This document shows, one piece after another, positions 1-64,000 of a stretch of DNA of 64,000 nt. The DNA comes from Vicinamibacteria bacterium (GTDB taxonomy: Bacteria > Acidobacteriota > Vicinamibacteria > Marinacidobacterales > Marinacidobacteraceae): NCBI GenBank assembly GCA_963422395.1, contig OY729431.1:2488887-2552886 (forward strand), in the 5' to 3' direction. The notes under the pieces were generated by a model. That model had not been told where the DNA came from and ran no database searches. It worked only from the letters and a program-made list of their open reading frames with translations. Within the stretch, counting starts at the first letter, position 1. Each line of letters starts with the position of its first letter. The position numbers and the translations under genes were made by a program.

Positions 1-1263
1 CGAGACCGGCTGAAGCCGCCGCGAGACGAAGAAGGAAGTCAGGTTGGCGATCATGAGCGGCACGATGACCGCGTAGCTCTGGGTGATCTCGAAGATCATG
101 AAAACCGACGCCATCGGCACCCGGATGATGCCGGCGAACGCTGCGCCCATCCCGACCAGCGCGTAGGCCCCGGAACCGGCCGTGAAGTCGAACCACAGGT
201 CGGCCAGCCCGCCGACCACTCCACCGAGCATCGCGCCGAGGAAGATGCTCGGACCGAAGATGCCGCCGGCGTTTCCCGAGGCGTAGGCGATCACCGAGAG
301 CCCGAGGTGGAGCGCGAGCAGTGCAGCCATGGCGCCCATGGGGAGTTCGCCGGCGAGCGCCCGGCCGACCGGGCCGTAGCCGACTTCGAAGAGTCCGGGG
401 AGCATCAACCACGCCGCCGCGACCGCCGCCGCGCCGAGCGCCGGCTGGAACCAGCGCGTCGCAGCGGGGAGGCGGCGGAACACCGCACGCAGCCAGAGCA
501 GCAACCGGACGAAACCCACCGACATGAGCCCGCCCAGTACCCCGAGCACAGCGTAGATGAGGAGTTCCGCCGGATGCCCGAGCCGGTAGGCCGGGACCGC
601 GAAGAGCGGCTCGTCGCCGAGCGAGAGCCGCAGCACCAGCCAGCTGGCCACGGCGCTCAGCACGACCGACCCGAGCACGCGGGCGTGGAGGTTGCCGACG
701 ATCTCTTCGAGCGAGAAGAGAATCGCGGCGATCGGAGTGTTGAAGGCGGCGGCGATGGCGGCCGCCGTGCCCACCGGAATCAGTTGCCGCCGCTTTTCCG
801 CGTCGAGCCGCAGGGCCTCGCCCACCGAGGAAGCGATCCCCGCCCCGATCTGCGCCGAGGGTCCTTCTCGGCCGAGGGGGATCCCGCTCCCCAGAGTGAG
901 CGCCCCGCAGAGGAACTTCCCGAAGGGAACCCGGAAGGGGATCCGGCCGTCGCGGGCGACGAGCGCCGCCTTGGTGTCCGGGATGCCGCTTCCCCGCGCC
1001 TCGCCGAACCAGCGATGCATGAGGAAACCGGCGGCGAGGGCGGCGAGGAAGGGAGCGGCGAAGCGCGCTGCTCCGAGCGCCGGCCCGTGCACCACCGCCT
1101 CGGCGAGCCGCTCGGTCACCACGATGAAGGCGACCACCACGCCGCCCACCAGCGCCCCGATCCCGAGCGTCAGGCCGGTGAAGAATCCTGGGCGTTCCAC
1201 CAGGTCCCGCGAAGAAAGCCAGCCCACAGCGCGGCCGGCGGCAGGCATGAAGCGCTGCTTCAT
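1..1263 (-). CDS. ClC family voltage-gated chloride channel. Partial: the 3' end lies beyond the window start.
   Basis: The minus-strand translation gives MKQRFMPAAG...GSGIPDTKAA...GREGPSAQIG...GIFGPSIFLG...VFMIFEITQSYAVIVPLMIANL. The ClC signature motifs GSGIP, GREGP, GxFxP and FEIT are all present. The ATG at 1263..1261 overlaps the upstream gene's stop (ATGA). The ORF track misses it because it runs off the window edge. Confidence 0.8.
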   Translation of the reverse strand, partial: MKQRFMPAAGRAVGWLSSRDLVERPGFFTGLTLGIGALVGGVVVAFIVVTERLAEAVVHGPALGAARFAAPFLAALAAGFLMHRWFGEARGSGIPDTKAALVARDGRIPFRVPFGKFLCGALTLGSGIPLGREGPSAQIGAGIASSVGEALRLDAEKRRQLIPVGTAAAIAAAFNTPIAAILFSLEEIVGNLHARVLGSVVLSAVASWLVLRLSLGDEPLFAVPAYRLGHPAELLIYAVLGVLGGLMSVGFVRLLLWLRAVFRRLPAATRWFQPALGAAAVAAAWLMLPGLFEVGYGPVGRALAGELPMGAMAALLALHLGLSVIAYASGNAGGIFGPSIFLGAMLGGVVGGLADLWFDFTAGSGAYALVGMGAAFAGIIRVPMASVFMIFEITQSYAVIVPLMIANLTSFFVSRRLQPVS

Positions 1264-2975
1264 CGGGCATTCCCCGGGGAGCGTGCTCTCGGGAGCGAGT
1301 GGAGCGCCACACCGAGAAACACGGTCACGCCGGCGCCGATCAGGTTGTAGTAGAGATAGGAGATCCCCTCGACGCCGAGCGCACGGGGGACGAGGTCGGC
1401 GGTCCAGACCGCGGCGACGCCGCCGAGGACCGCCGGAAATGCGCGGCGGGCACCGCGGGAAGGGAAGACGGCGGCGAGTACGAACGCCCCGAGGATCGGT
1501 CCGTAGAAGTACGACCCCACCCGATTCACCGCTTCCACCGCGGAGCCGAGCCGGCCCATGTAGAGCGCGGCGCTGGTGGCCACCGTTCCCCAGAACAGGA
1601 TGCCCAGGCGCCCGGCTCGCAGGTAGTGCTTCTCGGAAGCGGCCCGGACGCCGGAGCGTTCCCGGAAACGGCGGTAGAAATCCACCACGCTCGCAGTGGA
1701 GAGTGCCGAGAGTTCCGATTCCACCGTGGACATGGCGGCGGCGAGCACCGCGATCAGGATGAGGCCGACGATTCCCGGAGGCAGCTGGGTGAAAACGAAG
1801 GTCGGGAAGACATGGTTCGTATCGCTCCACGGCTCGCCGCGCGCCGCAGAAGCAGCGCGAACGGCTTCGGTGCGGCTCTCCTGCAGGGCCCGGTCGGCGG
1901 CCAGGTAACGCTCACGGACCGCCGGCTCAGCCGCCTCTCCAGCAGCAGCGAAGCGGAGCGCGGCGTCGCGGCGCTCGGCGAAAGCCCGGTCGTAGCGGGC
2001 TTCGGTTTCCGCCATCGCCGCGGGATCGGCAGCGCGGGTTTCGGCGAGGGTCACCGGATCGAAGAGCAGCGGCGGCTTCTCGAATTGGTAGAAGACGAAG
2101 AGCAGCGCCCCGGTGAGCAGGATCACGAACTGCACCGGCAGCTTGGCGAAAGCGTTGAACAGCAGCGACAGCCGGCTCTCGCGCAGCGAGCGGCCGGTGA
2201 GGTAGCGCTGCACCTGGCTCTGGTCGCAACCGAAGTAGGAGAGCATCAGGAAGAGCCCGCCGAGCAGTCCGGTCCAGACGGTGTAGGTGAGCCGAGGATC
2301 GGGATCGAAGGAAAGGGTCTCGAGCCGCCCGGTGGCCCCGGCTAGCCGGAGCGCGTCACCCAGGCCGACCTGTTCCGGCAGACCGAAGACGACGGATCCG
2401 AGACAGAAGAAGATGCCGAGCAGGATGATGAGCATCTGCCAGGTCTCGACCCACATCACCGCCCGCATCCCCCCGAGCGCGGTATAGATGGTGGCGAAGC
2501 CGCCGATCAGGAGCACGGTGAGGGTCTCGTCGAGCGAGAACACCACCGAGAGCACCACCGACGGGGCGTAGATCACCACTGCGCCGGAGAGCGCCCGGCC
2601 GAACAGGAACAAAAGGCTGGTGAGGGAGCGGGTTCCGGGTCCGCACCGCTTTTCCAGGTATTCGTAGGCGGTGAACACCCGCGCCCGGTAGAAGAGCGGC
2701 ACCAGGGTGACGCACAGGATCACCATGGCGATCGGCAGCGCCAGGTAGATCTGGAGGAAGCGCATCCCGTCCACATAGGCCTGCCCGGTAGTGCCCACGA
2801 GGGTGATGGCGCTCGCCTGGGTCGCCATCACCGAGAGGCCCATCGCGTACCAGGGCATGGAACGGCGGGCCAGGAAGTAGTCTTCGAGCCCCCGGTTCCC
2901 CCGGCCGGTGAGCGCGCCGACGGCGACGATCAGGCCGAAGTAGGCCGCGACGACGATCCAGTCGAGGAGCTGCAC
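1260..2975 (-). CDS. Sodium:solute symporter (SSS/SSF family) with a long hydrophilic insertion loop.
   Basis: 571-aa ORF. The N-terminus MQLLDWIVVAAYFGLIVAVGALTGRGN...EDYFLARRSMPWYAMGLS...TQASAITLVG is typical of SSF transporters. It is multi-TM throughout. Confidence 0.85.
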   Translation of the reverse strand: MQLLDWIVVAAYFGLIVAVGALTGRGNRGLEDYFLARRSMPWYAMGLSVMATQASAITLVGTTGQAYVDGMRFLQIYLALPIAMVILCVTLVPLFYRARVFTAYEYLEKRCGPGTRSLTSLLFLFGRALSGAVVIYAPSVVLSVVFSLDETLTVLLIGGFATIYTALGGMRAVMWVETWQMLIILLGIFFCLGSVVFGLPEQVGLGDALRLAGATGRLETLSFDPDPRLTYTVWTGLLGGLFLMLSYFGCDQSQVQRYLTGRSLRESRLSLLFNAFAKLPVQFVILLTGALLFVFYQFEKPPLLFDPVTLAETRAADPAAMAETEARYDRAFAERRDAALRFAAAGEAAEPAVRERYLAADRALQESRTEAVRAASAARGEPWSDTNHVFPTFVFTQLPPGIVGLILIAVLAAAMSTVESELSALSTASVVDFYRRFRERSGVRAASEKHYLRAGRLGILFWGTVATSAALYMGRLGSAVEAVNRVGSYFYGPILGAFVLAAVFPSRGARRAFPAVLGGVAAVWTADLVPRALGVEGISYLYYNLIGAGVTVFLGVALHSLPRARSPGNAR

Positions 2976-3371
2976 CGTCCCCCCGATCAGGGCGCGAACG
3001 CCCGGGAGAACAGAAAGAGGAGGAGGTAGCTGGCGAGCGCGGTCATGAAGACCGCGGCGTAGAGCCGCCTCCAGGAGCGGAAGAAGCCGCTGCCCGCCGG
3101 AGGCGGGCCTTCCGCGTTCTCCGTCAAAAGACCGTTTCGGACGCCAGCGGGCGCGAACGCCGCACCCGGCGGACTCCCGTCAGGAGAGGCGAGGCACGCA
3201 GCGCGTTTTCCATCAGGGGAGTATCGAAGAGGCGGCTAGACTCACCGGCCGATACCGGGCCGCCGGCCGGCTCGTGCCGAGGATTCTAGGGAGCTGTCCG
3301 GAATCGCGGGATCCTTGGCGGTCCCGGCGAAGTACGGAATGGCGAAGCAAGGGGTGGCGAAGGACGGAATC

Positions 3372-6143
3372 ATGAGCATCTCGCCGCAGGCGAAGCGAGC
3401 CGCGCTTACGCCGCGCACTTTTCCGGTTGGCCCCCTCCTGGGCTTGTTCCTCGCGCTCGGGGCGCTCTTGGGAGCGGCGGCCCCTGCCGGCGCCCAGCTT
3501 CGCCCCCTCGCCGAAGACCGCGGCGCGACGGGTCTGGGTCTCAAGCTGCGCAAGATCGCGAGCGGAGTCTCGGTGCTCGCCATCACCGCGCATCCGGACG
3601 ACGAGAACAACGCCCTCCACGCGCTGCTGAGCCGGGGGCTGGGGGCGCGGGTGTCGCTCTTGACGCTGACCCGCGGCGGCGGCGGCCAGAACGAGATCGG
3701 ACCGGAGCTCGGCGATGGCCTGCGGCTGCTCCGGACCGAGGAACTCCGCGCTTCGCACCGGCTCGACGAAGTGGAGCAGTACTTCGGGATGGTGTCCGAC
3801 TTCGGTTATTCGTTCAGCGTCGAGGAGACCTTCGAGAAATGGGGCCGCGAGCAGACGCTCGGCGAGGTAGTGCGAATGATCCGGGCGATCCGGCCCGATG
3901 TCGTCCTCACCCTGCCGCCTTTCGGCACCGGCGGCGGCCAGCACCATCAGGCCGCCGGACGGCTCGCGCACCTCGCGTTCGATGCGGCGGGAGACCCCGA
4001 TCGCTTCCCGGAGCACGCCGCCCTCGGACTCCTCCCCTGGCAACCGCTGCGCCTCTTCGTGGGGGGAGTGGGCGGGGGTTCGGGCGCCGCCGACGGGCGG
4101 ACGGTCGAGATCGAGACCTCGATCTGGGACCCGCTCCTCGGCCGCACCTACGATGATCTCGGACAGGAGGCGCGATCCGCCCACCGCTGTCAGGGGATGG
4201 GGCAGGTCCGGGGAGCAGCGGGGTTTCCGACCCGCCTCGTCGAAACCCGTACCGCGGGTCCCGAAACCGAAAGCGGGGAGGGAATCTTCGCCGGCATTCC
4301 CACCGGGATCGAGCGGCTGGAGGCGTTCCTCGACGGAACGCCCGAGGCGATGGCCGAAGCCGGGGGCTTCCTCGACACGCTCGAGGAAGCAGTAGCAGAT
4401 GCCCAGGCCGCGTTCTCGGCGGTCTCACCCGGCGATTCGCTTCCCGGCCTCCGCCGGGCGCTCGCCTCGGCACGGAAACTGCGGAGGGGGGCGCTTCCCG
4501 AGGGGCTGACCGAGAAGAGCCGCCACGAGATCGAACACCGAGTGGCGCTCCGGGAGCGGCAGCTCGGGGAAGCGCTCGCGCTCGCCCACGGGCTTACCGT
4601 GGACGCGGTCGCCGATGCCGGCGAAGTCGTCCCTGGCGGCCGGTTTGGCGCCGAAGTCTTCGTGAGCGGCAGCGCCGCCGACCCGGTCACCGTAACCGGG
4701 GTCGACCTCGAAGTCCCCGAGGGATGGAGGGTGGCGATGGCGCAGGATGTCCTTTCTCCCCCGCGCGGCGCCGGCCCCCGCCGCCGGCCCCCGCCGCCGG
4801 CGCTCGGACCCGGCGACTTCCCGCGGCCAGCCGGCGCCGGAACCCCGCTGCGGACAGTCTTCGGCGTCTCGGTCCCCGAGGGCGCAGCGCTCAGCCGGCA
4901 GCCCTGGCGAGAGCTCTCCGGACAGGACCGCTTCGCGCCGGCAACGGAAGCGCTCTTCGGGCTGCCGGTGCGGCCGCCGCGGGTGAGAGCGCGGGTCTCC
5001 TTCGAATCCGGGGGTATTTCCGCTTCGGTGCGGCTGCCGCTGGAATACCGCTACGAAGGGGAGTGGGTCGGGACCGAAAAGCAGAAAGAGGTGTCGGTCC
5101 TGCCGCGGGTCTCGGTCGGGGTGACGCCGGAGATCGTGGTGTTCCCCCGCGGGGGCGGCCCCCGGCAGCTCACCGTTTCCGTCGTCCACCGGGGATCGGG
5201 GTCCGCGGAATTCGAGACCGCGCTGCGCGCTCCCGAGGGCTGGATCGTGAGCCCGGCCAGCGGACCGGTTTCCTTTTCCGGCCCCGGCGAAACTCGTCTG
5301 GAGTTCGAGGTGAGCGCGCCCCCGAACGCCGCCGCCGGCCGCTACCCGCTGGAAGCCCTGGCCCAGCCCGCCTCCGGCGGCGCGCCCTTCCGGGAGACCG
5401 TCGAAACCATCGCCTACCACCACATCGAAACCCGCTACCTCTTCCGGCGCGCCGAGGCCGGAGCGCGGGTGCTCGACGCGGCGGTCGCGCCGGTCCGCGT
5501 CGGCTATGTGGAAGGAGTCGGGGACGAGGTGGCGGAGGCCATCGCTCAGCTCGGCGTCCCGCTGACCTTCCTCGACGAAGAAGCGCTCGCTGCAGGCGAC
5601 CTCTCGATTTACGACACGATCGTGCTGGGGGTTCGCGCCTATCTGGCCCGCCCCGACCTGCGGACCCACAACGACCGCCTGCTGGAGTTCGTGGAAGCGG
5701 GAGGCACGCTGCTCGTCCAATACCACAAGTTCGAGTTCAACGCCGCGCAGTGGGGGCCCTACCCCGTTTCCGTCGGACGCGGCCGGGTGACCGTCGAGGA
5801 CGCCCCGATGCAGGTCCTCGTTCCCGACCACCCGGTATTCCTCGCGCCGAACCGGATCGGCGCCGCCGACTGGGACGACTGGGTCCAGGAGCGCGGGCTC
5901 TACTTCCTGGCGCCGGGCGGCGATCCCGCCTATCGGGACCTGCTCGCCTCCGAAGACCCCGTGGAATACAACGCCGGCGAAAAGCGCGGCCTCCTGGTCG
6001 AAGCACGGCACGGCGCGGGCCGCTGGCTCTACCTGGGCCTCGGCATCTGGCGCCAGCTCCCCGCCGGCACTCCGGGCGCCTACCGGCTGCTCGCGAACCT
6101 CCTCAGCCTCGGGTCGCGCTCGGCGGTCGCGACCGAGCCGTGA
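3372..6143 (+). CDS. PIG-L/LmbE-family N-acetylglucosaminyl deacetylase domain fused to a C-terminal ThuA-like (class I glutamine amidotransferase-like) domain. Secreted.
   Basis: The AHPDDE motif (ITAHPDDENNALHALL) is present with the downstream LmbE-like pattern. A signal-peptide-like N-terminus (MSISPQAKRAALTPRTFPVGPLLGLFLALGALLGAAAPAGAQ) begins at the ATG at 3372; the track ORF starts at 3315. The C-terminal region (VGYVEGVGDEV...TLLVQYHKFEF...) resembles the ThuA/GATase1 fold. Confidence 0.65.
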   Translation: MSISPQAKRAALTPRTFPVGPLLGLFLALGALLGAAAPAGAQLRPLAEDRGATGLGLKLRKIASGVSVLAITAHPDDENNALHALLSRGLGARVSLLTLTRGGGGQNEIGPELGDGLRLLRTEELRASHRLDEVEQYFGMVSDFGYSFSVEETFEKWGREQTLGEVVRMIRAIRPDVVLTLPPFGTGGGQHHQAAGRLAHLAFDAAGDPDRFPEHAALGLLPWQPLRLFVGGVGGGSGAADGRTVEIETSIWDPLLGRTYDDLGQEARSAHRCQGMGQVRGAAGFPTRLVETRTAGPETESGEGIFAGIPTGIERLEAFLDGTPEAMAEAGGFLDTLEEAVADAQAAFSAVSPGDSLPGLRRALASARKLRRGALPEGLTEKSRHEIEHRVALRERQLGEALALAHGLTVDAVADAGEVVPGGRFGAEVFVSGSAADPVTVTGVDLEVPEGWRVAMAQDVLSPPRGAGPRRRPPPPALGPGDFPRPAGAGTPLRTVFGVSVPEGAALSRQPWRELSGQDRFAPATEALFGLPVRPPRVRARVSFESGGISASVRLPLEYRYEGEWVGTEKQKEVSVLPRVSVGVTPEIVVFPRGGGPRQLTVSVVHRGSGSAEFETALRAPEGWIVSPASGPVSFSGPGETRLEFEVSAPPNAAAGRYPLEALAQPASGGAPFRETVETIAYHHIETRYLFRRAEAGARVLDAAVAPVRVGYVEGVGDEVAEAIAQLGVPLTFLDEEALAAGDLSIYDTIVLGVRAYLARPDLRTHNDRLLEFVEAGGTLLVQYHKFEFNAAQWGPYPVSVGRGRVTVEDAPMQVLVPDHPVFLAPNRIGAADWDDWVQERGLYFLAPGGDPAYRDLLASEDPVEYNAGEKRGLLVEARHGAGRWLYLGLGIWRQLPAGTPGAYRLLANLLSLGSRSAVATEP

Positions 6144-6499
6144 GCGACCGGTCATTCCTCCTACCTCGCCATCCTCCTCGCCCCGATCCGCGTCTCGGCG
6201 TCGTATCGGCCGCAATTCGGCAGGCGTGACTCCTGGCTCGGGTTTGGACATGCCGATGATGTCGATGATGTATGCCGCGCACGAGGCGGCCGGCGGTATC
6301 ACGAGCCTTCGACCGAAGATGCCGCGTGGTCCTACCGGGTTCCGGATCAGGGCCAGAGCTCCCGCCGGAGCCACAGACTGCTTGCTCTCGACGCCCTTTT
6401 CCACTCGACCGGATTCCGCCCGACGATGACCGCCAACGAAACCGCATCCGGCGAAACCCAAAGCGGGCGGCGGAAGGGGCGCCCGTCGAGGCCGACTCG

Positions 6500-8869
6500 C
6501 TACAGGCGGAAGAGATAGTTCAGCTTCAACGAAAGGCTGCGGTTCTCGACGAAGAAGACGTCCGACCACTCGTCGATCTCGGTATAGACCAGGAAGAGGT
6601 CGGTGCCTGGCTTCGGAATCCAGTGGAAGCGGACATTCGAGGCCAGGTCGTCGGTGGCGTCGTTGTACTGGAAGAGGCCGAGGAGGACCAGGTCGTTCCG
6701 GAAGGCGAGCCGCATCCGGGTCGAGATCAGGTGGGTGTTCAGATCGCCGCCGGGCAGCCGGATCCGGTTGTACTCGTAGCTTCCCCTCACTCCGAAGTTC
6801 CGGGTGATCCGGTAATTGCCGCCCAGCGACCAGAGGTCGCGCGTTCCACCCCAGAAACTACCGAATTCGTAATCGGTGCGGAGCGAGGCGTAGCGGCGGC
6901 GGTAGGTGTTCAGGGAGAACTGGTAGCGCCGGAACGGATACTCCCCAGCGGGGATCCGGACTCCGTTGATCGAGTAGTCATCGGAGGTGAACTCGTACTG
7001 GTCGGTGATCTCGAAGGAGAATTCGTCACCGCTCTCGAGGGCAGCCCGTCCGTTCAGCGTGGCGCGGCGGGTCTCTAGGACACCCTCGAGATTCGCGGTG
7101 CGGTTCAGGTTCGCCGAGAGATGCACCTGCCGTACCCGGGGAATGTCGGGGCGCCGTGAGACCCGCCCGGAGAGAAAGGACTTGCGGATGCCGCGGCGCC
7201 GGACGAAACCGACTCCAGGATCGAAGTTCTTCCCGATCTCGATGAACTTCACGGTTCCCCCGAACCGGTCGTCGTCGTAGGAGAGCCGCCCGCTGGCCAG
7301 GCCCGTGCTGTTCTGGCCCGTCTCCTCGAAGACCCGCGCCCAGACGCCCTCGAAGGTCCAGACATCGCGGAAGTACAGGCTGGTATCCAGTCCGGCGACC
7401 CGATTGAAGCGGACACCGTTGCTCCGGTCGGTGAAGACGGCGCCGACGGTCGAACGCGAGAACAGGTCGCGGCGCACCCGCGCCACGGTGAATCGTTCTC
7501 CGGGAGCGCCGCCAGCGGCGGCGGTGGCCATTCCCATGAGCCCCACGGTGTAGGCGCCCTGTCGGCCGGAGAGCCGGCCGCCGCCCAGGATGGGGACCGC
7601 CTGCCCCTCATCGGAAAGCCCGATTCGGCGGGTGAAGACGATGTCCGCGTCGCGGCGCTCGCCGAAGGAGAAGTTCCGCTGCCCTTCGAGGAAGATCTGC
7701 CGTTTTTCGGGGAAGCGGAGGGAGAATCGGCTGAAGTTGATCTGGAGGTCGTCCACTTCCTCCTGGGCGAAGTCGGTGTTCCAGGTGAAGTCGGCGGTGA
7801 GGCCGGGGGTTACCCCCCACTTCAGATCGAGTCCTCCGTCGGCGCGGCGGGCCTCTCCTTCCCACGCCGCGCCGCCGGACAACGCACCGAGCGCGTAGGG
7901 CCGGATCTCTATGTTCCGCCCCGGCTGGATGCCCTCGAGCCCGCGCAGTTTGCCGAGTTCGGCGGGGCGGTACCAGGTGGAGTCGTTCGAGACGAACGGC
8001 CAGTACACCTCCTCGGTCTTCATCGGCATGTTCCGCTTGAAACCGATGCCGAAGACCAGCGGCTGTCCGGGGAGCGGCGGCCGGAAACGGAGCGACTGGA
8101 ACGGCACCCGCACCTCGGCGGTCCAGCCGCCGGGGACGAACTGGCCGCGGGACTCCCAGACGGTGTCCCAGTCGAGGTTCCGGGTCTCGGGCCCCTGCCC
8201 GTTCTGGCTCATGTCGAAAACGATGCCGTTCGCGTTGGTGGCGAGGAAGACCGCGCTCCGCTGGTCGTCGTAGGCGTCGAGCATGATCGCCACTGCGTCG
8301 TCGCTGCCGATGTTCTCGTCACGGAACATCGTCCGGGGACGGCTTCGCTCGGCCGAGCGCTCCGCATGGGGAACCTCGTGTCCCTGGATGCGGTGCTCAC
8401 CGACCGTACAGAAGAAACCGAAGTAGAGATTCTCGTCGTCGTAGAGCACCCGCACGATCGTGGATTCGGTGGACGGCAACCCCTCGTCGGTCTCGCGCTC
8501 GTAGAAATCGCCGATCGGGCGCGCCCGCTCCCAGGCCGCTTCGTCCAGCCAGCCGTCCACCGAGATCCGTTCGCCGATGCGCTCGGCATGGATCTCCCAG
8601 CTCCTGGCCTCGAGCACCCGCACCCGATCCTCGCGGCTCAGCTGCCGCAGCTCGGCGGCAGTCGGCGAGACCGCCGGCGGCGCCGGCAGCAGGGCGGCGG
8701 CGCTGCGGCGGCCCGCGCCGCCGCCGGTGACCCGCTCCCGATCCTGACCCGCCTCGGAATGCCCCGGCCGCTCTTGACCGGCTCCCGCAGCGGCCAGGAC
8801 CAGGACCGCAGCAGCAGCGAGCACGGCGCGCGCTGCGGCACCCCCGGGCGAAAGGGTCCGCGTCGGCAT
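6500..8869 (-). CDS. DUF5916/CBM9-like outer-membrane beta-barrel protein with a carbohydrate-binding family 9-like N-terminal domain.
   Basis: The signal peptide MPTRTLSPGGAAARAVLAAAAVLVLAAAGAGQ starts at an internal ATG at 8869. A CBM9-like segment reads RVEVRSWEIHAERIGERISVDGWLDEAAWERARPIGDFYE. The C-terminus ends ...LKLNYLFRL, consistent with an OM beta-barrel terminal aromatic residue. Confidence 0.6.
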   Translation of the reverse strand: MPTRTLSPGGAAARAVLAAAAVLVLAAAGAGQERPGHSEAGQDRERVTGGGAGRRSAAALLPAPPAVSPTAAELRQLSREDRVRVLEARSWEIHAERIGERISVDGWLDEAAWERARPIGDFYERETDEGLPSTESTIVRVLYDDENLYFGFFCTVGEHRIQGHEVPHAERSAERSRPRTMFRDENIGSDDAVAIMLDAYDDQRSAVFLATNANGIVFDMSQNGQGPETRNLDWDTVWESRGQFVPGGWTAEVRVPFQSLRFRPPLPGQPLVFGIGFKRNMPMKTEEVYWPFVSNDSTWYRPAELGKLRGLEGIQPGRNIEIRPYALGALSGGAAWEGEARRADGGLDLKWGVTPGLTADFTWNTDFAQEEVDDLQINFSRFSLRFPEKRQIFLEGQRNFSFGERRDADIVFTRRIGLSDEGQAVPILGGGRLSGRQGAYTVGLMGMATAAAGGAPGERFTVARVRRDLFSRSTVGAVFTDRSNGVRFNRVAGLDTSLYFRDVWTFEGVWARVFEETGQNSTGLASGRLSYDDDRFGGTVKFIEIGKNFDPGVGFVRRRGIRKSFLSGRVSRRPDIPRVRQVHLSANLNRTANLEGVLETRRATLNGRAALESGDEFSFEITDQYEFTSDDYSINGVRIPAGEYPFRRYQFSLNTYRRRYASLRTDYEFGSFWGGTRDLWSLGGNYRITRNFGVRGSYEYNRIRLPGGDLNTHLISTRMRLAFRNDLVLLGLFQYNDATDDLASNVRFHWIPKPGTDLFLVYTEIDEWSDVFFVENRSLSLKLNYLFRL

Positions 8870-8883
8870 CCCGAAGAATCGGT

Positions 8884-9909
8884 TTAGGAGGTGCGCGCGA
8901 AACCGGTGGCGATCTCGGCCAACCACGGCTGGATCGCGCCGTAGAGACCGTCGCGGCAGTGGAAACGGTAGAGGTAGGTGCGGCCGTCCACGAAGTTGTA
9001 GATCACCCATTCGAGATAATCGGCGAGCTGGGTCTCGACCGAGTAGAGCACTGCGATTCCCCGGCCCTCCTCGAGGAGGTCGTGACGGAGCATTCGGTAG
9101 TTCTCGCCGAGACCCGCCGCCGCCGCGCTGTAGAAACCCTCGAGGGTCGTTCCCGGCTGCGCCTGGTTCACGGTGACCTCGAGCGTGGCGTGCACGGTCG
9201 CCCCGTCGCTGTCCACCGCGAGCGGCCCGCTACGGAAACCGACGAACAGCGTCTCCCCGGCCTGGCGGAGGAAGTGCGAGCGCGTCCAGCTTCGTGGGTA
9301 ACGGAGCGACAGCTCGAACGCAGCATCCTCGTAGAGATCGAAATGGCTGGCGGATTCGATCGAGAAACCCTGGTACATGCGGTCCAGCGTGGGCCCGTAG
9401 GCGAGCACGCTCCGCGCCTCCCCGGTGGCGAAGACGCCGTAGAGAACTTCTTCGACCTCGATCAACAGCAGGCGGCCGGATTGCGGCCGCCGCTCCCACT
9501 CGAAGCTCCACAAGAACCCCTCGGCGGCGCCGAGCCGGAACGACCTCTCCGAGAGCACCTTCTGCTCTCCGATGTAGAACCGGTCGGCCAGCTCGCGCAG
9601 CGACTGTCCGGCGGGCGCCGGACCGGCCATCACCTGGACCTGGATGCCGTCTCGCTCCGGGACATCCACCGACGGACCGGTGAAGGTGGTCATGCGAAAG
9701 CCGCCCTGCTGGTCCGCCGCCGAGCTCCAGCCCTGCGGCAGCGGCAGCGACACCGCGATGTCCGGCACATAGACGGTGATGAGCCGCTGCTTCGCGGGAT
9801 CGCGGCAGGAGAGCGCAGCGAGCGGCAGGAGCAACAGCGCCGCGGGCGCGAGACGAAACCGAATCGGGAAGGGCCGCGGACGCCGCGTGACTTCACTCAC
9901 ATCGTCCAC
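8884..9909 (-). CDS. Hypothetical lipoprotein.
   Basis: Signal and lipobox LLLLPLAALSC. The likely start is a GTG 7 nt after the guaB stop; the ATG at 9969 would overlap guaB by 52 nt. No recognisable catalytic motifs. Confidence 0.5.
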   Translation of the reverse strand: MDDVSEVTRRPRPFPIRFRLAPAALLLLPLAALSCRDPAKQRLITVYVPDIAVSLPLPQGWSSAADQQGGFRMTTFTGPSVDVPERDGIQVQVMAGPAPAGQSLRELADRFYIGEQKVLSERSFRLGAAEGFLWSFEWERRPQSGRLLLIEVEEVLYGVFATGEARSVLAYGPTLDRMYQGFSIESASHFDLYEDAAFELSLRYPRSWTRSHFLRQAGETLFVGFRSGPLAVDSDGATVHATLEVTVNQAQPGTTLEGFYSAAAAGLGENYRMLRHDLLEEGRGIAVLYSVETQLADYLEWVIYNFVDGRTYLYRFHCRDGLYGAIQPWLAEIATGFARTS

Positions 9910-9916
9910 CGAACCA

Positions 9917-11431
9917 CTACTCCAGCCGGTAGTTCGGCGCTTCCTTGGTGACCACCACATCGTGCGCATGCCCTTCGCGCTGCCCGGCCCCGGTGACCTG
10001 GACGAACTCGGCGCTCTCGGCGAGTTCAGCGATGGAGCGGCATCCGGTGTAGCCCATCCCCGAGCGGAGTCCGCCGACGAGCTGTTCCACCACCCCGGCC
10101 AGCGGCCCCTTCGTCGGAACCCGCCCTTCGATCCCTTCGGGGACCAGCTTCGACGGCTCGCGGCCGGTCTGGTAGTAGCGGTCCGCGGACCCGCCGCTCA
10201 TCGCTCCGAGCGACCCCATCCCTCGATACCCCTTGAAGGTGCGCCCCTGGTAGAGGATCGTCTCGCCGGGGCTCTCGTCGGTTCCGGCGAACAGATTGCC
10301 CACCATCACGCAATCGGCGCCGGCGCCGATGGCTTTCACGATGTCGCCGCTGAAGCGGATGCCGCCATCGGCGATCAGCGGCGGACCGCTCGCCGGGCGC
10401 ACCTGCCGGATCGCGGAGAACTGCGGCATTCCGGTTCCGGCCACCACTCGGGTGGTGCAGATCGAGCCGGGCCCCATGCCCACTTTCACTCCGTCGGCGC
10501 CGGCCTCCACCAGGTCGCGAGCAGCCTCGGCGGTGGCGATGTTGCCGGCCACCAGGTCCACGCCCTCGGGAAGGCGCTCCCGAAGCCGCCGCACGGTACC
10601 GAGGCCGGTCCCGGTGTGACCGTGCGCAGTGTCCACCACGATCGCATCTACCTGGCGCTCGGCGAGGAGTTCCGCGCGGGCCACCGCAGCCTCCCCCACG
10701 CCCACTGCGGCGGCACAGCGAAGACGGCCGAAGTCGTCCTTGGTGGCGTCGGGGTAGGCCATCGCCTTCTGGATGTCCTTGACGGTGAGGAGGCCGGCGA
10801 GCGTCCCGTGCTCGTCGAGGACCGGCAGCTTTTCCACCCGGTGCTCGTGCAGGATGGCCTTCGCCTCGTCGAGGGTGGTGCCGAGCGGGGCGGTATGGAG
10901 GGGCGAGCGGGTCATGAGCTCGGCCACCAGGAGATCGCCGCGGGTCACGAAGCGCAGGTCCCGGCTGGTCAGGATACCCACCAGCCGACCGGTCTCGACC
11001 ACCGGCAGGCCGGAAATCCCGTGGCGCTCCATGAGCCCGAGCGCCAGCTCGACCGGAGCGTCGGGGGGAACGGTGACCGGATCCACCACCATGCCGCTCT
11101 CCGAGCGCTTCACCTTGGCCACCTCGTCGGCCTGCTCTTCGGCGGAGAGGTTGCGATGGATCACGCCGATGCCGCCGAGCTGAGCGATGGCGATGGCGAG
11201 CCTCGCCTCGGTGACGGTGTCCATCGCAGCGCTGACCAGCGGGATGGCGAGGCCGATCCGGCGGCTGAAGCGAGTGCTCACCTCGGTGGCGGCGGGCAGC
11301 ACCTCCGAATACCGCGGCTTCAGCAGAACATCGTCGAAAGTGAGCGCGACGGCCGGACCTCGAGCCGGCTCCCGGGGCAGCTCACGAGGTTCGAGAGCGT
11401 CTGACGAACCCTGCGGATCGGAGGTCGGCAC
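9917..11431 (-). CDS. guaB: Inosine-5'-monophosphate dehydrogenase.
   Basis: [18 protein letters not shown] is present. The CBS pair reads [12 protein letters not shown]...ISGLPVV...[12 protein letters not shown]. The catalytic loop [11 protein letters not shown] is present, and the C-terminus has [12 protein letters not shown] and YRGMGS. The 1092-aa track ORF is an over-extension through secA. The start is assigned to the GTG at 11431, 14 nt after the secA stop; this is uncertain. Confidence 0.9.
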
Positions 11432-11445
11432 GGACAGCGGATCGC

Positions 11446-14232
11446 TCAGGCGGCGTGGCACTTCTTGTACTTCTTCCCGCTGCCGCAGGGGCAGGGCTCG
11501 TTCCTTCCCACCTTCTTCTGGCCGCTCCGGACCGGAATCACTCGCCCGCCACGCGGAGCGGCAGGCGCCGGCGTCCGCAGCCCGCCTCCACCGGGAGCAA
11601 CCGCAGCGATTCCCGAACCGGCAGCTGCGTCCGCAGCGGCTCCGTTTCCCGCTCCGCTGAGGACCAGGCGCGGCGCGGGGCGTGCCGGCGGAGGCGTCGG
11701 AGCGGCGCGAACCGCTTTGAGCACGAACAGCAGCCGCACCGTTTCCCGCTCGATGCGGTCCCACACCTCCTCGAACAGCGAGAACGACTCCTTCTTGTAC
11801 TCGATGAGCGGATCGCGCTGGCCGTAACCGCGAAGGCCGATTCCCTGTTTCAGGTGGTCCATCGAGTACAGATGGTCCTTCCACTGCGCATCGAGGATGT
11901 GGAGCATGATGTAACGCTCCTGGATGCGCATCAGCTCCGCGCCGATCTCCTGTTCCCTTTCGGTGTACCGCGCGGGAATCGCCTCGGCGAGCAGTTCTAC
12001 GACCTCGCCGCGCCCGAGCTCGTCGAAAGGAATGTCGTCTTTCGGTTCCGGAAGAAAGCCGTACTGTCCGCGGATTGCCTCGCGCAGCCCGGGGTAATCC
12101 CAATCGTCGGGATCCACTTCCTTCGAGAGCCGGGAGTCCACCAGGTTTTCCGCGGCGATCGACGCCAGATCGAGAACATATTCCCGCTGATCCTGCCCTT
12201 CGAGGATGCGGCGGCGGAGTCCATAGATGGCGACCCGCTGCTTGTTCATCACATCGTCGTATTCGAGCAGGTGTTTCCGGTAGGAGAAGTTCTGCGCTTC
12301 CACCTGTTTCTGGGCTCGTTCGATCGCCCGGGTAACCATTCCCGCCTCGACGGGAACTCCTTCCTCCATTCCCAGCCGCTGCATGAGCCCGCTCATGCGG
12401 CCGCTGCCGAAGATGCGCATCAGATCGTCTTCGAGCGAAAGGAAGAACCGGGAGCTCCCCGGATCTCCCTGCCGTCCGGAACGGCCCCGCAGCTGGTTGT
12501 CTATCCGCCGGGACTCGTGGCGTTCGGTCCCCACGATGTGCAGACCGCCGAGCTCCACCACCTCGTCGTGCGCCGCCCGGGTCTCTTCCCGGGCCTCGGC
12601 AACCGCGTTTTCCCAGACCTCGCCGGGCGCCTCCGTCCAGTCCACCCCTTCCTTGCGGAGCCGCGCCTTGGCGATCTCCTCGGGACTGCCGCCGAGCAGG
12701 ATGTCCGTGCCGCGGCCGGCCATATTGGTGGCGATGGTCACCGATCCGGCGCGGCCTGCTTGCGCCACGATCTCCGCCTCGCGCTGATGGTACTTGGCGT
12801 TCAGCACCACATGGGGAACCTGCTGGCGCTTCAGCAGCCGCGCGAGCCGTTCGCTCTTTTCGATCGAGGTCGTGCCGACCAGCACCGGCCGGCCCCGGCG
12901 CTGTTCTTCCCGGATTTCCTCGGCGATGGCATTCAGCTTTTCGCGCTCGGTGCGATAGACCACATCGGGATATTCGATGCGGACGAGCTCTCGGTTCGTG
13001 GGAATGGGAACGACTTCGAGCTCGTAGATCTTCTCGAACTCGGCGGCCTCGGTTTCGGCCGTTCCGGTCATGCCCGCGAGCTTCCGATACATGCGGAAGT
13101 AGTTTTGGAAGGTGATCGTCGCGAGCGTCTGGTTTTCCCGCTCGATCTTCACATTCTCCTTCGCTTCGACTGCCTGGTGGAGGCCGTCGGACCAACGCCG
13201 GCCCGGCATGAGACGCCCCGTGAACTCGTCCACGATGACGACCTTGCCTTCCTTTACCGTGTAGTCCTTTTCCCGCTTGTAGAGCGCGTGGGCACGGAGC
13301 GCCTGCAGCAGATGGTGCAGCAAGGTCATCTGCTCGGGCTCATAGAGGTTGTCCACCCGCAGCAGCTCTTCCGCCTTCGGAACACCCTCTTCGGTCAGAG
13401 TGACCGAGCGGGATTTCTCGTCCACGGTGTAGTCCACATCGCGGCGCAGCCGGGGAATGATGCGGTCCACCGTGTAATAGAGATCGGTGGATTGCTCCGC
13501 CGGGCCGCTGATGATGAGCGGTGTCCGCGCCTCGTCGATCAGGATCGAATCCACTTCATCCACGATGGCGAAATGGAACAGACGCTCCACTTCCTTGCCG
13601 TCGCGGCCCCGCTCGGTACGGGGGAAGATGCGGTGGACGAAGTTCTCGGCGCGGAACTTCATGTTGTCGCGCAGATAGTCGAATCCGAATTCGTTGTTCG
13701 TGCCGTAGGTGATGTCCGAGCCATAGGCGGCGCGTCGTTCCTCGTCGCCCAGGTCATGCTGGATGACTCCCACCTCCAGCCCGAGGAACCGATACAGCCG
13801 GCCCATCCAGTCCGCGTCGCGCCGGGCCAGGTAGTCGTTCACGGTGACCACATGGACTCCCATCCCGGAGAGTGCGTTGAGGACGGCCGGCAGAGTGGCC
13901 ACCAGGGTCTTTCCCTCGCCGGTCTTCATCTCGGCGATCCGCCCCTGGTGCAGGATGGCGCCTCCCAGCAACTGCACATCGAAGTGGCGCATCCCGAGGG
14001 TGCGCCGCGCCGCCTCCCGACAGACCGCGAAAGTCTCCGGCATCAGATCGTCGAGCGGCTCGCCGTTTTCGGCCCGCGACCGCAGCGCGGCGATCCGTTC
14101 GGGGAACTGCCGGTCCTCGATCCCGGAGAGTTCCGGCTCGAGAGCACCGACCCTGGCGACGAGCGGCCGCAGCCGCTTCAGCTCGCGCTCCGATTTCTTC
14201 CCGACGATGCTGGTGAGGACCTTCTGGAACAC
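11446..14232 (-). CDS. secA: Preprotein translocase ATPase SecA.
   Basis: 928 aa with a canonical SecA N-terminus ([21 protein letters not shown]). The DEAD motor motifs are present. The C-terminal zinc-binding tail reads [13 protein letters not shown]. Confidence 0.95.
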
Positions 14233-14254
14233 GTAACGATGCCGGGTAAACCGG

Positions 14255-14300
14255 AGAATTCTAGCAGCCTGTGGAAAAAGAGGCGCGAACCCCGAGATCG
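14255..14300. repeat. Solo terminal-repeat remnant of the CTAGCAGCCTGTGGA IS/MITE family.
   Basis: ctagcagcctgtggaaaaagaggcgcgaaccccgagatcgg matches the MITE/IS terminal sequence ctagcagtctgtggatgaagtggcgcgagccccaaggtcgg at about 34 of 41 positions. No partner end was found nearby. Confidence 0.4.
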
Positions 14301-14424
14301 GACCCGTTCTCCCGATGGGAGCCGCCGCGCGGTACCCGGCGGTTTTCCGGGGCGGCCGCTGCCAGCGAGACCGCTCCCACGAGCCGCTTCCGGAGGCGAA
14401 GCGGCGTGCTTCTACCGCGGACCG

Positions 14425-15372
14425 CTACGGGGCGTAATCCACGATGTGGTCGAGCGGGTTCTGCGCCCGCTCGTTCAACCAGACCTCGTAGTGGAGGTGC
14501 GGCGCGCGGCTCCGGCCGGTGTTCCCGACGAGCCCCACCAGCTGTCCCCGGCGGAGGCGCTGATTACGGCGGACATGGACCTGCGACAGGTGTGCGTAGC
14601 GGGTCACGGTGCCGAACCCGTGGGAAACCACCACGAACTTTCCGTAGGTCGCGGAAGCCGAGGTCTCGATGACCAAGCCATCTGCGGTGACCCGCACCGG
14701 AGTTCCGGTATTCGCCGAGATATCCACTCCGTAGTGCCATTCCAGATCGCCGGTGAACGGATCGTTGCGGCGCCCGAACCCCGAGGACAGGTACCCGCGA
14801 ACCGGCCAGATGGACGGAGTTCCCGCCAGCAACCGGCTTTTTTCCCGCATCATCCGTTCGAGGGCGGTTCCCTGCTGGTCCAGCGATGCGATCCGGCCCG
14901 ACAGGTCGTCGATCCGTTCACTCACATAGTCGTATCCCGCAGCGGTCCCCGAGCCGCCGACACCGCCGATCGGATTGGGAATCGGTTCGGCGCCGGCGAG
15001 CACCGCGAGCTTTCGCATCTGCGCCTCGAGCGATTCGAGCCGACCCGCCATCCGCTCGGTGTCCTGTGCATACCCGCGGTTCAGCCGGCGGAGCAGGTTC
15101 CGCTCCTCGGTCAGCGCCCGGGACGCTGGACTCTGGCGGACGAGGAGCCACCCGTAGTGGACGGCTCCGCCGAGTACCGCGACAGCAGCGAGGCGCAGCG
15201 CCCATCGCTTCCAGCCGGCGACCTGGATCTCGCGGGGGGTGTGCGTTCCCGCCCGGAAAACGATGAACCGGGTGGGACCGCCGCCGGTACGGAGAGGCAG
15301 CAGACGCCGGAAGAACTCCCGTACCCGATAAGACTTTCCTCGGAACATGGACTTCGGCAGGATTTGTAACAA
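14425..15372 (-). CDS. M23 family metallopeptidase, a membrane-anchored murein endopeptidase (EnvC/NlpD-like).
   Basis: An N-terminal TM segment is followed by a coiled-coil, then an M23 domain with HYGVD...HLHYEV motifs. An alternative start is MFRGK at 15348. Confidence 0.8.
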   Translation of the reverse strand: MLQILPKSMFRGKSYRVREFFRRLLPLRTGGGPTRFIVFRAGTHTPREIQVAGWKRWALRLAAVAVLGGAVHYGWLLVRQSPASRALTEERNLLRRLNRGYAQDTERMAGRLESLEAQMRKLAVLAGAEPIPNPIGGVGGSGTAAGYDYVSERIDDLSGRIASLDQQGTALERMMREKSRLLAGTPSIWPVRGYLSSGFGRRNDPFTGDLEWHYGVDISANTGTPVRVTADGLVIETSASATYGKFVVVSHGFGTVTRYAHLSQVHVRRNQRLRRGQLVGLVGNTGRSRAPHLHYEVWLNERAQNPLDHIVDYAP

Positions 15373-15506
15373 ATCGACCCTGGCAATTCAAGTTTCGGAC
15401 AGGGCAGCTGCCTTCATCCTCCGGGGCAGCGCTCCCTCGAAACTGCGCCCGAGGGTCGGTGACGACAGCGAAAAAAGGTCACCCGCGGCGCGACCCGAGG
15501 GGAAGT

Positions 15507-17183
15507 TCACTCCCGCCTGTCCGGGGAAGGAGGGGCGGGAGTGCCGAAAGCCTCCGGAGACGGGACATCGGCAGCGGCTCGGAACTGCAGCGCCTCCTCG
15601 AAGTGCGCCGGCTGGAGGACCGTATCGCCGGCGAGATCGGCGATCGTGCGGGCCACTCGGAACGCGCGGGTCACGCCGCGCGCGGACAGGCCGAGGCCGT
15701 CCATCGCCCAGGAAACCAGCGAGCGAAAGGGGCCCGCGCCACAGGCGCGCTTGACTTCCGCGACCGTGGTCCACGGATGCGCCTTCGCCGCCCGAAATCG
15801 CTCGTCGCGGGCATGGCGGGCGCGCCGCACCCGCTCCCGGACCACGGCGCTCGACTCGCCCGGGCCGCCGCTGAGCACATCGCGCGAACGCACCGGGCGC
15901 ACTGTCAGGTGCATGTCCATCCGGTCGAGGAGCGGGCCGGAAATGCGCCCTCGATACCGGGCCACCGCCGCCGGGGTACACCGGCACGGCCGACCGCCAT
16001 CGCCGTGAAAACCGCAGGGGCACGGATTCATGGCCGCCACCAGCTGGAAGGAAGCAGGAAAACGCAACGAATGCCGAACCCGTCCCACCTGGATGTCTCC
16101 GCTTTCGAGCGGTTGCCGCAGGCATTCGAGCACCGGGCGCTGGAACTCGGGGAGTTCGTCGAGGAACAGCACGCCGTGGTGGGCGAAGGTGATCTCGCCC
16201 GGGCTCGGACCCGGCCCGCCGCCGGCCATCGCCGCATACGAGATCGTGTGATGGGGAGCCCGGAACGGCGGACGGTTGCGAATCCGCGGCGATACCTCGC
16301 CGACCGCCGAGCGGATGCGCGCCACATCCATCGCCTGGCAGGGGGTCAACTCCGGCAACAGATCGGGCAGGATGCCGACCAGCAGGGTTTTCCCGCTCCC
16401 CGGGGGACCGATGAAGAGCAGGTTGTGCCGGCCCGCAGCGGCGATTTCGAGCGCCCGCCGGGCGCGCGGCTGCCCCTGCACTTCCGCGAGGTCCACTCCG
16501 GACCGAGGCTCCGGCGGCTGCCGCCGCGGCACATGCGCCGGAGGAAGCGTTTCGGCGGCGAGCAAATCCATCGCAGCGCCGAGACTTTCCGCCGGATAGA
16601 CCCGGAGCCCCGAGGCCAGCGCCGCCTCATCCGCATTTCCAGGAGGCAGGATCGCCATGCTCATCCCCGCAGCGGCAGCCTCCCAGGCGATCGGCAGCGC
16701 GCCGCGCACCGGTCGGAGAGCGCCGTCGAGCGCCACTTCACCGAGCAGCACCGTCTCGGACAGCCGGCGGCGCGGAACCATCCCCTTCGCGACCAGGATC
16801 CCGACCGCCACTGCCAGGTCGAACCCCGCACCCTCCTTGCGCACTCCGGCGGGAGCCAGATTCACGACGATGTGCGCATTTCCGGGATCGAATCCTCCGT
16901 TACGCAGAGCGGTCCGCACCCGCTGCTGCGCTTCCCGGACCACCGGATCGGGAAGGCCCACCATGTGGAAGCTCGGCTTGTCGGCGGGCTGCAGGTCCAC
17001 TTCCACCCGAACCAGCAGACCATCCACCCCGCGAACGGTCCCGGTGCGGGTGACCGCGAGGAGGCGGCCCTCGGCGGCGGTTCGCGGCGGCCGGGGCCCG
17101 CCGCCGGGGCCGGGGGAGCCGTCCGGCGAGGAGGCCGGAGGCGGTATCTCGCCCGAGTCGGGGTGCGAAGAATCGAAGCGCAT
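15507..17183 (-). CDS. comM: YifB/ComM family Mg-chelatase-like AAA+ ATPase.
   Basis: LLVRVEVD...MVGLPDPVVREAQQRV matches the ComM N-terminal Lon-like domain. Walker A FIGPPGSGKT and the C-terminal Mg-chelatase region are present. Starting at ATG 17183 leaves a Pro-rich N-terminal extension. The upstream part of the 659-aa track ORF is probably not coding. Confidence 0.85.
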   Translation of the reverse strand: MRFDSSHPDSGEIPPPASSPDGSPGPGGGPRPPRTAAEGRLLAVTRTGTVRGVDGLLVRVEVDLQPADKPSFHMVGLPDPVVREAQQRVRTALRNGGFDPGNAHIVVNLAPAGVRKEGAGFDLAVAVGILVAKGMVPRRRLSETVLLGEVALDGALRPVRGALPIAWEAAAAGMSMAILPPGNADEAALASGLRVYPAESLGAAMDLLAAETLPPAHVPRRQPPEPRSGVDLAEVQGQPRARRALEIAAAGRHNLLFIGPPGSGKTLLVGILPDLLPELTPCQAMDVARIRSAVGEVSPRIRNRPPFRAPHHTISYAAMAGGGPGPSPGEITFAHHGVLFLDELPEFQRPVLECLRQPLESGDIQVGRVRHSLRFPASFQLVAAMNPCPCGFHGDGGRPCRCTPAAVARYRGRISGPLLDRMDMHLTVRPVRSRDVLSGGPGESSAVVRERVRRARHARDERFRAAKAHPWTTVAEVKRACGAGPFRSLVSWAMDGLGLSARGVTRAFRVARTIADLAGDTVLQPAHFEEALQFRAAADVPSPEAFGTPAPPSPDRRE

Positions 17184-17463
17184 AGGAACATAGACGGGAT
17201 TCGGAGCGATTTCTTCCCACTTTTTTCGGTTGTCGGGAAAAGTCGTCTGTGTGAGAGCAGCCGCGTTCCCGCAGCGGATAGGATTCGCTGCTGCTGCAGG
17301 CGGCTGCGGTCGCGCTCTAGAGCGGCGGGGCGGCGCTTCACTGGAGTCGGTCCCGTCGGCGGTTCGGGCACGGAGGCGCGAACCCGGGCTCTCGAAGAGC
17401 GGCGGCGGGACTGCCGGAGCGCGGCCCTCGCCGGCGGTCCCTGCCCACGACCCCCGCCACGAC

Positions 17464-18195
17464 ATGGACATCCTGACTCTGCTCACCGCCGCGGGCGCCG
17501 GCGTACTGTCGTTCCTCTCGCCGTGCGTGCTCCCCCTGGTTCCCGGTTACATCTCGTTCGTGTCGGGATCATCGCTGAGCGATCTGGCGGGGGGCGCTCA
17601 AGACGCCGCCGCTCGGGGGCGCCGGCGGCGGGTCATCCGGAACACCGTCGCCTTCGTGCTCGGGTTTTCCCTCGTGTTCGTCGCGATGGGCGCTTCGGCG
17701 ACCTACGCAGGACAATGGCTCGCGGGGAACCGGGTGCTGCTCGGCCGGATCGCCGGAACGGTGATCGTGGTGTTCGGGCTCCATGTCATGGGGCTCTTCA
17801 AGATTCCGTTCCTGAATGTGGAGAAGCGCTTCCACTCGAACCGGGAGCCGGTCAGCCTGTTGGGCTCGTTCGGGATCGGATTGGCTTTCGCCTTCGGCTG
17901 GTCGCCCTGTATCGGCCCCATCCTCGCCGGAGTGCTGGTGCTGGCGGCGAGCCGAGAGACCGTGGGGCAGGGCATCGTATTGCTGAGCGTCTATTCCGCC
18001 GGGCTCGGAATCCCGTTCCTGCTCACCGGCATCGCGGTGGACCGATTCTTCGCCCTCTCGGCTCGGGCCAAGCGCCACTTGCGGGTAGTGGAGATCGTCG
18101 CCGGCGCGCTGCTCATCGTGATCGGAGTGCTGGTGTTCACCGACAGCCTGCAGGCGCTTTCGCGTTACCTCACCTTCCTGCCCGTCCTCGGCTGA
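17464..18195 (+). CDS. ccdA: Cytochrome c biogenesis protein CcdA (DsbD-family thiol-disulfide transporter).
   Basis: MDILTLLTAAGAGVLSFLSPCVLPLVPGYISF is the classic CcdA N-terminus with a conserved Cys. The second Cys lies in GWSPCIGPILAGVL. Confidence 0.85.
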   Translation: MDILTLLTAAGAGVLSFLSPCVLPLVPGYISFVSGSSLSDLAGGAQDAAARGRRRRVIRNTVAFVLGFSLVFVAMGASATYAGQWLAGNRVLLGRIAGTVIVVFGLHVMGLFKIPFLNVEKRFHSNREPVSLLGSFGIGLAFAFGWSPCIGPILAGVLVLAASRETVGQGIVLLSVYSAGLGIPFLLTGIAVDRFFALSARAKRHLRVVEIVAGALLIVIGVLVFTDSLQALSRYLTFLPVLG

Positions 18196-18217
18196 ACCTT
18201 CTCCTCGGGGGTATTCC

Positions 18218-18604
18218 ATGCCGCAACTGCTCGCTCTTTCCGCTCTGCTGGCCTTCGGGCTCACCGCTCAGGAACCCTGGGAGGTTCCCGAGGAGGCGCG
18301 CACGACTCCGAATCCGGTGCCGGGCGGCGAGGCGGCCGTTGCCGCCGGCAAGACCGCTTACGACGCTCGCTGCGCCTCCTGCCACGGCGACACCGGCAAG
18401 GGGGACGGGAAGGCCACGCGGTTCATCAAACCCGCGCCGGCAGACATCTCCACCGCCGAGGCTCGGGATCGGATGACCGACGGCGAGATGTTCTACAAGA
18501 TCACCGAAGGCAGGAAACCGATGCCCGGGATGGCGCGAACCCTGAGTGAAGAGGAACGCTGGCAGGTGGTCCACTACCTTCGGACGCTGCAACCGCTCCG
18601 GTGA
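18218..18604 (+). CDS. Class I c-type cytochrome, secreted.
   Basis: Signal peptide plus heme-binding CASCHG (CxxCH). A downstream Met ligand (KPMPGM) is present. 128 aa. Confidence 0.8.
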   Translation: MPQLLALSALLAFGLTAQEPWEVPEEARTTPNPVPGGEAAVAAGKTAYDARCASCHGDTGKGDGKATRFIKPAPADISTAEARDRMTDGEMFYKITEGRKPMPGMARTLSEEERWQVVHYLRTLQPLR

Positions 18605-18636
18605 AACCCCGGAAGTCCGAGAAAGGAGAACGTCTC

Positions 18637-19173
18637 ATGTCCATTGCCAGACTCCCCCACCCGCTTCTCGTCGGCGCTGCACTTCTGACCGCCGGCTGTG
18701 TCGCTCCTCCTCCCGGAGGCGGAGGAAGCGGAGGAGGAATGGCCGCCGAAGCGCCCGATCTGACGCTGATGCTCGTGGACGGCAGCCGGGATTTGAGCCT
18801 GCTCGCGGACGGCGGCGGAAAGGTGGTCCTCGTGGACCTCTGGGCGACCTGGTGTGTTCCCTGCGTCGCCGAACTCCCACACCTGCAACAGCTCTCCGAG
18901 TCGCTGCCGGAGGAGGATTTCCTGATGCTGGGCATCGTGCTGGAATCCGGAGACCCCGAAGATGTCGCGCCGTTCATCGCGGAGAAGGGCCTCAGCTACC
19001 CGAACGTGATGGGGTCCAACGAGGCCCGCGACGCCTTCGGCCCCTTCCTCGGCTATCCGACGAAGTACCTCATCGATCGCAACGGAAAGCTCGTGAAGCG
19101 GTATTTCGGTGCGGTCGGAGAGACCCTGGACGAAGAGATCGGCAAACTCCTCGAGAACGGCACCCTCGACTGA
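18637..19173 (+). CDS. TlpA/ResA-family thiol-disulfide oxidoreductase (thioredoxin-like lipoprotein).
   Basis: Lipobox LLTAGC; thioredoxin active site WATWCVPC. It follows ccdA and the cytochrome gene co-directionally. Confidence 0.8.
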   Translation: MSIARLPHPLLVGAALLTAGCVAPPPGGGGSGGGMAAEAPDLTLMLVDGSRDLSLLADGGGKVVLVDLWATWCVPCVAELPHLQQLSESLPEEDFLMLGIVLESGDPEDVAPFIAEKGLSYPNVMGSNEARDAFGPFLGYPTKYLIDRNGKLVKRYFGAVGETLDEEIGKLLENGTLD

Positions 19174-19241
19174 CCCACACCGCGGCGCTGCCGCGCCCCC
19201 GGCAGCTGCGGCCTCCGCCCCGCGGCTCCACACCTGCTGTG

Positions 19242-19260
19242 CCCGAAGCGAAGCTTCGGG
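19242..19260 (+). terminator. Putative intrinsic terminator hairpin after the ccdA-cyt c-tlpA cluster.
   Basis: An 8-bp perfect stem (cccgaagc / gcttcggg) with a GAA loop lies 70 nt after the tlpA stop. There is no U-tract, which is common at high GC. Confidence 0.25.
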
Positions 19261-19296
19261 TGCGGCGCAGCGGGAGAAAGTGTGAAAGGGGGCCTA

Positions 19297-20160
19297 GCAG
19301 CCCGTGGAAAAACTACCCTAATCGGTGAGGATCAGCGGCCCCGGAGGGGGTGCCGTGATCGGCGCAGTACGGCGTGCGGGCGCGGTCTGCGCGGGAAAAC
19401 CGCCCGACAGGGCGCTATCCAGGCCCAGGCGGGCGGTTCCCGGCTCCGGTAGGCGAAAATGAGAGCGAAAAGCGCGCCGCCGAACGCCGCCGCGCGCCCC
19501 TGCAGTCGTCGCGGCTTGCCGATTCCGCACCGGTGGCGCATCAGCAGCCCGAGGTCGAAGCCCGCTGCCTGGATCAACAGCCGCTTCCCGATGTTCCCCC
19601 GTCCGCGCAAATACAGCCGCCGCATCCCCCCGGTCTCGTAACCGTGCGCAAACGAGCGCTCCACCAACTCGCCCCGCCGGCGCAGCAGGCGCTTCCCGTG
19701 CTCACCACGAACGCGCCGCCGATTCGCAACCACCGCCCGGCGCTCCTCCTCCTTCCCCCGCCAGCTCCAAAGGCCTCGCTTCGGCTCCGATACATACGAA
19801 CGCACCCCCTCCCGCCGCAGACGCAACCGCGTCGCGTTGCTGTGATACTCCTTGTCGCACACCAGCTCTCGCGGACCAGCCGGTTCCCCGACCGCCGACG
19901 CCAGCGCCCCGCTCTCCCGGTCCAACCGCATCGAATCCGGACTCTTCCAGAATCCGGTTCAGCCGCTCGTAGAACGGATCCCCCGCGCTTCGAGGAAGAC
20001 TCGCCGTCGAAGTCCAGGATGTCCGGCGCTGCTCAACCCGACGCAATCCCATAGCCATACACACATACGGCCAAACTGACCCCGCTCGGTCGAGAGCTCC
20101 TGGTTCGCCGGGCGCCTCCCCGATCTTGGGGCTCGCGCCACTTCATCCACAGGCTGCCAG
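19297..20160. mobile_element. Internally deleted IS element (IS5/IS1182-superfamily-like) with terminal inverted repeats CTAGCAGCCCGTGGAAAAA / CTGGCAGCCTGTGGATGAA.
   Basis: The inverted termini lie at 19297 and 20160. Only the C-terminal half of a transposase remains. The right end is about 85% identical to the MITE at 23334..23530, and the left end is about 90% identical to the fragment at 25452..25659. Confidence 0.6.
19332..19931 (-). pseudogene. Transposase C-terminal fragment (DDE transposase, IS5/IS1182-like).
   Basis: ...GKRLLRRRGELVERSFAHGYETGGMRRLYLRGRGNIGKRLLIQAAGFDLGLLMR is the conserved C-terminal region of IS5-superfamily transposases. The N-terminal catalytic half is missing. 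Confidence 0.6.
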
Positions 20161-21561
20161 GAGGCCGGCAGCGAGGAAGGCCGCGGCGGCGGCGAATCCT
20201 CCCAGCAGCGCGTAAGGCAGCTGGGTATTCACATGGTCCACCAGGTCGGAGCCCGAGGCCATCGAAGCGATGATCGTGGTATCGGAGATGGGCGAACAGT
20301 GGTCACCGAAGATGCCGCCGGAGAGCACCGCGCCGGTGACCAGCGAAATGTCGAGCCCGAGTGTCGAAACCGCCGGGATCGCCAGCGGCAGCATGATAGC
20401 GAAGGTGCCCCAGGAGGTCCCCGTCGAGAAGGCCGTCGCCGCGCTCACCGCGAAGAGGACCGCCGGCAGGAGCCAGGCGGGCATCGCCGCTCCCGCGAGT
20501 TCCGCGAGATAGACCCCGGCGCCGAGGTCCCGCGCCACCCCGGAGATCGCGAAGGCGAGCAGCAGCACCGTGACCACCGGCACCATTCCGGAAGCTCCCT
20601 GCACCACCAGGTCCACGCTCTCGGAAAGCCGCAGCACCCGCTGGAAGAGCCCGAGCAGGGCGGCGGCCGCGACGGCGGCGAGAACCGCCCAGAGCACGGA
20701 AACGCCCCCGTCCCCGGCGAGCAGGTCCCCTTCCCCGGTGATCCAGAGCCCGAGGAAGATCATCGCGAGCAGGATCGCCAGCGGAACGACCAGGTTTCGC
20801 GCCCGATGGGGAACGCCAGGTCCGGGGGGCAGTGCGAGCACTTCGGTGGAAACCAGCGGGCGGGCGCCTTTCCGGAGGACCTGGCCGGTCTCCCGCGCCC
20901 GCCGCTGGGCGCGCGCCATCGGGCCGAAGTCCCGCCCCGAGAGGCCGAAGACGAAGGCCAGCGCGAGCGCGGCGAGTGCGTAGAAATTGAACGGGATGCT
21001 GCTCACCAGCACTGAAACGCCGCGTTCGACTCCGAGCGTCCCCAGGACGCCGATCACGAGCGCTCCCCAGCCGTTCATCGGGATCAGGATGCAAACCGGC
21101 GCCGAGGTGGAGTCGGTGAGATAGGCCAGCTTCTCCCGCGAGAGGCGGAAGCGGTCGAACAGGGGCCGCGACACCGTGCCGCTGACCAGGCAGGTGATGC
21201 TCGATTCGACGAAGATGCCCAGTCCGAGCAGCAGGGCGAGCGCCTGGGCGCCCCGCGGCCCGCTGACCAGCCGGCGCGAGGTGACCCAATGGACGAAGCC
21301 GGTGATCCCGCCGGTGCGTCCGACGAGCGCCAGCACTGCACCGACCAGGGTGCTGAAAAGCAGGATGGACGGATTTTCGGAAAATGCGGTGGTGATCCGG
21401 GTCACGGTGGCGGCCAGCGCCGAGAAGGGATTCCCGCCAACGAGGAGCAGCTCGCCGAACACCACCCCGGCCAGCAGCGCCAGCACCGCCTGCCTCGTTG
21501 TCAGGGCGACGAGAATCGCGAGGATCGGGGGAAGGATGCTGAGGAAGCCGAGGTCGTCCAC
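20143..21561 (-). CDS. Na+/H+ antiporter NhaC-family membrane transporter.
   Basis: 472 aa, polytopic, with NhaC-like repeated hairpin regions. Its last six codons (LLAACG*) lie inside the IS terminal repeat. Confidence 0.8.
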   Translation of the reverse strand: MDDLGFLSILPPILAILVALTTRQAVLALLAGVVFGELLLVGGNPFSALAATVTRITTAFSENPSILLFSTLVGAVLALVGRTGGITGFVHWVTSRRLVSGPRGAQALALLLGLGIFVESSITCLVSGTVSRPLFDRFRLSREKLAYLTDSTSAPVCILIPMNGWGALVIGVLGTLGVERGVSVLVSSIPFNFYALAALALAFVFGLSGRDFGPMARAQRRARETGQVLRKGARPLVSTEVLALPPGPGVPHRARNLVVPLAILLAMIFLGLWITGEGDLLAGDGGVSVLWAVLAAVAAAALLGLFQRVLRLSESVDLVVQGASGMVPVVTVLLLAFAISGVARDLGAGVYLAELAGAAMPAWLLPAVLFAVSAATAFSTGTSWGTFAIMLPLAIPAVSTLGLDISLVTGAVLSGGIFGDHCSPISDTTIIASMASGSDLVDHVNTQLPYALLGGFAAAAAFLAAGLLAACG

Positions 21562-21808
21562 GAGTGGGGAACTCCTTTTCGAGTCTGGTTGGCGGAGTCA
21601 GCCTCTCGTTCGGGTACGGCTGAGAGAGGAATCCGCGCTACGGCCCGCACCGAGCGGCCGAGCGTCGGCGGGCCGCCTGCCCACCTTCACGGAGGCGGGG
21701 CGTTGTCCGCGGGCGGCAATCGTTGCATGGCGGCGACGGTACACTCTCCCGCGGATCGGAACCGCCTCCTTCGGGCGGCGCTTCCGGACGATTCGGCGAC
21801 GGAGATCC

Positions 21809-23302
21809 TTGGAAGAACGAAACAAGACGCTACGGCCGGGGAGGGACCGGGGGGCTTCCGACACCGAGCCTGTCCGGCGGTCCGATCGGCAGGCAGGTAG
21901 GCAGCCCGCCGGTGAAGCGAGATCGCCGGAGTCGCGCCGGGACTCGAAACGGCAGGCGAGCCGGGAACGCGCCGGAGGACGAGGACCACACCCCACCGGA
22001 CCGTCTCCGGCTGAGATCGACGGGGTACGCATCGTTCGGGATGCGGCCGGGCTCGAGACGCTCATCGGCGAGGTGCGTGCTCAGGGGGAGTTCGCCCTCG
22101 ACACCGAGTTCATCCCGGAGAATCGCCTCTTCCCTGAACTCGGGCTGGTCCAGATCGCTTCGCCAGGGGTGGAAGCGGTCGTGGACCCACTCGAAATCGA
22201 GGATCTGGGTCCGCTCTTCGCGCTGGTCGCAGATCCCGCGATCCAGAAAGTCGTCCATTCGGGCAAGCACGACTTCGACATCTTCTACGCGCTGGCTTCG
22301 GTCGTGCCGCAGAATGTCTTCGACACCCAGATCGCCGCCGCGGTGATCGGCCACGGCAAGAAGGTGCAGGTTGCGCTCCGGACGCTGGTCGCGGGTTTCG
22401 TGGGCCGCGAGCTCTCGAAACAGGAGCAGATGTCCAACTGGCTGCGGCGTCCGCTGACGCCCCGCCAAGTGGAGTACGCGATCGCCGATGTCCGCTATCT
22501 CCTGCCGCTTCGGGCCAAGCTCATCGCGCGGGCGACCGCGCTCGGCCGACAGGACTGGTTGGACGAGGAGATGAAGCCGCTGACTATCGAGTCCGCTTAC
22601 CAGCTGCCGCCGGTCGAGGAGTGTTACCGCGCCCTCGACGCGCCCGGCCTCACGCCCTCGCAGCGCGGTTCGCTCCGAGAACTGGCCGCTTGGAGAGAAC
22701 GGCGCGCCCGGGCTTCCAACCGACCCCGCGGTTGGATCCTCAAGGACGGAGCGGTCCGCGACCTGGCGCGCCGCCAGCCACGGAACCGGGAACAGCTGTT
22801 GGCACCCTACGAATCCACCGGCGGCCGGCCGCCGAAGGGAGACCCGAGAACCGTCCAGCAGACGCGCGGGGCTCTGCAAAAGAACGCCGAAAAGGTACTC
22901 CGCCTGCTCGAAGCCGGCGCTTCTTGCCCGATTCCCTTCACCGGAACCGGGAAACAGGAGCGCCGCTCCGCTCCCGAGTCGCTGGCCCTGTTGCTGGAGA
23001 CCTGGCTCAAGCTGCGCGCCGCCGAGCACGGAGTCGCCCCCGAACTGCTGGCCACCCAGGAGGAGTTGCGCGCCATCGCTGCCGCCTGGCCGGAAGAGCC
23101 TCCCAGTGCGCGGCCGCTCACCGGATACCGCCGCCGTGTCCTGGGCAACGACTTGCTCCTCATTCTCTCCGGACAGGCGGTCATCCAGGTGGGCGCCAAG
23201 GGGAAACAGCCCGGCGAGCGGCCTCCGATCCGGCTCGCGCGTCTCGGCCGCCTCGGCCGGTTCGTCCTCCGGGACTACGGCAAAGGGAATGGGCCCCGAT
23301 GA
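21809..23302 (+). CDS. rnd: Ribonuclease D (3'-5' exonuclease with HRDC domains).
   Basis: The DEDDy exonuclease motifs FALDTEF, HSGKHDFDIF and YAIADVRYLL are present, with HRDC-like C-terminal repeats. There is no canonical start near the domain. The TTG at 21809 is preceded by GGAG and is proposed, leaving a low-complexity N-terminus. Confidence 0.75.
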   Translation: MEERNKTLRPGRDRGASDTEPVRRSDRQAGRQPAGEARSPESRRDSKRQASRERAGGRGPHPTGPSPAEIDGVRIVRDAAGLETLIGEVRAQGEFALDTEFIPENRLFPELGLVQIASPGVEAVVDPLEIEDLGPLFALVADPAIQKVVHSGKHDFDIFYALASVVPQNVFDTQIAAAVIGHGKKVQVALRTLVAGFVGRELSKQEQMSNWLRRPLTPRQVEYAIADVRYLLPLRAKLIARATALGRQDWLDEEMKPLTIESAYQLPPVEECYRALDAPGLTPSQRGSLRELAAWRERRARASNRPRGWILKDGAVRDLARRQPRNREQLLAPYESTGGRPPKGDPRTVQQTRGALQKNAEKVLRLLEAGASCPIPFTGTGKQERRSAPESLALLLETWLKLRAAEHGVAPELLATQEELRAIAAAWPEEPPSARPLTGYRRRVLGNDLLLILSGQAVIQVGAKGKQPGERPPIRLARLGRLGRFVLRDYGKGNGPR

Positions 23303-23333
23303 ACGAGCTGTCCCCGATCCTCGCACCGGCCCT

Positions 23334-23530
23334 AGCAGCCTGTGGACGAAGTCACACGGCCAAAGGTCGGCGATGCCCAGTCCTCCCGGTGGGGGCCCCG
23401 GCTGAACCGCTTCGCTCGGCGCTGCGATTCCGTCGGAATACACCCGGTATGCCTCCCGAATCGCGCCTTGTCCGCCGGGCGCCTCCCCGACCTTGGGGCT
23501 CGCGCCACTTCATCCACAGACTGCTAGTCC
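23334..23530. mobile_element. MITE (~197 bp) with 21-bp terminal inverted repeats CTAGCAGCCTGTGGACGAAGT / CTAGCAGTCTGTGGATGAAGT.
   Basis: Near-perfect terminal inverted repeats and no coding capacity. The internal sequence matches the right end of the IS remnant at 20090..20160. It sits 31 nt after the rnd stop and 59 nt before the DAACS transporter start. Confidence 0.6.
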
Positions 23531-23588
23531 ATGCTCTCGCCGCTGTCGACCGCAGAACGGCGAAGCCTCTTCCCGCTCCGCTTTCATC

Positions 23589-24893
23589 ATGAAGAACACT
23601 CCCTGGTACCGCAAGCTGTGGGTGCAGATCCTCGCGGGTCTCGCCCTGGGCGTCGTGTACGGCGCCTTCGCCGCCGCCGCCGGCTGGACGGAGTTCACCG
23701 AGGACTTCATCGCGCCGTTCGGGGTGGTTTTCTTCAACGGCCTGCAGCTGATCGCGGTGCCGCTCGTTCTCGCCTCGCTCATCATCGGGGTGTCCTCGCT
23801 CAGCGACATGCGCAAGGTGAGCCGGATCGGCGGAAAGACGATCGCCATCTATGTGGCGACCACCGCGATCTCGGTCACCATCGGCCTCGCCTACGCCAAT
23901 CTGCTGCGGCCCGGCGACCAGGTGCCGGAAGCGCTCCAGCAGGAACTCTCCGAACAGTACCGGGAGGCCGCGGAGGGGCGGGAGGGCCAGGCGGCCCGCC
24001 TGATGGAAGAGCGCGGTCCGCTCAGCTTCCTACTCGACATCGTGCCCTCGAACGCGGTGTCTTCGGCCTCGAACAACCGGAACATGCTCCAGGTTGTGTT
24101 CCTGGCGCTGCTGTTCGGCATCGCGCTGCTCCGGATCCCGCAGGAGAAGGCAGCGCCGCTGATCGGCTTCTTCAAGGGACTCGAAGCGGTCGTCGTCGAA
24201 TTCGTCGGAATCGTGATGCGGATGGCGCCGCTCGGAGTGTTCGCGCTCATCGCCCGCGCCATCACCGGGATGGCCGGAGACGACCCGCAGCAGGTCGCGC
24301 AACTGCTCGGCGCGCTCGGGTTCTACTGCTTCGTGGTGATCGCCGGACTCGCGACCCAGATGCTGGTCGTCTATCCGCTGATCCTGAAGCTCTTCACTCC
24401 GATCCGTTGGCGGCGCTTCTTCCCCGCGGCCGGCCAGGTGCAGCTGGTCGCGTTCTCGACGAGTTCCAGCGGCGCCACTCTCCCGGTGACGATGGATCGC
24501 GCCCAGCGCGATCTGGGAGTGTCCGAGGAGGTTTCGTCGTTCGTCCTTCCGCTCGGAGCCACGATCAACATGGACGGCACCGCGCTCTACCAGGCGGCGG
24601 CGGCGATCTTCATCGCGCAGTCTCTCGGAATGTCCATCGGTCTCGAGGGGCAGCTGGCCATCGTGCTCACCGCGGTGCTCGTCTCGATCGGGACGGCGGC
24701 GGTCCCGGGCGCGGGGATCATCATGCTGGTCATCATCCTGCAGGCCATCGGAGTGCCCACCGAGGGGGTGGCGCTCATCCTCGGAGTGGACCGCATCCTC
24801 GACATGATGCGGACCGCTACGAATGTCACCGGTGACCTGACGGTCGCTTCGGTGGTCGCCGCCTCGGAAAACCAGCTCTCGATCCGGAAGTGA
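23589..24893 (+). CDS. Dicarboxylate/amino acid:cation symporter (DAACS family, GltP/GltT-like).
   Basis: MKNTPWYRKLWVQILAGLALGVVYG. Conserved DAACS hairpin motifs are present. Confidence 0.9.
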   Translation: MKNTPWYRKLWVQILAGLALGVVYGAFAAAAGWTEFTEDFIAPFGVVFFNGLQLIAVPLVLASLIIGVSSLSDMRKVSRIGGKTIAIYVATTAISVTIGLAYANLLRPGDQVPEALQQELSEQYREAAEGREGQAARLMEERGPLSFLLDIVPSNAVSSASNNRNMLQVVFLALLFGIALLRIPQEKAAPLIGFFKGLEAVVVEFVGIVMRMAPLGVFALIARAITGMAGDDPQQVAQLLGALGFYCFVVIAGLATQMLVVYPLILKLFTPIRWRRFFPAAGQVQLVAFSTSSSGATLPVTMDRAQRDLGVSEEVSSFVLPLGATINMDGTALYQAAAAIFIAQSLGMSIGLEGQLAIVLTAVLVSIGTAAVPGAGIIMLVIILQAIGVPTEGVALILGVDRILDMMRTATNVTGDLTVASVVAASENQLSIRK

Positions 24894-24976
24894 GAAGCGG
24901 GAGGGTGGTTTGACCGCTATCGCTCTTCATCTCTCTCGAAGGGCCCCTCTGTCTGGTATAGCCTTGCCCGAGTCGC

Positions 24977-25451
24977 ATGTCCGCTACCAACTTCAACACC
25001 CGCAACGACACTTGGCGCAAACTGATGGCGAACGGCTTGAGTTACCGGGTGCCGAGGTTCCATAAGGGACTACAACTGGGGCCCGGAAGAGTGGGAGGAT
25101 CTCTGGCAGGACATCCTCGCCACCGTCGCACCGGGAGGCGAACCGGCTCATTACTTGGGCTACCTGGTTCTGCGCACCGACGACGAGAAACGCTTCGACG
25201 TCATTGACGGTCAGCAGCGCCTGACCACTCTCAGCATCCTGGTGCTGGCCGGGCTGCGCAGGCTCCGAGACACGATCGAAGCAGAGGAATCAGTCGAGGA
25301 GACGAAAAAGCGCCTCGATGGATTGCGCGGAGCGCACATCGGTTATATGGATCCGGTAACTCTGGTATCGGAAGCGAAACTGAAGCTGAATCGAAACAAC
25401 GACCACTACTTCCAGACCTACCTGATACCTCTGGTTAAACCTTTGCCCCCG
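24977..25451 (+). pseudogene. DUF262 (GmrSD-like, DGQQR ParB-like nuclease N-terminal domain) gene remnant, frameshifted and 3'-truncated.
   Basis: MSATNFNTRNDTWRKLMANGLSYRVPRF, then a 1-nt frameshift near 25061..25066, then DYNWGPEEWEDLWQDILATVAPGGEPAHYLGYLVLRTDDEKRFDVIDGQQRLTTLSILVLAG. These are the DUF262 hallmarks. The ORF ends abruptly where the IS-end fragment begins at about 25452, with the expected downstream domain absent. Confidence 0.6.
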
Positions 25452-25659
25452 CGATGACTGCAGGGGCGCGCGGCGGCGGTCGGCGCCGCGCTTTTCGCCT
25501 ACCGGAGCCGGGAAACGCCCGCCTGGGCCTGGATAGCGCCCTGTCGGGCGGTTTTCCCGCGCAGACCGCGCCCGCACGCCGTACTGCGCCGATCACGGCA
25601 CCCCCTCCGGGGCCGCTGATCCTCACCGATTACAGCAGTTTTTCCACAGGCTGCTAACC
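25452..25659. mobile_element. Truncated IS-end fragment, inverted relative to 19297..19505.
   Basis: About 90% identical to the left ~205 bp of the IS remnant, including the terminus ...cacaggctgctaa at 25659. The homology stops at about 25452. Confidence 0.55.
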
Positions 25660-25687
25660 TGAGGCGGACGTACACTCCGCCCTCGCC

Positions 25688-26563
25688 ATGCCCGAAAACA
25701 CCCTGCTCGACACTCTGGCAGAGGAGGCCCGGCCCCTGATCTCCGGAGAAGACGGCGAGGGCCCCGAACTCGTCCCCCTCGACCCGGAGCACCCGGGATT
25801 CCGCGACCCGGCCTACCGCGCGCGCCGGAATGCCATCGCCCGCCTCGCCTTCGGCCACACACCGGGGGATCCGGCCCCAACGGTCGCCTACACCGACGAA
25901 GAGCACGGCGTCTGGCGGCAGGTGCGGGAGCTGCTCGACCCGCGGCACCGCGTCTCCGCCAATTCCGAATACCTCGAGTGCGCGGCCGCGGCGGCGCTCG
26001 ATCCGGAGCGGATTCCACAACTCGAAGAAGTGAACGCGCGCATCCGTGCGATCAGTGGATTCCGGATGCAGCCGGTGGCGGGGCTGGTCACTGCGCGCGC
26101 TTTCCTCTCGTGCCTGGCGGACCGCATATTCCTCGCCACCCAGTACATCCGCCACCCGAGCCGTCCGCTCTATACCCCGGAGCCCGATGTCATCCACGAA
26201 CTCGTGGGGCACGCCGCATCGTTCGCCCATCCGGCGTATTCCGAGTTGAGCGCACACTTCGGCCGCGCCGCGCGGGCGGCGGACGAGGAGGAGGTCGAGC
26301 GGATCGCCCGGCTCTACTGGTTCACCCTGGAGTTCGGAGCGGCTCTCGAAGACGGTACCCCCAAGGCCTACGGCGCCGGCCTCCTCTCCTCGGTCGGCGA
26401 ACTGGACCGACTCGCCGAGGTCGAGCTGCGCCGCTTCGACTGCCGAACGATGGCGGAGACCCCGTTCGACCCAACGGATTTCCAGCCGTTCTATTTCGTG
26501 GCACCGAGCTTCGCCGCCATGAAGGAGGGAGTCAGCGCATACCTGCGCCGTTACGCCGACTGA
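25688..26563 (+). CDS. phhA: Phenylalanine-4-hydroxylase (biopterin-dependent aromatic amino acid hydroxylase).
   Basis: The iron-ligand region HELVGHA and EFGA motifs are present. The length (291 aa) and pattern match bacterial PhhA. Confidence 0.85.
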   Translation: MPENTLLDTLAEEARPLISGEDGEGPELVPLDPEHPGFRDPAYRARRNAIARLAFGHTPGDPAPTVAYTDEEHGVWRQVRELLDPRHRVSANSEYLECAAAAALDPERIPQLEEVNARIRAISGFRMQPVAGLVTARAFLSCLADRIFLATQYIRHPSRPLYTPEPDVIHELVGHAASFAHPAYSELSAHFGRAARAADEEEVERIARLYWFTLEFGAALEDGTPKAYGAGLLSSVGELDRLAEVELRRFDCRTMAETPFDPTDFQPFYFVAPSFAAMKEGVSAYLRRYAD

Positions 26564-26591
26564 CCGCTCGGGCGCGCCGCGCTCTTTTCCA

Positions 26592-27029
26592 TCACTCGCT
26601 ACCAGACCCTTTCGAGCGCGCAGCACGACCGACCCCGACTCCGACCCCGAGGGGGACGGAAGTCCAGAGTCCTAGTGCCAGAGGGAGACGAAGTCCCTCG
26701 ATCGGAAGGAGGAACGGGCCGTTCAGACGCCCGGTGAGGATCGCCGTGATCAGCCAGGCGCCGGCTCCGAATGTGATTCCGAGCCCGCCACCGAGAACGA
26801 GCCAGTCTCGAAACCTCGACTCGAAGAGAGTCCCCAGCCGAGTTCCGATGTGCACCCAAACCGGGAAGCCGAGCAGTATCCCGAAGGAAACGCCGAAACC
26901 CATCCGCAGCACATCCCACACGGACTCACGCTCTACGGCGACTCCCCACAGAACGAGCCCGATGAAGAAGCCCAACGCCAGGCTCACCCCTGGCCTCACG
27001 ACACTTGGCGCTACTTCGGTTACCGCCAT
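26592..27029 (-). CDS. Hypothetical 4-TM membrane protein, translationally coupled to the upstream Cys-rich protein gene.
   Basis: The start MAVTEV... overlaps the upstream stop (TGATG). It has four hydrophobic helices and Gly-rich turns. Local GC is low. Confidence 0.45.
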   Translation of the reverse strand: MAVTEVAPSVVRPGVSLALGFFIGLVLWGVAVERESVWDVLRMGFGVSFGILLGFPVWVHIGTRLGTLFESRFRDWLVLGGGLGITFGAGAWLITAILTGRLNGPFLLPIEGLRLPLALGLWTSVPLGVGVGVGRAARSKGSGSE

Positions 27030-27322
27030 CAGATCCAACAGGTAGAAAGGCAGTTGCTGAATCGATTCAGACATGCGTTCACTTCTTCGAGGTGTCTGTC
27101 GTAGCACTGTTCCAAGCAATTTTTCGCACCCCAGAACCCGCATTGGCGTGCACATGTCTCAAGGTCATCTTCCGCTGTCCGAAGGCAGTCGGAAAGATTA
27201 CCGCTGCACTCGGCCACACAGTCCTGCGGATTGGGTTGGGCACGACCGACAGCTGGAATTATGAGAAGAAGAAGAAGTCCGACATATGTGAGGGAGAATA
27301 GAAAAATTCGAAAAGTCTTCAT
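27029..27322 (-). CDS. Small secreted cysteine-rich protein (10 Cys, four CX3C motifs).
   Basis: An AGGAGA SD lies 8 nt before the ATG (MKTFRIF...). The signal peptide is MKTFRIFLFSLTYVGLLLLLIIPAVGRAQ. The mature ~69 aa contain CVAEC, CARQC, CLEQC and CLSTC plus two more Cys. Confidence 0.5.
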   Translation of the reverse strand: MKTFRIFLFSLTYVGLLLLLIIPAVGRAQPNPQDCVAECSGNLSDCLRTAEDDLETCARQCGFWGAKNCLEQCYDRHLEEVNACLNRFSNCLSTCWI

Positions 27323-27377
27323 GAGAGTTCTCCTGTTAGGCAGTTTCCGATGATCCATTTGGAAACAGCGGGAATCA

Positions 27378-27786
27378 CTATTCAGTCGAGAGCCGCTGCG
27401 ACAGCATCTCGAATCGTTTCACCTTCGCCTCCGTGAGGCTGGCAAGACGCGCCATCAGCTCAGCCAAATCCTCTTCTTGCATTCCACGCGTGCGAAGCAT
27501 CGACTCGATTTCGCGGAATCTGGTTTCATAGAGGGCTCTGAGGTCGATCTCGGCACTCCTTCTGCTCGGGACGAGGGGAGGACCTGGTCCATCGAAGGCA
27601 ACTGACGCTTCCGTAACCAGCGGCGCGTACGTCCGGGCAGTGGCCTCCGCCTGGCTCTGATCGACAGTCGCAATGGTTGGTGCCACGACCGAAGGGGTCG
27701 AGGTGTTTCCGGTACTGTCGCAACCGGAACCGACCGACAGCGCCGCGAAGATCGCAACGAGAAGGACGAGGGGGTTCTTTCGGAAC
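27378..27786 (-). CDS. Hypothetical lipoprotein with a C-terminal helical domain.
   Basis: Signal and lipobox MFRKNPLVLLVAIFAALSVGSGC. A Ser/Thr/Pro-rich linker is followed by a helical C-terminus. It is the first gene of the low-GC three-gene cassette. Confidence 0.5.
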
Positions 27787-28065
27787 ATGACGAGGGTCTC
27801 CTCTATGGAAAGTGTCAAGCCTTTGCTGATAGTTCGAGAAACCGGCCGAGTCGAGGACAACGGTTGCGAAGAATCACCCATCCTCGTGCGTCCTCGGTTG
27901 GGTCTCTACGAGTACCAACTGGTTTAGCGTGCCCCAATCCAATTTTCAACAGCAGATCCCCCGAAAATATCCTTCAGGCTCGGGATGGACCGGATCGCCG
28001 TATGGATTTGACTTTCGGTCTGGTTGTCGCAAGACTGCAGGTGAGGACCTCGAAGAAGGACGCGA

Positions 28066-29187
28066 GTGGCGGTTTCGGATCTCGAAGATCGGGGTTGCTG
28101 GTTCCGTGGCGCTGCCGGTGAGAATGCGGTCGAAGACGAAGACGAACGGCTCCCCGGAGAGACCGAGGGGCTGCCGGAATCGGGCGACATCATCCCGGAG
28201 CCGCCGGTCCCGGTAGGCGGGGCGGATGACCTGGGCATCGTGGGCCTCTATCTCCGGGACACCCGCCGGTGTGGTCGGCTTACCGGGAAAGATGAACAGC
28301 GGTGCGCCCGCTCCATGCGGAGGAACGCGCGAGGAAATCGAAAAGCCGAGCAGTCGGCCGCAGAGGCGGCCGCGTTCCATGCCAGCCGCCACCGGATGAT
28401 CGAGGGGAGCCTCGGACTCGTCGTTGCGATCGCAAGGGAATACGAACACCTGGGTCTGCCGCTTGAAGACCTCATCCAGGAAGGCAACCTCGGGCTGATC
28501 GCGGCAGTGGACAAGTTCGACCCCGAGCGGAACCTGAGGCTTTCGACCTACGCCGTGACCTGGATCCGAGAAGCGATCTGCCGGGCGCTCTCCCAGAAGT
28601 CCCGGACGATCCGGATTCCGCTCGACAAACTGGCGATTCGCCGCCGAGCGGCTAAAGTGCATGACGAGATAGAACAGCGGTACGGGAACGAGGCGTGCTG
28701 CGGTGGCTCTCGCCGGGCGCATACCCTGGAGGACGACGCCGGGGAACTCGGAGTGGATGCCGAAGTGCTGCGAACGACGATCCGGCTGGTGCCCGACATC
28801 GATCCGCTGGAGGACCGGCCGAGCGGCAGGCCATCCCTCTTGGCGTCGCTGCCAGACCCCCAGTCGCCGAATCCGGCGGACCGGGCTGCGGCTGCGGAGC
28901 AGCAGCAGCGAGTCAGGGACGCGGTTTCCGAACTCCCGCCCCGCCTGCAGTGGATCGTGCGGCGGCGCTATGGGCTTTCCGGCGGAGAAGAAGCCGGCTT
29001 GGCGAAGGTCGGACGCGAAGTGCGACTCTCCGCCGAGCGGGTTCGCCAGTTGCAGCGCCGAGCGCTGCGCCTGCTTCGTGGGATCCACGCTTCTTCTGCC
29101 GCGCGCACGGAACCGATCCGAGGTCGGCCCTCTCGAACCGCTTTGGCCCCTTTCGCCGGAGCGCCGCCCTTCAGATCGCCCGGATGA
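28066..29187 (+). CDS. Sigma-70 family RNA polymerase sigma factor (regions 1.2, 2, 3, 4).
   Basis: Region 2 reads LVVAIAREYEHLGLPLEDLIQEGNLGLIAAVDKFDPERNLRLSTYAVTWIREAI. A region 4 HTH near the C-terminus reads RRRYGL...RVRQLQRRALRLL. The N-terminus is acidic. Confidence 0.8.
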   Translation: MAVSDLEDRGCWFRGAAGENAVEDEDERLPGETEGLPESGDIIPEPPVPVGGADDLGIVGLYLRDTRRCGRLTGKDEQRCARSMRRNARGNRKAEQSAAEAAAFHASRHRMIEGSLGLVVAIAREYEHLGLPLEDLIQEGNLGLIAAVDKFDPERNLRLSTYAVTWIREAICRALSQKSRTIRIPLDKLAIRRRAAKVHDEIEQRYGNEACCGGSRRAHTLEDDAGELGVDAEVLRTTIRLVPDIDPLEDRPSGRPSLLASLPDPQSPNPADRAAAAEQQQRVRDAVSELPPRLQWIVRRRYGLSGGEEAGLAKVGREVRLSAERVRQLQRRALRLLRGIHASSAARTEPIRGRPSRTALAPFAGAPPFRSPG

Positions 29188-30616
29188 CGACTGCAGTGGC
29201 GTCGTCGTCCGGGGCGCCCCCCCGAAAACGACGAGCGGCGCGGACCACCGCGTCGCACACCTCCGCCGCCGGAGTGCCGAGTTCCCGTTCCCGACGCAGC
29301 AGCGCTGCGAGCCGTTTGCGGCCGTAGAGCTCTCCCCGCCGGTCCGAGGACTCGGTGATCCCATCGGTGTAGAGCGCCAGCAGATCGCCGTCCTCGAGCT
29401 GGATATCCTGTTCGAAGTAGCGCGGCGCAGGAAAGAGACCGACCGGGAGGCCCCCGGCCGGGATCTCCTCCGCCGAGCCATCGGCCCGGATCAGCAGCGG
29501 CGGCGGGTGGCCGGCATTGATGTGGATGAGGCGGCGCAGCGGGACATCGAGCACGCCGTAGAACAGGGTGGCGTACCGGCTCTCGCCGACGCTCTCATAG
29601 AGGAGCTGGTTCGTGCGTCCCAGGATCGTCCGCAGCGAGAAGTTCGAGTGGGCGAGCGAGAACACCGAGGCGCGGAGCGCCGCGACCAGGAGCGCGGCGG
29701 GGAGACCCTTGCCCGCTACATCGGCCACCGCGATCCCCCAGCGATCTTCGCCGAGCGCAACGAAGTCGTAGTAGTCCCCGCCGACCTGGGAGCAGGGCTC
29801 GTACACCGCCGCCACTTCGAGGCCGACGAGCGACGGGTTGTCGTGCGGCAGCAGGTCGTGCAGCACCTTTCCCGCCACTTCCATCTCGGAGACCAGCTTC
29901 CGGCCCTCCACCGCCTTCTCGTAGAAGAGGATGCGTTCGATGGCGGGAGCGGTTCCGGCCGCCCAGGCGCGGAGTGCGGTTCGGTCGCGCTCGCCGAAGG
30001 CCGCCGGCCGCTGCGATTCGGCGACGACGGCACCGAGGCGGCGGCCGCCCGCCCCGAGGAGCGGGGCGACGACCGCCGAACCGGTTTCCGGGCTCAGGTC
30101 GGGATCTTCGAACGCCATCCCCCCCTGAGCCGACCCGACGAGCTCCGGCCGACCGCTCTCCATGACCTGAGCCACGACCCCGCCCGCCGGAATCTCGCAG
30201 CCATCCGGGATTTCCGTATCCACCAGCTCGCTGGCGCGGCCACGCGCCCGCCTGCAGATCAGGCTTCCGTCGAGGCCGACGATGGTGAGCGTCGCGCGGT
30301 CGCAACCCGGCAGCACCTGGCGCAGCCCGGCGAGCACGGTGTCCGCGGTGCGCCCGATCTCCAGACTGCGCCCGACCTCCTGGAAGGCTTCGAGCAGTCG
30401 ATCGGCGTTCGTTTCGAGCAGGCCCTCGGCGGTCGCCCCTCGACGGTCATCGCTGGGAAGCCGAGGAGCGGGCACCGCCGCGTCGAGAGGCCCGGCAGCG
30501 AAACGAGAAGGGGGCAGCGCGGTTACCGCATCGCGAAGCAGTAGAACAGGCCGTCGCCTCCGGTTCCCTGGAGGTCCGCCTGCCCGCAGCCGCGCGAGCC
30601 GTGGGCCGAGTTCCAC
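29171..30616 (-). CDS. GAF domain-containing PP2C/SpoIIE-family serine phosphatase.
   Basis: An N-terminal GAF-like region is followed by the PP2C motifs GDYYDF, VADVAGKG and LYTDGITE. The true start is probably downstream of 30616, because the track ORF overlaps the preceding gene by 94 nt. Confidence 0.7.
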   Translation of the reverse strand: MELGPRLARLRAGGPPGNRRRRPVLLLRDAVTALPPSRFAAGPLDAAVPAPRLPSDDRRGATAEGLLETNADRLLEAFQEVGRSLEIGRTADTVLAGLRQVLPGCDRATLTIVGLDGSLICRRARGRASELVDTEIPDGCEIPAGGVVAQVMESGRPELVGSAQGGMAFEDPDLSPETGSAVVAPLLGAGGRRLGAVVAESQRPAAFGERDRTALRAWAAGTAPAIERILFYEKAVEGRKLVSEMEVAGKVLHDLLPHDNPSLVGLEVAAVYEPCSQVGGDYYDFVALGEDRWGIAVADVAGKGLPAALLVAALRASVFSLAHSNFSLRTILGRTNQLLYESVGESRYATLFYGVLDVPLRRLIHINAGHPPPLLIRADGSAEEIPAGGLPVGLFPAPRYFEQDIQLEDGDLLALYTDGITESSDRRGELYGRKRLAALLRRERELGTPAAEVCDAVVRAARRFRGGAPDDDATAVVIRAI

Positions 30617-31191
30617 GAAGAGCCGTCGTCGCCCCCGCCGACCCGGTCGTGGTGCCCCACCCGGGCGCTGCCATCGCCGGCGTTGCTCGTCCAGTCGGCA
30701 CAGGTGGTGTCCCCTTCCCCCTGAAAAGCGGTCCCGTCGGCGGCGGTCCCGGTGATGATGTCGTGGCGGTTCACCTCATCGCCGCGGCCGCTGATGACTT
30801 CGCCCTTCTCGGAGACGGAGTTCTCCTTGCTCAGCAAGTTGGCGTCGCTGTGGAGGCCGGCCCCATCCGCCGCGACCCTCACCCCGTTCGCGTTGTGCCA
30901 GGGGCCCGCGCCGATGCGGTCTCTGGCGTCCACTGCGCCGCTGCCGGTCGTGCTCAGGTAGGCGCGCCAGGTGAGGCCGTCAGCGGCCATCGCCTCGGAA
31001 GCGAGCAGCGCGCAATGCGAATCCGCGCCTTCGAGCCCGCCGAGGTCGGCGCCGTCGCCGGGACCACGGCTGGTGAGGAAGAAAGTCATCTCCTCCTGCG
31101 CAACACGCGCCGTCTCCGGGCTCCCCGAGGAAAATGCGAAAAGCGCCGGAACGCCGGTGGCGACCAACAGGGGCAGTGCGATGCGCTTCAT
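30523..31191 (-). CDS. Hypothetical secreted protein, possibly a C-type lectin-like fold.
   Basis: Signal peptide MKRIALPLLVATGVPALFAFSS. Conserved Cys/Trp spacing (HCALL...TWRAYL...WTS...WNSAHG...YCF) is reminiscent of lectin-like domains. Fold assignment is weak. Confidence 0.45.
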   Translation of the reverse strand: MKRIALPLLVATGVPALFAFSSGSPETARVAQEEMTFFLTSRGPGDGADLGGLEGADSHCALLASEAMAADGLTWRAYLSTTGSGAVDARDRIGAGPWHNANGVRVAADGAGLHSDANLLSKENSVSEKGEVISGRGDEVNRHDIITGTAADGTAFQGEGDTTCADWTSNAGDGSARVGHHDRVGGGDDGSSWNSAHGSRGCGQADLQGTGGDGLFYCFAMR

Positions 31192-31388
31192 GGAAGGCTC
31201 CTTTTCCGGTCGATTCGCCGGACCCGTCATTCTAGGAGTCTTTTCGGGGGTTCGCTCGGGAAGTTACGGATGCCATCCGAGGCAGCCGGGCATGAGCGCC
31301 TCCTCCCCCCGGGGCCGACAGGTCGAACCATTGCCGCAAGGAGCAGATCCGCAGCCACCGCTCCAACTCCACCGGCGGCGCGGATTCC

Positions 31389-32477
31389 TCAGCGAAGCCG
31401 GCGGATCCCGAACCAGAGGAGCGGCAGGATGAAGACCGCCCAGAACATGTAGGTGAGGATCCGGTAGCCGATCCCGATCAGGCCCTCGAGTCCCGCCTGC
31501 GCGAGCAGGACGGCGGCCAGCAGGACGATCGTCGAAGTCACCGGCCGCAGCCAGGGCCTGAGGGCGCGGCCGCTCTCCTCCATGGCGCGGGCGGCCCGCT
31601 CGTTGACTGCGTGGATCAGACTGGTCGCGGTTTCGATCAGGGTGCCGAACAGGATCAACTGGAAGGCGGCCGAAAGCAGCGGCGAGCCGATTCGCTCCAG
31701 CAGCACGAGTGAGGGAACGGTCTCCGCAAGCATTCCCGAGCCGAGCCCGGCGATCGCCACGAAGAAGAGCACGGCGGGGAGGATCCCGATGGGCCCGGCG
31801 AGGATTCCGGCGGTGATCGCGTCGCGCCGGGTCACCAGATGGCGGCCGCAGAAGAGCACCGCCGGCAGCGTGCCCACGTTGTAGGCCATGTATTCCGCTC
31901 CGCCGAGCGCCCAGTCACGGGTCGCGGCGCCGTCCCGGAGGGCGGCCGCGATGTCCGGCCCGAAGGAGCGGAAGGCGGCGAACAGCACCACCCCATAGAC
32001 GGCATAGAGGGCGAGCGACCAGAAGGAGAGGAAGTTCTCTACCGCTGCCGTACCCCGGAGGACCAGCCAGCCCACCGCCAGCATGATGCCGGCTACCCCG
32101 GCGGCATAGGGAAGGCCCAGCGAGCGGGAGGCGATTTCGCCGCCGGCGGCGGCCACCACCGAAACCACCGCCAGCATGGCGGCGAGATAGGTGACTTCGT
32201 AGAGCCAATACCCCCGGCCCAGGAGTTCCCGGGCGAAGCTCCGGTAGTCGTAGGCGCGGGCCCGCCGGGCGATCTCGAAAGTCAGCGCGCAGACCACCGA
32301 CCAGAGCGGCACGGTCACCAGGAGCATCCCCAGCAGGCCCCCCAGGACTCCCTTGCTCAGGAAGAAGTCCACCAGCTCGCGGCCGGTGCCGTACCCGCCG
32401 GCGATGATCATGGACTGGAAGCAGAATCCCGGCAGCAGAATCCTTCGGAACCAGTTGGAACGGAGGGGGTTTCGCAT
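31389..32477 (-). CDS. Hypothetical polytopic membrane protein (transporter-like).
   Basis: 362 aa with about 10 predicted TM helices and no soluble domains. Confidence 0.5.
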   Translation of the reverse strand: MRNPLRSNWFRRILLPGFCFQSMIIAGGYGTGRELVDFFLSKGVLGGLLGMLLVTVPLWSVVCALTFEIARRARAYDYRSFARELLGRGYWLYEVTYLAAMLAVVSVVAAAGGEIASRSLGLPYAAGVAGIMLAVGWLVLRGTAAVENFLSFWSLALYAVYGVVLFAAFRSFGPDIAAALRDGAATRDWALGGAEYMAYNVGTLPAVLFCGRHLVTRRDAITAGILAGPIGILPAVLFFVAIAGLGSGMLAETVPSLVLLERIGSPLLSAAFQLILFGTLIETATSLIHAVNERAARAMEESGRALRPWLRPVTSTIVLLAAVLLAQAGLEGLIGIGYRILTYMFWAVFILPLLWFGIRRLR

Positions 32478-32582
32478 CGGCGGGCCGGGGGGCGGGCACC
32501 GAGGATACCGGCTGCCGAGCCCAGGAAGCTGCGGCCGGACAGGGCCCGCCTCGCCGGGAAGGCGAACCGCTGCCGCCCGGGG

Positions 32583-35018
32583 CTATCCGTGGCGAAGGGC
32601 GGCGATGGGTTGGATGCGGGCGGACCGGCGGGCGGGGATGATGCTGGCTAGCACCGCGGCGCCGAGCACGATGACGAGGGTTGCGACCCAGGACGAAGGG
32701 TCGGACGCCCGCACTCCGAAGAGCAGGCTCTGGAGCAGCCGACTCGCGAACAGCGCTCCGACGAGCCCGGCCGCAAGCCCGATGGCGGCGAGACGCATCC
32801 CCTCGCTCAGGATCAGCCGCGTCAACTCGGCGCGGCCGGCGCCGAAGGCCATCCGGACGCCGATTTCGGCGGTCCGTTCCGCAGCCAGTGCCGACACCAC
32901 GCTGTAAGACCCGGCAGCCGCGAGCGCCACCGCGAGGGCGGCGAACACCGTCAGCAGCAGCGCGAGGAAGCGCGAGTCCTGCAAGGAGTCGGCGAGCACT
33001 GCCTCCATGCTGCGGAAGCCGTCCACCGGAAGCGCCGGATCGAGCTCGTGGGCGGCTTCCCGCACCGGCACCGCCAGCGCCTCGGGCGGCAGCTCCGAGC
33101 GCAGAACCACATGCATCGCGCGCGGCGCGTAACCGGCGGCAGCGGCCGTTTGCGGGTAGTGGAAATAGACTTCGGTGCCGGTCTCGGCCCCGAGTCCGCC
33201 CTGTTTCACATCCTTGGCTACGCCGATCACGGTGAACCAGGGGATCTCGGAGCCGGGGGGCTTCAGCCGCCGTCCGATGGGATCCTGATCGGGCCAGAAC
33301 AGCTCCGCTGCCGTCCGGTTCACGACCGCGACCGGCGTCGCCCCGCCGTCGTCGGAGGGAGTGAAGCCGCGCCCGGCGAGCAGCGGGATCCCCATGGTCT
33401 CGAAGTAACCCGACCCGGCGAACTGCCAGTAATCCATGTTCTGCTCGGGATACCCCTCACTCTCGGGCAGGCCCTCGATCAGGGTGTCGTTCGCGTTCAG
33501 CCGCCGGCGCGGCGGCAGTCCGCTCATCATGGTGACGGCTTCTACCCCGGGAATCCGTTCGATCCGGGCGCTCAGCCGGTCGAGGAAGGCCAACTGGTCC
33601 GTCGACTCCGGGTAATCGGTTTCGGGTAGAAAGGTCTGGAAGGCCGAAAGCTCCGACGGCGCAAAGCCGGGGTCCTCGGCCTGGAGAGCGAAGAGGCTTC
33701 GCACCAGCAGCAGGGAGGAGATCAGCAGCACTGCCGACAGGCCGATCTCGAAAGCCACGAGCCCCTGACGCAGCCGCCGCCGCTTCGGGGTGGTGCGGAG
33801 CCCGCCCGACTGCAGGCTCGCGAGCAGCTGCGCCTCCTGGCGTCCGGTGGCGAGGTAGGCCGCCGGCGCCGCTCCGCTGACGAGACCGGTGATCAGCACC
33901 GCAGCGACGGCGAAACCCAGCACCGGCCACGAGATTCCGATCTCGGCGATCCGGGGGATCCCGCCGGGGTAGGCGGCGACGAGGGCTTCGGTGGCAGCCG
34001 CGGCGAGGAACACGCCGAGGGCGCCGCCGAGGCCGGCGACGATGAAGCCCTCGCCCAGGAACGGCATGGCACTCCGGAAGCGCCCCGAGCCGAGCGCGGT
34101 GCGCACGGCGATCTCGCCGCGCCGCGCCTCCGCCCGCCCGAGAACGAGATTCCCGAGGTTCGCGCAGGCGGCGAAGAGCAACACCCCGGAGAGCGCCAGC
34201 AGCGCGAGCAGTCGGGCGCTGTGCTCGCCGACCACCTCCTCATGCAGATCCACCAGGATCACTGGATGGAACTCGGGATGGGGAGCGTGGGTGTCCTGCG
34301 ACTCCGATCTCCAACGGTCGAGAAGCACCGGCAACTCCGCGCGGGCGGAATCCAGCCCGGCCCCCTCGGCGAGCCGGGCCACCATGATGTAGTTGTGGGA
34401 TCCCCGCCCCGGCAAGTCGGCGGGATCGAGCGCGAGCGGAGTCCAGACCTCGATGCGGTGGTCGAGCAGGTCCACGCCTTTCGGCAGCACACCGATGACG
34501 GTGTGCTGCACCCCGTCCACCAGGAGTCGGGTTCCGAGCACCCCCGGATCGGCGCCGAAGGCCCGCTGCCAGAGACCGTGAGAGAGGACGACGACCGGTT
34601 CGGTGCCTGGGCGATCTTCCTCTTCGCCGAAGACGCGCCCGAGAGCCGCCGAGATGCCGAGGGTGCGGAAGAGGCTGGCAGTGACAGCCGCCTCCTGGGC
34701 CCGGAAGGGCGCCCCGCCTCCCTGAAGCGAGGCCATCCCGGCATTGAAGGCCCCGGCCTCCTCGAAAGAGGAGCTCCACTCGCGGTATTCGAGGTATTCC
34801 GGCGCGGAGATCCAGAACTTGTCGAACCCCATGGTGGGGAACTGCGTCGCGACCCGGACCAGATCGTCGGGCGCCCGGTAGGGCAGCGGGGCGAAGAGCG
34901 CCGTGTTCACCACGGTGAAGACGGCGGTGTTGACACCGACGCCGAGAGCGATCACCAGGACCGCGAAGGCTGCGTAGCCGGGGTTCTTCAACAGCGAGCG
35001 AACGGCGGGGAATTTCAC
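32583..35018 (-). CDS. ADOP-family duplicated FtsX/MacB-like ABC transporter permease.
   Basis: FPAVRSLLKNPGYAAFAVLVIALGVGVNTAVFTVVNTALF is the ADOP N-terminal signature. Two FtsX-like 4-TM modules are separated by large periplasmic domains. The GTG start at 35018 is preceded by AGAGG. Confidence 0.8.
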   Translation of the reverse strand: MKFPAVRSLLKNPGYAAFAVLVIALGVGVNTAVFTVVNTALFAPLPYRAPDDLVRVATQFPTMGFDKFWISAPEYLEYREWSSSFEEAGAFNAGMASLQGGGAPFRAQEAAVTASLFRTLGISAALGRVFGEEEDRPGTEPVVVLSHGLWQRAFGADPGVLGTRLLVDGVQHTVIGVLPKGVDLLDHRIEVWTPLALDPADLPGRGSHNYIMVARLAEGAGLDSARAELPVLLDRWRSESQDTHAPHPEFHPVILVDLHEEVVGEHSARLLALLALSGVLLFAACANLGNLVLGRAEARRGEIAVRTALGSGRFRSAMPFLGEGFIVAGLGGALGVFLAAAATEALVAAYPGGIPRIAEIGISWPVLGFAVAAVLITGLVSGAAPAAYLATGRQEAQLLASLQSGGLRTTPKRRRLRQGLVAFEIGLSAVLLISSLLLVRSLFALQAEDPGFAPSELSAFQTFLPETDYPESTDQLAFLDRLSARIERIPGVEAVTMMSGLPPRRRLNANDTLIEGLPESEGYPEQNMDYWQFAGSGYFETMGIPLLAGRGFTPSDDGGATPVAVVNRTAAELFWPDQDPIGRRLKPPGSEIPWFTVIGVAKDVKQGGLGAETGTEVYFHYPQTAAAAGYAPRAMHVVLRSELPPEALAVPVREAAHELDPALPVDGFRSMEAVLADSLQDSRFLALLLTVFAALAVALAAAGSYSVVSALAAERTAEIGVRMAFGAGRAELTRLILSEGMRLAAIGLAAGLVGALFASRLLQSLLFGVRASDPSSWVATLVIVLGAAVLASIIPARRSARIQPIAALRHG

Positions 35019-35103
35019 TGGGGCGCCTCTCGTTGACCAGATAGAACGATTCCGGCTGGCTGGAGGTTCATCGAGCCGCGGCCTCGCCGTTATGCTCGGC
35101 GGC

Positions 35104-35655
35104 ATGGACATCCGCCGGAGGTTTTCCCGGGGAATCGCCGCGCTCCCGATCCTCCTGGGCGCGCTCCTCCCGGGTACAGCGGCGGCCCATGAGGAATCGG
35201 AGGAGGCGTTGGTCGCGGCCCGGTGGTTCCGGCTCGTCGAGGGACTCGACGGGAGCGAGGCGAGCCGGGAAGCGTTCCTCGCTCTCTATGCCGAAGACGC
35301 GCTCCATATCCAGGGACCCTCCGGACCGCACCAGCGGGGAAGCGCCGCCTACTGGGGACGGGAGAAGGTGGGCCTCCTCGTGGACCGGCTGCTCGCCGAG
35401 TGGACGGACCACTCGATCCGTCCCGAAGTGGCCACCGCCGCCGAGGTCTCGGAGACGGTCTGGGCCGAGGCCCCGGGCCCCTGGGGCGGCCCCTTGGTCG
35501 CCGTCCAGTTCACGATCACCGGCACCCGCGTCGCCGACGAGACCCGCTGGCAGGTTCCGGGAGCGGCCTTCTTCCGAATCCGAGGCGGGGAACTGGTGCG
35601 GGTGCGGATCTACCTGGGACTCGGAGAAGCCGCCGAAGTCGAAATCCAGCGGTGA
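35104..35655 (+). CDS. Hypothetical secreted protein (NTF2/SnoaL-like size and composition).
   Basis: Signal peptide MDIRRRFSRGIAALPILLGALLPGTAAAHE. About 160 aa mature. No catalytic motifs recognised. Confidence 0.45.
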   Translation: MDIRRRFSRGIAALPILLGALLPGTAAAHEESEEALVAARWFRLVEGLDGSEASREAFLALYAEDALHIQGPSGPHQRGSAAYWGREKVGLLVDRLLAEWTDHSIRPEVATAAEVSETVWAEAPGPWGGPLVAVQFTITGTRVADETRWQVPGAAFFRIRGGELVRVRIYLGLGEAAEVEIQR

Positions 35656-35718
35656 ACGCTAGCACTGCCGCGGCTCTATATAGATAGCTTCGACATAGGG
35701 ATAGGATGGAAAGGGAGC

Positions 35719-36726
35719 ATGAAGGAGAGCGTTCGTCCCCGGTGTTACCTTCCGGCGATGCGACGCATCGTTCCCATGTTGTTCCTGGCCACCGCCTGCT
35801 CGGCGCCGCCCGAGATCGCCGATCCACCGGGTGAGCCCGAGACCGACCTGCCGCCCATCCTCGCCCAGAACGCCTTCCTCTACTACCGCGACCTCGCGGG
35901 TGCGGAGGCATTCTACGGAGAAGTGCTCGGATTGCCGCTCGCCGCCGACTTCGGGTTCGCCAAGATGTTCCGGGTTGCGGAATCGGCGTACTTGACCCTC
36001 GTGGACGAAGCCGAGGGGATGCACAGTGCCGACGAGCCGAAGACGGTGGCCTTCGCGCTGATCAGCGAGCGGCTCGCCGCCTGGCAGGAGCGGCTCGACG
36101 CGGCGGGCGCCGACTTCCGCAGCCGTTTCGACCCCGAAACGGCCGACCCGGAGGCGCCGCATCACGGCTTCACGGTGTACGACCCCGGCGGTTACCTCCT
36201 GGAGTTCGAGCGATTCCTGCCCCACCCAGAGAACACCGAGCTGATGCCGATCCTCGATTCCACCGAGCCGCTCGGCGGGGACGGCGCGGCGGCGGGACCG
36301 GGCATGGGGTTCGAGGCCATGATCGTCTGGCTCTACTACCCGGACATCCCGCCGCTCCTCGACTTCTATCGACAGGGGTTCGGGCTGCCGCAGACCGTGG
36401 ATCAGGGATGGGTGAAGATCCTGCGCACTTCGCACGCCGGATTCGTCGGCCTCGTGGACTCGAATCGGGGGATGCACTCCTTCACCGAGGAGAAGGCGGT
36501 CACGGTGAGCTTCTTCGTGGATGCGGTGGAGCCCTGGTTCGCGCGCCTCTCGTCCTTCCCCGGCTACCGCCGGCGGACCGGGATCCTCACCGAGAGCGAC
36601 CGGGTGCAGGTCTTCGTCGGCTACGACCCGGCGAACTACACGATCGAGTTCGACGAGTTCTTCGAGGCCCCCGGAAACGAGGAGTTGCGGGCTCAGCTCG
36701 CAGCGGTACCCCGGCAGAACCACTAG
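35719..36726 (+). CDS. VOC-family (glyoxalase/bleomycin-resistance/dioxygenase) tandem-domain lipoprotein.
   Basis: Lipobox LATAC. Two repeated VOC-like halves are present (AFLYYRDLAGAEAFYGEVLGLPL... and MIVWLYYPDIPPLLDFYRQGFGLPQ...). Confidence 0.65.
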   Translation: MKESVRPRCYLPAMRRIVPMLFLATACSAPPEIADPPGEPETDLPPILAQNAFLYYRDLAGAEAFYGEVLGLPLAADFGFAKMFRVAESAYLTLVDEAEGMHSADEPKTVAFALISERLAAWQERLDAAGADFRSRFDPETADPEAPHHGFTVYDPGGYLLEFERFLPHPENTELMPILDSTEPLGGDGAAAGPGMGFEAMIVWLYYPDIPPLLDFYRQGFGLPQTVDQGWVKILRTSHAGFVGLVDSNRGMHSFTEEKAVTVSFFVDAVEPWFARLSSFPGYRRRTGILTESDRVQVFVGYDPANYTIEFDEFFEAPGNEELRAQLAAVPRQNH

Positions 36727-36787
36727 CTGCGCAGGGGACCGGCAGCCTGCACGGCCGCCCCTCGCGGCGCCGCCGCCGGGCGCGCCG

Positions 36788-38146
36788 TTACATGTAGTCG
36801 GATTGATGGGTCGCGAGATGGTGGACGGCGCGGACCAGGGCATCCACCTCGCCGGGCATGTTGTAGAAGTGGACCGAAGCACGAACCGCGGAGAGATCGG
36901 GTTTCTCCACGGTGCGGATGAAGATCCGCTCGCGGTCCATCACTCCGGCGACGATGTTCTCGGGCGGGACCTCGCCGATGCTGAAGGCGGTGAGCGCCGC
37001 CGCGAGCCGCGGGTCCGCCGCAGTGCGCAGGGTGACCCCGGGAATACCGGAGAGCTCCTCCCGGAGGCGGTCGTTCATCGCACGGATCCGCGATTCGATG
37101 TTCTGCATGCCGATGGTCTGCTGCAGCTCGACCGCGGCGCCGAGGGCCAGCGACGAAGCCGCGTTCCGCTGCCCGCCGAAGTCGTAGATGCGCGCGCCCT
37201 GCTGGTATTCCCCCTTCTCCTCTTCGGCGACCCAGCAGTCGGGCCAGATCCGGTCCTGCAGATCGGACCGCACATAGGCGATCCCGGTTCCGGTGCCGGC
37301 GAGCAGCCACTTCTGCCCCGCACCGGCATAGTGGTCGCAGCCCATCGCACGGAGGTCGATATCCACCATGCCGACCGGATGGGCGCCGTCCACCGAACTG
37401 AGCACTCCGTGCTCGCGCGCCAGGGTGCAGAGCTCACGGACCGGCATCATCGCGCCGGTGGGGTACATGGCGTGGCTGACCACGAGGGCGCGGGTCTTCG
37501 GCCCCATCGCCTTCCGGTAGATGTCCACTACCTGCTCCGGGCTCTCCGGCGGCCAGGGGACATCCACCCATCGGATCCGCAGGCCGTGCCGTTTTTCGAG
37601 GCCGCGGTAGATCTGGATCGGCCAGGGGTGCTCATGCGGGTTCATGAGGACTTCGTCGCCCTCGCGCCAGTCGAGCCCCATGGCGAAAACGCGCATGCCC
37701 TCGGTGGTGTTGCGGACCAGCGAGATCTCGGAGATGTCGGCGCCGAGGAACTCGGCGAGCTGGCCCCGCACCACCTCCCGATCGGCGAAGCGGTAGCCGT
37801 TCCGAGGATCCTCGGAGACCTCGCGGGCGACCCGCTCCATCGTGTCGAGCACGACCCGAGGCGACGGCCCGAGCGTGCCGTTGTTCATGAAGGTCATGCC
37901 GTCGAGCACATTGAACTGCCCGCGAACCTTCCACCAGTAGGCCTCGTCCACGGCTCCGGCGGGAGGGACGAGGTCCCGAAGGGTGCCGGCGACCGACGGA
38001 TCGGGGTTCGCAGCGCCGAGCGCCGGGCGGGCAGCGAACGCGGCGGCGGCAGTGGCAGCAGCAGCAGTGGAAGCGCCGAGGAAGCCGCGGCGGGTCCAGC
38101 CGGCGGCGCCGTCCGTTTCGGGGTTCGGGGTCTTCGGGTTCGGCAT
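36788..38146 (-). CDS. Class V aminotransferase-fold PLP-dependent enzyme with a Tat signal.
   Basis: The twin-arginine motif reads RRGFLGASTAAAATAAAAFA. The class V fold includes the PLP-Lys region AGAGQKWLLAGTGTG. Confidence 0.75.
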   Translation of the reverse strand: MPNPKTPNPETDGAAGWTRRGFLGASTAAAATAAAAFAARPALGAANPDPSVAGTLRDLVPPAGAVDEAYWWKVRGQFNVLDGMTFMNNGTLGPSPRVVLDTMERVAREVSEDPRNGYRFADREVVRGQLAEFLGADISEISLVRNTTEGMRVFAMGLDWREGDEVLMNPHEHPWPIQIYRGLEKRHGLRIRWVDVPWPPESPEQVVDIYRKAMGPKTRALVVSHAMYPTGAMMPVRELCTLAREHGVLSSVDGAHPVGMVDIDLRAMGCDHYAGAGQKWLLAGTGTGIAYVRSDLQDRIWPDCWVAEEEKGEYQQGARIYDFGGQRNAASSLALGAAVELQQTIGMQNIESRIRAMNDRLREELSGIPGVTLRTAADPRLAAALTAFSIGEVPPENIVAGVMDRERIFIRTVEKPDLSAVRASVHFYNMPGEVDALVRAVHHLATHQSDYM

Positions 38147-38447
38147 GTCAGGGTCTCCTCAGGATCTCCGGGAAGCGCACCGACCAGCGAGCACCGCGAA
38201 CCGGAGAGGCCCCGGACGCTATCCGCTCGCGAGCCGAGCCGTCAATGGCCACTCGGGGGCTGCGCCGGGGGAGCTTCGGACAGGCGGTCGCAGGGGAGCG
38301 GACCGAGGCCCCACGGAAAGCTGCTCTTCCCGCCTATAGAAGAGGATGTTGCGCTTGCTTCGCAGGGGCTCGATGGGTGTCCCCGCATGGATGACGATTT
38401 TTGTCCAGGTGATCGAGTATCCTGTCTTGCTTCAGACCCTCTCTGCG

Positions 38448-40700
38448 ATGCCTTCTCGATCTGATCACTATTTCGCGCACAGCGCCCCCTCCGAAAACCC
38501 GTCCTCGTGGCACCGGCTGGACGACCACCTCCGGCACACCGGAGACCGCGCCGCCGGCTTCCTCGAACGGGTCGGGCTCGCCCACTTCGGTCGGGCCGCC
38601 GGGCTCCTCCATGACCTCGGCAAGTACACCGAGAAGTTCCAGCAGAGGCTCCGCGGCGGCCCGCGCGTGAATCATTCGACAGCCGGAGCCAAAATCGCGT
38701 GCGAACGCTATCCAGGCATCATCGGAAAAATGCTGGCATTCGGTGTTGCCGGCCATCACGCGGGACTTGCGAATGGTGTGAACGGCGAGAAAATCACTGC
38801 CCTCGCCGATCGGTTGCGCGAAAACACCCCCGAACTCGACCCGTTATGGAGCCAGGAAATACAACTCCCGCCGCTTGGTCCACCGCAGATCCAGAGCCGC
38901 AGTCGGGAGAACGCCGGATTTTCCGGGTCGTTCCTGATCCGCCTGCTGTTCTCGGCCCTGGTGGACGCAGACTATCTCGATACCGAGGCCTATTACGCAA
39001 GAATCGAGAAAACGAGTCCGAGTCGCGGAGGCCACCCCTCACTCGGAATACTTCGCGACCGCCTCGATGCCCACCTCGAAGGGCTCACCGCGCGGGCCTC
39101 GGCCAGCGAAGTGAACGCGCTCCGCCGCGAAGTGCTGCACCACGCCAGAAAACGGGCAGTGGACACGCCCGGCCTCTTCACTCTCACGGTACCTACCGGC
39201 GGCGGCAAGACCCTCACTTCACTGTCGTTCGCCCTCCACCACGCCGTGCACCACGGGCTCGACCGGATCCTCTATGTCATCCCGTACATGAACATCATCG
39301 AACAGACGGCCGCTGTTTTCCGCGATGTCCTGCAAGACGACGAATCCGAGGGGCCGCACTTCGTGATCGAGCATCACAGCACCTTCGACGAGCAGCGAGT
39401 CGAGAAACGTTCCGGTAAAGAGAAACTCCGTCTCGCGATGGAGAATTGGGACGCTCCCATCGTGGTCACCACCGCCGTCCAGTTCTTCGAGAGCCTTTTC
39501 TCGAACCGCCCGTCCCGCTGCCGAAAACTGCACAACATCGCTGGCAGCGTCGTCGTCCTAGATGAGGCGCAGACTCTTCCCCTCGAATTCCTGCGCCCCT
39601 GCGTCGCCGCGATGGATGAGCTGGCGCGGAATTGGCGCGCCACCGTCGTCCTCTGCAGTGCCACGCAGCCGGCGCTGCGCGAGGAGAGCGGCTTCTGTGG
39701 CGGATTGCGCGAAGTGCGTGAACTCGCACCCCAACCGACTCGGCTCCAGCGAAGCCTAAAGCGAACTCGTATCCACCAAAAAGGCCCGATGGAGGACTCC
39801 GAGATCACCGAACGATTGCGTGGAACGCCGCAGGCACTTTGCATCGTCAACACGCGGGCCCACGCACGGGCTCTGTACGAAGCAATCGAAGATCAGGATG
39901 GGGCCACGCACCTCACCACTTCGATGTGCGCCCGTCACCGTCGGGAGATTCTGGAAGAAGTCCGCTCCCGGCTGACGATCGGTGAACCGATTCGGTTGAT
40001 CGCCACCTCACTGGTCGAAGCCGGGGTGGACCTGGATTTTCCGGTCGTTTGGCGTGAGGAAGCAGGCCTCGAATCCATCATCCAGGCGGCAGGACGATGC
40101 AATCGGGAAGGGAAAGCGCCGTCCGGAGATGTGATCGTGTTCCGTTCGCAAGCCGGTGGTCGAGGATTGCCCGAGATACGGAAGGCCGCAGACGCTGCGC
40201 GCCAGGTCCTCCGGAAGCACCAGGATCCCATGTCTCTGCCCGCCATCCAGGAGTATTTCCAGACGCGCTACTGGATCGAAGGAGATAATGCCTTGGACAC
40301 CAAGGGGATCCTTCCCATGCTCCGTGAACGGAAAAGGAGTCTCGACTTTCCTTTCGAAACGATCTCTCGTGCGTTCTGCCTGATCGAAACACCCATGGCC
40401 CCGGTGATCGTCCCCTACAGAGGCCGAGAGGGGAAAGACAGAACCGCAGACCGCCTGATCGCCGCTCTCGAGCATGAAGAGCGCCCCGGCTGGCTGGCGC
40501 GTAGTCTGCAGCCGTACACGGTCCCCGTTCCGCTGCTCGGCCGGAAATCTCTACTGGACTCCAGGGCCGCCCGGATCATCCGGGAGGCCGATTTCGACGA
40601 ACAGTTCGTCGTCCTCGACAACCGAGACATCTATCGGGCGGACATCGGCCTCACCTGGGACGATCCAAGCTTTCACAGCGTCGAGGGGCTGATCTGTTGA
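38448..40700 (+). CDS. cas3: CRISPR-associated helicase/nuclease Cas3 (HD domain plus SF2 helicase).
   Basis: The HD motifs HYFAHS and LLHDLGKY are at the N-terminus. Helicase motifs VPTGGGKT and VLDEAQ follow. The start is assigned to ATG 38448 (MPSRSDHYFAHS). The track start at 38346 adds non-conserved residues. Confidence 0.95.
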   Translation: MPSRSDHYFAHSAPSENPSSWHRLDDHLRHTGDRAAGFLERVGLAHFGRAAGLLHDLGKYTEKFQQRLRGGPRVNHSTAGAKIACERYPGIIGKMLAFGVAGHHAGLANGVNGEKITALADRLRENTPELDPLWSQEIQLPPLGPPQIQSRSRENAGFSGSFLIRLLFSALVDADYLDTEAYYARIEKTSPSRGGHPSLGILRDRLDAHLEGLTARASASEVNALRREVLHHARKRAVDTPGLFTLTVPTGGGKTLTSLSFALHHAVHHGLDRILYVIPYMNIIEQTAAVFRDVLQDDESEGPHFVIEHHSTFDEQRVEKRSGKEKLRLAMENWDAPIVVTTAVQFFESLFSNRPSRCRKLHNIAGSVVVLDEAQTLPLEFLRPCVAAMDELARNWRATVVLCSATQPALREESGFCGGLREVRELAPQPTRLQRSLKRTRIHQKGPMEDSEITERLRGTPQALCIVNTRAHARALYEAIEDQDGATHLTTSMCARHRREILEEVRSRLTIGEPIRLIATSLVEAGVDLDFPVVWREEAGLESIIQAAGRCNREGKAPSGDVIVFRSQAGGRGLPEIRKAADAARQVLRKHQDPMSLPAIQEYFQTRYWIEGDNALDTKGILPMLRERKRSLDFPFETISRAFCLIETPMAPVIVPYRGREGKDRTADRLIAALEHEERPGWLARSLQPYTVPVPLLGRKSLLDSRAARIIREADFDEQFVVLDNRDIYRADIGLTWDDPSFHSVEGLIC

Positions 40701-40948
40701 ACCGGCAGGGATCCGTTCCAACGCAGCGAGGTGGAGTTGCGGCTTCCCCGGAGACCTCCTGGAATTCGGGTTCCTCACCATGCGAACGAAAAGAGCCATC
40801 CTTCCCAGCCATGACGGGGGCCACCCGCTCCCAACGAGTCGCAGCACGGGGACTGAAACGGATGGCGAGTACCGATGAGGACTGTCGTCCCCGGCTCGCC
40901 CGGGGACTCGGATCGACGGAGAGTACAGAAGTTCGGGGGAGGAAGACG

Positions 40949-41150
40949 ATGCCCGACTCCACTCATGAATGGCCGGAAAGTCCTTCGGACTCTGGAGCGC
41001 CAAGGATTCGAATGCGTGCGCCGGCGGGGAAGCCACCGCATCCTTCGAACCTCTGCCAGAGGCAGCGAACGGGTGACAGTCGCCGGGAAATAAGGCGACG
41101 AGCTACGGAAGGGAACCCCGGTGGCGGTCTCCTTCGACCTGCTACCACCA
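40949..41150 (+). pseudogene. hicA-like mRNA-interferase toxin remnant, with an in-frame stop and a probable frameshift.
   Basis: MNGRKVLRTLERQGFECVRRRGSHRILRTSARGSERVTVAGK*GDELRKGTPVAVSFDLL aligns with the HicA family pattern (LeklGfelvrqkGSH...vtvP.H.gkdl..GTlrsIlkqagL). A TAA interrupts it at 41091..41093. A strong SD (GGGGGAGGAAG) serves an ATG at 40949 that is out of frame with the HicA frame at 40965. Confidence 0.4.
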
Positions 41151-41244
41151 AGAGAGCTTTCCACTGCCGCCGCCTCGACTGCAGCGTACCGGGAACGACC
41201 CCGGAGCGGCTGATGCGGGGCGGACTTCTCGCCGGGGCGGCCTG

Positions 41245-41916
41245 ATGTCGTACGGAGCAAGACTCCATGTGTGGGGCGATTACGCATGTTTCACTCGCCC
41301 CGAGATGAAGGCCGAGCGCGTCTCCTACGACGTCATGACACCGTCGGCAGCGCGTGGAATTCTGGAAGCGATCCATTGGAAGCCGGCGATCCGGTGGATC
41401 GTGGATCGGATCCAGGTGTTGAAACGGATCCGGTTCGAAACGATTCGAAGAAACGAACTCGGAAGCAAGATTCCGGCAGGAAACATCAGCGTCGCGATGC
41501 AGCGCGGCGACACCGGAGGTCTCGCCGTCTCGATCGAAAGCGACCGGCAGCAGCGCGCCGCCACCGTACTGCGCGATGTCGCTTATCTCATCGAAGCGCA
41601 CTTCATCCTCACACCCGTTGCAAACCCAGACGATACTCCGGCGAAACACGCCGCGATGTTCCACCGGCGCGCCGCTCGAGGGCAGTGCTTCCACCGACCG
41701 TATCTGGGGACCCGCGAGTTCCCGGCCCACTTCGCCCCGGTCCCGGATCCGCCGCCATCATCCTCCCTACCGACCGATCAGTGTGATCGTGATCTAGGCT
41801 GGATGCTGCACGACCTCGACTACGCGAATGCCGCGTCGCCCAGATTCTTCCGCGCAACGCTCCGGAATGGCGTGGTGCATGTCCCGCCGCTTGATTCAGA
41901 GGAGGTCAAGGGATGA
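41245..41916 (+). CDS. cas5c: Cas5c (Cas5d), type I-C.
   Basis: MSYGARLHVWGDYACFTRPEMKAERVSYDVMTPSAARGILEAIHWKP is the canonical Cas5d N-terminus. The stop overlaps the cas8c start (ATGA). Confidence 0.95.
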   Translation: MSYGARLHVWGDYACFTRPEMKAERVSYDVMTPSAARGILEAIHWKPAIRWIVDRIQVLKRIRFETIRRNELGSKIPAGNISVAMQRGDTGGLAVSIESDRQQRAATVLRDVAYLIEAHFILTPVANPDDTPAKHAAMFHRRAARGQCFHRPYLGTREFPAHFAPVPDPPPSSSLPTDQCDRDLGWMLHDLDYANAASPRFFRATLRNGVVHVPPLDSEEVKG

Positions 41917-43682
41917 GCATCCTCCAAGCACTCATCCAGCGCTATGAGCGACAGGCAGCACGCGACCAGGCGCCGAAGTACGGCTTTTCGGAGCAGAAAA
42001 TTTCCTATGCAATAGTAATCGATCGGAGCGGTCAGGCCATCGACACGATCGATCTGAGGGATACGAGCGGGAAGAAGCCGCGGCCCAGCAAACGCGAAGT
42101 GCCGAATCCCGTAGTCCGTACCGCCAAAATCCAACCCCAATTCCTGTGGGACAAGACTGCCTATGCCCTTGGAGTCAAGAAAGCCCAAACAGGTTCCGCA
42201 GTCCCCGCCGAACGGGGAGAGTACGATGCTTTCGTTTCCTGCCATCGGAAACTCCTCTCCTGTTCCGAAGATGATGGGCTCCAGGCATTTCTCGCCTTCC
42301 TCGATAACTGGCGGCCCGATCGCTACAGTGACCTCCGGAACAGCGACGACATGTTGGACACCAATGTCGTTTTTCGTTTCGAAGCCGATTCCAAATCGTT
42401 CTTGCACGACCGCCCGGCGGCGCGGGAAATCTGGGTGCGACTTCTGACAGGAAACGAGACCGAGCGACATCTGTGCCTGGTGACCGGCGAGCAACTCTCG
42501 ATAGCCCGGGTGCACTCCAAGATCAAGGGTGTCCGGGGCGCCCAGACTTCCGGGGCATCGATCGTCTCCTTCAACCAGAAGGCATTCAATTCTTTCGGAA
42601 AGGAACAGGGCGGGAACGCGCCGATCTCGGATCGCGCTGCTTTCGCATACACCACCTCACTGAACTCCCTTCTCGCCCGAGGCAGCCGCAATCGAATCCA
42701 GATCGGCGATACGACGACTGTGTTCTGGGCAGACTCCGGAGACGATCCAGAGAGTGCCGAAGCCGCCGATAGCCTGTTCTCTGCGCTCATGGGCGCGCCG
42801 CCGACCGACGAAGAAGAGGCAGCAGTGGTCCGGGACAAAGTCGAAAAATTTCAAGCCGGGCGTCCGGTCGAATCTGTCGAGCCGGGCGTTCAGGAGGACA
42901 CGCGCTTCTTCGTTCTTGGTCTCGCACCCAATGCGGCGCGCCTTTCCGTCCGATTCTGGCATGAAGACACGATCGGCCGCATGGGAGAACGGCTTCGAGA
43001 GCACTGGGGCGATCTTCATATCGAACCGGTCCCTTGGCACACGCCCCCGGATGCTTGGCGGCTCCTGCGCGAGACCGCCATTCAGGGCAAGTCGGAGAAA
43101 ATACCGCCAGTGCTCAGCGGCACGCTCATGAGCGCGATCCTCCGGGGCAGCAGATACCCTCGATCGTTGTTGGCCAATGTATTGCTGCGGATGCGCTCCG
43201 ACGGCAACATCAATGGGTTGCGTGCTGCGATCTGCAAGGCATGTCTCGCCCGCGACCATCGCTTCGGTCTCGAAGAGGAGGCACTCCCCGTGAGTCTAAA
43301 CCCCGACGAAAAAAACCCGGCCTATCGCCTCGGCAGACTGTTCGCCATCTATGAAGGCGTTCAGCAGGCCGCGATGGGACGACGGGTGAACGTGACGATC
43401 AAGGATCAGTTCTACGGATCCGCGTCCGCCACCCCGGCCGCGGTCTTTCCGGTAATCAACCGGAAGGCCGCCCACCACCTCGGATCCCTTCGCAAGGACA
43501 AAGGGGGGTTGGCCGTCTGGTACGAACGACACCTGGACGCGGTATTCGATGGCTTCGAGACGGCGTTCCCGCGCAGCCTCGGGATCGAGGAACAGGGCCG
43601 CTTCACCATCGGCTATTACCACCAGCGGGCAAGCCTCAAAGGGAAGCCCGCCAACGACAGCGTCGAGACGCCGGAGGAATGA
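41913..43682 (+). CDS. cas8c: Cas8c (Csd1) large subunit, type I-C.
   Basis: [14 protein letters not shown]... 589 aa, positioned between cas5c and cas7c, with Csd1-like conserved blocks. Confidence 0.95.
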
Positions 43683-44623
43683 ACATCATGTCAGCAATCC
43701 GTAACCGATACGATTTCGTGTATCTGTTCGACATCTCCAACGGAAACCCCAACGGAGATCCCGATGCCGGAAACCTGCCCCGGCTCGATCCAGAAACCAA
43801 CCAGGGTCTCGTCACCGATGTGTGCCTCAAGCGAAAGATTCGAAATTTCGTCACGATGACGAAGGGGGGCGAACCACCGTATGGAATCTATATCGCCGAG
43901 CGTGCCGTGCTGGAGCGGCTGCAGCAGCGTGCCTGGGATGCGATCGTCCCGGACGCCAGCGACGAAGCTCGGAAAAAGTTGCCGAAAGACGAGGCAAAGG
44001 CGCGAAAACTGACCCGATGGATGTGCGACAATTTCTTCGATGTACGGACATTCGGCGCGGTGATGTCCACGAAGGGCGCCAACTGCGGCCAGGTCCGGGG
44101 GCCAGTCCAGTTCTCGTTCGGCCGATCCGTTGAACCGATCGTCCCGCTGGAGGTTTCGATCACCAGGATGGCGGCGACCACACAGAAGGACGCCGACGAG
44201 AAGGGCGATGTTCGCACGATGGGGCGCAAGTACATCGTGCCGTACGGTCTGTATCGCGCCCACGGCTTCGTCTCGGCATGCCTGGCCGGAAACGGTGCCG
44301 GGGGAACCGGCTTCTCGCAAGAAGACCTGGATCTGGTGTGGACCGCCCTCGAACAGATGTTCGATCACGACCGCTCCGCGGCAAGGGGCGAGATGACAGC
44401 CCGCCGTCTCATCATATTCCGCCACGAGAGCACGCTCGGCAACACCGCCGCCCACCGACTCTTCGACCGCGTCCGGGTTTCGCGGATCCACGAGGAGCAG
44501 GAAGCCTCCCTCGGTGCACCTGCTTCACGGAGCCTGCCCCCGGCACGGTCGTACTCCGATTACTCCGTTGTCGTGGATGCCGAAAACCTTCCTGAAGGGA
44601 TCACGATCCTGGATCGGATCTGA
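43679..44623 (+). CDS. cas7c: Cas7c (Csd2) backbone subunit, type I-C.
   Basis: [51 protein letters not shown] is the Csd2 signature. Confidence 0.95.
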
Positions 44624-45273
44624 TGTGCGGCGAGGACACCGATGCCGCGGCGCCCATCTCCGAGAACGAACTCGTCCCGATTTCCGCTCTTCAACACCTG
44701 CTCTACTGTCCCCGGCAGTGCGCGCTGATCCATGTCGAGCGCCTGTGGATGGAGAATCGATTCACCGCCGAGGGTCGCATCCTCCACAACAAGGTCGAAA
44801 AAGCCGCTTCGGATCGCCGTTTCGGCGTCCAAACCGAGCGCAGCGTTCCCCTGCGATCCTGGCGCCTCGGCGTCTTCGGGATCGCCGATGTGGTTGAAGT
44901 TCACGACGATGGGTGCGTATTTCTCGTGGAGTACAAGCGAGGCCGTCCCAAGCAGCATCGCGCCGATGAAGTGCAACTCTGTGCACAGGCGATCTGTCTC
45001 GAAGAGATGCTGGATCGACAGATTCCCGGAGGTGCCTTGTTCTACGGCCGCACCCGCCGCCGGACGCCGGTCGTCTTCGATGCGGCACTCCGAGGCCTCA
45101 CCGAGCGCACAGCCAGGGGCGCCCGAAAAATGATCGCAACCGGGGTCACGCCCGCTCCGATCTATGAATCCTGGAAGTGCGAACCTTGTTCGCTGAAGGT
45201 CGTCTGTAAGCCCGAAAAAATGCAGCAGACCGCCACAGTCGAATCGTGGCTGGAGGAAGCGCTCGCTGACTGA
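44623..45273 (+). CDS. cas4: Cas4 RecB-like exonuclease with an Fe-S cluster.
   Basis: The N-terminal Cys (LLYCPRQ) and the C-terminal cluster WKCEPCSLKVVC are present, with a RecB nuclease motif. The TGATG overlap with cas7c indicates coupling. Confidence 0.95.
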   Translation: MCGEDTDAAAPISENELVPISALQHLLYCPRQCALIHVERLWMENRFTAEGRILHNKVEKAASDRRFGVQTERSVPLRSWRLGVFGIADVVEVHDDGCVFLVEYKRGRPKQHRADEVQLCAQAICLEEMLDRQIPGGALFYGRTRRRTPVVFDAALRGLTERTARGARKMIATGVTPAPIYESWKCEPCSLKVVCKPEKMQQTATVESWLEEALAD

Positions 45274-45281
45274 GCACCACA

Positions 45282-46322
45282 GTGCGCCGCCATCTGAACA
45301 CGCTCTATGTCACGACCGAAGGGGCGATGCTCCACAAGGACGGAGAGAACGTCGTCGTTCGCGTCGAACGGGAAGAACGATGTCGCGTACCGTTTCACAT
45401 CGTGGATGGGATCGTTTGTTTCGGCGCCGTCGGCGTCACCCCATCTCTGATCGCACACTGCGCGAAATTCGGGATAACCCTGTCTTTTCTGAGTTGGACT
45501 GGCCGATTCTCCGCTCGGGTCGAGGGGCCGGTATCGGGCAATGTGTTACTTCGACGCACTCAGTATCGGCGTGCCGACGACCCTGTAGGAACGGCCGCAT
45601 TGGTGAGAAGTTTTCTGACTGGCAAACTGGTCAACCAGCGGGCTGTAATTCGGCGAGCCCTTCGTGACCATCGGTCGAAACTCACCGCGGACTTCGAACA
45701 ACGACTGGTGACCTGCGAACGACGACTCACCGGCTCGATTCGGCGCGCATCGAAAGGCACCGATACAGATTCTCTGAGGGGAATCGAGGGAGAAGCGGCG
45801 CGCTCGTACTACGGCGTGTTCGAATGTCTGATTCTGCGCGACCGATCATCACTCACATTCGCTCGTCGCTCTCGCCGTCCGCCAATGGATCCGGTCAACG
45901 CATTGCTTTCCTTCCTCTACACACTGCTGGTCCACGACTGTCGCTCGGCACTCGAATCCGTGGGTCTCGATCCCGCAGTCGGCTATCTGCACCGTGATCG
46001 ACCCGGACGACCAAGTCTCGCACTCGACCTGGTAGAGGAGCTCCGTCCAGTCATCGCCGACCGCCTTGCTCTGTCCATGATCAATCGGCGTCAAATTCTC
46101 CCGGGAGATTTCGAGACCGCAGTCAGCGGAGCGGTCAACATGAGCGAGAAAGCTCGCAAGGTATTACTCGTTGCCTACCAAGAACGCAAGCGTGACGAAA
46201 TCACCCATCCATTCCTCGGTGAGAAGACCACTGTTGGACTCGTTCCATTCTTGCAAGCAACAATAATGGCACGCTGTCTGCGCGGAGATCTAGACGCTTA
46301 TCCTCCCTTCCTCTGGAAGTAA
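45282..46322 (+). CDS. cas1: Cas1 integrase.
   Basis: 346 aa. LNTLYVTTEGAMLHKDGENVVV is the Cas1 N-terminus, and the conserved catalytic region is present. Confidence 0.95.
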   Translation: MRRHLNTLYVTTEGAMLHKDGENVVVRVEREERCRVPFHIVDGIVCFGAVGVTPSLIAHCAKFGITLSFLSWTGRFSARVEGPVSGNVLLRRTQYRRADDPVGTAALVRSFLTGKLVNQRAVIRRALRDHRSKLTADFEQRLVTCERRLTGSIRRASKGTDTDSLRGIEGEAARSYYGVFECLILRDRSSLTFARRSRRPPMDPVNALLSFLYTLLVHDCRSALESVGLDPAVGYLHRDRPGRPSLALDLVEELRPVIADRLALSMINRRQILPGDFETAVSGAVNMSEKARKVLLVAYQERKRDEITHPFLGEKTTVGLVPFLQATIMARCLRGDLDAYPPFLWK

Positions 46323-46330
46323 TACAAATC

Positions 46331-46621
46331 ATGCTGATTCTGGTCACCTATGATGTTGCAACTCAGAGCAGCGAGGGGCGACGGCGCCTGCGCCGCATTG
46401 CTCGGCATTGCAAAAACTACGGGCAGCGCGTCCAGTATTCCGTCTTCGAATGTCTGGTGGACCCGGCTCAGTGGACCGCCCTTCGGGCGGCCCTCCTCGC
46501 CGAGATGGATCCTGCCGAAGACAGCCTTCGGTTCTACCGACTGGGGTCGAACTGGAGACCTCGGATCGAGCATGTGGGGGCCAAGCGATCCTACGACCCC
46601 GACGCCCCATTGGTGATGTGA
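46331..46621 (+). CDS. cas2: Cas2.
   Basis: MLILVTYDVATQSSEGRRRLRRIARHCKNYGQRVQYSVFEC. 96 aa. Canonical. Confidence 0.95.
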   Translation: MLILVTYDVATQSSEGRRRLRRIARHCKNYGQRVQYSVFECLVDPAQWTALRAALLAEMDPAEDSLRFYRLGSNWRPRIEHVGAKRSYDPDAPLVM

Positions 46622-46800
46622 TCGGTGCGAACCCGTAGCGGTAGCCACTGACCAAAGCTTTCGCACAATTCGAAAATCATTATATTTCAACGAATTAGAC
46701 GAGCTATTCCACCCTGGTAATAGCTAGACTCCAACGGCTGGAGCAGGTTCGCACAAAGAGGCGGAATCTGCCAAGAGCCACCAGCAGATATATTCCTGCG
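46622..46800 (+). promoter_or_regulatory. CRISPR leader.
   Basis: A 179-bp AT-rich stretch (aaaatcattatatttcaacgaattagacgagctattccaccctggtaatagctagact) lies between cas2 and the first repeat. The array's degenerate repeats are at the distal end, which supports this polarity. Confidence 0.6.
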
Positions 46801-48849
46801 GTCGCCCCCCGCACGGGGGGCGCGGATTGAAACTTCTGGAATCGCACATTGGAGACATTGAATGCGGTGTCGCCCCCCGCACGGGGGGCGCGGATTGAAA
46901 CCGTGAGGCTGTCCAGGATCTCTCCTGCTATGTATGGTCGCCCCCCGCACGGGGGGCGCGGATTGAAACTCCTTTGCCGGCTTGCCGGCGGTTGATGTTG
47001 GAGTCGCCCCCCGCACGGGGGGCGCGGATTGAAACATCGCAGTCCGCGCATTTCCTCGCGTCGCTCTTTGTCGCCCCCCGCACGGGGGGCGCGGATTGAA
47101 ACGCACGCTGGGGCAGGAAAGCCGAAGAGCTCTATGTCGCCCCCCGCACGGGGGGCGCGGATTGAAACTCATCGAACCGGGGGCAAGCCCCCCAAAGGAA
47201 AAAGTCGCCCCCCGCACGGGGGGCGCGGATTGAAACATCGTGTTTTTCCTTTGCCGGCGGGCTGCCGGCGTCGCCCCCCGCACGGGGGGCGCGGATTGAA
47301 ACTGATCAGGATTGACAATCGCTAGCCGACTGCGCGACGTCGCCCCCCGCACGGGGGGCGCGGATTGAAACGAGTGAACGGAACGCCATTCGCGTAGGCA
47401 GCCGAGTCGCCCCCCGCACGGGGGGCGCGGATTGAAACTCGTCTGTACGGCGTGCTGGGCAGCCCGTAGGGCAGCGTCGCCCCCCGCACGGGGGGCGCGG
47501 ATTGAAACTCGTGTACGGGCTGGTCAGCCCGCCCAGCCCAGCGTCGCCCCCCGCACGGGGGGCGCGGATTGAAACAGTGGGGTGCCGCCGCCGCGCAGTC
47601 CGCGCAAAGTCGCCCCCCGCACGGGGGGCGCGGATTGAAACCCTCTCTGGTCGCGATCATCGGCAGTCTGCCGCGTCGCCCCCCGCACGGGGGGCGCGGA
47701 TTGAAACCCCACTTACTGCCACGCTGCCCTACCCCATGCGTCGCCCCCCGCACGGGGGGCGCGGATTGAAACCATATCCGCATCGCATTCCGCGCAGGCC
47801 TTCACGGTCGCCCCCCGCACGGGGGGCGCGGATTGAAACTATTCCATCCGGACTTGGTCCGACACCGCCTTGAGTCGCCCCCCGCACGGGGGGCGCGGAT
47901 TGAAACCACTTCCTGCTGACTGCGGCAGTCGGCATCTTGGTCGCCCCCCGCACGGGGGGCGCGGATTGAAACTTTGTCTCCTCCTCGATTTCCGCCCATC
48001 GGCGAAGGACGTCGCCCCCCGCACGGGGGGCGCGGATTGAAACTCCTTTGGCGGCCGGCGGCCGCCGTGTTGTTTGAGTCGCCCCCCGCACGGGGGGCGC
48101 GGATTGAAACGCTAGGCGGGCGTTGGATTTGCGCCTCCCGCCGCCGGTCGCCCCCCGCACGGGGGGCGCGGATTGAAACGTTGGATGCGGCCCGGACCAA
48201 AGCTCCTTGCATGCGTCGCCCCCCGCACGGGGGGCGCGGATTGAAACCTCCTTTCGGCGGCCGGCGGCCTCCGTGTTTGAGTCGCCCCCCGCACGGGGGG
48301 CGCGGATTGAAACGGTTGCGATTCGTGGAGTATGTCTGCTCGAATCGGGTCGCCCCCCGCACGGGGGGCGCGGATTGAAACCCTTCATCGCAACCGAACA
48401 CCGCCCCCGGCGGCGTCGCCCCCCGCACGGGGGGCGCGGATTGAAACCTTTGGCGCCGGGTTAGGCGCCGGTTTGATTCGCGTCGCCCCCCGCACGGGGG
48501 GCGCGGATTGAAACCAAGTGCACCTTGCCGGAGTGCTTTGAGGACCTGGGTCGCCCCCCGCACGGGGGGCGCGGATTGAAACTTCCTGGATTCGCGGCGA
48601 TGATGCCGTGTTTCCTGTCGCCCCCCGCACGGGGGGCGCGGATTGAAACCGCGCGCGTGTCTGTCCCTAGTGGGGACGAGCTGCGTCGCCCCCCGCACGG
48701 GGGGCGCGGATTGAAACGCCAAAGCATCGCTGACGCTCGCGAAGCCCGCGGTCGCCCCCCGCACGGAGGGCGCGGATTGAAACTCCATGGATTGGCGCCG
48801 AGGAACCGGTGTTCCCGTCGCCCCCCGCGCGGGGGGCGCGGATTGAAAC
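46801..48849 (+). CRISPR. Type I-C CRISPR array: 31 repeats of the 33-bp GTCGCCCCCCGCACGGGGGGCGCGGATTGAAAC and 30 spacers of 32-38 bp.
   Basis: Repeats start at 46801, 46869, 46937, 47003, 47070, 47136, 47204, 47270, 47339, 47406, 47476, 47543, 47609, 47675, 47740, 47807, 47874, 47940, 48011, 48078, 48147, 48215, 48281, 48349, 48415, 48482, 48550, 48617, 48685, 48751 and 48817. The last two carry point mutations (GGAGGG and GCGC). The repeat forms a 7-bp GCCCCCC/GGGGGGC hairpin. Confidence 0.97.
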
Positions 48850-48880
48850 GGGGCACTGAAGAGCGCCGCCCGGATTCTGC

Positions 48881-49261
48881 CTACCCTACCGAATCGGTGA
48901 TCCAGCGGAGGTAGTCGGGGTCGCCGGCCCCAGCCCGGCAGGCGAGGAACTCCGGGGTGTCATAGGAGTGGAGAGCGAGGAGGCGCTGCCGGAGGGATTC
49001 GAGCCGCTCCCCCGTCGTCTTCATCAGGAGGAGCGCCTCGTCCTCGCGCTCGACCTCGCCGCGCCAGCGATAGACGGACCGGATGGGAGAGAGGATGTTG
49101 ATGCAGGCGGCAAGACGCTCGCCGACGAGCGCCTCCGCAAGCCGCTCCGCCTCCTTCCGGCCAGGGGCGGTGGTGAGCGCCAGCCAGGTCTCCGGCCCGC
49201 TGGACGGGGGACTGGATGCCCTCGCCGGGTCGGCACTCGCCGTGCTGGATCGCCGGGACAT
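48881..49261 (-). CDS. cutA: Divalent-cation tolerance protein CutA.
   Basis: ERLAACINILSPIRSVYRWRGEVEREDEALLLMKTT...HSYDTPEFLA matches the CutA1 fold motifs. The real start may be downstream of 49261. Confidence 0.75.
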   Translation of the reverse strand: MSRRSSTASADPARASSPPSSGPETWLALTTAPGRKEAERLAEALVGERLAACINILSPIRSVYRWRGEVEREDEALLLMKTTGERLESLRQRLLALHSYDTPEFLACRAGAGDPDYLRWITDSVG

Positions 49262-49318
49262 CGGAGACCCTGGGGAGTGCAGCTGCTCCGTTGCTTCGAG
49301 CGGGGCGCGCCGACGCCT

Positions 49319-49963
49319 TCAGGCGGCTTCGGCCTGATTCTGCTCTTCCACTTCGGCGCCGAGGGCGGCCGACAGGGTGAAGGTCTCGTGCGCAGCACGC
49401 AGTGCGTCGTCCGGAGTCGGGAGAGTCTCCCCGACCCGGTCGATGCCGCTCCGGGCCTGCTGCCAGCACTCCCGCTGCCGGCTCCCATAGGGATCGAAGT
49501 AGCGAAGGTTGCCGGCGAACTCCGGACGGGCGGCCTCCAGGGCGCGGCGGATGAAACGGTTGCCGTTCATCGAGCCTTCGACCACATAGAAGGCGCCGAG
49601 CGCGGTGCCGGCGGACCACTCGGCCCCTCCGAGCCGCTCCACGAAAGCGGCGACCGCTGCGGAAGGCTTCGGCGCCTCACCATCCGAGAGGCCCTCGAGG
49701 TCCTGCGCCAGGCGGGAAGCGTGGGCGGCAGCCGCCCGGCGGAACGCGCTCCATTCGCCTGACTCCTGCGGGAGCCGGGAATGGAGGGCGCTCAAGAGTT
49801 CCAGCATCCCCGACTGGAAGGCGGCGAAGGCCGGGCGGGACACCTCGCCGCGGACGAGAGAGCGCTGGAACGCCTGGTTTTCGGCGGCGGCGTGGTCCTC
49901 GGCGGTGGCCTGCTTCAGCAGATCGGCGAGGGGAGTCACGGAGGCGCCGTTCGTGCTCGACAT
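49319..49963 (-). CDS. Heme oxygenase (HemO/PigA-like, biliverdin-producing).
   Basis: MSSTNGASVTPLADLLKQATAEDHAAAEN...FQSGMLELLSALHSRL matches the HO helical-fold pattern. The start at 49963 overlaps the stop of a small upstream ORF (TGATG). Confidence 0.65.
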   Translation of the reverse strand: MSSTNGASVTPLADLLKQATAEDHAAAENQAFQRSLVRGEVSRPAFAAFQSGMLELLSALHSRLPQESGEWSAFRRAAAAHASRLAQDLEGLSDGEAPKPSAAVAAFVERLGGAEWSAGTALGAFYVVEGSMNGNRFIRRALEAARPEFAGNLRYFDPYGSRQRECWQQARSGIDRVGETLPTPDDALRAAHETFTLSAALGAEVEEQNQAEAA

Positions 49964-49965
49964 CA

Positions 49966-50124
49966 GGAGAGACGGAAAGCGGACCACGCCGCGGCGGCGG
50001 CGATCCCGAGCCAGACGAGACCCTTGACGAGGAAGAAGAGGAAGGCGGCGCCCGCAGCCCGCTTGGCGATCCGAGAGTTACGGAACCTGCCCCACATTCC
50101 GGTACCGGATTTCGATTCCATGTC
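49966..50124 (-). CDS. Possible small single-TM membrane protein coupled to the heme oxygenase gene.
   Basis: MESKSGTGMWGRFRNSRIAKRAAGAAFLFFLVKGLVWLGIAAAAAWSAFRLS. Its stop overlaps the HO start. The assigned coordinates start at the internal Met; the track ORF (49963..50151) has earlier Met codons. There is no homology evidence. Confidence 0.2.
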
Positions 50125-50224
50125 CGGGCAGGCTAGTCGCGCACGGCTCACGGGTCAACGCCAGCTCGGCGCGCGAGCCTGGCTGCCGACATCCTGCGGC
50201 CCGCCCTGGGTCAAGCGCCCTGGG

Positions 50225-51814
50225 TCAACGAACGCGGCGGAACTCGGTGTCGCCGATCCGGAGACCGGCAGGCTTCCCGGCCGCGTCCAGCCGGAAGCTG
50301 ATCAGCGCCTCGCCGCGCCAGCGGGCGTCCCAGGCGACCCGGAAAGTGTCGAAGTGCCAATGACTGAGCGGTCCTCGGAGGCCCGGACCGTAATCGAGAC
50401 GGAGGGCCTCGCCGTCCAGACGCACCACCGCAGTGCCGCCGAGTTCGTGCTCGTAGGTCCCACCGTAGGCGGCGGAATCGAGGCTCGGTGCCGTGCCGAG
50501 GATCCGGCGGGCGCGCATCTCTTCGAGGGCGGCCGCCTGCGCTTCGGCGAGGCCGTCGTAGAGCGCGAGGAGTTCGGCGCTCCAGTCACGCTCCGGCGAT
50601 CCGAGCAGCGCGTCGAACGCGCGCAGCATCAGCGCGTGGCGGACCTCCACATGATCGCGGTTCCCGAGGACGAAGACCCCGATCTTCTCGTCGCGGACGA
50701 GACCCGCGATCGCCACCATGCCGTCGATGCTCCCGGTGTGGAAATCCACTGCCTGCCCGCCGTAGTCCTGCTGGAACCAGCCGAGCCCGTAGGTCACCCA
50801 ATGGGGCTTCGTGAGCCGCTCCGTCGGATAGAAGCCCGTCCGGTCCACGAGAGACTGCGGCCGGAACATCTCCTCGACCACCGCTTCGCTCAGAATCCGG
50901 GTTCCATCGGCAGCGACTCCGGAGGCGAGGAGCATCCGGAGCCAGAGCGACATCTCCCGGACCGAACTCCACACCGATCCGGCGGCGGCAACGGAGTCCA
51001 CCGAGGCGTTTTCGATGACCACCGTCTCGCCGTCCACGAGGTGGTGCGGCGAGGCGACATTGGCCCGGCGGCGGGCCAGGGAAAGCAGCGGCGCGGTCCG
51101 CTCCATGCCGAGCCGGTCGAAGATGCGGGAGTCCACGAAGTCGTGCCACGGCATTCCCGAGACCCGCTTCACGACCTCGCCGGCGGTCGCGTAGAGCACA
51201 TTCTGGTACACGAATCCGGAGCGCATCGAGTAGGCCGGCTCGACCTGTCGGAGCCGTTCGAGCATCTCCTCCATGTCGGTCTCCTGTCCGTACCAGAAGA
51301 CATCGGTATTCGGGAGCCCGCCGCGATGGGTCAGCAGATCGCGCACCGTCATCTCTCGGCTGACCCAGGCGTCCCGAACCGCGAACTCGGGGAGGTGCCG
51401 GCGCACCGGATCGTCCCAGGCGAGCTTCCCCTCGTCCACGAGCATGCCGACCGCGGCGGCGGTCATCGCCTTCGTGGTGGAGCCGATCGCGAAGAGGGTG
51501 TCGGGGTTCACCGGGTTCGGGCTTCCGAGTTCCAGCACTCCGTAGCCGCGGGCGAAGAGGAGTTCGTCTCCGCGCACCACGGCGACCGCGAGCCCGGTGG
51601 CGCCCCAGTCCGAAACCGCCCGGGCCGCATAGTCGTGGAAGGCCTCGGCATCGAAAGCAGCACTGGATTCATGGACAGCACCGGATTCTCGTCCGGTTTC
51701 GCTTTCTGGGGGCGGGGAGGCGGGCTTCCTCGCGCCCGGAACCGCCTCGGCGGCGGGCGCGGACCCGAGGAAGATCGCCAGCAGCAGCCGGGGGAACGAC
51801 GGGAAGCGGATCAC
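50225..51814 (-). CDS. Secreted serine hydrolase of the beta-lactamase/PBP4* family (class C-like).
   Basis: Signal peptide, then the SxxK motif in FAIGSTTKAMTAAAV. 529 aa. Confidence 0.8.
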   Translation of the reverse strand: MIRFPSFPRLLLAIFLGSAPAAEAVPGARKPASPPPESETGRESGAVHESSAAFDAEAFHDYAARAVSDWGATGLAVAVVRGDELLFARGYGVLELGSPNPVNPDTLFAIGSTTKAMTAAAVGMLVDEGKLAWDDPVRRHLPEFAVRDAWVSREMTVRDLLTHRGGLPNTDVFWYGQETDMEEMLERLRQVEPAYSMRSGFVYQNVLYATAGEVVKRVSGMPWHDFVDSRIFDRLGMERTAPLLSLARRRANVASPHHLVDGETVVIENASVDSVAAAGSVWSSVREMSLWLRMLLASGVAADGTRILSEAVVEEMFRPQSLVDRTGFYPTERLTKPHWVTYGLGWFQQDYGGQAVDFHTGSIDGMVAIAGLVRDEKIGVFVLGNRDHVEVRHALMLRAFDALLGSPERDWSAELLALYDGLAEAQAAALEEMRARRILGTAPSLDSAAYGGTYEHELGGTAVVRLDGEALRLDYGPGLRGPLSHWHFDTFRVAWDARWRGEALISFRLDAAGKPAGLRIGDTEFRRVR

Positions 51815-52660
51815 GGGGAGCAGCCCTCCTCTCCCGGCAACAGCGGGCGGGCAGCGAGCTGGTAGAGCGTCCCCCGATGGTTCCAGCGGGTCGCGTGGTT
51901 CGCGGTGCTGAAGATCTCGAGAAGGCGAGCGGCGGCGACGCCTTCGTGGACGCTGCAGGAAATCCGGGATTCGCCGCCGGTCGGCGGGTCGGGCAATGGC
52001 CAGGGAAGCTCGTTCGCCACCGTCGGATCGGCCGGATGCGGGTTCGAGATCATGTACACCTGCAGCCGGTCGCCCTCATAGGGGGCCGCAGCGGCCGTGA
52101 GGTCGCCGAGCCGCTGGACGAGTGCCTCGATGGGCGCGGCCCGCGGGTCCGTGTGTCGGACGGCGCCGAACGCCTCGATGGAGACCCGGTGGACGCCGCC
52201 GCGCTCTCGCAGGACCACTTGGAGGTTCGGTGCGTCGGCGATGATCGGCCCGGTGCTCGGCTGGGATGTGGAGGATTTCCACCTCGGGAAGCACGGTGGC
52301 CGCCGCCGCCGCGGCCACCGAGTCGAGCTCGGCCGCCGCAAGCTGCGTCATCAGGATGTTCGGGAGGATCGGCCCCGGATAGATCTCCAGGATCGGACCT
52401 TCCGAGTAGAGGACTCCAGAGACGGTCAGCGCATGCAGCGGAGGACGACCGAGTTGGTACTCGATGGGGATGAATCCGCCCGTCTTTTGCACTTCGAGGA
52501 AGATCACGCCGGGATCTTCGGGCAGATCGAACCCCAGGGGACCCGGGACCGGCTTCGGCGGGAGCAGGGTCGCGGGTCCAGGATGGTCGTCCGGTCCGCA
52601 GCCGGAGGCGGCGATCATCACCGGCAGCAATGCGGCAACGATCGGCAGCAAACCGGTCAT
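51811..52660 (-). pseudogene. Hypothetical lipoprotein gene split by an apparent frameshift.
   Basis: ORF 52076..52660 (MTGLLPIVAALLPVMIAASGC..., lipobox) loses plausibility after ...EVEILHIP. ORF 51811..52341 becomes protein-like only from ...IIADAPNLQVVLRERGG. The two frames overlap by about 266 nt, consistent with a single indel near 52240..52260. Confidence 0.35.
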
Positions 52661-52788
52661 CGACAGACCCCTCGGCAGCCCGTGGAGGAAGCGGCGCGAC
52701 CCCCGAGACGGATGCCGCTCGCATACCCGGCACGGCCGTGCGGCTTCGTCCAGGGACTGTTCACCGGCCCCGCGCGCGGGCGGAAGGC

Positions 52789-53889
52789 TCAGAAACCGAT
52801 CCCATCACCGATCGAATCCCTGATCACTCGAGCGAGCCCGTAGAGCCCCGCCGCGAGCAGGCCTCCGATCGCGGCGAGACGGCCTCCGCTGCGAAGAGCG
52901 CTCGATCCGGAGAACAGGCTCGCCGCGGCTCCCGAGCAGAAGAGCGCCAGTACCGCGAGCGCCGACGCGCCGAGGAGGGCCGTCCCCTCCGGGAGCAGGA
53001 GAAGCGGGACCAGCGGAATCGCAGCGCCGGCGCCGAAGCTTGCGAAGGAAGCGAGCGCCGACGCCCACGGTGAGCCCAGGTCGTCCGGATTCAGGCCCAG
53101 TTCCTCCCGGGTGAGCACATCGAGCGCTTTCGCCGGGTCGTCGATCAGCCGCTTGCCGAGCGTCCGCGCCTGTTCCCGTTCGAAGCCGCGCGCCTCGAAG
53201 ATGAGCGCCAGCTCCTCGGCCTCGTCGTCCGGATAGAGGCGCAGTTCTTCTTCTTCGAGCGCGATCTGCCGCTCGAACAATTCGACCCGGGAGCGCGCTG
53301 CGAAGTATTCCCCGGCGGCCATGGACACCGCACCGGCGAGCATCCCGAAGGCGCCGACGAGCAGCGCGGTGTGCGGTTCGGCACCGAGCCCACCGACCGC
53401 GAGCACGAGCGCGGTATTCGACACCAGCCCGTCGCCCAAGCCGAAGACCGCGGCGTGGAGGGCCACCACCCCGCGGGTGTACAGGTGGCGCTGTTCTTCG
53501 CCGAGCAGGTGATGGCGGGGTCCGGTCCGCTCGGGGGCGTCGGCCTCCCGTTCCAGCAGCGCTTCGAGGTTCGACGGCGCCGCGCGGTACAGCGAGAGCC
53601 CCCGCACCTTGAGCGCGGCGAGCGCGGGAAGGAGCGAGCGCGGGCCGATCCAGCGGACGAGAGCCCCCACCAGCCGCACCCGGAAAGAGGCCTCGTAAGG
53701 GCCCGGTGCGGGATCGCCTGCTTCTGCGATCGCCCGCACCCACGCCTGGCTCTGCTCCAGCGCGTCCTCCGAGAGCGCTTCGAAGAGGCGCTGCTTCTCT
53801 CCGGTCTCCACTCCGGCGAGCACCCGGTAGAGCCAGGCCGCCTGGACCTCGCTCTCCCAGCTCTCCCGGAGCGACGCGCGGTCAGCCAT
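52789..53889 (-). CDS. VIT1/CCC1-family iron/manganese transporter with an N-terminal ferritin-like domain.
   Basis: GLGDGLVSNTALVLAVGG...AGAVSMAAGEYFAARSRVELFE...EELGLNPDDLGSPWASALASFASFGAGAAIPLVP are the VIT family motifs. Confidence 0.8.
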   Translation of the reverse strand: MADRASLRESWESEVQAAWLYRVLAGVETGEKQRLFEALSEDALEQSQAWVRAIAEAGDPAPGPYEASFRVRLVGALVRWIGPRSLLPALAALKVRGLSLYRAAPSNLEALLEREADAPERTGPRHHLLGEEQRHLYTRGVVALHAAVFGLGDGLVSNTALVLAVGGLGAEPHTALLVGAFGMLAGAVSMAAGEYFAARSRVELFERQIALEEEELRLYPDDEAEELALIFEARGFEREQARTLGKRLIDDPAKALDVLTREELGLNPDDLGSPWASALASFASFGAGAAIPLVPLLLLPEGTALLGASALAVLALFCSGAAASLFSGSSALRSGGRLAAIGGLLAAGLYGLARVIRDSIGDGIGF

Positions 53890-54832
53890 GCGCCGAAGCC
53901 AGATCCTCGATCATCGGACCCACCGGCGAGTCGTCCAGCCAACGGGAGAAGGCTCGGGACGCCCCGCGCACCCAGGCCGAAGGGAACGGAATCACTCCCA
54001 CCCGAAACGAGCGCAAGCCGGCGCGGAAAGTTCCGTCCTCGACGGAGGGCTGGGAAGCCAGGATCAGGTTCACGAAGCGCTCTCCGAAGAGCGGAGCCGA
54101 AAACGGAAACGACGCCCGCACCTCGAGGTTGTCGTCGAGCATCGCCAACTCGAGACGGAGGCCGGGGTCCAATCCGGAGGCCGCCGATACCTCGGGCCAG
54201 GCAGCAGCCATCCGGGCCCCCATGAGCGAATCGGCGGAGTGCGATTCGACGGAGAGCGTCCGCCGCTCCGCCTCTGCGGCAGACGCGCCGAGCGGGGCCG
54301 CCACCGGAGTCTGGTCGGTGAGCAGCAGGAAGGCGACCGCGACGATGGCGAGCAGGGCAGCGCCGATGGCCGCAACCACCGCGAGCGTGACCAGCGCCGA
54401 GCGGAGGCCCCGCGCCAGGATCGTACCGAGCAGCACCCCGGGGAACATGCCGGCGAGCGGAACGAGCAGCGAGAGGAGCTCAGGAACGTCCAACGCCTCT
54501 AAAGCCCACCAGGACGTGTCGGCCGAACTCAGGGCGACGAGCACTGTGAGAACCGCCCCGAGCGCGAGCGAAGGGAGGAGGACGAAGAAGAAAACGGCGA
54601 GGATGCCGCGCATCCGCGGGAGCGCGAGCGGAACCAGCAGACCGATCGGGGTGAACCAGAGCGCCTGCCGCGCGAGCCCGGAGGTGAGCGAGCCCAGGTC
54701 CTGTCCGGGGAAGCCGAGCTCGGGCCCGGCCGAGGACGCGTACCAGCACCAGGCGGCGAGCCCGAGGAGCGCGCCGAGGTTCCTGAACCCGAACCGCGGG
54801 GGAGTGGTTTCCACCCGGGAATCCTCCACCAC
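53882..54832 (-). CDS. Hypothetical membrane protein.
   Basis: It is tightly packed between the BNR protein gene (1-nt gap) and the VIT gene (8-nt overlap). Several TM helices. No motif match. Confidence 0.45.
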   Translation of the reverse strand: MVEDSRVETTPPRFGFRNLGALLGLAAWCWYASSAGPELGFPGQDLGSLTSGLARQALWFTPIGLLVPLALPRMRGILAVFFFVLLPSLALGAVLTVLVALSSADTSWWALEALDVPELLSLLVPLAGMFPGVLLGTILARGLRSALVTLAVVAAIGAALLAIVAVAFLLLTDQTPVAAPLGASAAEAERRTLSVESHSADSLMGARMAAAWPEVSAASGLDPGLRLELAMLDDNLEVRASFPFSAPLFGERFVNLILASQPSVEDGTFRAGLRSFRVGVIPFPSAWVRGASRAFSRWLDDSPVGPMIEDLASAHG

Positions 54833-57800
54833 TCAGCGAGAGCGCGCCTCGGTCAGAGCCCGCCAGAAGGGAGGCAGCGTCTCGTCGCGAAGGCGCCGGA
54901 ACTCCTCGCGGGCCGTATCGAGCCGTTCGCTCAGCAGCGCATGGACCTCGCGCTGCTGATCGGTGGGGTGGAAATCGGCGCCGTCGTGACCGGCGTCGTT
55001 CGCAAGCGCCCCGAACCTCCCGTAGAGACGCATCGGCGCGCGGAAGGCATCCTCGCGGGAACCGGTGAGACCAGTGTCGAAAAGCCGTCCTTCCACGGCG
55101 ATCACGGTGCCTTCGATCTCGGCCGCGCTCTCGAGCAGCGCCTCGAATACCTCATCCCCTCGGTGGCGTTCCCTCAGACCCTCGAGCTCGCGGCGCATCC
55201 ATTCCAGCTCGTCCACCATCGCCGCCAGCTCGTTCAGCTGCTCTCGGATCGTCATGAGGAATTCGTGTTTCTCGGCGATCTCCGCCAGCGTCCCGGCGGA
55301 CGCCGGATCCTTTCGGACCTCGAAGGAGACCTCGGCGGAGTGCTCGCCCGCGGTGACCCGGGCGGTGTACCTGCCCGGCGGCGCCAACGGACCGCGGTAG
55401 CCGGGGAAGATATCGAGATCCCAAGTACGGATTCGCCGCTCACCGTCTTCGCCGAGCCGCACCCAGTCGAGGTCCGGGGGGCGGGTACGCAGCGTGGCGC
55501 GCTCCGCCGCCTCGTACCGGAGATCCCAGTACTCCCGATGGAGGCCGGCCTGCGCCGATCCTTCGAGTTCGCGGATCACCTCGCCGGCAGCGTCGAGGAT
55601 CTCGATGACCGCGCCCGTCCCTGCCTCCTCGGCGAGCCGCCAGGAGATGCCGGCTCCGTAGGGCGGATTCTGCCCGGTGACGAGGCTCCCGGGCTCCGAC
55701 TTGATCGCCTGGCGGGGAAGGAAGCGATAGGCCGCCGCGGGCGCGAAGACCCGGAGCGGCTCGGAGGGCGGATCGGCCAGCGCCCGCAACGGGCCGATGT
55801 CGTCGAGGATGAAGAAACCGCGTCCGTAGGTCGCCGCCACCAGGTCGTCGAAGCGCTCTTGCACCACGAGGCCGTAGATCGGGGCCGGAGGCATCCCCAG
55901 GCGGAGCGAGAACCAGAACTCCCCGTCGTCCAGACTGGCCCAGACCTGGTTGTCGGTCCCGGCGTAGAGCATCCCGGCCCGCTGCGGGTCCTCGCGGACC
56001 ACATGGACGAAGGAGAAAGGCGACTCGGGGAGGCCGCCGCTGATCCGCTCCCAGCTCGCGCCGAGGTCGCGGGTGCGGAAGATGTGGGGGCGGAAGTCGC
56101 CGGACTGGTGGCGGCTGACCGCGAGGTATGCGGTCTCGGGGTCGTGCCGCCCGGGCTCGATGGACTTGACCCAGCCTTCGATGTCGAGCCCGGGGACGTT
56201 TGCGCTCACATCGCGCCAGTTCGCACCGCCGTCCTCGGTGAGATGGACTCGGCCGTCCACGCTCCCCGCCCAGAGCTGGCCCCGGGCGAGCGGCGATTCG
56301 GCCAGCGCGAAGAGCACCGAGCCGTCGAAGGTGTAGAGGTTGTCCACCGTGACCCCGCCGGAGTCCTGCTGACGCGATTCGTCGTCGGTGGTGAGGTCGG
56401 GGCTGATCTGCCGCCACGACTGGCCGCGGTTTCGGCTCTCGTGGACGAACTGGCTGCCGACCCATGTCGTCCCCGGTTCGTTACGCGAGAGCACCATCGG
56501 GAAGTTCCAGTGCCAGCGCAACTTCACCTCCACGGGAGCCCAACCGTAGGAAGCTTCCGGCCATACCCGGACATCGCGAGTGTGCCCGGTGCGGTCGTCG
56601 TACACCTCGAGGCCACCGTCGTAGCAGCCCGACCAGACGATGTCGTCGTCGGCCGGTTCCGGGGTGGCCCAACCGCTCTCGCAGCCGCCGACCCCCTGCC
56701 AGAGACCGAGCGGGATGCCGCCCCCGCTCGTTCGGCTCGGTCCCCGGTAGGAATAGCCGTCCTGGCGATTCCCGTACACCCGGTAGGGGATCCGGTCGTC
56801 CACGCTCACCTGGTACATCTGGGCCACCGGGGGGACGATCCGCCGCCAGCTCGCACCCCGGTTCGTCGAGAGGCTGCCGCCGCCGTCGTGGGCGACCAGG
56901 ATGCGTTCCGGCAGGTAGGGGTCCACCCAGACATCGTGATTGTCGCCTCCGGCGCGGTAGGAGGTCTCGACCAGGCTCCGCCCGCCGTCCACGCTGGTAC
57001 TGAACAGCACCGAAGCGAAGTAGATCCGGTCCGGATCTCTGGAATCCACCGCGAAGCGGACATAGTAGGGAGCGCGTTCGGCGAGATCGTGGTGGGTGAG
57101 CGTGAGCCGCCAGGAGGCGCCGCCGTCGTCGGAGCGGTAGAAGCCGGGACTTTCGTCTTCGATCAGCGCGTACCAGCGATCCGGGTCGCTCGGGGCGATC
57201 CCGACTGCGATCTTTCCGACCTCGTGCTCCTCCCCACCGGGAAGCGCCGCGATCCGCTCCCAGGTGTCTCCGCCGTCGAGGCTTCGGTACGCCCCGCTGC
57301 CCGGCCCGCCGCTCGAGAGCCCCCCGGTATCGATCTGGAGTTGCCACATCCCGGCGAGCAAGCGCCGCGGGTGGCGAAGATCCAGCGCCAGATCGGAGCA
57401 CCCGGTGTTCTCGTCCACGAAGAGCACGAGCTCCCACGAATCCCCGCCGTCGGTCGTGCGATAGACCCCGCGCTCGGGCTGGGGCGCGTAGGAGTGGCCC
57501 AGCGCGCAGGCGTACACCAGGTCCGGGTCGCCGGGGTGGACGAGGATGCGCGCGATCCGCCCGCTGGCTTCGAGCCCACGATGGTGGAACGACCGGCCGC
57601 CGTCGGTCGAGCGGTAGATCCCGTTCCCCATGGCGAGCGCCGGACGGATGATGAAAGTCTCGCCGGTCCCCGCCCAGACCTGCGCCGGATCCGAGGGCGA
57701 CACCGCGAGCGCGCTGATCGAGGCGGCGTCCTGGTCGTCGAAGACCGGCTTCCAGCTCGTTCCACCGTCGTCCGTCCTCCAGATCCCTCCCGAAGCCGCC

Positions 57801-57982
57801 CCGAAAAACGCCACTTCGGGGTTTCCCCACTCCCCGACCGCCGCGCTGAGTCGGTTTCCGTCCGGCCCGATCGTCCGCCACTTCAGGGCGGGCGCGGTCT
57901 CTTCGCTGATCGGCGGTTGGGCAAATCCGGGGGCGGCGAGCAGCGGGACGAGGAAAAGGATGAGCAGGCAGGCAGCGCGCAT
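54833..57982 (-). CDS. BNR/Asp-box repeat (sortilin/Vps10-like) secreted protein.
   Basis: The signal peptide MRAACLLILFLVPLLAAPGFAQ starts at ATG 57982. Many S-x-D-x-G-x-T/S-W Asp-box repeats are present (TDDGGTSW, STDGGRSF, TTDGGDSW, SLDGGDTW, SDDGGASW, TEDGGANW). Confidence 0.8.
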   Translation of the reverse strand: MRAACLLILFLVPLLAAPGFAQPPISEETAPALKWRTIGPDGNRLSAAVGEWGNPEVAFFGAASGGIWRTDDGGTSWKPVFDDQDAASISALAVSPSDPAQVWAGTGETFIIRPALAMGNGIYRSTDGGRSFHHRGLEASGRIARILVHPGDPDLVYACALGHSYAPQPERGVYRTTDGGDSWELVLFVDENTGCSDLALDLRHPRRLLAGMWQLQIDTGGLSSGGPGSGAYRSLDGGDTWERIAALPGGEEHEVGKIAVGIAPSDPDRWYALIEDESPGFYRSDDGGASWRLTLTHHDLAERAPYYVRFAVDSRDPDRIYFASVLFSTSVDGGRSLVETSYRAGGDNHDVWVDPYLPERILVAHDGGGSLSTNRGASWRRIVPPVAQMYQVSVDDRIPYRVYGNRQDGYSYRGPSRTSGGGIPLGLWQGVGGCESGWATPEPADDDIVWSGCYDGGLEVYDDRTGHTRDVRVWPEASYGWAPVEVKLRWHWNFPMVLSRNEPGTTWVGSQFVHESRNRGQSWRQISPDLTTDDESRQQDSGGVTVDNLYTFDGSVLFALAESPLARGQLWAGSVDGRVHLTEDGGANWRDVSANVPGLDIEGWVKSIEPGRHDPETAYLAVSRHQSGDFRPHIFRTRDLGASWERISGGLPESPFSFVHVVREDPQRAGMLYAGTDNQVWASLDDGEFWFSLRLGMPPAPIYGLVVQERFDDLVAATYGRGFFILDDIGPLRALADPPSEPLRVFAPAAAYRFLPRQAIKSEPGSLVTGQNPPYGAGISWRLAEEAGTGAVIEILDAAGEVIRELEGSAQAGLHREYWDLRYEAAERATLRTRPPDLDWVRLGEDGERRIRTWDLDIFPGYRGPLAPPGRYTARVTAGEHSAEVSFEVRKDPASAGTLAEIAEKHEFLMTIREQLNELAAMVDELEWMRRELEGLRERHRGDEVFEALLESAAEIEGTVIAVEGRLFDTGLTGSREDAFRAPMRLYGRFGALANDAGHDGADFHPTDQQREVHALLSERLDTAREEFRRLRDETLPPFWRALTEARSR

Positions 57983-58082
57983 GGCCGAACGGTAGCAGTC
58001 CGTTCCCCGGACGGTGCTCTCGCGGGTTCCCGGCGAGTACGATGGGCCAGCAGCAGGAAACCTGCTGGAGGAGGAGAACACG

Positions 58083-59792
58083 ATGCCTCGATACTCGACG
58101 CTTCCTCTCTTTGCCGCGGCCTGCCTCTCGGCGGCGGCCGTCTCGGCACAACCCGCCTACGACCTGCTGCTCACCGGCGGCTGGGTGTTCGACGGCAGCG
58201 GAAACCCGGCAGTCCGCGCGGATGTCGGAATTCGGGGCGATGAAGTGGCGGCGGTCGGCCGGTTGGCGGGAAGACCCGGCCACCGGGCGGCACGCACCAT
58301 CGCGGTGGACGGACTCTTCCTCGCTCCGGGGTGGGTGGACCTGCACTCGCACGCCGACCGGTCGCTGGTCGGCGACGATCTGGAAGCGCGCAAGGCGTTG
58401 AATCTGGTGGCTCAGGGGATCACCACGGTGGTTCTGGGCGCCGACGGGCGGAATCCGATCTGGCCGATTCGGGACGAGATCGCCGCCTACCAGAGCCGTG
58501 GGATCGGACTGAATGTGGTCCCGGTAGTGGGACATTCGACGGTGCGGCTCGAAGTGATGGGCGCGGACCACGAACGCCCCGCCGCCGCGGACGAGGTCGC
58601 CCGGATGGCGGAGTTGGTCCGGGAAGGCATGGAGGACGGAGCCTGGGGCCTCGGCGCCGGCCCCGAGTACCGCCCGGCCCGTTTCTCCGAGACCAGCGAG
58701 ATCGTCGCTCTGGCCCAGGTGGTCGCCGAGTACGACGGCTTCTACTACTCCCACCAGCGCAGCCAGTCGCCGATGCCCCGCTGGCAAGTACCGAGTATCG
58801 TGGATGGGCCGACCCTCACCGGGACCGAAGGGATGGCCGAGACCATCCACATCGGGCGCGAGACGGGGATCCGGGTGGTGGGGACCCACATCAAGGCGAA
58901 GGGACCGTCGAGCTGGGGCCAAGCGGCGAAGGATGTGCAGGCGATCCGGGAGGCCCGGCGGCAGGGGGTGCAGGTCTATCTCGATCAATACCCCTTCGAA
59001 ACCTTCGGCGGCGGGCCGGTCGGGGTGATCCCGGTCTGGGGATTCGCGCCGCCGGGGACCGACCGTTCCGGCGGGCTGGACGATCCGAAGTGGCGGACCC
59101 CGGGTCTCCTGAACCTCGAAAACCTCGAAGCGAACCTGGCCGACGAGGCGATCCGCACCGAACTGCTCCACGATCTGGAACAGCAGCTCGACCTCTTCGG
59201 GGGCGCCGACCGGCTGGTCATCGTCCTTTTTCCGGAGGAACCCTCGCTGGTGGGGCGGACGGTCGCGGCCGTCTCGGCGGACGCCGGCAAGAGCGTCACC
59301 GAGACCCTGATCGACTTCGCCCGCACCGGGAATCAGGAACTGCTCCATGGGGTGCTGATCCGCCCGATCGCCGGACACCGTTTCGATGTGGAGACCTACA
59401 TGGTCCAGGACTACACCGCGACCTCCACCGACGCCGGGGTCGCGCTCGAGGCCGCTCCCGGACGCCATCCCCGTTACTGGGGGACCTACCCGCGGAAGAT
59501 CGCCCACTATGTCCGCGAGCGCGGGATCATCAGCCTCCCCTTCATGATTCGATCCTCGACGAGCCTCCCGGCAGCCATCGTGGGGCTGACCGATCGGGGA
59601 TGCCTCCGGGTCGGCTGCAAGGCCGACCTCGTGGCCTTCGACTACGAACGGGTCGAGGACCGCGCGACGATCCTCGATCCGGCCGCCGCTCCGACGGGCA
59701 TCCCATGGGTGCTGGTGGGCGGTGAGGTCGCCATCGAGAACGGCCGAGCCACCGGCGCGCTGGCCGGAGTCGTCATCCGCCGCGGCGGCTGA
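58083..59792 (+). CDS. N-acyl-D-amino-acid deacylase (D-aminoacylase) family amidohydrolase, secreted.
   Basis: Signal peptide MPRYSTLPLFAAACLSAAAVSAQ. The metal-binding HSH motif is in GWVDLHSHAD. D-aminoacylase family blocks DQYPF, VAFD and the C-terminal beta-sandwich are present. Confidence 0.8.
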   Translation: MPRYSTLPLFAAACLSAAAVSAQPAYDLLLTGGWVFDGSGNPAVRADVGIRGDEVAAVGRLAGRPGHRAARTIAVDGLFLAPGWVDLHSHADRSLVGDDLEARKALNLVAQGITTVVLGADGRNPIWPIRDEIAAYQSRGIGLNVVPVVGHSTVRLEVMGADHERPAAADEVARMAELVREGMEDGAWGLGAGPEYRPARFSETSEIVALAQVVAEYDGFYYSHQRSQSPMPRWQVPSIVDGPTLTGTEGMAETIHIGRETGIRVVGTHIKAKGPSSWGQAAKDVQAIREARRQGVQVYLDQYPFETFGGGPVGVIPVWGFAPPGTDRSGGLDDPKWRTPGLLNLENLEANLADEAIRTELLHDLEQQLDLFGGADRLVIVLFPEEPSLVGRTVAAVSADAGKSVTETLIDFARTGNQELLHGVLIRPIAGHRFDVETYMVQDYTATSTDAGVALEAAPGRHPRYWGTYPRKIAHYVRERGIISLPFMIRSSTSLPAAIVGLTDRGCLRVGCKADLVAFDYERVEDRATILDPAAAPTGIPWVLVGGEVAIENGRATGALAGVVIRRGG

Positions 59793-59918
59793 ACTCGGCC
59801 ATCATTCCCCGACCAGCGGCGGTGCACCGCATGAGCCGCCGGATCCAGCGGCGGTTTCGGCAGTCGGATTGTGATGATCTGAAGCGCCGCTTGAATATTA
59901 CATGATAATCTGCAGCAT

Positions 59919-61088
59919 GTGTATGACAGACGCTTGGACCTCCCACCTCCCGGAGCGCGCACCTTCTTCCTCTGGGGGCCGCGGCAGGTCGGCAAGACCA
60001 CATTGCTGCGGCGAAGCTATCCCGAAGCCCGCTGGGTGGACTTGCTGAAGGCCGACGAGTTCCGACGATACGCGACCCGGCCCGAGGCCCTGCGGTTGTC
60101 GCTGCAGGCGGAGGGCGCCGACCCGGCCCGGCAGGTGGTGGTGGATGAAGTGCTCAAGGTTCCCGCGCTGCTCGACGAAGTGCACTGGATGGTCGAGAAC
60201 CTCGGGCTCCGCTTCGCGCTTTGCGCCTCGAGCGCTCGCAAGGTGCGTCGCCGCACCGCCGGGCTCCTCGGCGGGCGGGCGGTGCGACACGAGCTGCGCG
60301 GCCTCACTGCGGTAGAACTAGGCGGCGATTTCGATCTCCGGCGCATGGTGAACCACGGATTTCTGCCCCGCGTGCATCAGGACCCCGAGCCCGTGCTGCT
60401 GGTCGAGTCGTACATCGCCGACTATCTCAAGGAAGAAGTCGCTGCCGAGGGACTGGTTCGCAACCTGCCGGCTTTCGCGGACTTCCTCGAGGCCGCCGCG
60501 ATCGCGGACACCGAGATGGTCAACTTCTCGAATGTGGCGCAGGACTGCGGTGTGAGCAGCCAGACGGCGAAGGCGTACTACGGCATTCTCGAAGACACCC
60601 TGCTCGGGCGGTGGCTTCCGGCCTTCCGGAAACGCCCGAAGCGGCGCGTGCTGCGCGCTCCCAAGTTCTATTTCGCCGATGTCGGCGTCGTGAATCGGCT
60701 CGCGCGCCGCGGCGCGATAGAGCCGGGTTCCGAACTCTTCGGAAAGGCGTTCGAGAACTGGGTCTTCCACGAACTGGACGCGAGCCTGAGCTATGGGGGT
60801 TCGCCCGAGCGGCTCTCCTATTGGCGCCTCGCTGGCGGGACGGAAGTGGACTTCATCGTCGGCGACATGCGAATCGCCATCGAGGCCAAGGCGGCAGCGC
60901 GTGTCGGCTCCCGCCATTTGAAAGGGTTGCGGGCACTCGCCGAGGACCATCCCGAGGTTCGGCGCCGCATCGCCGTCTGCCTCGAACCGCAGGCGCTCGT
61001 GACCGACGACGGCATCGATATCCTGCCGGTGGCCGACTTCCTCGAAAGCCTCGGGAACGGCGACCTGCTGGGGCAGACCGTCCGGTAG
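59919..61088 (+). CDS. DUF4143-containing AAA+ ATP-binding protein (COG1373-like).
   Basis: Walker A FLWGPRQVGKTTLL and Walker B VVVDEV are present, with a DUF4143-type C-terminal region. It is preceded by an AT-rich promoter-like stretch (ttgaatattacatgataatctgcagcatgtgtATG). Confidence 0.8.
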   Translation: MYDRRLDLPPPGARTFFLWGPRQVGKTTLLRRSYPEARWVDLLKADEFRRYATRPEALRLSLQAEGADPARQVVVDEVLKVPALLDEVHWMVENLGLRFALCASSARKVRRRTAGLLGGRAVRHELRGLTAVELGGDFDLRRMVNHGFLPRVHQDPEPVLLVESYIADYLKEEVAAEGLVRNLPAFADFLEAAAIADTEMVNFSNVAQDCGVSSQTAKAYYGILEDTLLGRWLPAFRKRPKRRVLRAPKFYFADVGVVNRLARRGAIEPGSELFGKAFENWVFHELDASLSYGGSPERLSYWRLAGGTEVDFIVGDMRIAIEAKAAARVGSRHLKGLRALAEDHPEVRRRIAVCLEPQALVTDDGIDILPVADFLESLGNGDLLGQTVR

Positions 61089-61292
61089 CAGTCCGTGGAT
61101 GAAATGGCGCGCGCCCTCGTCCACGGACTGCCAGTTTCGAAATTCCGAGGATCGTTTCGAGAAGATGTCTGCAGACTATCCCGGCACGGCCGTCACGATC
61201 GAGGTCAATACCTCGGACACAGCTCGCTATGTCGTCGCACGGGAGGGGCCGGTCCCGGATGATTTGCCACGGAGAAGGGCGTGATCCGATCC

Positions 61293-61657
61293 ATGTCGAA
61301 GCCGATCGTCGTTCCGGTCCATGACTTCATAGGTGGGCCGCTGCGGAAGATGGCGAGCATCTCTACGAGAAGATCGTTCCGCTCCTCGCTCAGGAAACGC
61401 TGGTGGTGCTCTCGTTCGAGGATGTGGAAATCATCATTTCTGCTTTCCTGAACGCTTCCGTAGGGCGTCTCTACGGCGAGTTTCCCGAAGAGACTATTCG
61501 GAAATTCCTTTCTTACGAGGGTCTGCAGAAGGATGATCTGGATATGCTGAAACGAGTCGTGGACAATGCGAAGAAATACTTCAGCAATCCACTCGACTAC
61601 GACCGGGCGTGGACAGAGGAGATCGGGCCGGAGGATGAGGAGCCGGATGTGTCATGA
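61293..61657 (+). pseudogene. DUF4325 (STAS-like domain) gene with a 1-nt frameshift.
   Basis: ATG 61293 gives MSKPIVVPVHDFIGG, which then drifts out of frame. The +2 frame continues AEDGEHLYEKIVPLLAQETLVVLSFEDVEIIISAFLNASVGRLYGEF..., matching the DUF4325 pattern (G..iye.i.p.l....vvLdFegV..issSFl). Local GC is low. Confidence 0.45.
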
Positions 61658-61800
61658 AGAACAGGATACATGACATCCAAGATTACGAATTCCTCCCTGA
61701 ATTTCTCTTTCTGTTCGACACGAATGTATGGATGTATATCCACGATATTTCCTCACCGACGAACAAAGCGCGGCACGCGGCCTCTGCGGCAAGCCGATGA
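61654..61800 (+). pseudogene. PIN-domain-like N-terminal fragment (truncated).
   Basis: MKNRIHDIQDYEFLPEFLFLFDTNVWMYIHDISS. The DTNV motif is the first acidic residue block of PIN nucleases. The ORF stops after 48 aa, where GC rises again. The ATGA overlaps the DUF4325 stop. Confidence 0.3.
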
Positions 61801-62005
61801 GCGAAGCGATCAGCCCGCCGTACCCCGCACCCGGCACGGCAGTGTGGTACGGCTTCGGGAGGAAACGGCAGGCGGCCTCATCAACCTCGCGGAAGCTCTC
61901 GATCCGATAACCGCGCGTTTCGCGACCCGCGCGATGCTCCAGCTACCGCCACGCTCGGGCGGCCCGGGGGCGGGCGCGCAGGGCGCCCGCCCGGGTCTTG
62001 GAAGA

Positions 62006-64000
62006 TCAGAAAGAGTAGCGGACCGCCAGCTCGATCTGGCGGGAAGGCGCGTTGATGTTCGCCGCCAGCGAGTTCTCGTTGTTGCCGAAGCTGGCTGACC
62101 GCAGGTTGCCGTTCGGGACATCGAAGTTCACCCGATCGAAGGCATTCAGCACCTGGAAGACCAGTTCGATCCCGTGGGTCCCGGAAAGGTAGAAATTCTT
62201 CGAGGCGCGGAAATCCACATTCAGGAAAGGCGAGCAGGTGAAGGATCCCACCGGGGCCCGACCGGTGGACTCGCGGTACGAGTTCGCCAGGCCGAGGTCC
62301 AGATTGCGGCATCCATAGGCGTTGGCGGCGGTGAAGCCCGGCGCGAGGTCCCCGGAGTAGCCGTCGCCGTTCAGGTTCGTTCCCGAGTTCACCAGCACCG
62401 GAAGCGGTGAGCGGTAGTCGAGGATCGTCGAAACCCGGATGTCTCCCGGCAGCACGAGGATGCCGCTGCTCACCAGCCGGTGCCGCCGGTCGGTGCCGCC
62501 CGGGTGGGTCGCCCACGCGTACCCCGGAAAGCTGCTGTCCCAGCTCGAGGGCTCGGTGTTCCGGGTCCAGAGTTCGGTGGTCTCGGTCTTGGCGAGCGTA
62601 TAGCTGACGAGGAACTGCCAGCCGTCCGCATAGCGCTTCTCGAACTTGGCGTAGAACGCCTGGTAGTCGTGATCGAGGATCGAATAGGAGGCGTTCACCC
62701 GGTTGAACTGGGGCCAGGGCCGCACGCCGTCCACCGGGTAGTTGATGTTCACGTTCCGCATCGCGTCGGCGCGGGTGGCCACCCGGGTCAGGTCGAGGGA
62801 GAGCGCCATGTCGTCCCGCAACTGATGCGCGAGCCCGAGGTTGAAGTGGTGGGCGTAGGGCTGCTGGTAGCCGTTGTCGAGAGTCGTGATGTTCGGCGGC
62901 GCCGTGGAGAGGAACTCCTCGCGCGAACGGCCGCCGAGCGGGTCGAGGAAGTCGGGGTCGTCGATGATGATCGTCTGCCCCTGGTGCCACCAGCGTTCGC
63001 CGAAGTTGGTGAGGGTGCGGATGTTCTCGAAGAACTTGCCGTAGCCGCCCTTCACCGTGGTGCGTCCGGTGCCGTCGCCCGAGAGGTCGTACACGAAGCC
63101 GATCCGCGGGCCCCAGTTGTTCCGGTCGCCCCTGGCGTCGGCACCCTCGTGGAACGGGATCGGCAGCGGGAACCGGATGTCCCGGATGTCCTCGTTGAAG
63201 GTTCCCACCTGCAGGTCGTAGCGGAGCCCCAGGTTCAGGGTGAGGCGGTCGGTGCTCCAGTCGTCCTGGGTATAGATCGAGAAGTGGTGCACCGGCACCC
63301 GGTCGTAGCGCGGCTGGGTCTGCGTGTACTGGATCGGGTGGGTTTCGGGATCGTTCGGATCGAACGCCTCGTCGGTGTCGAAGGTGAATCGGCCCGAGTA
63401 GTTGCCCACGCTGTCCGCCGCGAAATCGATCCAGTTGTAGTCCACACCGAACTTGATCTGGTGATCCCCGCCGAACCCCTGCTGGAAGAGGGTGAAGTCG
63501 TCCTTGAACTGCCAGCGGGTCTCGGGGCCCATTTGGTCGTTGCAGGATCCGGTGCGCAGGGTGGGCCGCCGAATGTTCATTTCACAGAGGGCGAGGCGCT
63601 CGGAGTTGAAATCGCCGGGATCCCAGGAACCGTGGGAGAACGCCTCGCTGACTTCGTACTTCGAGAAGGCGCGCTGGAAGCGGAACTCGTTCAGCGAGTT
63701 CGCGCCGGTCACCGAAGTGACTCCGAATACCTCGGCGTTCCGCGGCACCGCGAAGTCGAAACCGTCCACGGTGATCCCCCGCGCGTTCAGATTCGGGCGG
63801 TACTCGTTCTCCCAGGCTACCCGCAGCCAGATCGAATGGTCTTCGTTCAGCTGGTGGTTCAACCGGCCGAGCCACATGTAGCGCCACTCGTCCTTCGGGA
63901 AGGTTCCCTCGACCTCGGGGAATACGCCGCCGTTCGAGATCGTGTAGAACAGCTCCTCGTCGGTGCGCTCGAACGCGAAGAAGAAGTGGGTCCGATCCTC
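62006..64000 (-). CDS. TonB-dependent outer-membrane receptor. Partial: the N-terminus lies beyond the window end.
   Basis: The beta-barrel C-terminus ends ...QIELAVRYSF with a terminal Phe. The frame is open through 64000 (EDRTHFFFAFERTDEELFYTISNGG...). Confidence 0.8.
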   Translation of the reverse strand, partial: EDRTHFFFAFERTDEELFYTISNGGVFPEVEGTFPKDEWRYMWLGRLNHQLNEDHSIWLRVAWENEYRPNLNARGITVDGFDFAVPRNAEVFGVTSVTGANSLNEFRFQRAFSKYEVSEAFSHGSWDPGDFNSERLALCEMNIRRPTLRTGSCNDQMGPETRWQFKDDFTLFQQGFGGDHQIKFGVDYNWIDFAADSVGNYSGRFTFDTDEAFDPNDPETHPIQYTQTQPRYDRVPVHHFSIYTQDDWSTDRLTLNLGLRYDLQVGTFNEDIRDIRFPLPIPFHEGADARGDRNNWGPRIGFVYDLSGDGTGRTTVKGGYGKFFENIRTLTNFGERWWHQGQTIIIDDPDFLDPLGGRSREEFLSTAPPNITTLDNGYQQPYAHHFNLGLAHQLRDDMALSLDLTRVATRADAMRNVNINYPVDGVRPWPQFNRVNASYSILDHDYQAFYAKFEKRYADGWQFLVSYTLAKTETTELWTRNTEPSSWDSSFPGYAWATHPGGTDRRHRLVSSGILVLPGDIRVSTILDYRSPLPVLVNSGTNLNGDGYSGDLAPGFTAANAYGCRNLDLGLANSYRESTGRAPVGSFTCSPFLNVDFRASKNFYLSGTHGIELVFQVLNAFDRVNFDVPNGNLRSASFGNNENSLAANINAPSRQIELAVRYSF

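What the first reader, a model, noticed from the sequence alone, without database searches (positions are those of the whole stretch)
19297..20160. IS/MITE family with CTAGCAGCCTGTGGA termini present in four forms within 12 kb
Copy 1 (19297..20160) is an ~865-bp element with inverted termini that retains only the C-terminal part of an IS5/IS1182-like DDE transposase, so it is an internal-deletion derivative. Copy 2 (23334..23530) is a ~197-bp MITE with 21-bp near-perfect terminal inverted repeats and no ORF. Copy 3 (25452..25659) is a one-ended ~205-bp fragment in inverse orientation. Copy 4 (14255..14300) is a solo terminal repeat. Together they indicate past activity of an element whose autonomous copy is not in this window. 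This marks 14-26 kb as a recombinationally plastic neighbourhood next to the CRISPR-Cas locus.
Basis: seen in the sequence. Interest (0 to 1): 0.55.

Follow-up and report, generated by a model that had tools for sequence, protein, structure and literature searches.

The report
IS remnants, MITEs and an inversion
The repeats are decayed copies and miniature derivatives of an IS5/IS1182-type insertion sequence, and two of them sit exactly at the ends of a 5.3-kb block of chromosome that is flipped relative to related bacteria: a well-documented but textbook kind of rearrangement, not a new system.

Summary
In detail: the terminus occurs 6 times in the window at up to 2 mismatches, against 0.09 expected. 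The IS/MITE reading is right, with five corrections.

1. "CTAG" is not part of the terminus. It is the 4-bp target-site duplication. The true ends are CAGCCYGTGG...CCACRGGCTG, as shown by left/right flank covariation in 67 full-length relatives.
2. In many relatives the transposase ORF runs through the right end and takes its stop codon (TAG/TAA) from the duplicated target. The same holds for this genome's longer copy (P0121) and for copy 3.
3. Copy 1 keeps the first ~47 codons as well as the C-terminal part. It carries a deletion of ~193 codons.
4. Two more palindromic mini-derivatives lie at 52676-52759 and 61089-61130. Related genomes are dense with the same MITE family, so the family is not confined to 14-26 kb.
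5. Copies 1 and 3 are the two breakpoints of a 5.3-kb inversion of nhaC-rnd-symporter. Four related lineages all have the other orientation.

The 188-bp MITE is a lineage-specific insertion with a perfect CTAG duplication. The solo end upstream of secA is ancient and sits at the same position in relatives. The CRISPR-Cas locus starts about 13 kb away and shows no link. Verdict: an ordinary member of a known kind of element.

The parts
14261..14305 (+). CTAG flank at 14261-14264, then the terminus CAGCCTGTGGA and about 40 nt resembling the transposase-upstream (5') end of the IS. It lies 29 nt upstream of the secA start (secA is on the minus strand).
   Evidence: nhmmer E = 3.9e-9. No end-to-end fold. 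Relatives L097/L099 have a MITE end at the same position, and the more distant L102 has an empty CTAG there.
19294..20160 (-). Copy 1: a decayed internal-deletion derivative of the IS, 19298-20156, with flanking 4-mers CTAG (19294-97) and CCAG (20157-60). The transposase reads on the minus strand. Codons 3-47 lie at 20061-19927 and the C-terminal ~227 codons at 19925-19326. About 193 codons are deleted, including DUF772 and the first catalytic Asp region, and there are two frameshifts. This is the left breakpoint of the inversion.
20143..21561 (-). nhaC-type Na+/H+ antiporter gene. Its last 4 codons and its stop codon (AACG*) are read from the IS terminus. Its presumed original end (CC TGA) now lies at 25658-25662, next to copy 3.
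   Evidence: The CC TGA assignment is an inference from alignment with L097/L100.
20157..25448 (.). The 5.3-kb block that is inverted relative to all related genomes examined: nhaC, rnd (RNase D), the MITE, an SDF-family symporter and a DUF262 pseudogene remnant.
   Evidence: blastn orientation switches at 19.2/20.2 kb and at 24.9/25.7 kb. Gene orders in L097-L102. Polarity from RNase D identities.
23332..23527 (.). 188-bp MITE (23336-23523) with a perfect CTAG/CTAG target duplication. Both ends are of the 5' type, and 21-bp inverted repeats differ at 2 positions. It sits between the rnd stop (23302) and the symporter start (ATG at 23589).
   Evidence: It folds end to end (z = -2.9). Relatives lack it and have TTAG/GTAG at the aligned position.
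24894..25448 (+). Remnant of a DUF262/GmrSD_N-type gene. Its N-terminal motif is degraded and its C-terminus is cut at the junction with the IS fragment. It is absent from relatives.
   Evidence: PF03235, E = 1.7e-9, profile positions 43-106 of 199.
25449..25657 (+). Copy 3: the 3'-terminal 205 nt of the IS (25449-25653), covering transposase residues ~318-390 and ending ...FSTGC, plus the flank CTAA (25654-57), which supplies the stop codon TAA. It is inverted relative to copy 1 and forms the right breakpoint of the inversion. Its inner boundary is a deletion junction.
52676..52759 (.). 84-bp palindromic mini-derivative with two 5'-type ends. Flanks are TCGG/TTCA, so no recognisable duplication. 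It is intergenic, 15 nt upstream of a minus-strand lipoprotein-like ORF.
   Evidence: E = 8.4e-8. End-to-end hairpin of -44.3 kcal/mol, z = -3.35.
61089..61130 (.). 42-bp element made of two inverted termini back to back. Flanks are GTAG/CCAG. It starts directly after the TAG stop codon of the gene at 59919-61088.
   Evidence: E = 2.5e-8. Hairpin of -29.3 kcal/mol, z = -6.95.

Best explanation
The repeats are remnants and non-autonomous derivatives of one DDE insertion sequence of the IS5/IS1182 superfamily.

- The intact element would be roughly 1.4-1.5 kb, with a single ORF of about 450-480 aa.
- Its ends are CAGCCYGTGGA...TCCACRGGCTG.
- It inserts at CTAG (less often CTAA or TTAG) and duplicates those 4 bp.
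- In this lineage, and in many relatives, the transposase ORF stays open through the right end and is closed by the TAG/TAA of the duplicated target.

The ends alone, mostly as two 5'-type ends facing each other, have spread as MITEs of 42-190 bp. These are mobilised in trans and persist in intergenic DNA.

In this genome two copies came to lie in inverted orientation. One was at the variable spot downstream of the symporter gene. The other was in the last codons of nhaC, just upstream of phhA. The 5.3-kb block between them was then inverted. I think homologous recombination between the two copies is the most likely cause. A one-step duplicative inversion by intramolecular transposition is the close alternative.

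The copies then decayed. Copy 1 lost 193 codons at an ATGCG microhomology and acquired frameshifts. Copy 3 lost its 5' ~1.2 kb together with part of a neighbouring DUF262 gene.

Shown: family identity, ends, target duplication, stop codon supplied by the target, the extra copies, the inversion and its polarity, the empty site for the MITE. Inferred: the order of events, the recombination mechanism, mobilisation in trans.
For: Family identity:
- Transposase homology.
- A longer copy (P0121, 390 aa, ending ...LSTGC) is on the same contig.
- The closest full-length relatives are 475-477 aa and 65-70% identical by BLASTP (69-76% in the alignment).

Ends and duplication:
- 67 elements have both ends. 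Their 4-nt flanks are identical in 50, against 28.7 expected and a maximum of 39 in 10,000 permutations.
- There are 13 identical pairs that are not CTAG, against 1.8 expected.
- L082 and the pLB1 element each have CTAA/CTAA.

Stop codon from the target:
- About 30 of 70 relatives have a 460-494-aa ORF ending ...TG|C TAG.
- Copy 3 reads ...FSTGC-TAA.

Structure of copy 1.

MITE: perfect CTAG/CTAG flanks, an empty site in relatives, and multiple related copies in every relative's locus.

Inversion:
- blastn orientation pattern.
- Gene order phhA(-) nhaC(-) rnd(+) SDF(+) in L097/L098/L099, L100, L101 and L102.
- RNase D identities place the window as sister to L097+L100, with L101 and L102 as outgroups.
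- The breakpoints coincide with the two inverted IS copies.
- nhaC has lost its own stop codon, and a CC-TGA in the right register sits beside copy 3.
Against: - The source genome could not be reached, so there is no genome-wide copy count and no proof that an intact copy exists.
- P0121 and copy 1 share a 27-28-aa deletion between the beta-strand region and the DKGYHS motif. All relatives lack this deletion, so the lineage may be dead.
- The two 4-mers that should be one target duplication at the nhaC/phhA site are CTGG and CTAA. They match at only 2 of 4 positions.
- The 84-bp and 42-bp elements have no recognisable duplication.
- Neither NCBIfam family model reaches its cut-off.
- The two mechanisms of inversion cannot be told apart from these data.
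- An assembly error at the 209-bp inverted repeat is not formally excluded.
Confidence: 0.85

Rival explanations
1. Same elements, different mechanism for the inversion. A single IS copy attacked a CTAG-like site 5.3 kb away on the same chromosome in a replicative (cointegrate-type) reaction. In one step this produced the second, inverted copy and the inversion (a duplicative inversion).
For: Copies 1 and 3 share a 1-nt frameshift that P0121 lacks, so they are closely related sequences. They are 97% identical over 165 nt. From my own knowledge: IS903, an IS5-family member, can transpose replicatively and make adjacent deletions and inversions.
Against: Within the shared 215 nt, copy 3 agrees with P0121 at several positions where copy 1 differs (AAAVGAALFA against AAAFGGALFA; RETP against REPP), and there is also a 12-nt indel. 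The copies are therefore not obviously younger than other family members. The flanks predicted by this model are the same as for homologous recombination, because the target is palindromic, so nothing discriminates. No replicative pathway has been shown for this group.
Confidence: 0.33
2. The short repeats are a REP-like or structured-RNA family with its own function or its own mobilising enzyme, and only coincidentally resemble IS ends.
For: The 42-, 84- and 188-bp elements form strong end-to-end hairpins (z = -6.95, -3.35, -2.9). They are intergenic, dense in relatives, and one is held at the same position upstream of secA in several genomes.
Against: They share not only the 11-nt terminus but 28-65 nt of subterminal sequence with the transposase-proximal end of copy 1. 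The same terminus bounds transposase-carrying elements across phyla. The 188-bp copy has the family's 4-bp CTAG duplication and an empty site in relatives. No Rfam family matches. Similarity between the secA-upstream copies of the window and L097 is only about 68% by my count over 40 nt, which gives no sign of constraint.
Confidence: 0.04
3. Copies 1 and 3 are the arms of a composite transposon that imported nhaC-rnd-symporter as cargo.
For: Two inverted copies with the same (3') end facing outwards bracket 5.3 kb. The outer flanks CTAG and CTAA differ at one position.
Against: The same three genes lie between the same neighbours (TlpA-cytochrome c-ccdA on one side, phhA-SpoIIE on the other) in relatives, only in the opposite orientation. 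They are resident genes, not imports. GC content is unremarkable.
Confidence: 0.02
4. The inversion is an assembly artefact, or a population polymorphism, at the inverted repeat.
For: Inverted repeats of about 210 nt can mislead assemblers. I could not inspect reads.
Against: The source is a single 2.9-Mb contig, which suggests long reads. The nhaC ORF reads into the IS end, and both junctions are unique sequence. The repeat is short and only 91% identical.
Confidence: 0.05

Closest known systems
IS5 of Escherichia coli (IS5 family, IS5 group)
   Same: A DDE transposase preceded by a DUF772-type N-terminal domain. A 4-bp target duplication with consensus Py-T-A-Pu, in which CTAG is the commonest and CTAA and TTAG follow; even CTGG is recorded (PMC5493358). 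Here the left-flank counts are CTAG 43, CTAA 7 and TTAG 5 of 70. A plasmid relative is annotated 'IS5 family transposase' (pLB1).
   Different: The transposase here is about 460-494 aa, against about 330 aa for IS5 (my own knowledge), and carries a C-terminal DDE_Tnp_1_6 region. The termini start CAGCC, not GGAAGG (my own knowledge). The NCBIfam IS5 models score below cut-off (95 against 140 bits). The ORF runs through the right end.
IS1182 family
   Same: The best-scoring NCBIfam model is NF033551. The domain set DUF772 + DDE_Tnp_1 + DDE_Tnp_1_6 and the protein length fit.
   Different: The score is 162 bits against a cut-off of 270. I could not check the family's reference ends or duplication against ISfinder.
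IS870 (Agrobacterium vitis) and ISMt1 (Mycobacterium tuberculosis)
   Same: Both insert at 5'-CTAG-3', and the TAG of the target provides the stop codon of the large ORF (Fournier et al. 1993, as cited in PMC13630536).
   Different: No sequence comparison was made here. From my own knowledge, IS870 belongs to a different family (IS630-like, TA duplication). Here 4 bp are duplicated, and non-TAG targets give read-through or an earlier TGA.
IS-derived MITEs of bacteria (for example Correia elements, or the MITEs of Pseudomonas syringae, PMC3189936)
   Same: Short, non-coding, with terminal inverted repeats identical to those of a resident IS. They carry the same target duplication, are intergenic, occur in many copies and form hairpins.
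   Different: Most copies here pair two 5'-type ends rather than one 5' and one 3' end. The smallest is only 42 bp, with essentially no internal sequence between its two inverted arms.
IS-bounded chromosomal inversions (recombination between inverted IS copies; duplicative inversion)
   Same: Two inverted copies lie exactly at the breakpoints of a segment that is inverted relative to relatives.
   Different: Nothing unusual. The segment is small (5.3 kb), and both copies have since decayed, which now fixes the orientation.

Membership tests
IS5/IS1182 superfamily of DDE insertion sequences | Transposase with a DUF772 N-terminal domain and a DDE_Tnp_1-type catalytic domain | tested here: met
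   P0121: PF05598, E = 6e-16. Relatives P0123-P0242: PF05598 + PF01609 with or without PF13751. The ORF of copy 1 on its own gives only a weak PF13751 hit (E = 0.0014).
IS1182 family (NCBIfam NF033551) | Score at or above the curated cut-off of 270 bits | tested here: not met
   P0123 scores 161.9 bits, P0125 163.3 bits and P0121 115.9 bits. It is the best-scoring model but is below cut-off.
IS5 family (NCBIfam NF033581/78/79/80) | Score at or above the curated cut-off (140 bits for NF033581) | tested here: not met
   P0123 scores 95.1 bits and P0125 89.1 bits.
IS5 family, IS5 group | 4-bp target duplication at Py-T-A-Pu, mostly CTAG | tested here: met
   50 of 67 relatives have identical 4-nt flanks. 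CTAG is far the commonest, then CTAA and TTAG. No permutation in 10,000 reached the observed count. The window MITE has CTAG/CTAG. Reference behaviour of IS5: PMC5493358.
Insertion sequence (any family) | Terminal inverted repeats bounding the transposase gene | tested here: met
   CAGCCYGTGG / CCACRGGCTG bound elements of 1445-1527 bp in 66 loci. They also bound copy 1.
Insertion sequence (any family) | An intact, autonomous copy in this genome | not testable with these tools
   The source genome is absent from the searchable collections. The only other ORF found from that contig is P0121, which lacks ~69 N-terminal residues and 27-28 internal residues relative to its relatives.
MITE | Short, no coding capacity, inverted termini shared with an IS, target duplication of the parent IS | tested here: met
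   23336-23523: 188 bp, 21-bp inverted repeats with 2 mismatches, CTAG/CTAG flanks, 65 nt 91% identical to the IS end. Only mechanical ORFs of 61 aa.
MITE | Presence/absence polymorphism (an empty site) | tested here: met
   The rnd-symporter spacer of L097/L099/L100 aligns across the insertion point without the element. For the secA-upstream copy, L102 has an unoccupied CTAG.
MITE | Multiple copies in the genome | tested here: inconclusive
   Four short derivatives lie in this 64-kb window, and 4-6 copies or fragments lie in each ~21-kb locus of relatives. The whole source genome could not be scanned.
REP/RAYT system | Association with a Y1 (IS200/IS605-like) RAYT transposase; REP palindromes of 20-40 nt | not tested
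   No dedicated search for a Y1 transposase was run. The repeats share up to 65 nt with the end of a DDE element.

The most novel reading that the evidence does not exclude
This could be a distinct, still unnamed group between IS5 and IS1182, widespread in Acidobacteriota, Latescibacterota, Gemmatimonadota-like and related uncultured lineages. Its transposase gene would have no stop codon of its own, so that the protein's C-terminus depends on the target: CTAG/CTAA gives ...TGC-stop, and other targets give extensions. Its palindromic end-pairs (42-190 bp) would have become a REP-like, high-density intergenic repeat class in the source clade, and some would be retained at the same position across species (for example upstream of secA) because they now act as terminators or regulatory hairpins.
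Probability: 0.15. Interest if true: 0.45.

Novelty: new member of a known kind. Interest (0 to 1): 0.25.

Why it matters
For annotation, several things follow:
- Copy 1 should be called a pseudogene.
- nhaC has an IS-derived C-terminus.
- The 5.3-kb inversion explains the break in synteny.
- The CTAG next to each terminus should be treated as the target duplication when searching for further copies.

More generally, the fetched relatives give a clean definition of a common but poorly labelled IS group of uncultured soil and sediment bacteria. That definition covers its ends, its 4-bp CTAG-type duplication and its habit of taking the stop codon from the target. It could be used to name the group and to mask its MITEs. 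None of this changes current understanding of transposition.

Tried and rejected
- **Reaching the source genome.** Exact-protein look-ups for P0001, P0121 and SecA returned nothing. A 30-nt pattern for the 5' end found 0 matches in genome contigs, so the genome is not in that collection. No genome-wide copy count was therefore possible.
- **Metagenome scan** with CAGYCYGTGGANRAARNGGCGCG gave 13 hits. None has a CTAG-type flank or a partner end, so they are chance or coding matches.
- **Second protein search** with P0121 to find other ORFs from the 2.9-Mb contig found none among the best 120.
- **Rfam**: no family matches anywhere in the window.
- **A right end for copy 4**: none is convincing, and 14265-14363 does not fold end to end. 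I treat it as one-ended.
- **Composite transposon**: rejected by synteny.
- **CRISPR link**: 30 spacers were compared with the window and all fetched loci. Only 17-20-nt chance matches turned up.
- **Literature** on the ends and duplication of IS1182: searches gave nothing usable. One paper from a broader search turned out to be about CTAG methylation and was irrelevant.
- **Discriminating homologous recombination from duplicative inversion** using the flanking 4-mers: not possible. Both models predict the same flanks, and the nhaC/phhA pair (CTGG/CTAA) mismatches under either model.
Full report

Yes. CTAGCAGCCTGTGGA occurs six times in the window at up to 2 mismatches, against 0.09 expected; none of 100 shuffles reaches six.
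- Copy 1 (19294-20160) and copy 3 (25449-25657) are inverted. They match at 97% over 165 nt and 94% over a further 50 nt, offset by a 12-nt indel.
- The right 65 nt of the 196-bp element at 23332-23527 is 91% identical to the right end of copy 1.
- 14261-14301 matches that same end at 85%.

One is an 84-bp element at 52676-52759 and the other a 42-bp element at 61089-61130 (nhmmer E = 8e-8 and 2.5e-8). The core CAGYCYGTGGA is present exactly ten times in the window. At up to 1 mismatch there are 16 hits against 5.1 expected, and 0 of 100 shuffles reach 16.

**2. What the element is**

The 199-aa ORF of copy 1 (minus strand) has thousands of homologues carrying the DDE_Tnp_1 and DDE_Tnp_1_6 domains.

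Its 90%-identity cluster holds a second protein from the same 2.9-Mb contig. This is P0121, 390 aa, with a DUF772 domain and ending ...YSSLSTGC. A more complete copy therefore exists elsewhere in the genome.

Full-length relatives are 460-494 aa. The closest are P0123, P0124 and P0125, at 65-70% identity to P0121 by BLASTP and 69-76% in the alignment.

NCBIfam ranks the IS1182 model first (162 bits, cut-off 270) and an IS5 model second (95 bits, cut-off 140). Neither cut-off is reached. A relative on plasmid pLB1 is annotated 'IS5 family transposase'.

**3. True ends, target duplication and the stop codon**

I fetched 80 loci encoding relatives. They come from Acidobacteriota (Vicinamibacterales, Terriglobia), Latescibacterota, Longimicrobiales, Planctomycetes and others, and many genomes carry several copies. 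Comparing copies within genomes fixes the element at 1445-1527 bp, with ends CAGCCYGTGG...CCACRGGCTG.

The four bases outside these ends vary between insertions but agree between the left and right side of the same insertion:
- 50 of 67 pairs are identical, against 28.7 expected.
- 13 of these pairs are not CTAG (TTAG, CTAA, GTAG, CTAT, CCAA, CTAC, ATAG), against 1.8 expected.
- None of 10,000 permutations reaches either number.

Its preference for CTAG, then CTAA and TTAG, is the behaviour recorded for IS5 (PMC5493358).

CTAG is rare in this DNA: 23 sites in 64 kb against 194 expected from base composition. Four of those 23 flank these termini.

In about 30 of 70 relatives the long ORF stays open through the right end and reads ...ACN GGC TG|C TAG. 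The last base of the Cys codon and the whole stop codon therefore come from the duplicated target. With ATAG the ORF stops one codon earlier (TGA). With CCAA or CTAC it reads on into the flank.

P0121 ends ...STGC, and copy 3 reads ...FSTGC-TAA with the TAA in the CTAA flank. This genome's lineage therefore has the same arrangement. A stop codon supplied by a CTAG target is already documented for IS870 and ISMt1 (PMC13630536).

**4. Anatomy of the copies in the window**

*Copy 1 (19298-20156).* It aligns to residues 3-47 of P0123 at 20061-19927, and to residues 241-467 at 19925-19326 in another frame.
- It has lost about 193 codons, including DUF772 and the first catalytic Asp region.
- The junction lies at the short repeat ATGCG (GAT GCG / CAT GCG, read directly from the sequence). 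It would have been in frame but for an extra G.
- A second frameshift lies near the 3' end and is shared with copy 3.
- Copy 1 and P0121 share a 27-28-aa deletion just upstream of the DKGYHS motif that no relative has. The lineage in this genome may therefore be inactive.

*The 188-bp MITE (23336-23523).* It has a perfect CTAG/CTAG duplication, and its 21-bp inverted repeats differ at two positions. It lies between the rnd stop and the symporter start, ATG at 23589. When it is removed and one CTAG is left, the spacer aligns with that of relatives. These lack the element and have TTAG/GTAG at that point.

*The 84-bp and 42-bp elements.* They are end-to-end hairpins (z = -3.35 and -6.95). The MITE also pairs end to end (z = -2.9). 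They share 28-36 nt of subterminal sequence with the transposase-proximal end of the IS, not just the terminus.

*Copy 4.* It is one-ended. It lies 29 nt upstream of the secA start codon. L097 and L099 have a MITE end at the same position, followed by CTAA and the same AATT..GGTTTACCCGGC leader. L100 has a degenerate version, and the more distant L102 has a bare CTAG. This insertion therefore predates the split of these lineages.

*Relatives.* They are dense with the same MITE family, with 4-6 copies or fragments per ~21-kb locus.

**5. The inversion**

A search with RNase D (rnd) found relatives at 82% identity (L097/L098/L099, and L100), 74% (L101) and 68% (L102).

All of them have the order SpoIIE(+) phhA(-) nhaC(-) rnd(+) SDF-symporter(+). 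In L097-L100 and L102 this is followed by TlpA(-) cytochrome c(-) ccdA(-)...M23(+) secA(+).

In the window, the flanks secA...TlpA (11.7-19.2 kb) and phhA...SpoIIE (25.7-31 kb) align to the relatives in one orientation. The stretch 20.2-24.9 kb (nhaC, rnd, symporter) aligns in the other.

The two switches of orientation fall exactly at copy 1 and copy 3, which are inverted relative to each other. RNase D identities place the window as sister to L097+L100, with L101 and L102 outside. The window's arrangement is therefore the derived one.

Two details fit this:
- nhaC now ends in four codons and a stop read from the IS terminus (...GLL|AACG*).
- The sequence beside copy 3, CTAA-CC-TGA, supplies in the right register the Ala/Thr-stop with which nhaC ends in relatives (...LLS*...FLA*). 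This assignment is an inference.

*Mechanism.* I favour homologous recombination between two pre-existing inverted copies, at about 0.5. A one-step duplicative inversion comes next, at about 0.33. The flanks cannot separate the two, because the target is palindromic.

*Unexplained.* The two 4-mers that should be one duplication at the nhaC/phhA site are CTGG and CTAA.

*Later decay.* The inner part of copy 3 was lost in a deletion that also cut a DUF262/GmrSD_N-type gene. A remnant of that gene survives at 24894-25448 and is absent from relatives.

*Variable spot.* The position downstream of the symporter is variable in every relative. L099 has an IS630-like element there, L101 has toxin-antitoxin or defence-like genes, and L100 has a 1.2-kb gap with no called gene.

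**6. Rival explanations**

- *REP-like or RNA-element family unrelated to a transposase.* This is contradicted by the shared subterminal sequence, the family-typical duplication, the empty sites and the absence of any Rfam match.
- *Composite transposon carrying the three genes.* This is contradicted by synteny.
- *Assembly artefact.* I could not exclude this without reads, but it is unlikely for a 2.9-Mb contig with unique junctions.
- *Link to CRISPR-Cas.* No evidence was found. The type I-C cas genes start at 38346 and the array is at 46801-48849 with 30 spacers. No spacer matches the element.

**7. Comparison with known elements, and verdict**

In target choice and duplication the element works like IS5. 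In size and domain content its transposase resembles IS1182. It fails the curated sequence cut-offs of both families, so I place it in the IS5/IS1182 superfamily without a family name.

The stop codon supplied by the target, the IS-derived MITEs and the IS-bounded inversion are all known phenomena. The finding is therefore correct and ordinary. The additions are the correct ends, the extra copies, the age of the secA-upstream copy and the inversion.

Interest is 0.25, and I class it as a new member of a known kind.

*Main limitation.* The source genome itself could not be searched. Copy number and the existence of an active copy therefore remain unknown.

Noticed in passing
window 24894-25457: Remnant of a DUF262/GmrSD_N-type (type IV restriction-like) gene. 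It contains the DGQQRLTT motif, its N-terminal motif is degraded, and its C-terminus is cut at the junction with the IS fragment. It has no counterpart in the relatives' loci.
   Followed up: partly
window 26571-29177: A 2.6-kb stretch between phhA and the SpoIIE-type phosphatase gene has no match in relatives, where those two genes are about 280 nt apart with a MITE between them. GC dips to 0.55 at 27-28 kb. The stretch holds two ORFs without Pfam hits and a sigma-70-like ORF. It looks like a lineage-specific insert.
   Followed up: partly
whole window: CTAG is about 8-fold under-represented (23 sites against 194 expected from base composition). CTAA (6), TTAG (5) and TTAA (1) are also rare, whereas GATC is over-represented (535 against 194).
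   Followed up: partly
L099 13219-14359; L101 10680-15810; L100 12773-13970: The spot downstream of the SDF symporter gene, which is the left breakpoint site in the window, is variable in every relative. L099 has an IS630-like element (DDE_3 + HTH). L101 has MazE, an M78 peptidase, DUF4411 and a 1023-aa gene. L100 has 1.2 kb without a called gene.
   Followed up: no
window 15276-15568, compared with L097 17040-17468: All relatives with this region have a DUF309 gene between the comM-like (Mg-chelatase family) gene and the M23 peptidase gene. No blastn match to it exists in the window, and the comM-like ORF there is longer (659 aa against 525-562 aa).
   Followed up: no
window 38346-48849: A type I-C CRISPR-Cas locus (cas3, cas5d, csd1/cas8c, cas7 and others) with lower GC (0.58-0.63) than its surroundings (~0.69). 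The array is at 46801-48849 with 31 repeats and 30 spacers. No spacer matches the IS, the MITEs or any fetched locus.
   Followed up: partly
P0121 and copy 1 (window ~19870-19880), compared with relatives: This genome's IS lineage lacks 27-28 residues (the ...QPADxGDTxTLExTL... region) just upstream of the DKGYHS motif. Every relative examined has them. This may be an inactivating deletion that nevertheless occurs in at least two copies.
   Followed up: partly
L020 and L023 (Vicinamibacterales OZ244656.1, 4.15 Mb and 5.37 Mb): The left flank of one IS copy is the reverse complement of the right flank of another copy 1.2 Mb away. This suggests an IS-bounded large inversion, or a repeated flank, in that genome too.
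   Followed up: no
L005 2619-2760; L014 4223-4245; L052 4259-4358: In relatives, extra solo ends or short end-pairs of the same family lie directly beside full-length copies. MITE-like derivatives therefore accompany this IS group in other phyla as well.
   Followed up: no

What the first reader, a model, noticed from the sequence alone, without database searches (positions are those of the whole stretch)
24977..25659. Frameshifted, IS-truncated DUF262 (GmrSD-like) defence gene remnant
The N-terminal DUF262/ParB-like nuclease domain hallmarks (RVPRF-QRDYNW and VIDGQQRLTTL) are readable, but only across a 1-nt frameshift near 25061..25066. The gene ends after about 160 codons where the inverted IS-end fragment begins. 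The DUF1524/HNH half expected in GmrSD or type IV restriction-like proteins is absent. This is a decayed defence gene in the same islet as the MITE and next to the CRISPR-Cas locus.
Basis: seen in the sequence. Interest (0 to 1): 0.55.

Follow-up and report, generated by a model that had tools for sequence, protein, structure and literature searches.

The report
Dead GmrSD-like (HEC-06) defence gene stub
This is the broken first quarter of a known single-gene anti-phage nuclease (GmrSD-like, HEC-06 type), disabled by one extra base and by loss of everything after codon 158 at a junction with an insertion-sequence fragment, so it is an ordinary pseudogene.

Summary
Window 24977-25457 encodes residues 1-158 of a ~573-aa DUF262+DUF1524 (GmrSD-like) protein. 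It is readable only across a +1 frame change at 25061-25064 (CATA where homologues have one Gln codon). The best family match is PADLOC HEC-06 (4.4e-63, profile positions 1-158 of 569), a GmrSD-like single-gene system with published anti-phage activity. The DGQQR motif survives (25206-25220). The second half of the DUF262 domain, the linker and the whole DUF1524 nuclease domain are missing, and no trace of them lies elsewhere in the 64 kb.

At 25449 the gene runs into a 208-bp piece of an IS1182/IS5-like element. This piece is a 94-97% inverted copy of 19295-19514. The interior of the IS, not its tip, abuts the gene, so the truncation is a deletion with one end inside the gene and one inside the IS.

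New point: the two IS-derived repeats bound a ~6-kb segment (NhaC, RNase D, SDF symporter) that is inverted relative to the closest relative found. That relative shows no DUF262 sequence at this position.

CRISPR-Cas I-C lies 12.7 kb away, not adjacent. The verdict is an ordinary decayed, horizontally acquired defence gene of low novelty.

The parts
24977..25060 (+). Codons 1-28 of the HEC-06/GmrSD-like gene (MSATNFNT...YRVPRF), in the original reading frame
   Evidence: Translation. tblastn HSP for residues 1-35 of L003, with 69% identity. The start matches the homologues' MSATNFNT start.
25061..25064 (+). Frameshift site: four bases (CATA) where homologues have the single codon for Gln29. 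This is a +1 insertion, most simply T25063.
   Evidence: The two tblastn HSPs change from frame +2 to frame +3 between residues 29 and 30. The sequence was read directly.
25065..25454 (+). Codons 30-159 in the shifted frame. They include the DGQQR NTP-hydrolysis motif at 25206-25220 and end in the middle of the DUF262 domain.
   Evidence: tblastn gives 65% identity over 130 residues. Pfam GmrSD_N covers profile positions 5-101 of 199. PADLOC HEC-06 covers positions 1-158 of 569.
25449..25457 (+). Deletion junction. CCGCGA (25449-25454) is shared by the gene (Pro-Arg, aligned with LPQR of homologues) and the IS (Pro-Arg of GKPRRLQG). It is followed by TGA, where the IS copy has CGA.
   Evidence: The DNA alignment of 19280-19560 with the reverse complement of 25400-25675 loses similarity upstream of 25449. 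The tblastn alignment runs to 25454.
25449..25656 (+). IS fragment B: the terminal 208 bp of an IS1182/IS5-like element (last ~58 transposase codons plus the inverted-repeat tip ...TCCACAGGCTGCTA). Its interior faces the gene remnant and its tip lies 32 bp upstream of the phhA start.
   Evidence: Inverted repeat with 19295-19514 at 94-97%. The matching part of copy A aligns with the C-termini of database transposases. The tip motif was found at 25643-25654.
19296..20158 (-). IS copy A: an 863-bp, internally deleted IS1182/IS5-like element with both terminal inverted repeats. It retains only about the last 190 codons of the transposase. Its 19296-19514 end is the partner repeat of fragment B.
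   Evidence: PF13751 at 1.4e-3 and NF033551 IS1182 at 1.5e-5, both below their cut-offs. 2832 transposase homologues carrying PF01609/PF13751. Homologues align only from their residue ~117-177 onward.
19515..25448 (.). Segment between the two IS-derived inverted repeats: NhaC-type antiporter (-), RNase D-like (+), MITE, SDF symporter (+) and the gene remnant (+). The shared genes within it (window 20099-24869) are inverted relative to relative L082.
   Evidence: blastn and tblastn of L082 against the window show that 20099-24869 matches in reverse orientation, while phhA and everything downstream match in forward orientation.
23333..23527 (.). A 195-bp MITE with the same terminal repeats as the IS (CTAGCAGCCTGTGGA.../...TCCACAGACTGCTAG). 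Its right 65 nt are 91% identical to the other end of IS copy A.
   Evidence: (D5).

Best explanation
This is a non-functional remnant of a horizontally acquired, single-gene GmrSD-like defence nuclease of the HEC-06 type.

Intact relatives are ~573 aa. They carry an N-terminal DUF262/ParB-like NTPase domain with a DGQQR motif, a linker, and a C-terminal DUF1524 His-Me-finger nuclease with an EH motif. In the published HEC-06 representative, both motifs are required for phage resistance.

Here only codons 1-158 remain, and they carry two inactivating lesions:
1. One extra base at 25061-25064 ends the original frame after 76 codons.
2. A deletion fused codon ~159 to the interior of a neighbouring IS1182/IS5-like element. 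It removed the rest of the DUF262 domain, the linker, the nuclease domain and most of the IS. Up to 6 bp of microhomology (CCGCGA) lies at the joint, and a TGA follows at once.

The surviving 208-bp IS end and the matching end of an 863-bp IS relic at 19296-20158 form inverted repeats. Recombination between these copies, or their longer ancestors, inverted the ~6-kb NhaC/RNase D/SDF segment that carries the gene stub.

Shown: the homology, the frame change, the absence of the C-terminal part from the window, the IS identity and orientation, and the inversion relative to one relative.

Inferred: the order of events, the deletion mechanism, and loss of function.
For: Family and extent:
- Pfam GmrSD_N at 2.7e-24, covering only profile positions 5-101 of 199.
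- PADLOC HEC-06 PDLC04154 at 4.4e-63 on positions 1-158 of 569. The full-length homologue L003 scores 5.2e-239 on the same model over positions 1-567.
- L003 has GmrSD_N at residues 17-244 and GmrSD_C at residues 426-562.
- 75 of 80 homologous loci from many phyla carry an uninterrupted ~573-aa reading frame.

Frameshift and truncation:
- Two tblastn HSPs lie in different frames, and no C-terminal match exists anywhere in the 64 kb.

Decay:
- The remnant has 6 substitutions at 55 columns invariant in the 80 homologues, and 9 at 79 columns that are at least 95% conserved. Leave-one-out values for the homologues are median 0 and maximum 4.

Foreign origin:
- GC is 57.6% against 67.1% for the window.
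- Relative L082 has no matching sequence beyond its SDF gene.

IS fragment and orientation.

Inversion:
- L082 has SDF(-), RNase D(-), NhaC(+), phhA(+). The window has NhaC(-), RNase D(+), SDF(+), remnant, phhA(+).
- The breakpoints fall at the two IS-derived repeats.
- An IS-related element already sits at the NhaC stop codon in L082 (L082 4867-4919 aligns with window 20142-20099).

Function of the intact family:
- Mutations of HEC-06 at Q79/R80 and at E471/H472 abolish defence (bioRxiv 10.1101/2024.01.29.577857).
Against: - No reads are available, so the single-base insertion cannot be told apart from an assembly error. It lies next to short runs (AA, GGG).
- Only 64 kb of a ~2.9-Mb genome was searched, so a relocated C-terminal half elsewhere is not excluded.
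- The direction of the inversion rests on one relative whose contig ends 468 bp beyond SDF.
- The 80 homologues used for the conservation count were chosen as best hits to one protein. They are therefore biased towards mutual similarity, and the excess divergence of the remnant could partly be lineage divergence rather than decay.
- A 100-aa internal ORF (TTG 25155 to 25457) is called as a protein in the public record (P0040). Expression of a fragment is therefore not excluded.
Confidence: 0.9

Rival explanations
1. The frameshift is a sequencing or assembly error, and the gene is 'only' truncated. It would then encode a 158-aa N-terminal DUF262 fragment in one frame.
For: The extra base sits beside short homopolymers (CCATAAGGG). 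Removing one G of GGG would also restore the frame, giving F-H-K-D-Y. The public record appears to be the same assembly (P0040 and P0121 lie on a 2,908,270-bp contig), so it offers no independent confirmation.
Against: The most parsimonious repair is the removal of a non-homopolymer T, turning CATAAGG into CAAAGG. This restores the invariant F-Q-R-D-Y without any substitution. The rest of the remnant shows independent signs of relaxed constraint. Even if the frame were intact, the product would lack half of the DUF262 domain and the whole nuclease domain.
Confidence: 0.1
2. The gene was split by a rearrangement rather than shortened by a deletion. Under this reading, the C-terminal 415 codons survive elsewhere in the genome next to the missing part of the IS.
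For: The locus has demonstrably undergone an IS-associated inversion. Only 64 kb of ~2.9 Mb could be searched.
Against: There is no match to residues 160-573 on either strand of the window (best E 0.59). The only other IS copy in the window with both ends (19296-20158) has no DUF262 sequence at either flank. Homologous recombination between IS copies cannot create a joint between the IS interior and the gene interior, so an illegitimate event is needed in any case, and a simple deletion is the shortest route.
Confidence: 0.08
3. The fragment is a functional short protein, for example a DUF262-only NTPase, a regulator, or a dominant-negative subunit. It would be made from the internal TTG at 25155 or by ribosomal frameshifting.
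For: The DGQQR motif is retained (25206-25220). A 100-aa ORF is called in the public record (P0040). Many short DUF262 proteins appear in the database list.
Against: The break falls at Pfam profile position ~101-106 of 199, in the middle of the domain and not at a domain boundary. The short database hits are an artefact of that tool listing only hits under about 1.75 times the query length. Several of them are visibly frameshifted or truncated at contig ends themselves, while 75 of 80 genomic loci are full length. Invariant residues are substituted. No promoter-like or terminator-like consensus was found, and no RNA family matched.
Confidence: 0.02

Closest known systems
HEC-06 (Hma-embedded candidate 06), a GmrSD-like single-protein anti-phage system (Payne et al., bioRxiv 10.1101/2024.01.29.577857; PADLOC models PDLC04154-04157)
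   Same: The best-scoring model for the remnant is PDLC04154 (211.8 bits over positions 1-158). The remnant has the same N-terminus and the same RFQRDY and DGQQR motifs. Full-length homologues of the remnant match the model end to end at 792.6 bits.
   Different: Only 158 of ~570 residues remain and the frame is broken at codon 29. The EH nuclease motif (E471/H472 in the paper) and the second half of the DUF262 domain are gone. The gene is not embedded in an Hma system here. It sits between a symporter gene and phhA.
GmrSD / Eco94GmrSD type IV restriction enzymes (Pfam PF03235 GmrSD_N + PF07510 GmrSD_C)
   Same: The N-terminal domain family is the same (PF03235, 2.7e-24). The ancestral architecture was DUF262-linker-DUF1524, as seen in homologue L003.
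   Different: The relationship is distant. The PADLOC type IV model mREase_IV scores only 4.1e-7 on the remnant. Target specificity for glucosyl-hmC DNA is not known for the HEC-06 clade. The nuclease half is absent here.
BrxU (BREX-associated) and SspE (phosphorothioate-sensing) GmrSD-like proteins
   Same: They share the DUF262 + DUF1524 design with the DGQQR NTPase motif. SspE models give weak hits (1.2e-11 for the remnant).
   Different: They belong to different clades. According to the paper read, HEC-06 shares 23.7% identity with BrxU over 11% alignment coverage. SspE proteins are ~750-790 aa. No ssp or BREX genes were seen near the remnant.
IS1182/IS5-like insertion sequences and their MITE derivatives
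   Same: The truncating fragment and copy A carry terminal inverted repeats (GCAGCCTGTGGA, 7 sites in the window against 0.34 expected). They also carry a transposase C-terminus that aligns with PF01609/PF13751 transposases.
   Different: Neither copy is intact: one is 863 bp and internally deleted, the other is a 208-bp end only. Family assignment is weak, since NF033551 scores 24 bits against a cut-off of 270.

Membership tests
GmrSD-like / HEC-06 defence nucleases | N-terminal DUF262 (GmrSD_N, PF03235) domain with the DGQQR NTP-hydrolysis motif | tested here: inconclusive
   The domain is recognised at 2.7e-24, but only profile positions 5-101 of 199 are present. DGQQR is present at 25206-25220 but lies downstream of a frameshift. 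The result shows ancestry, not an intact domain.
GmrSD-like / HEC-06 defence nucleases | C-terminal DUF1524 (GmrSD_C, PF07510) His-Me-finger nuclease domain with the (D/E)H motif | tested here: not met
   There is no Pfam hit, and tblastn of residues 160-573 of two full-length homologues finds nothing in the 64-kb window (best E 0.59). Homologue L003 has the domain at residues 426-562.
GmrSD-like / HEC-06 defence nucleases | Single uninterrupted reading frame of about 570 aa | tested here: not met
   The homology is split over two frames and ends at codon ~158. 75 of 80 related loci have the full frame.
GmrSD-like / HEC-06 defence nucleases | Best match to the HEC-06 profile rather than to the SspE, BrxU or type IV models | tested here: met
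   PDLC04154 HEC-06 scores 211.8 bits. SspE scores at most 41.8 bits and mREase_IV scores 26.9 bits.
GmrSD-like / HEC-06 defence nucleases | Protection against phage | not testable with these tools
   Activity is published for an intact HEC-06 representative only. None is expected from this remnant.
IS1182/IS5-like insertion sequence (the truncating element) | DDE transposase with PF01609 core and PF13751 C-terminal region | tested here: inconclusive
   Only the C-terminal region remains. PF13751 scores 19.4 bits (cut-off 25.1) and NF033551 scores 24.1 bits (cut-off 270). Strong homologues carry PF01609 + PF13751. The DDE core is absent from both copies.
IS1182/IS5-like insertion sequence (the truncating element) | Terminal inverted repeats at both ends | tested here: met
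   Copy A has them at 19296-19314 and 20138-20158, and the MITE has them at 23333 and 23527. Fragment B keeps one end only.

The most novel reading that the evidence does not exclude
The 158-codon stub, or its 100-aa internal ORF that keeps DGQQR, might be retained and expressed as a stand-alone ParB-like NTPase fragment with a regulatory or dominant-negative role. Alternatively, the ~6-kb segment between the 210-bp inverted IS repeats might still flip in the population. It would then act as an invertible element that swaps which genes face the outward-reading IS ends next to the NhaC-type antiporter gene and phhA.
Probability: 0.03. Interest if true: 0.45.

Novelty: already known. Interest (0 to 1): 0.12.

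Why it matters
It matters mainly for annotation. The public gene call here is a 100-aa hypothetical protein, whereas the locus should be labelled a HEC-06/GmrSD-like pseudogene and not counted as a defence system. The locus also gives a tidy small example of a familiar pattern. A horizontally acquired defence gene is lost by illegitimate deletion into a neighbouring IS, and leftover IS ends then drive a local inversion of housekeeping genes. Nothing here changes what is known about GmrSD-like systems.

Tried and rejected
- Exact-protein look-ups of P0040 and of the window's phhA product to locate the source contig returned nothing. The cluster look-up gave no names or accessions, so the organism was not identified beyond a 2,908,270-bp contig.
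- All hits in the first protein search were 280 aa or shorter. This briefly suggested a natural short DUF262-only family. I rejected the idea for three reasons: the same tool capped hits at ~1.75 times the query length for a second query, several short hits are themselves frameshifted, and genomic loci show a 573-aa frame.
- I considered that the IS had inserted into the gene. I rejected this because the IS interior, not its terminus, abuts the gene.
- I considered that homologous recombination between IS copies created the truncation. I rejected this because such recombination cannot produce a joint between the IS interior and the gene interior. It does, however, explain the inversion.
- The promoter/terminator scan and the Rfam scan of the region found nothing.
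- NCBIfam has no model that matches the DUF262 family.
- More distant phhA loci (79 of 80) carried none of the neighbouring genes. They could not serve as an outgroup for the direction of the inversion.

Full report
**Observation.** From ATG 24977 the + strand reads MSATNFNTRNDTWRKLMANGLSYRVPRF. It then degenerates and stops at 25205-25207. The next frame reads RDYNWGPEEWEDLWQDILATVAPGGEPAHYLGYLVLRTDDEKRFDVIDGQQRLTTL...NRNNDHYFQTYLIPLVKPLPPR and stops at TGA 25455-25457. With one base removed, the 159-aa product matches Pfam PF03235 (GmrSD_N) at 2.7e-24. Only profile positions 5-101 of 199 are covered. A search of 5.8 billion proteins returned 482 relatives, the best at 5e-71 and 69% identity.

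**What the intact gene looks like.** A scan of one genome per species found at least 564 related loci. The best 80 come from Gammaproteobacteria, Acidobacteria, Planctomycetota, Verrucomicrobiota, Cyanobacteria and other groups. In L003 and L024 the gene is a 573-aa frame starting MSATNF. It carries GmrSD_N at residues 17-244 and GmrSD_C (DUF1524) at residues 426-562. A single full-length tblastn HSP was obtained in 75 of the 80 loci. Four of the remaining five matches are cut by an end of the held sequence; L073 (residues 1-490) was not examined.

Against PADLOC, the full-length protein matches HEC-06 model PDLC04154 end to end (5.2e-239). The window's remnant matches positions 1-158 of 569 of the same model (4.4e-63). 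SspE and type IV models score far lower. HEC-06 is one of two GmrSD-like candidates found embedded in Hma systems. That study, as read, reports anti-phage activity that is lost on mutating the DGQQR motif (Q79A, R80A) or the nuclease motif (E471A, H472A). It also reports only 23.7% identity with BrxU over 11% alignment coverage (bioRxiv 10.1101/2024.01.29.577857). The nearest solved structure by sequence is 9jfl_B, a DUF262 domain-containing protein (1.8e-21).

**The two lesions.**
1. tblastn with the 573-aa homologues gives two HSPs. Residues 1-35 lie at 24977-25081 in one frame and residues 30-159 lie at 25065-25454 in the next. The change falls in TTC CAT A AGG GAC TAC, where every homologue reads F-Q-R-D-Y. 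Removing T25063 restores CAA AGG, which reads Gln-Arg, without any substitution. The site is not itself a homopolymer, but it lies next to AA and GGG. A sequencing error therefore cannot be excluded without reads.
2. Homology stops at residue ~158-159 of 573. No other part of the window, on either strand, matches residues 160-573 (best E 0.59). The break lies in the middle of the DUF262 domain, not at a domain boundary.

**Signs of decay and foreign origin.** The remnant carries 6 substitutions at 55 columns that are invariant in 80 homologues, and 9 at 79 columns that are at least 95% conserved. Leave-one-out values for the homologues are median 0 and maximum 4. Its median identity to the homologues is 64%, against 78% among them. 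These homologues were selected for similarity to one query, so part of the contrast may be lineage divergence. GC is 57.6% in the remnant against 67.1% for the window and 66-69% for the flanking genes.

**The downstream fragment.** Positions 25449-25656 are an inverted copy of 19295-19514 (165 nt at 97% and 50 nt at 94%, with a 12-nt indel). The partner belongs to an 863-bp element at 19296-20158. That element has terminal inverted repeats (CTAGCAGCCCGTGGAAAAA... and ...TTCATCCACAGGCTGCCAG) and a transposase relic on the minus strand.

The relic has 2832 homologues carrying PF01609/PF13751. It aligns with P0122 residues 128-326 at 56% identity, up to the C-terminal tail that is also present in the 208-bp fragment. 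Direct model hits are weak: PF13751 at 1.4e-3, and NF033551 (IS1182) at 1.5e-5, far below its cut-off. The N-terminal and DDE-core parts are missing. The end motif GCAGCCTGTGGA occurs 7 times in the window against 0.34 expected. Two of these sites are the ends of a 195-bp MITE at 23333-23527.

**How the truncation arose (inference).** In the 208-bp fragment the IS terminus (25656) points away from the gene, towards phhA (ATG 25688). The IS interior is fused to the gene at 25449-25454. An IS inserting into the gene would put its terminus against the gene. Recombination between IS copies would leave whole elements. The joint therefore needs an illegitimate deletion from codon ~159 into an IS that lay downstream. 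Such a deletion would have removed at least 1.25 kb of the gene, any intervening DNA and most of the IS. The hexamer CCGCGA is shared by both partners at the joint, so up to 6 bp of microhomology is possible. The TGA that follows corresponds to CGA in the other IS copy.

**A local inversion (new).** A scan of metagenome contigs with the phhA product found two relatives at 76-78% identity. L082 (MKWU01005148.1) carries SDF (-), RNase D-like (-), NhaC-type antiporter (+) and phhA (+). Everything downstream of phhA is colinear with the window. In the window the order is IS copy A, NhaC (-), RNase D-like (+), MITE, SDF (+), remnant, IS fragment, phhA (+).

Window 20099-24869 is therefore inverted relative to L082, and the two breakpoints coincide with the two IS-derived inverted repeats. 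Undoing the inversion places one 863-bp IS between NhaC and phhA. At exactly that position L082 has an IS-related MITE-like element abutting the NhaC stop codon (L082 4867-4919 aligns with window 20142-20099). L082 shows no DUF262 sequence in the 468 bp beyond SDF, where its contig ends. The direction of the inversion rests on this single relative.

**Context.** The neighbours are a redoxin, an Na+/H+ antiporter, an RNase D-like exonuclease, a dicarboxylate symporter and phenylalanine hydroxylase. These are housekeeping genes, not a defence island. The type I-C CRISPR-Cas locus comprises cas3 at 38346-40700, csd1/cas8c, cas7, cas4 and cas1 up to 46322, and an array of more than 30 repeats at ~46.8-48.8 kb. 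It lies 12.7 kb downstream. No promoter, terminator or Rfam match was found around the remnant.

**Verdict.** The finding is correct and ordinary. It is a pseudogene of a known GmrSD-like (HEC-06) defence nuclease, killed by a frameshift and by a deletion into an IS. It sits at one breakpoint of a small IS-mediated inversion. It fails the membership tests for a functional family member, since it has no nuclease domain and no intact frame, while its ancestry is beyond doubt. Novelty is minimal. Its value lies in correct annotation and as a small worked example of defence-gene loss.

Noticed in passing
window 19296-25656 compared with L082 (MKWU01005148.1): The ~6-kb segment carrying NhaC, RNase D-like and SDF genes is inverted relative to the closest relative found. 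The breakpoints fall at two 210-bp IS-derived inverted repeats that are 94-97% identical.
   Followed up: yes
window 20143-20158; L082 4860-5035: The last four codons and the stop codon of the NhaC-type antiporter gene are supplied by the IS terminus (...LL|AACG*). In the relative, a different MITE-like element (ends GTGTGGTGTCCCGCAAATGC / GGATTTGCGGGACACCGCAC) begins at the same stop codon. Its interior resembles the window's MITE (window 23397-23503, 84% identity).
   Followed up: partly
window 26564-29177: A 2.6-kb stretch is absent from both relatives (L081, L082), where phhA is followed directly by the homologue of window 29178 onward. It has low GC (50-60% at 26.8-28.2 kb). It holds three small minus-strand ORFs (187, 109 and 167 aa, apparently membrane or secreted proteins) and a sigma-70-family gene at 28066-29187.
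   Followed up: partly
window 14261-14301 and 52672-52712: Two further solo copies of the IS-end motif (GCAGCCTGTGGA-like, followed by GGCGCGANCCCCGAGA) lie in intergenic positions. They may be decayed MITEs of the same family.
   Followed up: no
window 38346-48800: A complete-looking type I-C CRISPR-Cas locus: cas3, csd1/cas8c, cas7, cas4 and cas1, plus an array of more than 30 repeats of GTCGCCCCCCGCACGGGGGGCGCGGATTGAAAC. Two spacers are near-duplicates (48052-48077 and 48255-48280, 88% over the 60-nt repeat-plus-spacer unit).
   Followed up: partly
window 21900-22002 (-): ARAGORN calls a 103-nt tRNA-Gly(CCC) in the region of the long ORF with the RNase D-like domains. Its length and position suggest a false positive.
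   Followed up: no
(tool behaviour): the search for homologous proteins listed only hits shorter than about 1.75 times the query (at most 280 aa for a 159-aa query, and at most 344 aa for a 199-aa query). A truncated query therefore preferentially retrieves truncated or frameshifted relatives, which can wrongly suggest a short family.
   Followed up: partly

Follow-up and report, generated by a model that had tools for sequence, protein, structure and literature searches.

A rare inserted block encoding a secreted ten-cysteine mini-protein, a small membrane protein, a putative lipoprotein and a sigma factor in a genome of the Vicinamibacteria

Background

What role could be played by three small, closely packed genes that sit in a stretch of unusually low GC and match no described protein family? 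The question is raised by a locus in a Vicinamibacteria bacterium (Acidobacteriota), examined here within a window of 64,000 nt (the whole stretch of DNA that was analysed; contig OY729431.1). An initial annotation had placed the three genes, here called A, B and C, at 26592-27786 and had read them as encoding a lipoprotein, a secreted cysteine-rich mini-protein and a membrane protein with four transmembrane helices. It tentatively took the mini-protein for a peptide with a bacteriocin-like or signalling role and the membrane protein for its immunity or receptor partner, and this, going by gene layout, is still the most plausible guess. The features of the locus are as follows.

26564-29170, no strand assigned: inserted block of 2,607 nt with genes C, B and A and a sigma gene
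26592-27029, minus strand: gene C, 145-aa predicted inner-membrane protein with four transmembrane helices
27029-27322, minus strand: gene B, 97-aa precursor consisting of a signal peptide and a mature domain
27323-27377, minus strand: A-B spacer of exactly 55 nt, carrying the B Shine-Dalgarno sequence
27378-27788, minus strand: gene A, 136-aa putative lipoprotein, identical to the publicly annotated P0003
27789-28065, no strand assigned: divergent intergenic region between A and the sigma gene, 277 nt, GC about 0.56
28066-29187, plus strand: sigma-70-family gene, 373-aa ORF from GTG 28066, group-1/2-like

Organization of the gene cluster

A, B and C are three tightly packed minus-strand genes within a GC trough, and the arrangement first reported, with a 55-nt gap and a TGATG overlap, was confirmed throughout; the stop codon of B (TGA) and the start codon of C (ATG) have one base in common (27029). 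The location given for the trio was also right, except that its end is 27788, with the ATG of A occupying 27788-27786. An AGGAGA Shine-Dalgarno sequence is indeed found at 27334-27329, 6 nt ahead of the B ATG, but it is not the sole strong one, as had been claimed: A is preceded by GAGGAGA at 27803-27797, 8 nt ahead of its own ATG. In the A-B spacer, RNA structure was not significant (z = -0.09) and no Rfam match was found, nor did an Rfam scan of the whole block return any family.

The 277-nt region between A and the sigma gene presumably holds the promoters of both. A consensus scan of this region detected no sigma-70-type promoter, and no convincing motif was common to the upstream regions in the window and in L082, a second locus described below. 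The hexamer TTGACA could be found upstream of A in both loci, the window copy being without a usable -10 element.

A single insertion at a hotspot

The block is bounded by the stop codons of a phenylalanine hydroxylase (PAH) gene (26563) and a GAF-PP2C gene (29171). These two genes are adjacent in 13 of 13 syntenic relatives, all of which lack A, B, C and the sigma gene. In seven of the 13 the junction is only 0-58 nt long, and in the other six it is filled by other, unrelated inserts; in L014 this junction contains a gene similar to phage Mu F. Together with the divergent sigma-70 gene, the trio is a single 2.6-kb insertion, and the junction is an insertion hotspot that also collects other foreign DNA.

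The reported drop in GC is real, with a minimum of 0.50 at 27250-27549 against 0.67-0.72 in the flanks. Codon usage is likewise clearly apart from the genome background: GC3 is 0.50 in B, 0.69 in A, 0.71 in C and 0.75 in the sigma gene, compared with a window background of 0.814 +/- 0.049 and values of 0.82-0.87 in the flanking genes, which puts B 6.4 sd under the window mean. All four genes fall below background in L082 as well as in the window. The four-gene block is a rare, horizontally acquired accessory module of foreign composition. No flanking repeats, att-like scars, nearby tRNA or integrase were found at the block. Inspection of its gene content revealed no endolysin, no outer-membrane release system and no transporter or resistance genes, and neither the 2.6-kb block nor the L082 module has an ABC/T1SS exporter or a double-glycine leader. 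The same window also contains a CRISPR-Cas locus of type I-C and a GmrSD gene that is truncated.

Two neighbours had been singled out in the initial annotation, and they fared differently. The GAF-PP2C phosphatase gene is resident in every relative that lacks the cassette and is therefore an incidental neighbour; a functional link to the trio is ruled out by synteny. The sigma gene is divergent from the trio, as stated, and its link to the trio is stronger than claimed, as it lies inside the same insertion and travels with the three genes.

The product of gene B

The clean signal peptide and the 69-aa mature domain with ten cysteines previously noted in the middle gene were both borne out. The signal peptide is of the Sec type (28 aa, 27239-27322), starting with MKTFR and having a hydrophobic core and a cleavage site between AVGRA and Q. 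The mature domain (27032-27238) is acidic, with 11 D/E against 5 K/R and a net charge of about -6, and contains no His/Met-rich motifs.

The ten cysteines have an exactly mirror-symmetric spacing, 3-6-10-3-loop-3-10-6-3. This rule is exact in four of four known B modules while the loop length varies, and the chance of such exact symmetry is ~1e-5 per module. All of the cysteines are on one helix face, and the positions of mirror pairs sum to a constant 130. Since the spacing is mirror-symmetric, we infer a five-rung disulfide ladder joining C35-C95, C39-C91, C46-C84, C57-C73 and C61-C69, in which CX3C motifs would face each other (C57-x3-C61 with C69-x3-C73, and C35-x3-C39 with C91-x3-C95). 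Mature B is confidently predicted to be a two-helix alpha-helical hairpin: in the AF2 model, helices at residues 32-61 and 67-95 are joined by a 5-residue loop (pLDDT 87-96). A stripe of hydrophobic residues can be read from the sequence beside the cysteine stripe. Fold searches with the model returned generic helical hairpins only, and the best PDB profile matches, Ts16 and kappa-KTx3.1, were non-significant (E 0.05-0.06) and covered 21-23 residues.

Gene B is not called in the public annotation, and its product is missing from the protein collection. The homolog P0004, likewise a small secreted peptide with a signal sequence, is 60% identical (E 4e-20) and retains 10 of 10 cysteines. Across homologs, identity is 52-60% with all ten cysteines and their spacing intact, and pN/pS is 0.34 for B; pN is below pS in A, C and the sigma gene too. 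Judging from these comparisons, B is evidently a conserved gene under purifying selection and no chance ORF. It is also extremely rare, as accessory or competition genes confined to particular strains typically are. B itself had no match in the indexed protein search, a B-family profile matched only P0004 and P0005 in the indexed protein collection, and among 1.84 billion representatives B was confined to three loci plus one distant protein with two modules.

Recurrence of the module

L082, on an unrelated contig, has the same A, B and C genes together with a sigma gene, in another context, rearranged, at lower GC and with no phage genes around the set. The orientation of the sigma gene relative to the trio also differs from that in the window. 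The persistence of the four-gene linkage in another context and orientation points to functional linkage and not to shared ancestry of a region. A third locus, L085, has C and a half-length B that comprises the second helix only; A and the sigma gene are absent. The ORF of the half-length B is intact and has a lipoprotein-type signal of its own. The distance between B and C is <=17 nt in all three loci. The trio is thus co-conserved elsewhere, on a base of two full copies and one partial copy.

The earlier remark that the trio carries no family signatures and may be undescribed is supported. No family match was obtained for A, B or C in Pfam, NCBIfam, PHROGs, PADLOC or the PDB, nor for their homologs in the Pfam, NCBIfam, PHROGs and PADLOC scans, and no homolog with a housekeeping function was found. 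DNA-level scans of JGI metagenome contigs, with profiles of C and B, and of viral contigs detected no relatives. Among plasmids and phage records, searches with B, C and the whole block gave only generic sigma similarity.

The products of genes C and A

The downstream partner of B is, as originally described, a small polytopic membrane protein. C has four hydrophobic helices at about 13-34, 37-68, 71-98 and 111-139, very short loops and a predicted N-in/C-in topology, with a strongly basic cytoplasmic loop 2 and C-terminal tail. Its homologs in L082 (E 2e-35) and L085 are both 45% identical. The public record has C as a 160-aa protein from ATG 27074, inside B; this start is too early, because the L082 and L085 homologs begin within a few residues of the overlap ATG. 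In the indexed protein search C matched only itself and its 45%-identical L082 homolog was missed, so the rarity of C is less secure than that of B. A single-sequence AF2 model of C was poor (pLDDT 60). An internal 2+2 duplication of the transmembrane helices was also considered and rejected (score 38 against 31 +/- 7 for shuffles, non-significant).

With B uncalled and C mis-started in the public record, families of this kind are probably under-counted. B illustrates how conserved genes can escape standard annotation.

A has a hydrophobic signal sequence that contains Cys23; a linker of ~55 aa, rich in Pro, Ser and Thr, separates it from a helical C-terminal domain, likewise of ~55 aa. Its lipobox, SVGSG followed by C, is imperfect, being non-canonical at -3; the cysteine is invariant in the L082 homolog. 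This homolog is 26-27% identical (E 7e-8) and has a Tat-like SRRKFIRG followed by LTVG and the lipobox C.

The sigma factor

In the sigma protein, regions 1.2-4.2 lie at residues about 104-344, behind a unique, acidic N-terminal segment of ~100 aa. The last 17 nt of the gene overlap the 3' end of the GAF-PP2C gene. The protein matches RpoS/SigA (E about 1e-37), is 47% identical (E 2e-84) to the sigma factor beside the L082 trio and is <=38% identical to any plasmid or phage sigma; in PHROGs it matches phrog_351. A group-4 (ECF) sigma with regions 2 and 4 only can be discarded, since regions 1.2-4.2 were aligned, and so can a TcdR-like group 5 sigma, the top NCBIfam and PDB matches being RpoS, RpoD and SigA. 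The MZA anti-phage system was also considered and rejected: the resemblance to MzaA is confined to the generic sigma domain, with 103 bits in PADLOC and, in NCBIfam, 154 bits where the cutoff is 800, and A, B and C have no PADLOC match.

Possible functions of the module

The reading that we favour, at a probability of roughly 35%, is that of a mobile, sigma-linked module encoding an exported, disulfide-laddered, bacteriocin-like effector and a cognate membrane partner. The group-2-like sigma factor would direct transcription of the neighbouring A-B-C operon. A and B would then be exported, B passing through Sec across the inner membrane and being cut after AVGRA, and a periplasmic thiol oxidation system would fold B into an acidic 69-aa hairpin with five disulfide rungs. 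C, a putative minimal four-helix inner-membrane protein translationally coupled to B through the TGATG overlap, would be made in step with B and act as its cognate partner. The most likely roles would be those of an exported effector (a bacteriocin-like toxin) for B and of an immunity or recognition protein for C, while the lipoprotein A could assist as an accessory in handling or release, or add further protection.

The persistence of the B-C pair in L085 supports the effector reading, since the pattern is like that of a decayed toxin gene next to an immunity gene that has been orphaned; against this, the half-length B of L085 may be functional and not decayed. Other observations also speak against a toxin. 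B is acidic, unlike most membrane-active bacteriocins, and C has almost no exposed loops to which B could bind. In a diderm Acidobacteriota host, with only a Sec signal and no exporter or release system in the block, B may simply stay in the periplasm. The link between the sigma factor and the A-B-C operon is weakened in that no promoter or common upstream motif ties the two together, and the partnership of B and C in that the distant B homolog P0006 has no C-like neighbour.

The foremost alternative, which we regard as unlikely although worth weighing, is envelope-to-sigma signalling. In this scheme C, a minimal polytopic protein, would act as an anti-sigma factor or as a tether for the neighbouring non-ECF sigma factor, and B, as a redox-sensitive ten-cysteine hairpin in the periplasm, would modulate C together with lipoprotein A, such that sigma activity reports periplasmic redox, envelope state or an extracellular cue. 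The logic is analogous to that of SdpC-SdpI-SdpR or CarQ-CarR. Consistent with it, the sigma gene accompanies the trio in both full copies despite the rearrangement, the basic loop 2 and C-terminal tail of C could be set against the strongly acidic N-terminus of the sigma factor, envelope-stress pathways are commonly modulated by lipoproteins and by small helical proteins of the periplasm, and the ten cysteines of B would suit a redox switch. However, neither Pfam nor NCBIfam detected an anti-sigma or cytoplasmic domain in A, B or C or in their homologs; membrane anti-sigmas are unusual for RpoS/SigA-like, non-ECF factors; half-length B and C occur in L085 without any sigma; and the extreme rarity and mobility of the genes fit accessory warfare functions better. 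A more specific scheme, in which a four-helix membrane protein senses the cystine-ladder hairpin and tethers or releases a dedicated non-ECF sigma, the circuit being a mobile 2.6-kb plug-in, is quite improbable.

It is a little harder still to credit B as a periplasmic metal or redox buffer that would dimerise into a four-helix bundle storing Cu(I) or another thiophilic metal, as in the Csp proteins, with C and A as membrane and lipoprotein accessories and the sigma factor as a metal-stress regulator. Such a role would fit the ten cysteines in 69 residues, which occupy one face of each helix and, as in Csp, often form CX3C motifs, and the hydrophobic stripe beside them could support dimerisation. 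On the other hand, B and P0004 gave no match to DUF326/Csp or a metal-binding family at E <= 1 in Pfam and NCBIfam, and the monomer model of B is a two-helix hairpin and not a four-helix bundle. The exact mirror symmetry is predicted by intramolecular pairing across the helices, whereas a metal cluster needs none, and Sec export into an oxidising periplasm favours disulfides. The lack of His/Met-rich motifs in B, and of transporter or resistance genes in the block, also argues against metal storage.

That the block is what remains of a phage or of another mobile element is a similarly long shot. Under this reading C would be a membrane protein that acts in holin-like fashion or in superinfection exclusion, A would be a lipoprotein of spanin-like or exclusion type, the sigma factor would be a transcription factor of phage type and B would be an accessory periplasmic protein. 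In its favour, the block sits at the hotspot that has the Mu F-like gene in L014, and the truncated GmrSD and type I-C CRISPR-Cas are in the same window; sigma-70-type factors are encoded by phages (the phrog_351 match), and lysis and exclusion cassettes typically include lipoproteins and small proteins with several TM helices. Yet A, B and C match nothing in PHROGs or PADLOC, the block contains no endolysin, integrase, repeats or att-like scars, no relatives were found in viral contigs, phage records or plasmids, and the compact four-gene set of L082 has no phage genes around it. Finally, the notion that B is a chance ORF in decaying foreign DNA, suggested by its absence from the public calls, the low GC, the lack of known domains and the very few homologs, is largely refuted by the conservation of B with its ten cysteines and their spacing, by pN < pS in all four genes, by intact starts, Shine-Dalgarno sequences and translational coupling, by the confident fold of B and by the independent recovery of the identical sequence in a Logan assembly.

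Comparison with known systems

The closest likeness to B itself is found in the CSalpha/alpha helical-hairpin peptides, including the scorpion kappa-KTx toxins Ts16 and kappa-KTx3.1 (PMC11722136) and the plant alpha-hairpinins (PMC4695807). These are secreted helix-loop-helix peptides in which CX3C motifs of antiparallel helices are cross-linked, as is predicted for B, and the central CX3C-loop-CX3C turn of B aligns weakly with them. At E about 0.05, which is non-significant, this is a structural analogy and not homology. The CSalpha/alpha peptides come from eukaryotes, measure about 25-35 aa and carry two disulfides, as opposed to 69 aa and five predicted rungs in the bacterial B, and their genes have no membrane-partner or sigma-factor context.

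Cysteine-lined helices are known from other proteins as well. The mitochondrial small Tim (twin-CX3C) and CHCH (twin-CX9C) proteins are oxidised alpha-hairpins with mirror-related cysteine pairs, but they have two disulfides and belong to the eukaryotic intermembrane space; B had no CHCH match, and P0006 gave only E 0.078. Csp1 and Csp3 (DUF326) also have helices lined with many cysteines, often in CX3C motifs, that face a common core. They are four-helix bundles that bind Cu(I) on reduced thiols and are Tat-exported or cytosolic, in contrast to the two-helix, mirror-paired model of B.

For the pairing of B with C, gallocin A, a disulfide-stapled helical-hairpin class II bacteriocin with an adjacent immunity gene (PMC10100652), provides a parallel. 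The peptide is ribosomally made, unmodified and secreted, and the gene next to it encodes a small immunity protein of the membrane, a layout similar to that of B and C. No sequence relationship between B and this group was detected. The gallocin A group is Gram-positive and uses a double-glycine leader and an ABC exporter, whereas B has a Sec signal and a diderm host; its members are two-peptide systems with one disulfide each, cationic/hydrophobic and under quorum sensing, not sigma control.

A dedicated sigma factor is found in the clostridial toxin and bacteriocin loci of TcdR, UviA, BotR and TetR (PMC4885068, PMC10467148), together with a small holin-like membrane protein (TcdE, UviB; PMC9527704). 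These are accessory mobile loci in which the gene of a sigma-70-family factor adjoins those of an exported toxin or bacteriocin and of a small multi-TM protein, an arrangement resembling that proposed for the present block. The clostridial factors are of the divergent group 5, while the sigma factor in the window is RpoS/SigA-like with regions 1.2-4.2, and the clostridial toxins are large, have no Sec signals and come from Firmicutes. In Bacillus subtilis, SdpC-SdpI-SdpR combines a Sec-exported, disulfide-containing toxic peptide with a polytopic immunity protein that relays to a regulator. SdpI has six TM helices, compared with four in C; regulation is by a repressor of the ArsR type instead of a sigma factor, the host is Gram-positive and there is no homology.

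Set beside these systems, a full-length RpoS/SigA-like sigma factor travelling with three envelope proteins is a compact mobile unit with no described counterpart. The hairpin of B, with five mirror-paired cysteines in 65-70 aa, would be a new bacterial protein domain. Its predicted disulfides would give it far more cross-links than the two present in the CSalpha/alpha peptides of animals and plants, and such scaffolds are attractive as hyper-stable mini-proteins. Should B be a toxin or a signal, the module would be a new system, bacteriocin-like or for signalling, from marine Acidobacteriota that have not been cultured.

Gene layout and composition

As the initial annotation had proposed, three packed ORFs occupy the minus strand at 26592-27788 (only minor corrections were needed), with a sigma-70 gene pointing away from them:

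27378-27788, minus strand: A, lipoprotein-like, 136 aa; N-terminal signal sequence MFRKNPLVLLVAIFAALSVGSGC with a Cys at its end
27029-27322, minus strand: B, 97 aa; Sec-type signal and 69-aa mature part with 10 Cys
26592-27029, minus strand: C, 145 aa; four hydrophobic helices
28066-29187, divergent from A: sigma-70 gene

The 55-nt gap between A and B and the TGATG overlap of the B stop with the C start are both present. B does have an AGGAGA Shine-Dalgarno sequence 6 nt 5' of its ATG, but this is not the only strong one, as had been claimed, since A has a good GAGGAGA. The reported sharp drop in GC is real, the value being 0.50 at 27250-27549 versus 0.67-0.72 on both sides. GC3 is 0.50 in B, 0.69 in A, 0.71 in C and 0.75 in the sigma gene, against a window background of 0.814 +/- 0.049 and 0.82-0.87 in flanking genes.

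The public record of the source genome omits B within 26592-27322, and B is missing from the public protein collection at either possible length. The public call of C (P0001, 160 aa) starts at ATG 27074, 45 nt too early and inside B; homologs support ATG 27029 as the probable true start.

Features of the four proteins

None of A, B and C fits a described family, which bears out the earlier impression that they may be undescribed. The signal of B runs from MKTFR through a hydrophobic core to AVGRA/Q. Its cysteines, at positions 35, 39, 46, 57, 61 and 69, 73, 84, 91, 95 (spacing 3-6-10-3-(7)-3-10-6-3), fall into mirror pairs whose positions each sum to 130. The same rule is found in the homolog P0004 and in both modules of a second homolog, P0006, with varying loop length (7, 7, 11 and 8 residues); by chance, the arrangement is expected at ~1.2e-5 per module. 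In the AlphaFold2 model, helices 32-61 and 67-95 (pLDDT 87-96) are joined by a five-residue loop. The five Cys of each helix lie within an 80-degree arc. Most simply, B would be an alpha-hairpin whose two helices are held together by five disulfides, with the pairing predicted from the mirror-symmetric spacing.

The helices of C span 13-34, 37-68, 71-98 and 111-139. The charges, acidic in loop 1 but basic in loop 2 and at the C-terminal tail, fit a putative N-in/C-in topology; C lacks a soluble domain and has neither a solved nor a curated relative. In A, a Pro/Ser/Thr-rich linker is followed by a helical C-terminal domain of ~55 aa. The sigma factor is RpoS/SigA-like across regions 1.2-4.2 (E about 1e-37), on which basis ECF and TcdR-like assignments were rejected, and has a unique acidic N-terminus of ~100 aa. 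Against plasmids and phages it scores best with generic RpoS/RpoD proteins, at <=38% identity.

Insertion between resident genes

Using the phenylalanine hydroxylase (PAH) gene as anchor, we fetched the syntenic region from related Acidobacteriota MAGs (Vicinamibacteria / 'Ca. Marinacidobacterium'; PAH identity 68-79%). In 13 of 13 relatives with the region, PAH and the GAF-PP2C phosphatase gene lie tail to tail, followed by a DUF1554-like gene, and A, B, C and the sigma-70 gene were found in none. The PAH/phosphatase junction measures 0-58 nt in seven of these relatives and holds unrelated inserts of 274-1779 nt in six. In the window it holds:

26564-29170: inserted block, 2,607 nt; C, B, A, a 277-nt divergent intergenic region and the sigma gene

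The sigma and phosphatase genes overlap by 17 nt at their 3' ends. The sigma gene, previously noted as a neighbour, thus lies inside the same block and belongs with the trio. The phosphatase gene, to which proximity had also been claimed, is an incidental neighbour: since cassette-free relatives keep the PAH-phosphatase adjacency, it is a resident gene. No flanking repeats, integrase or nearby tRNA were found around the block. A 1.2-kb Logan contig, 100% identical to the window, confirms the assembly and is not an independent copy.

The convergent junction is a recurrent insertion hotspot among the relatives (L002, L007, L012, L013, L014 and L015, each at ~10860-12600). The inserts include a phage Mu F-like ORF of 468 aa (L014), 774 nt of repetitive sequence (L002), 1.5 kb with uncharacterised ORFs (L013) and ~0.6 kb of lower GC in each of L007 and L015. 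In the window, a GC-rich hairpin followed by TTTTCC (26570-26584, plus strand), within the 28-nt gap from the PAH stop to the C stop, is likely the intrinsic terminator of PAH, kept at the insertion edge.

Other features in the window are as follows:

23493-24893, same strand as PAH: sodium:dicarboxylate symporter gene
25155-25457, plus strand: truncated GmrSD_N (DUF262) restriction-endonuclease fragment, 100 aa, E 1.7e-9
38340-45270, plus strand: type I-C CRISPR-Cas locus (Cas3 38340-40697, Cas5d 41077-41913, Csd1/Cas8c 41895-43679, Cas4 44596-45270)
46867-48849: CRISPR array after the cas genes, ~29 repeats of GTCGCCCCCCGCACGGGGGGCGCGGATTGAAAC, period ~66-67 nt

In all relatives (L002-L016) the symporter gene lies ~3 kb further off and on the other strand, pointing to a local rearrangement upstream of PAH. 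The GmrSD_N fragment lies ~1.1 kb from the block, where GC dips locally to 0.56 between the SDF transporter gene and PAH, and looks like a decayed defence gene. GC3 of the cas genes (0.70-0.73) is below the window background.

Copies in other genomes

An indexed protein search with B gave no match. An exhaustive HMMER search with mature B against 1.84 billion representatives returned three proteins:

P0004, on L082: 96 aa, 60% identity to B, E 4e-20
P0005, on Tara scaffold L085, 361-507: 48 aa
P0006, on L083, 10001-10744: 247 aa, E 8e-4; two tandem B modules (ten-Cys hairpin)

On L082 (52.6 kb), an unrelated genome, one flank has ribosomal-protein, rpoA and EF-G genes and the other has genes for asparaginase and DinB. 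Before P0004 comes a Tat-type lipoprotein of 132 aa, a homolog of A (26% identity, E 7e-8). After it, at a distance of 17 nt, comes a 134-aa C homolog (45%, E 2e-35), and next a sigma gene that shares 47% identity with that of the window (E 2e-84). The trio is thus co-conserved together with its sigma gene, which is convergent with it in L082 versus divergent in the window. Module GC3 is again lower (0.69-0.76 versus 0.84-0.89 in the flanks). In all four gene pairs pN < pS (B 0.34, C 0.52-0.65, sigma 0.61, A 0.68; synonymous sites are near saturation).

P0005 consists of a lipoprotein-type signal (LLAA/C) fused directly to helix 2 of B, with five Cys; an intact C homolog lies 10 nt 3', with no A or sigma gene nearby. 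Either a functional lipid-anchored variant with a single helix or the remnant of a deletion would fit, and the pairing of P0005 with an intact C may be seen, by analogy, to resemble an orphan immunity gene. P0006 has no C-like neighbour, and its tandem arrangement implies that larger secreted proteins also use the B module as a repeat. P0006 is secreted, with a further Cys-rich tail, and its gene is just 3' of one for a 2,971-aa CLIPPER-repeat adhesin-like protein.

Only two full copies are known (the window and L082). The family may exceed its apparent size, since gene calling tends to miss small ORFs such as B, and the only search for C used a word-indexed tool, which missed C's own 45%-identical homolog.

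Possible function of the module

The four genes form a rare, compositionally foreign module that is inserted at a hotspot and under purifying selection; an unrelated genome has also kept it as a unit. The product at the core of the module is an exported helical hairpin with a Cys ladder, which is tightly coupled to a minimal 4-TM protein. The likeliest role, to which we give roughly one chance in three, is that the sigma factor would drive transcription of the A-B-C operon; B would fold oxidatively in the periplasm and act as an exported bacteriocin-type effector, with C as the cognate protein for immunity or recognition and A as a lipoprotein in an accessory role. However, several observations count against this reading: mature B is acidic (11 D/E versus 5 K/R); it has only a Sec signal, in a diderm host and a block lacking an exporter; C exposes almost no surface; a promoter link of sigma to A-B-C was looked for and not found; and there are just two full copies.

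A less probable alternative is an envelope-to-sigma signalling device, in which C would be a polytopic sigma tether. We doubt that B is a periplasmic metal or redox buffer, because it lacks any Csp/DUF326 match, is modelled as two helices and has cysteines predicted to pair in mirror fashion. A phage or mobile-element remnant is just as doubtful, given no PHROGs, PADLOC or viral matches. Junk DNA, by far the least credible, is contradicted by conservation and selection.

Comparison with known systems

B is a real, unannotated and unusual protein in a compact, mobile module with very few copies and a predicted function. The nearest known kinds would be analogies: CSalpha/alpha hairpin peptides in fold, and bacteriocin/immunity or sigma-controlled toxin loci in layout. 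A profile search of PDB sequences matched the central CX3C-loop-CX3C turn of B to scorpion kappa-KTx CSalpha/alpha toxins at E about 0.05, a fold analogy and not homology. For the bacteriocin-type reading, gallocin A, a disulfide-stapled hairpin bacteriocin with an adjacent immunity gene (PMC10100652), offers a layout precedent of a hairpin peptide with an adjoining partner gene. Toxin or bacteriocin loci with a dedicated sigma factor and a membrane protein of small size (PMC4885068, PMC10467148, PMC9527704) are alike in those two components, an analogy of layout only.
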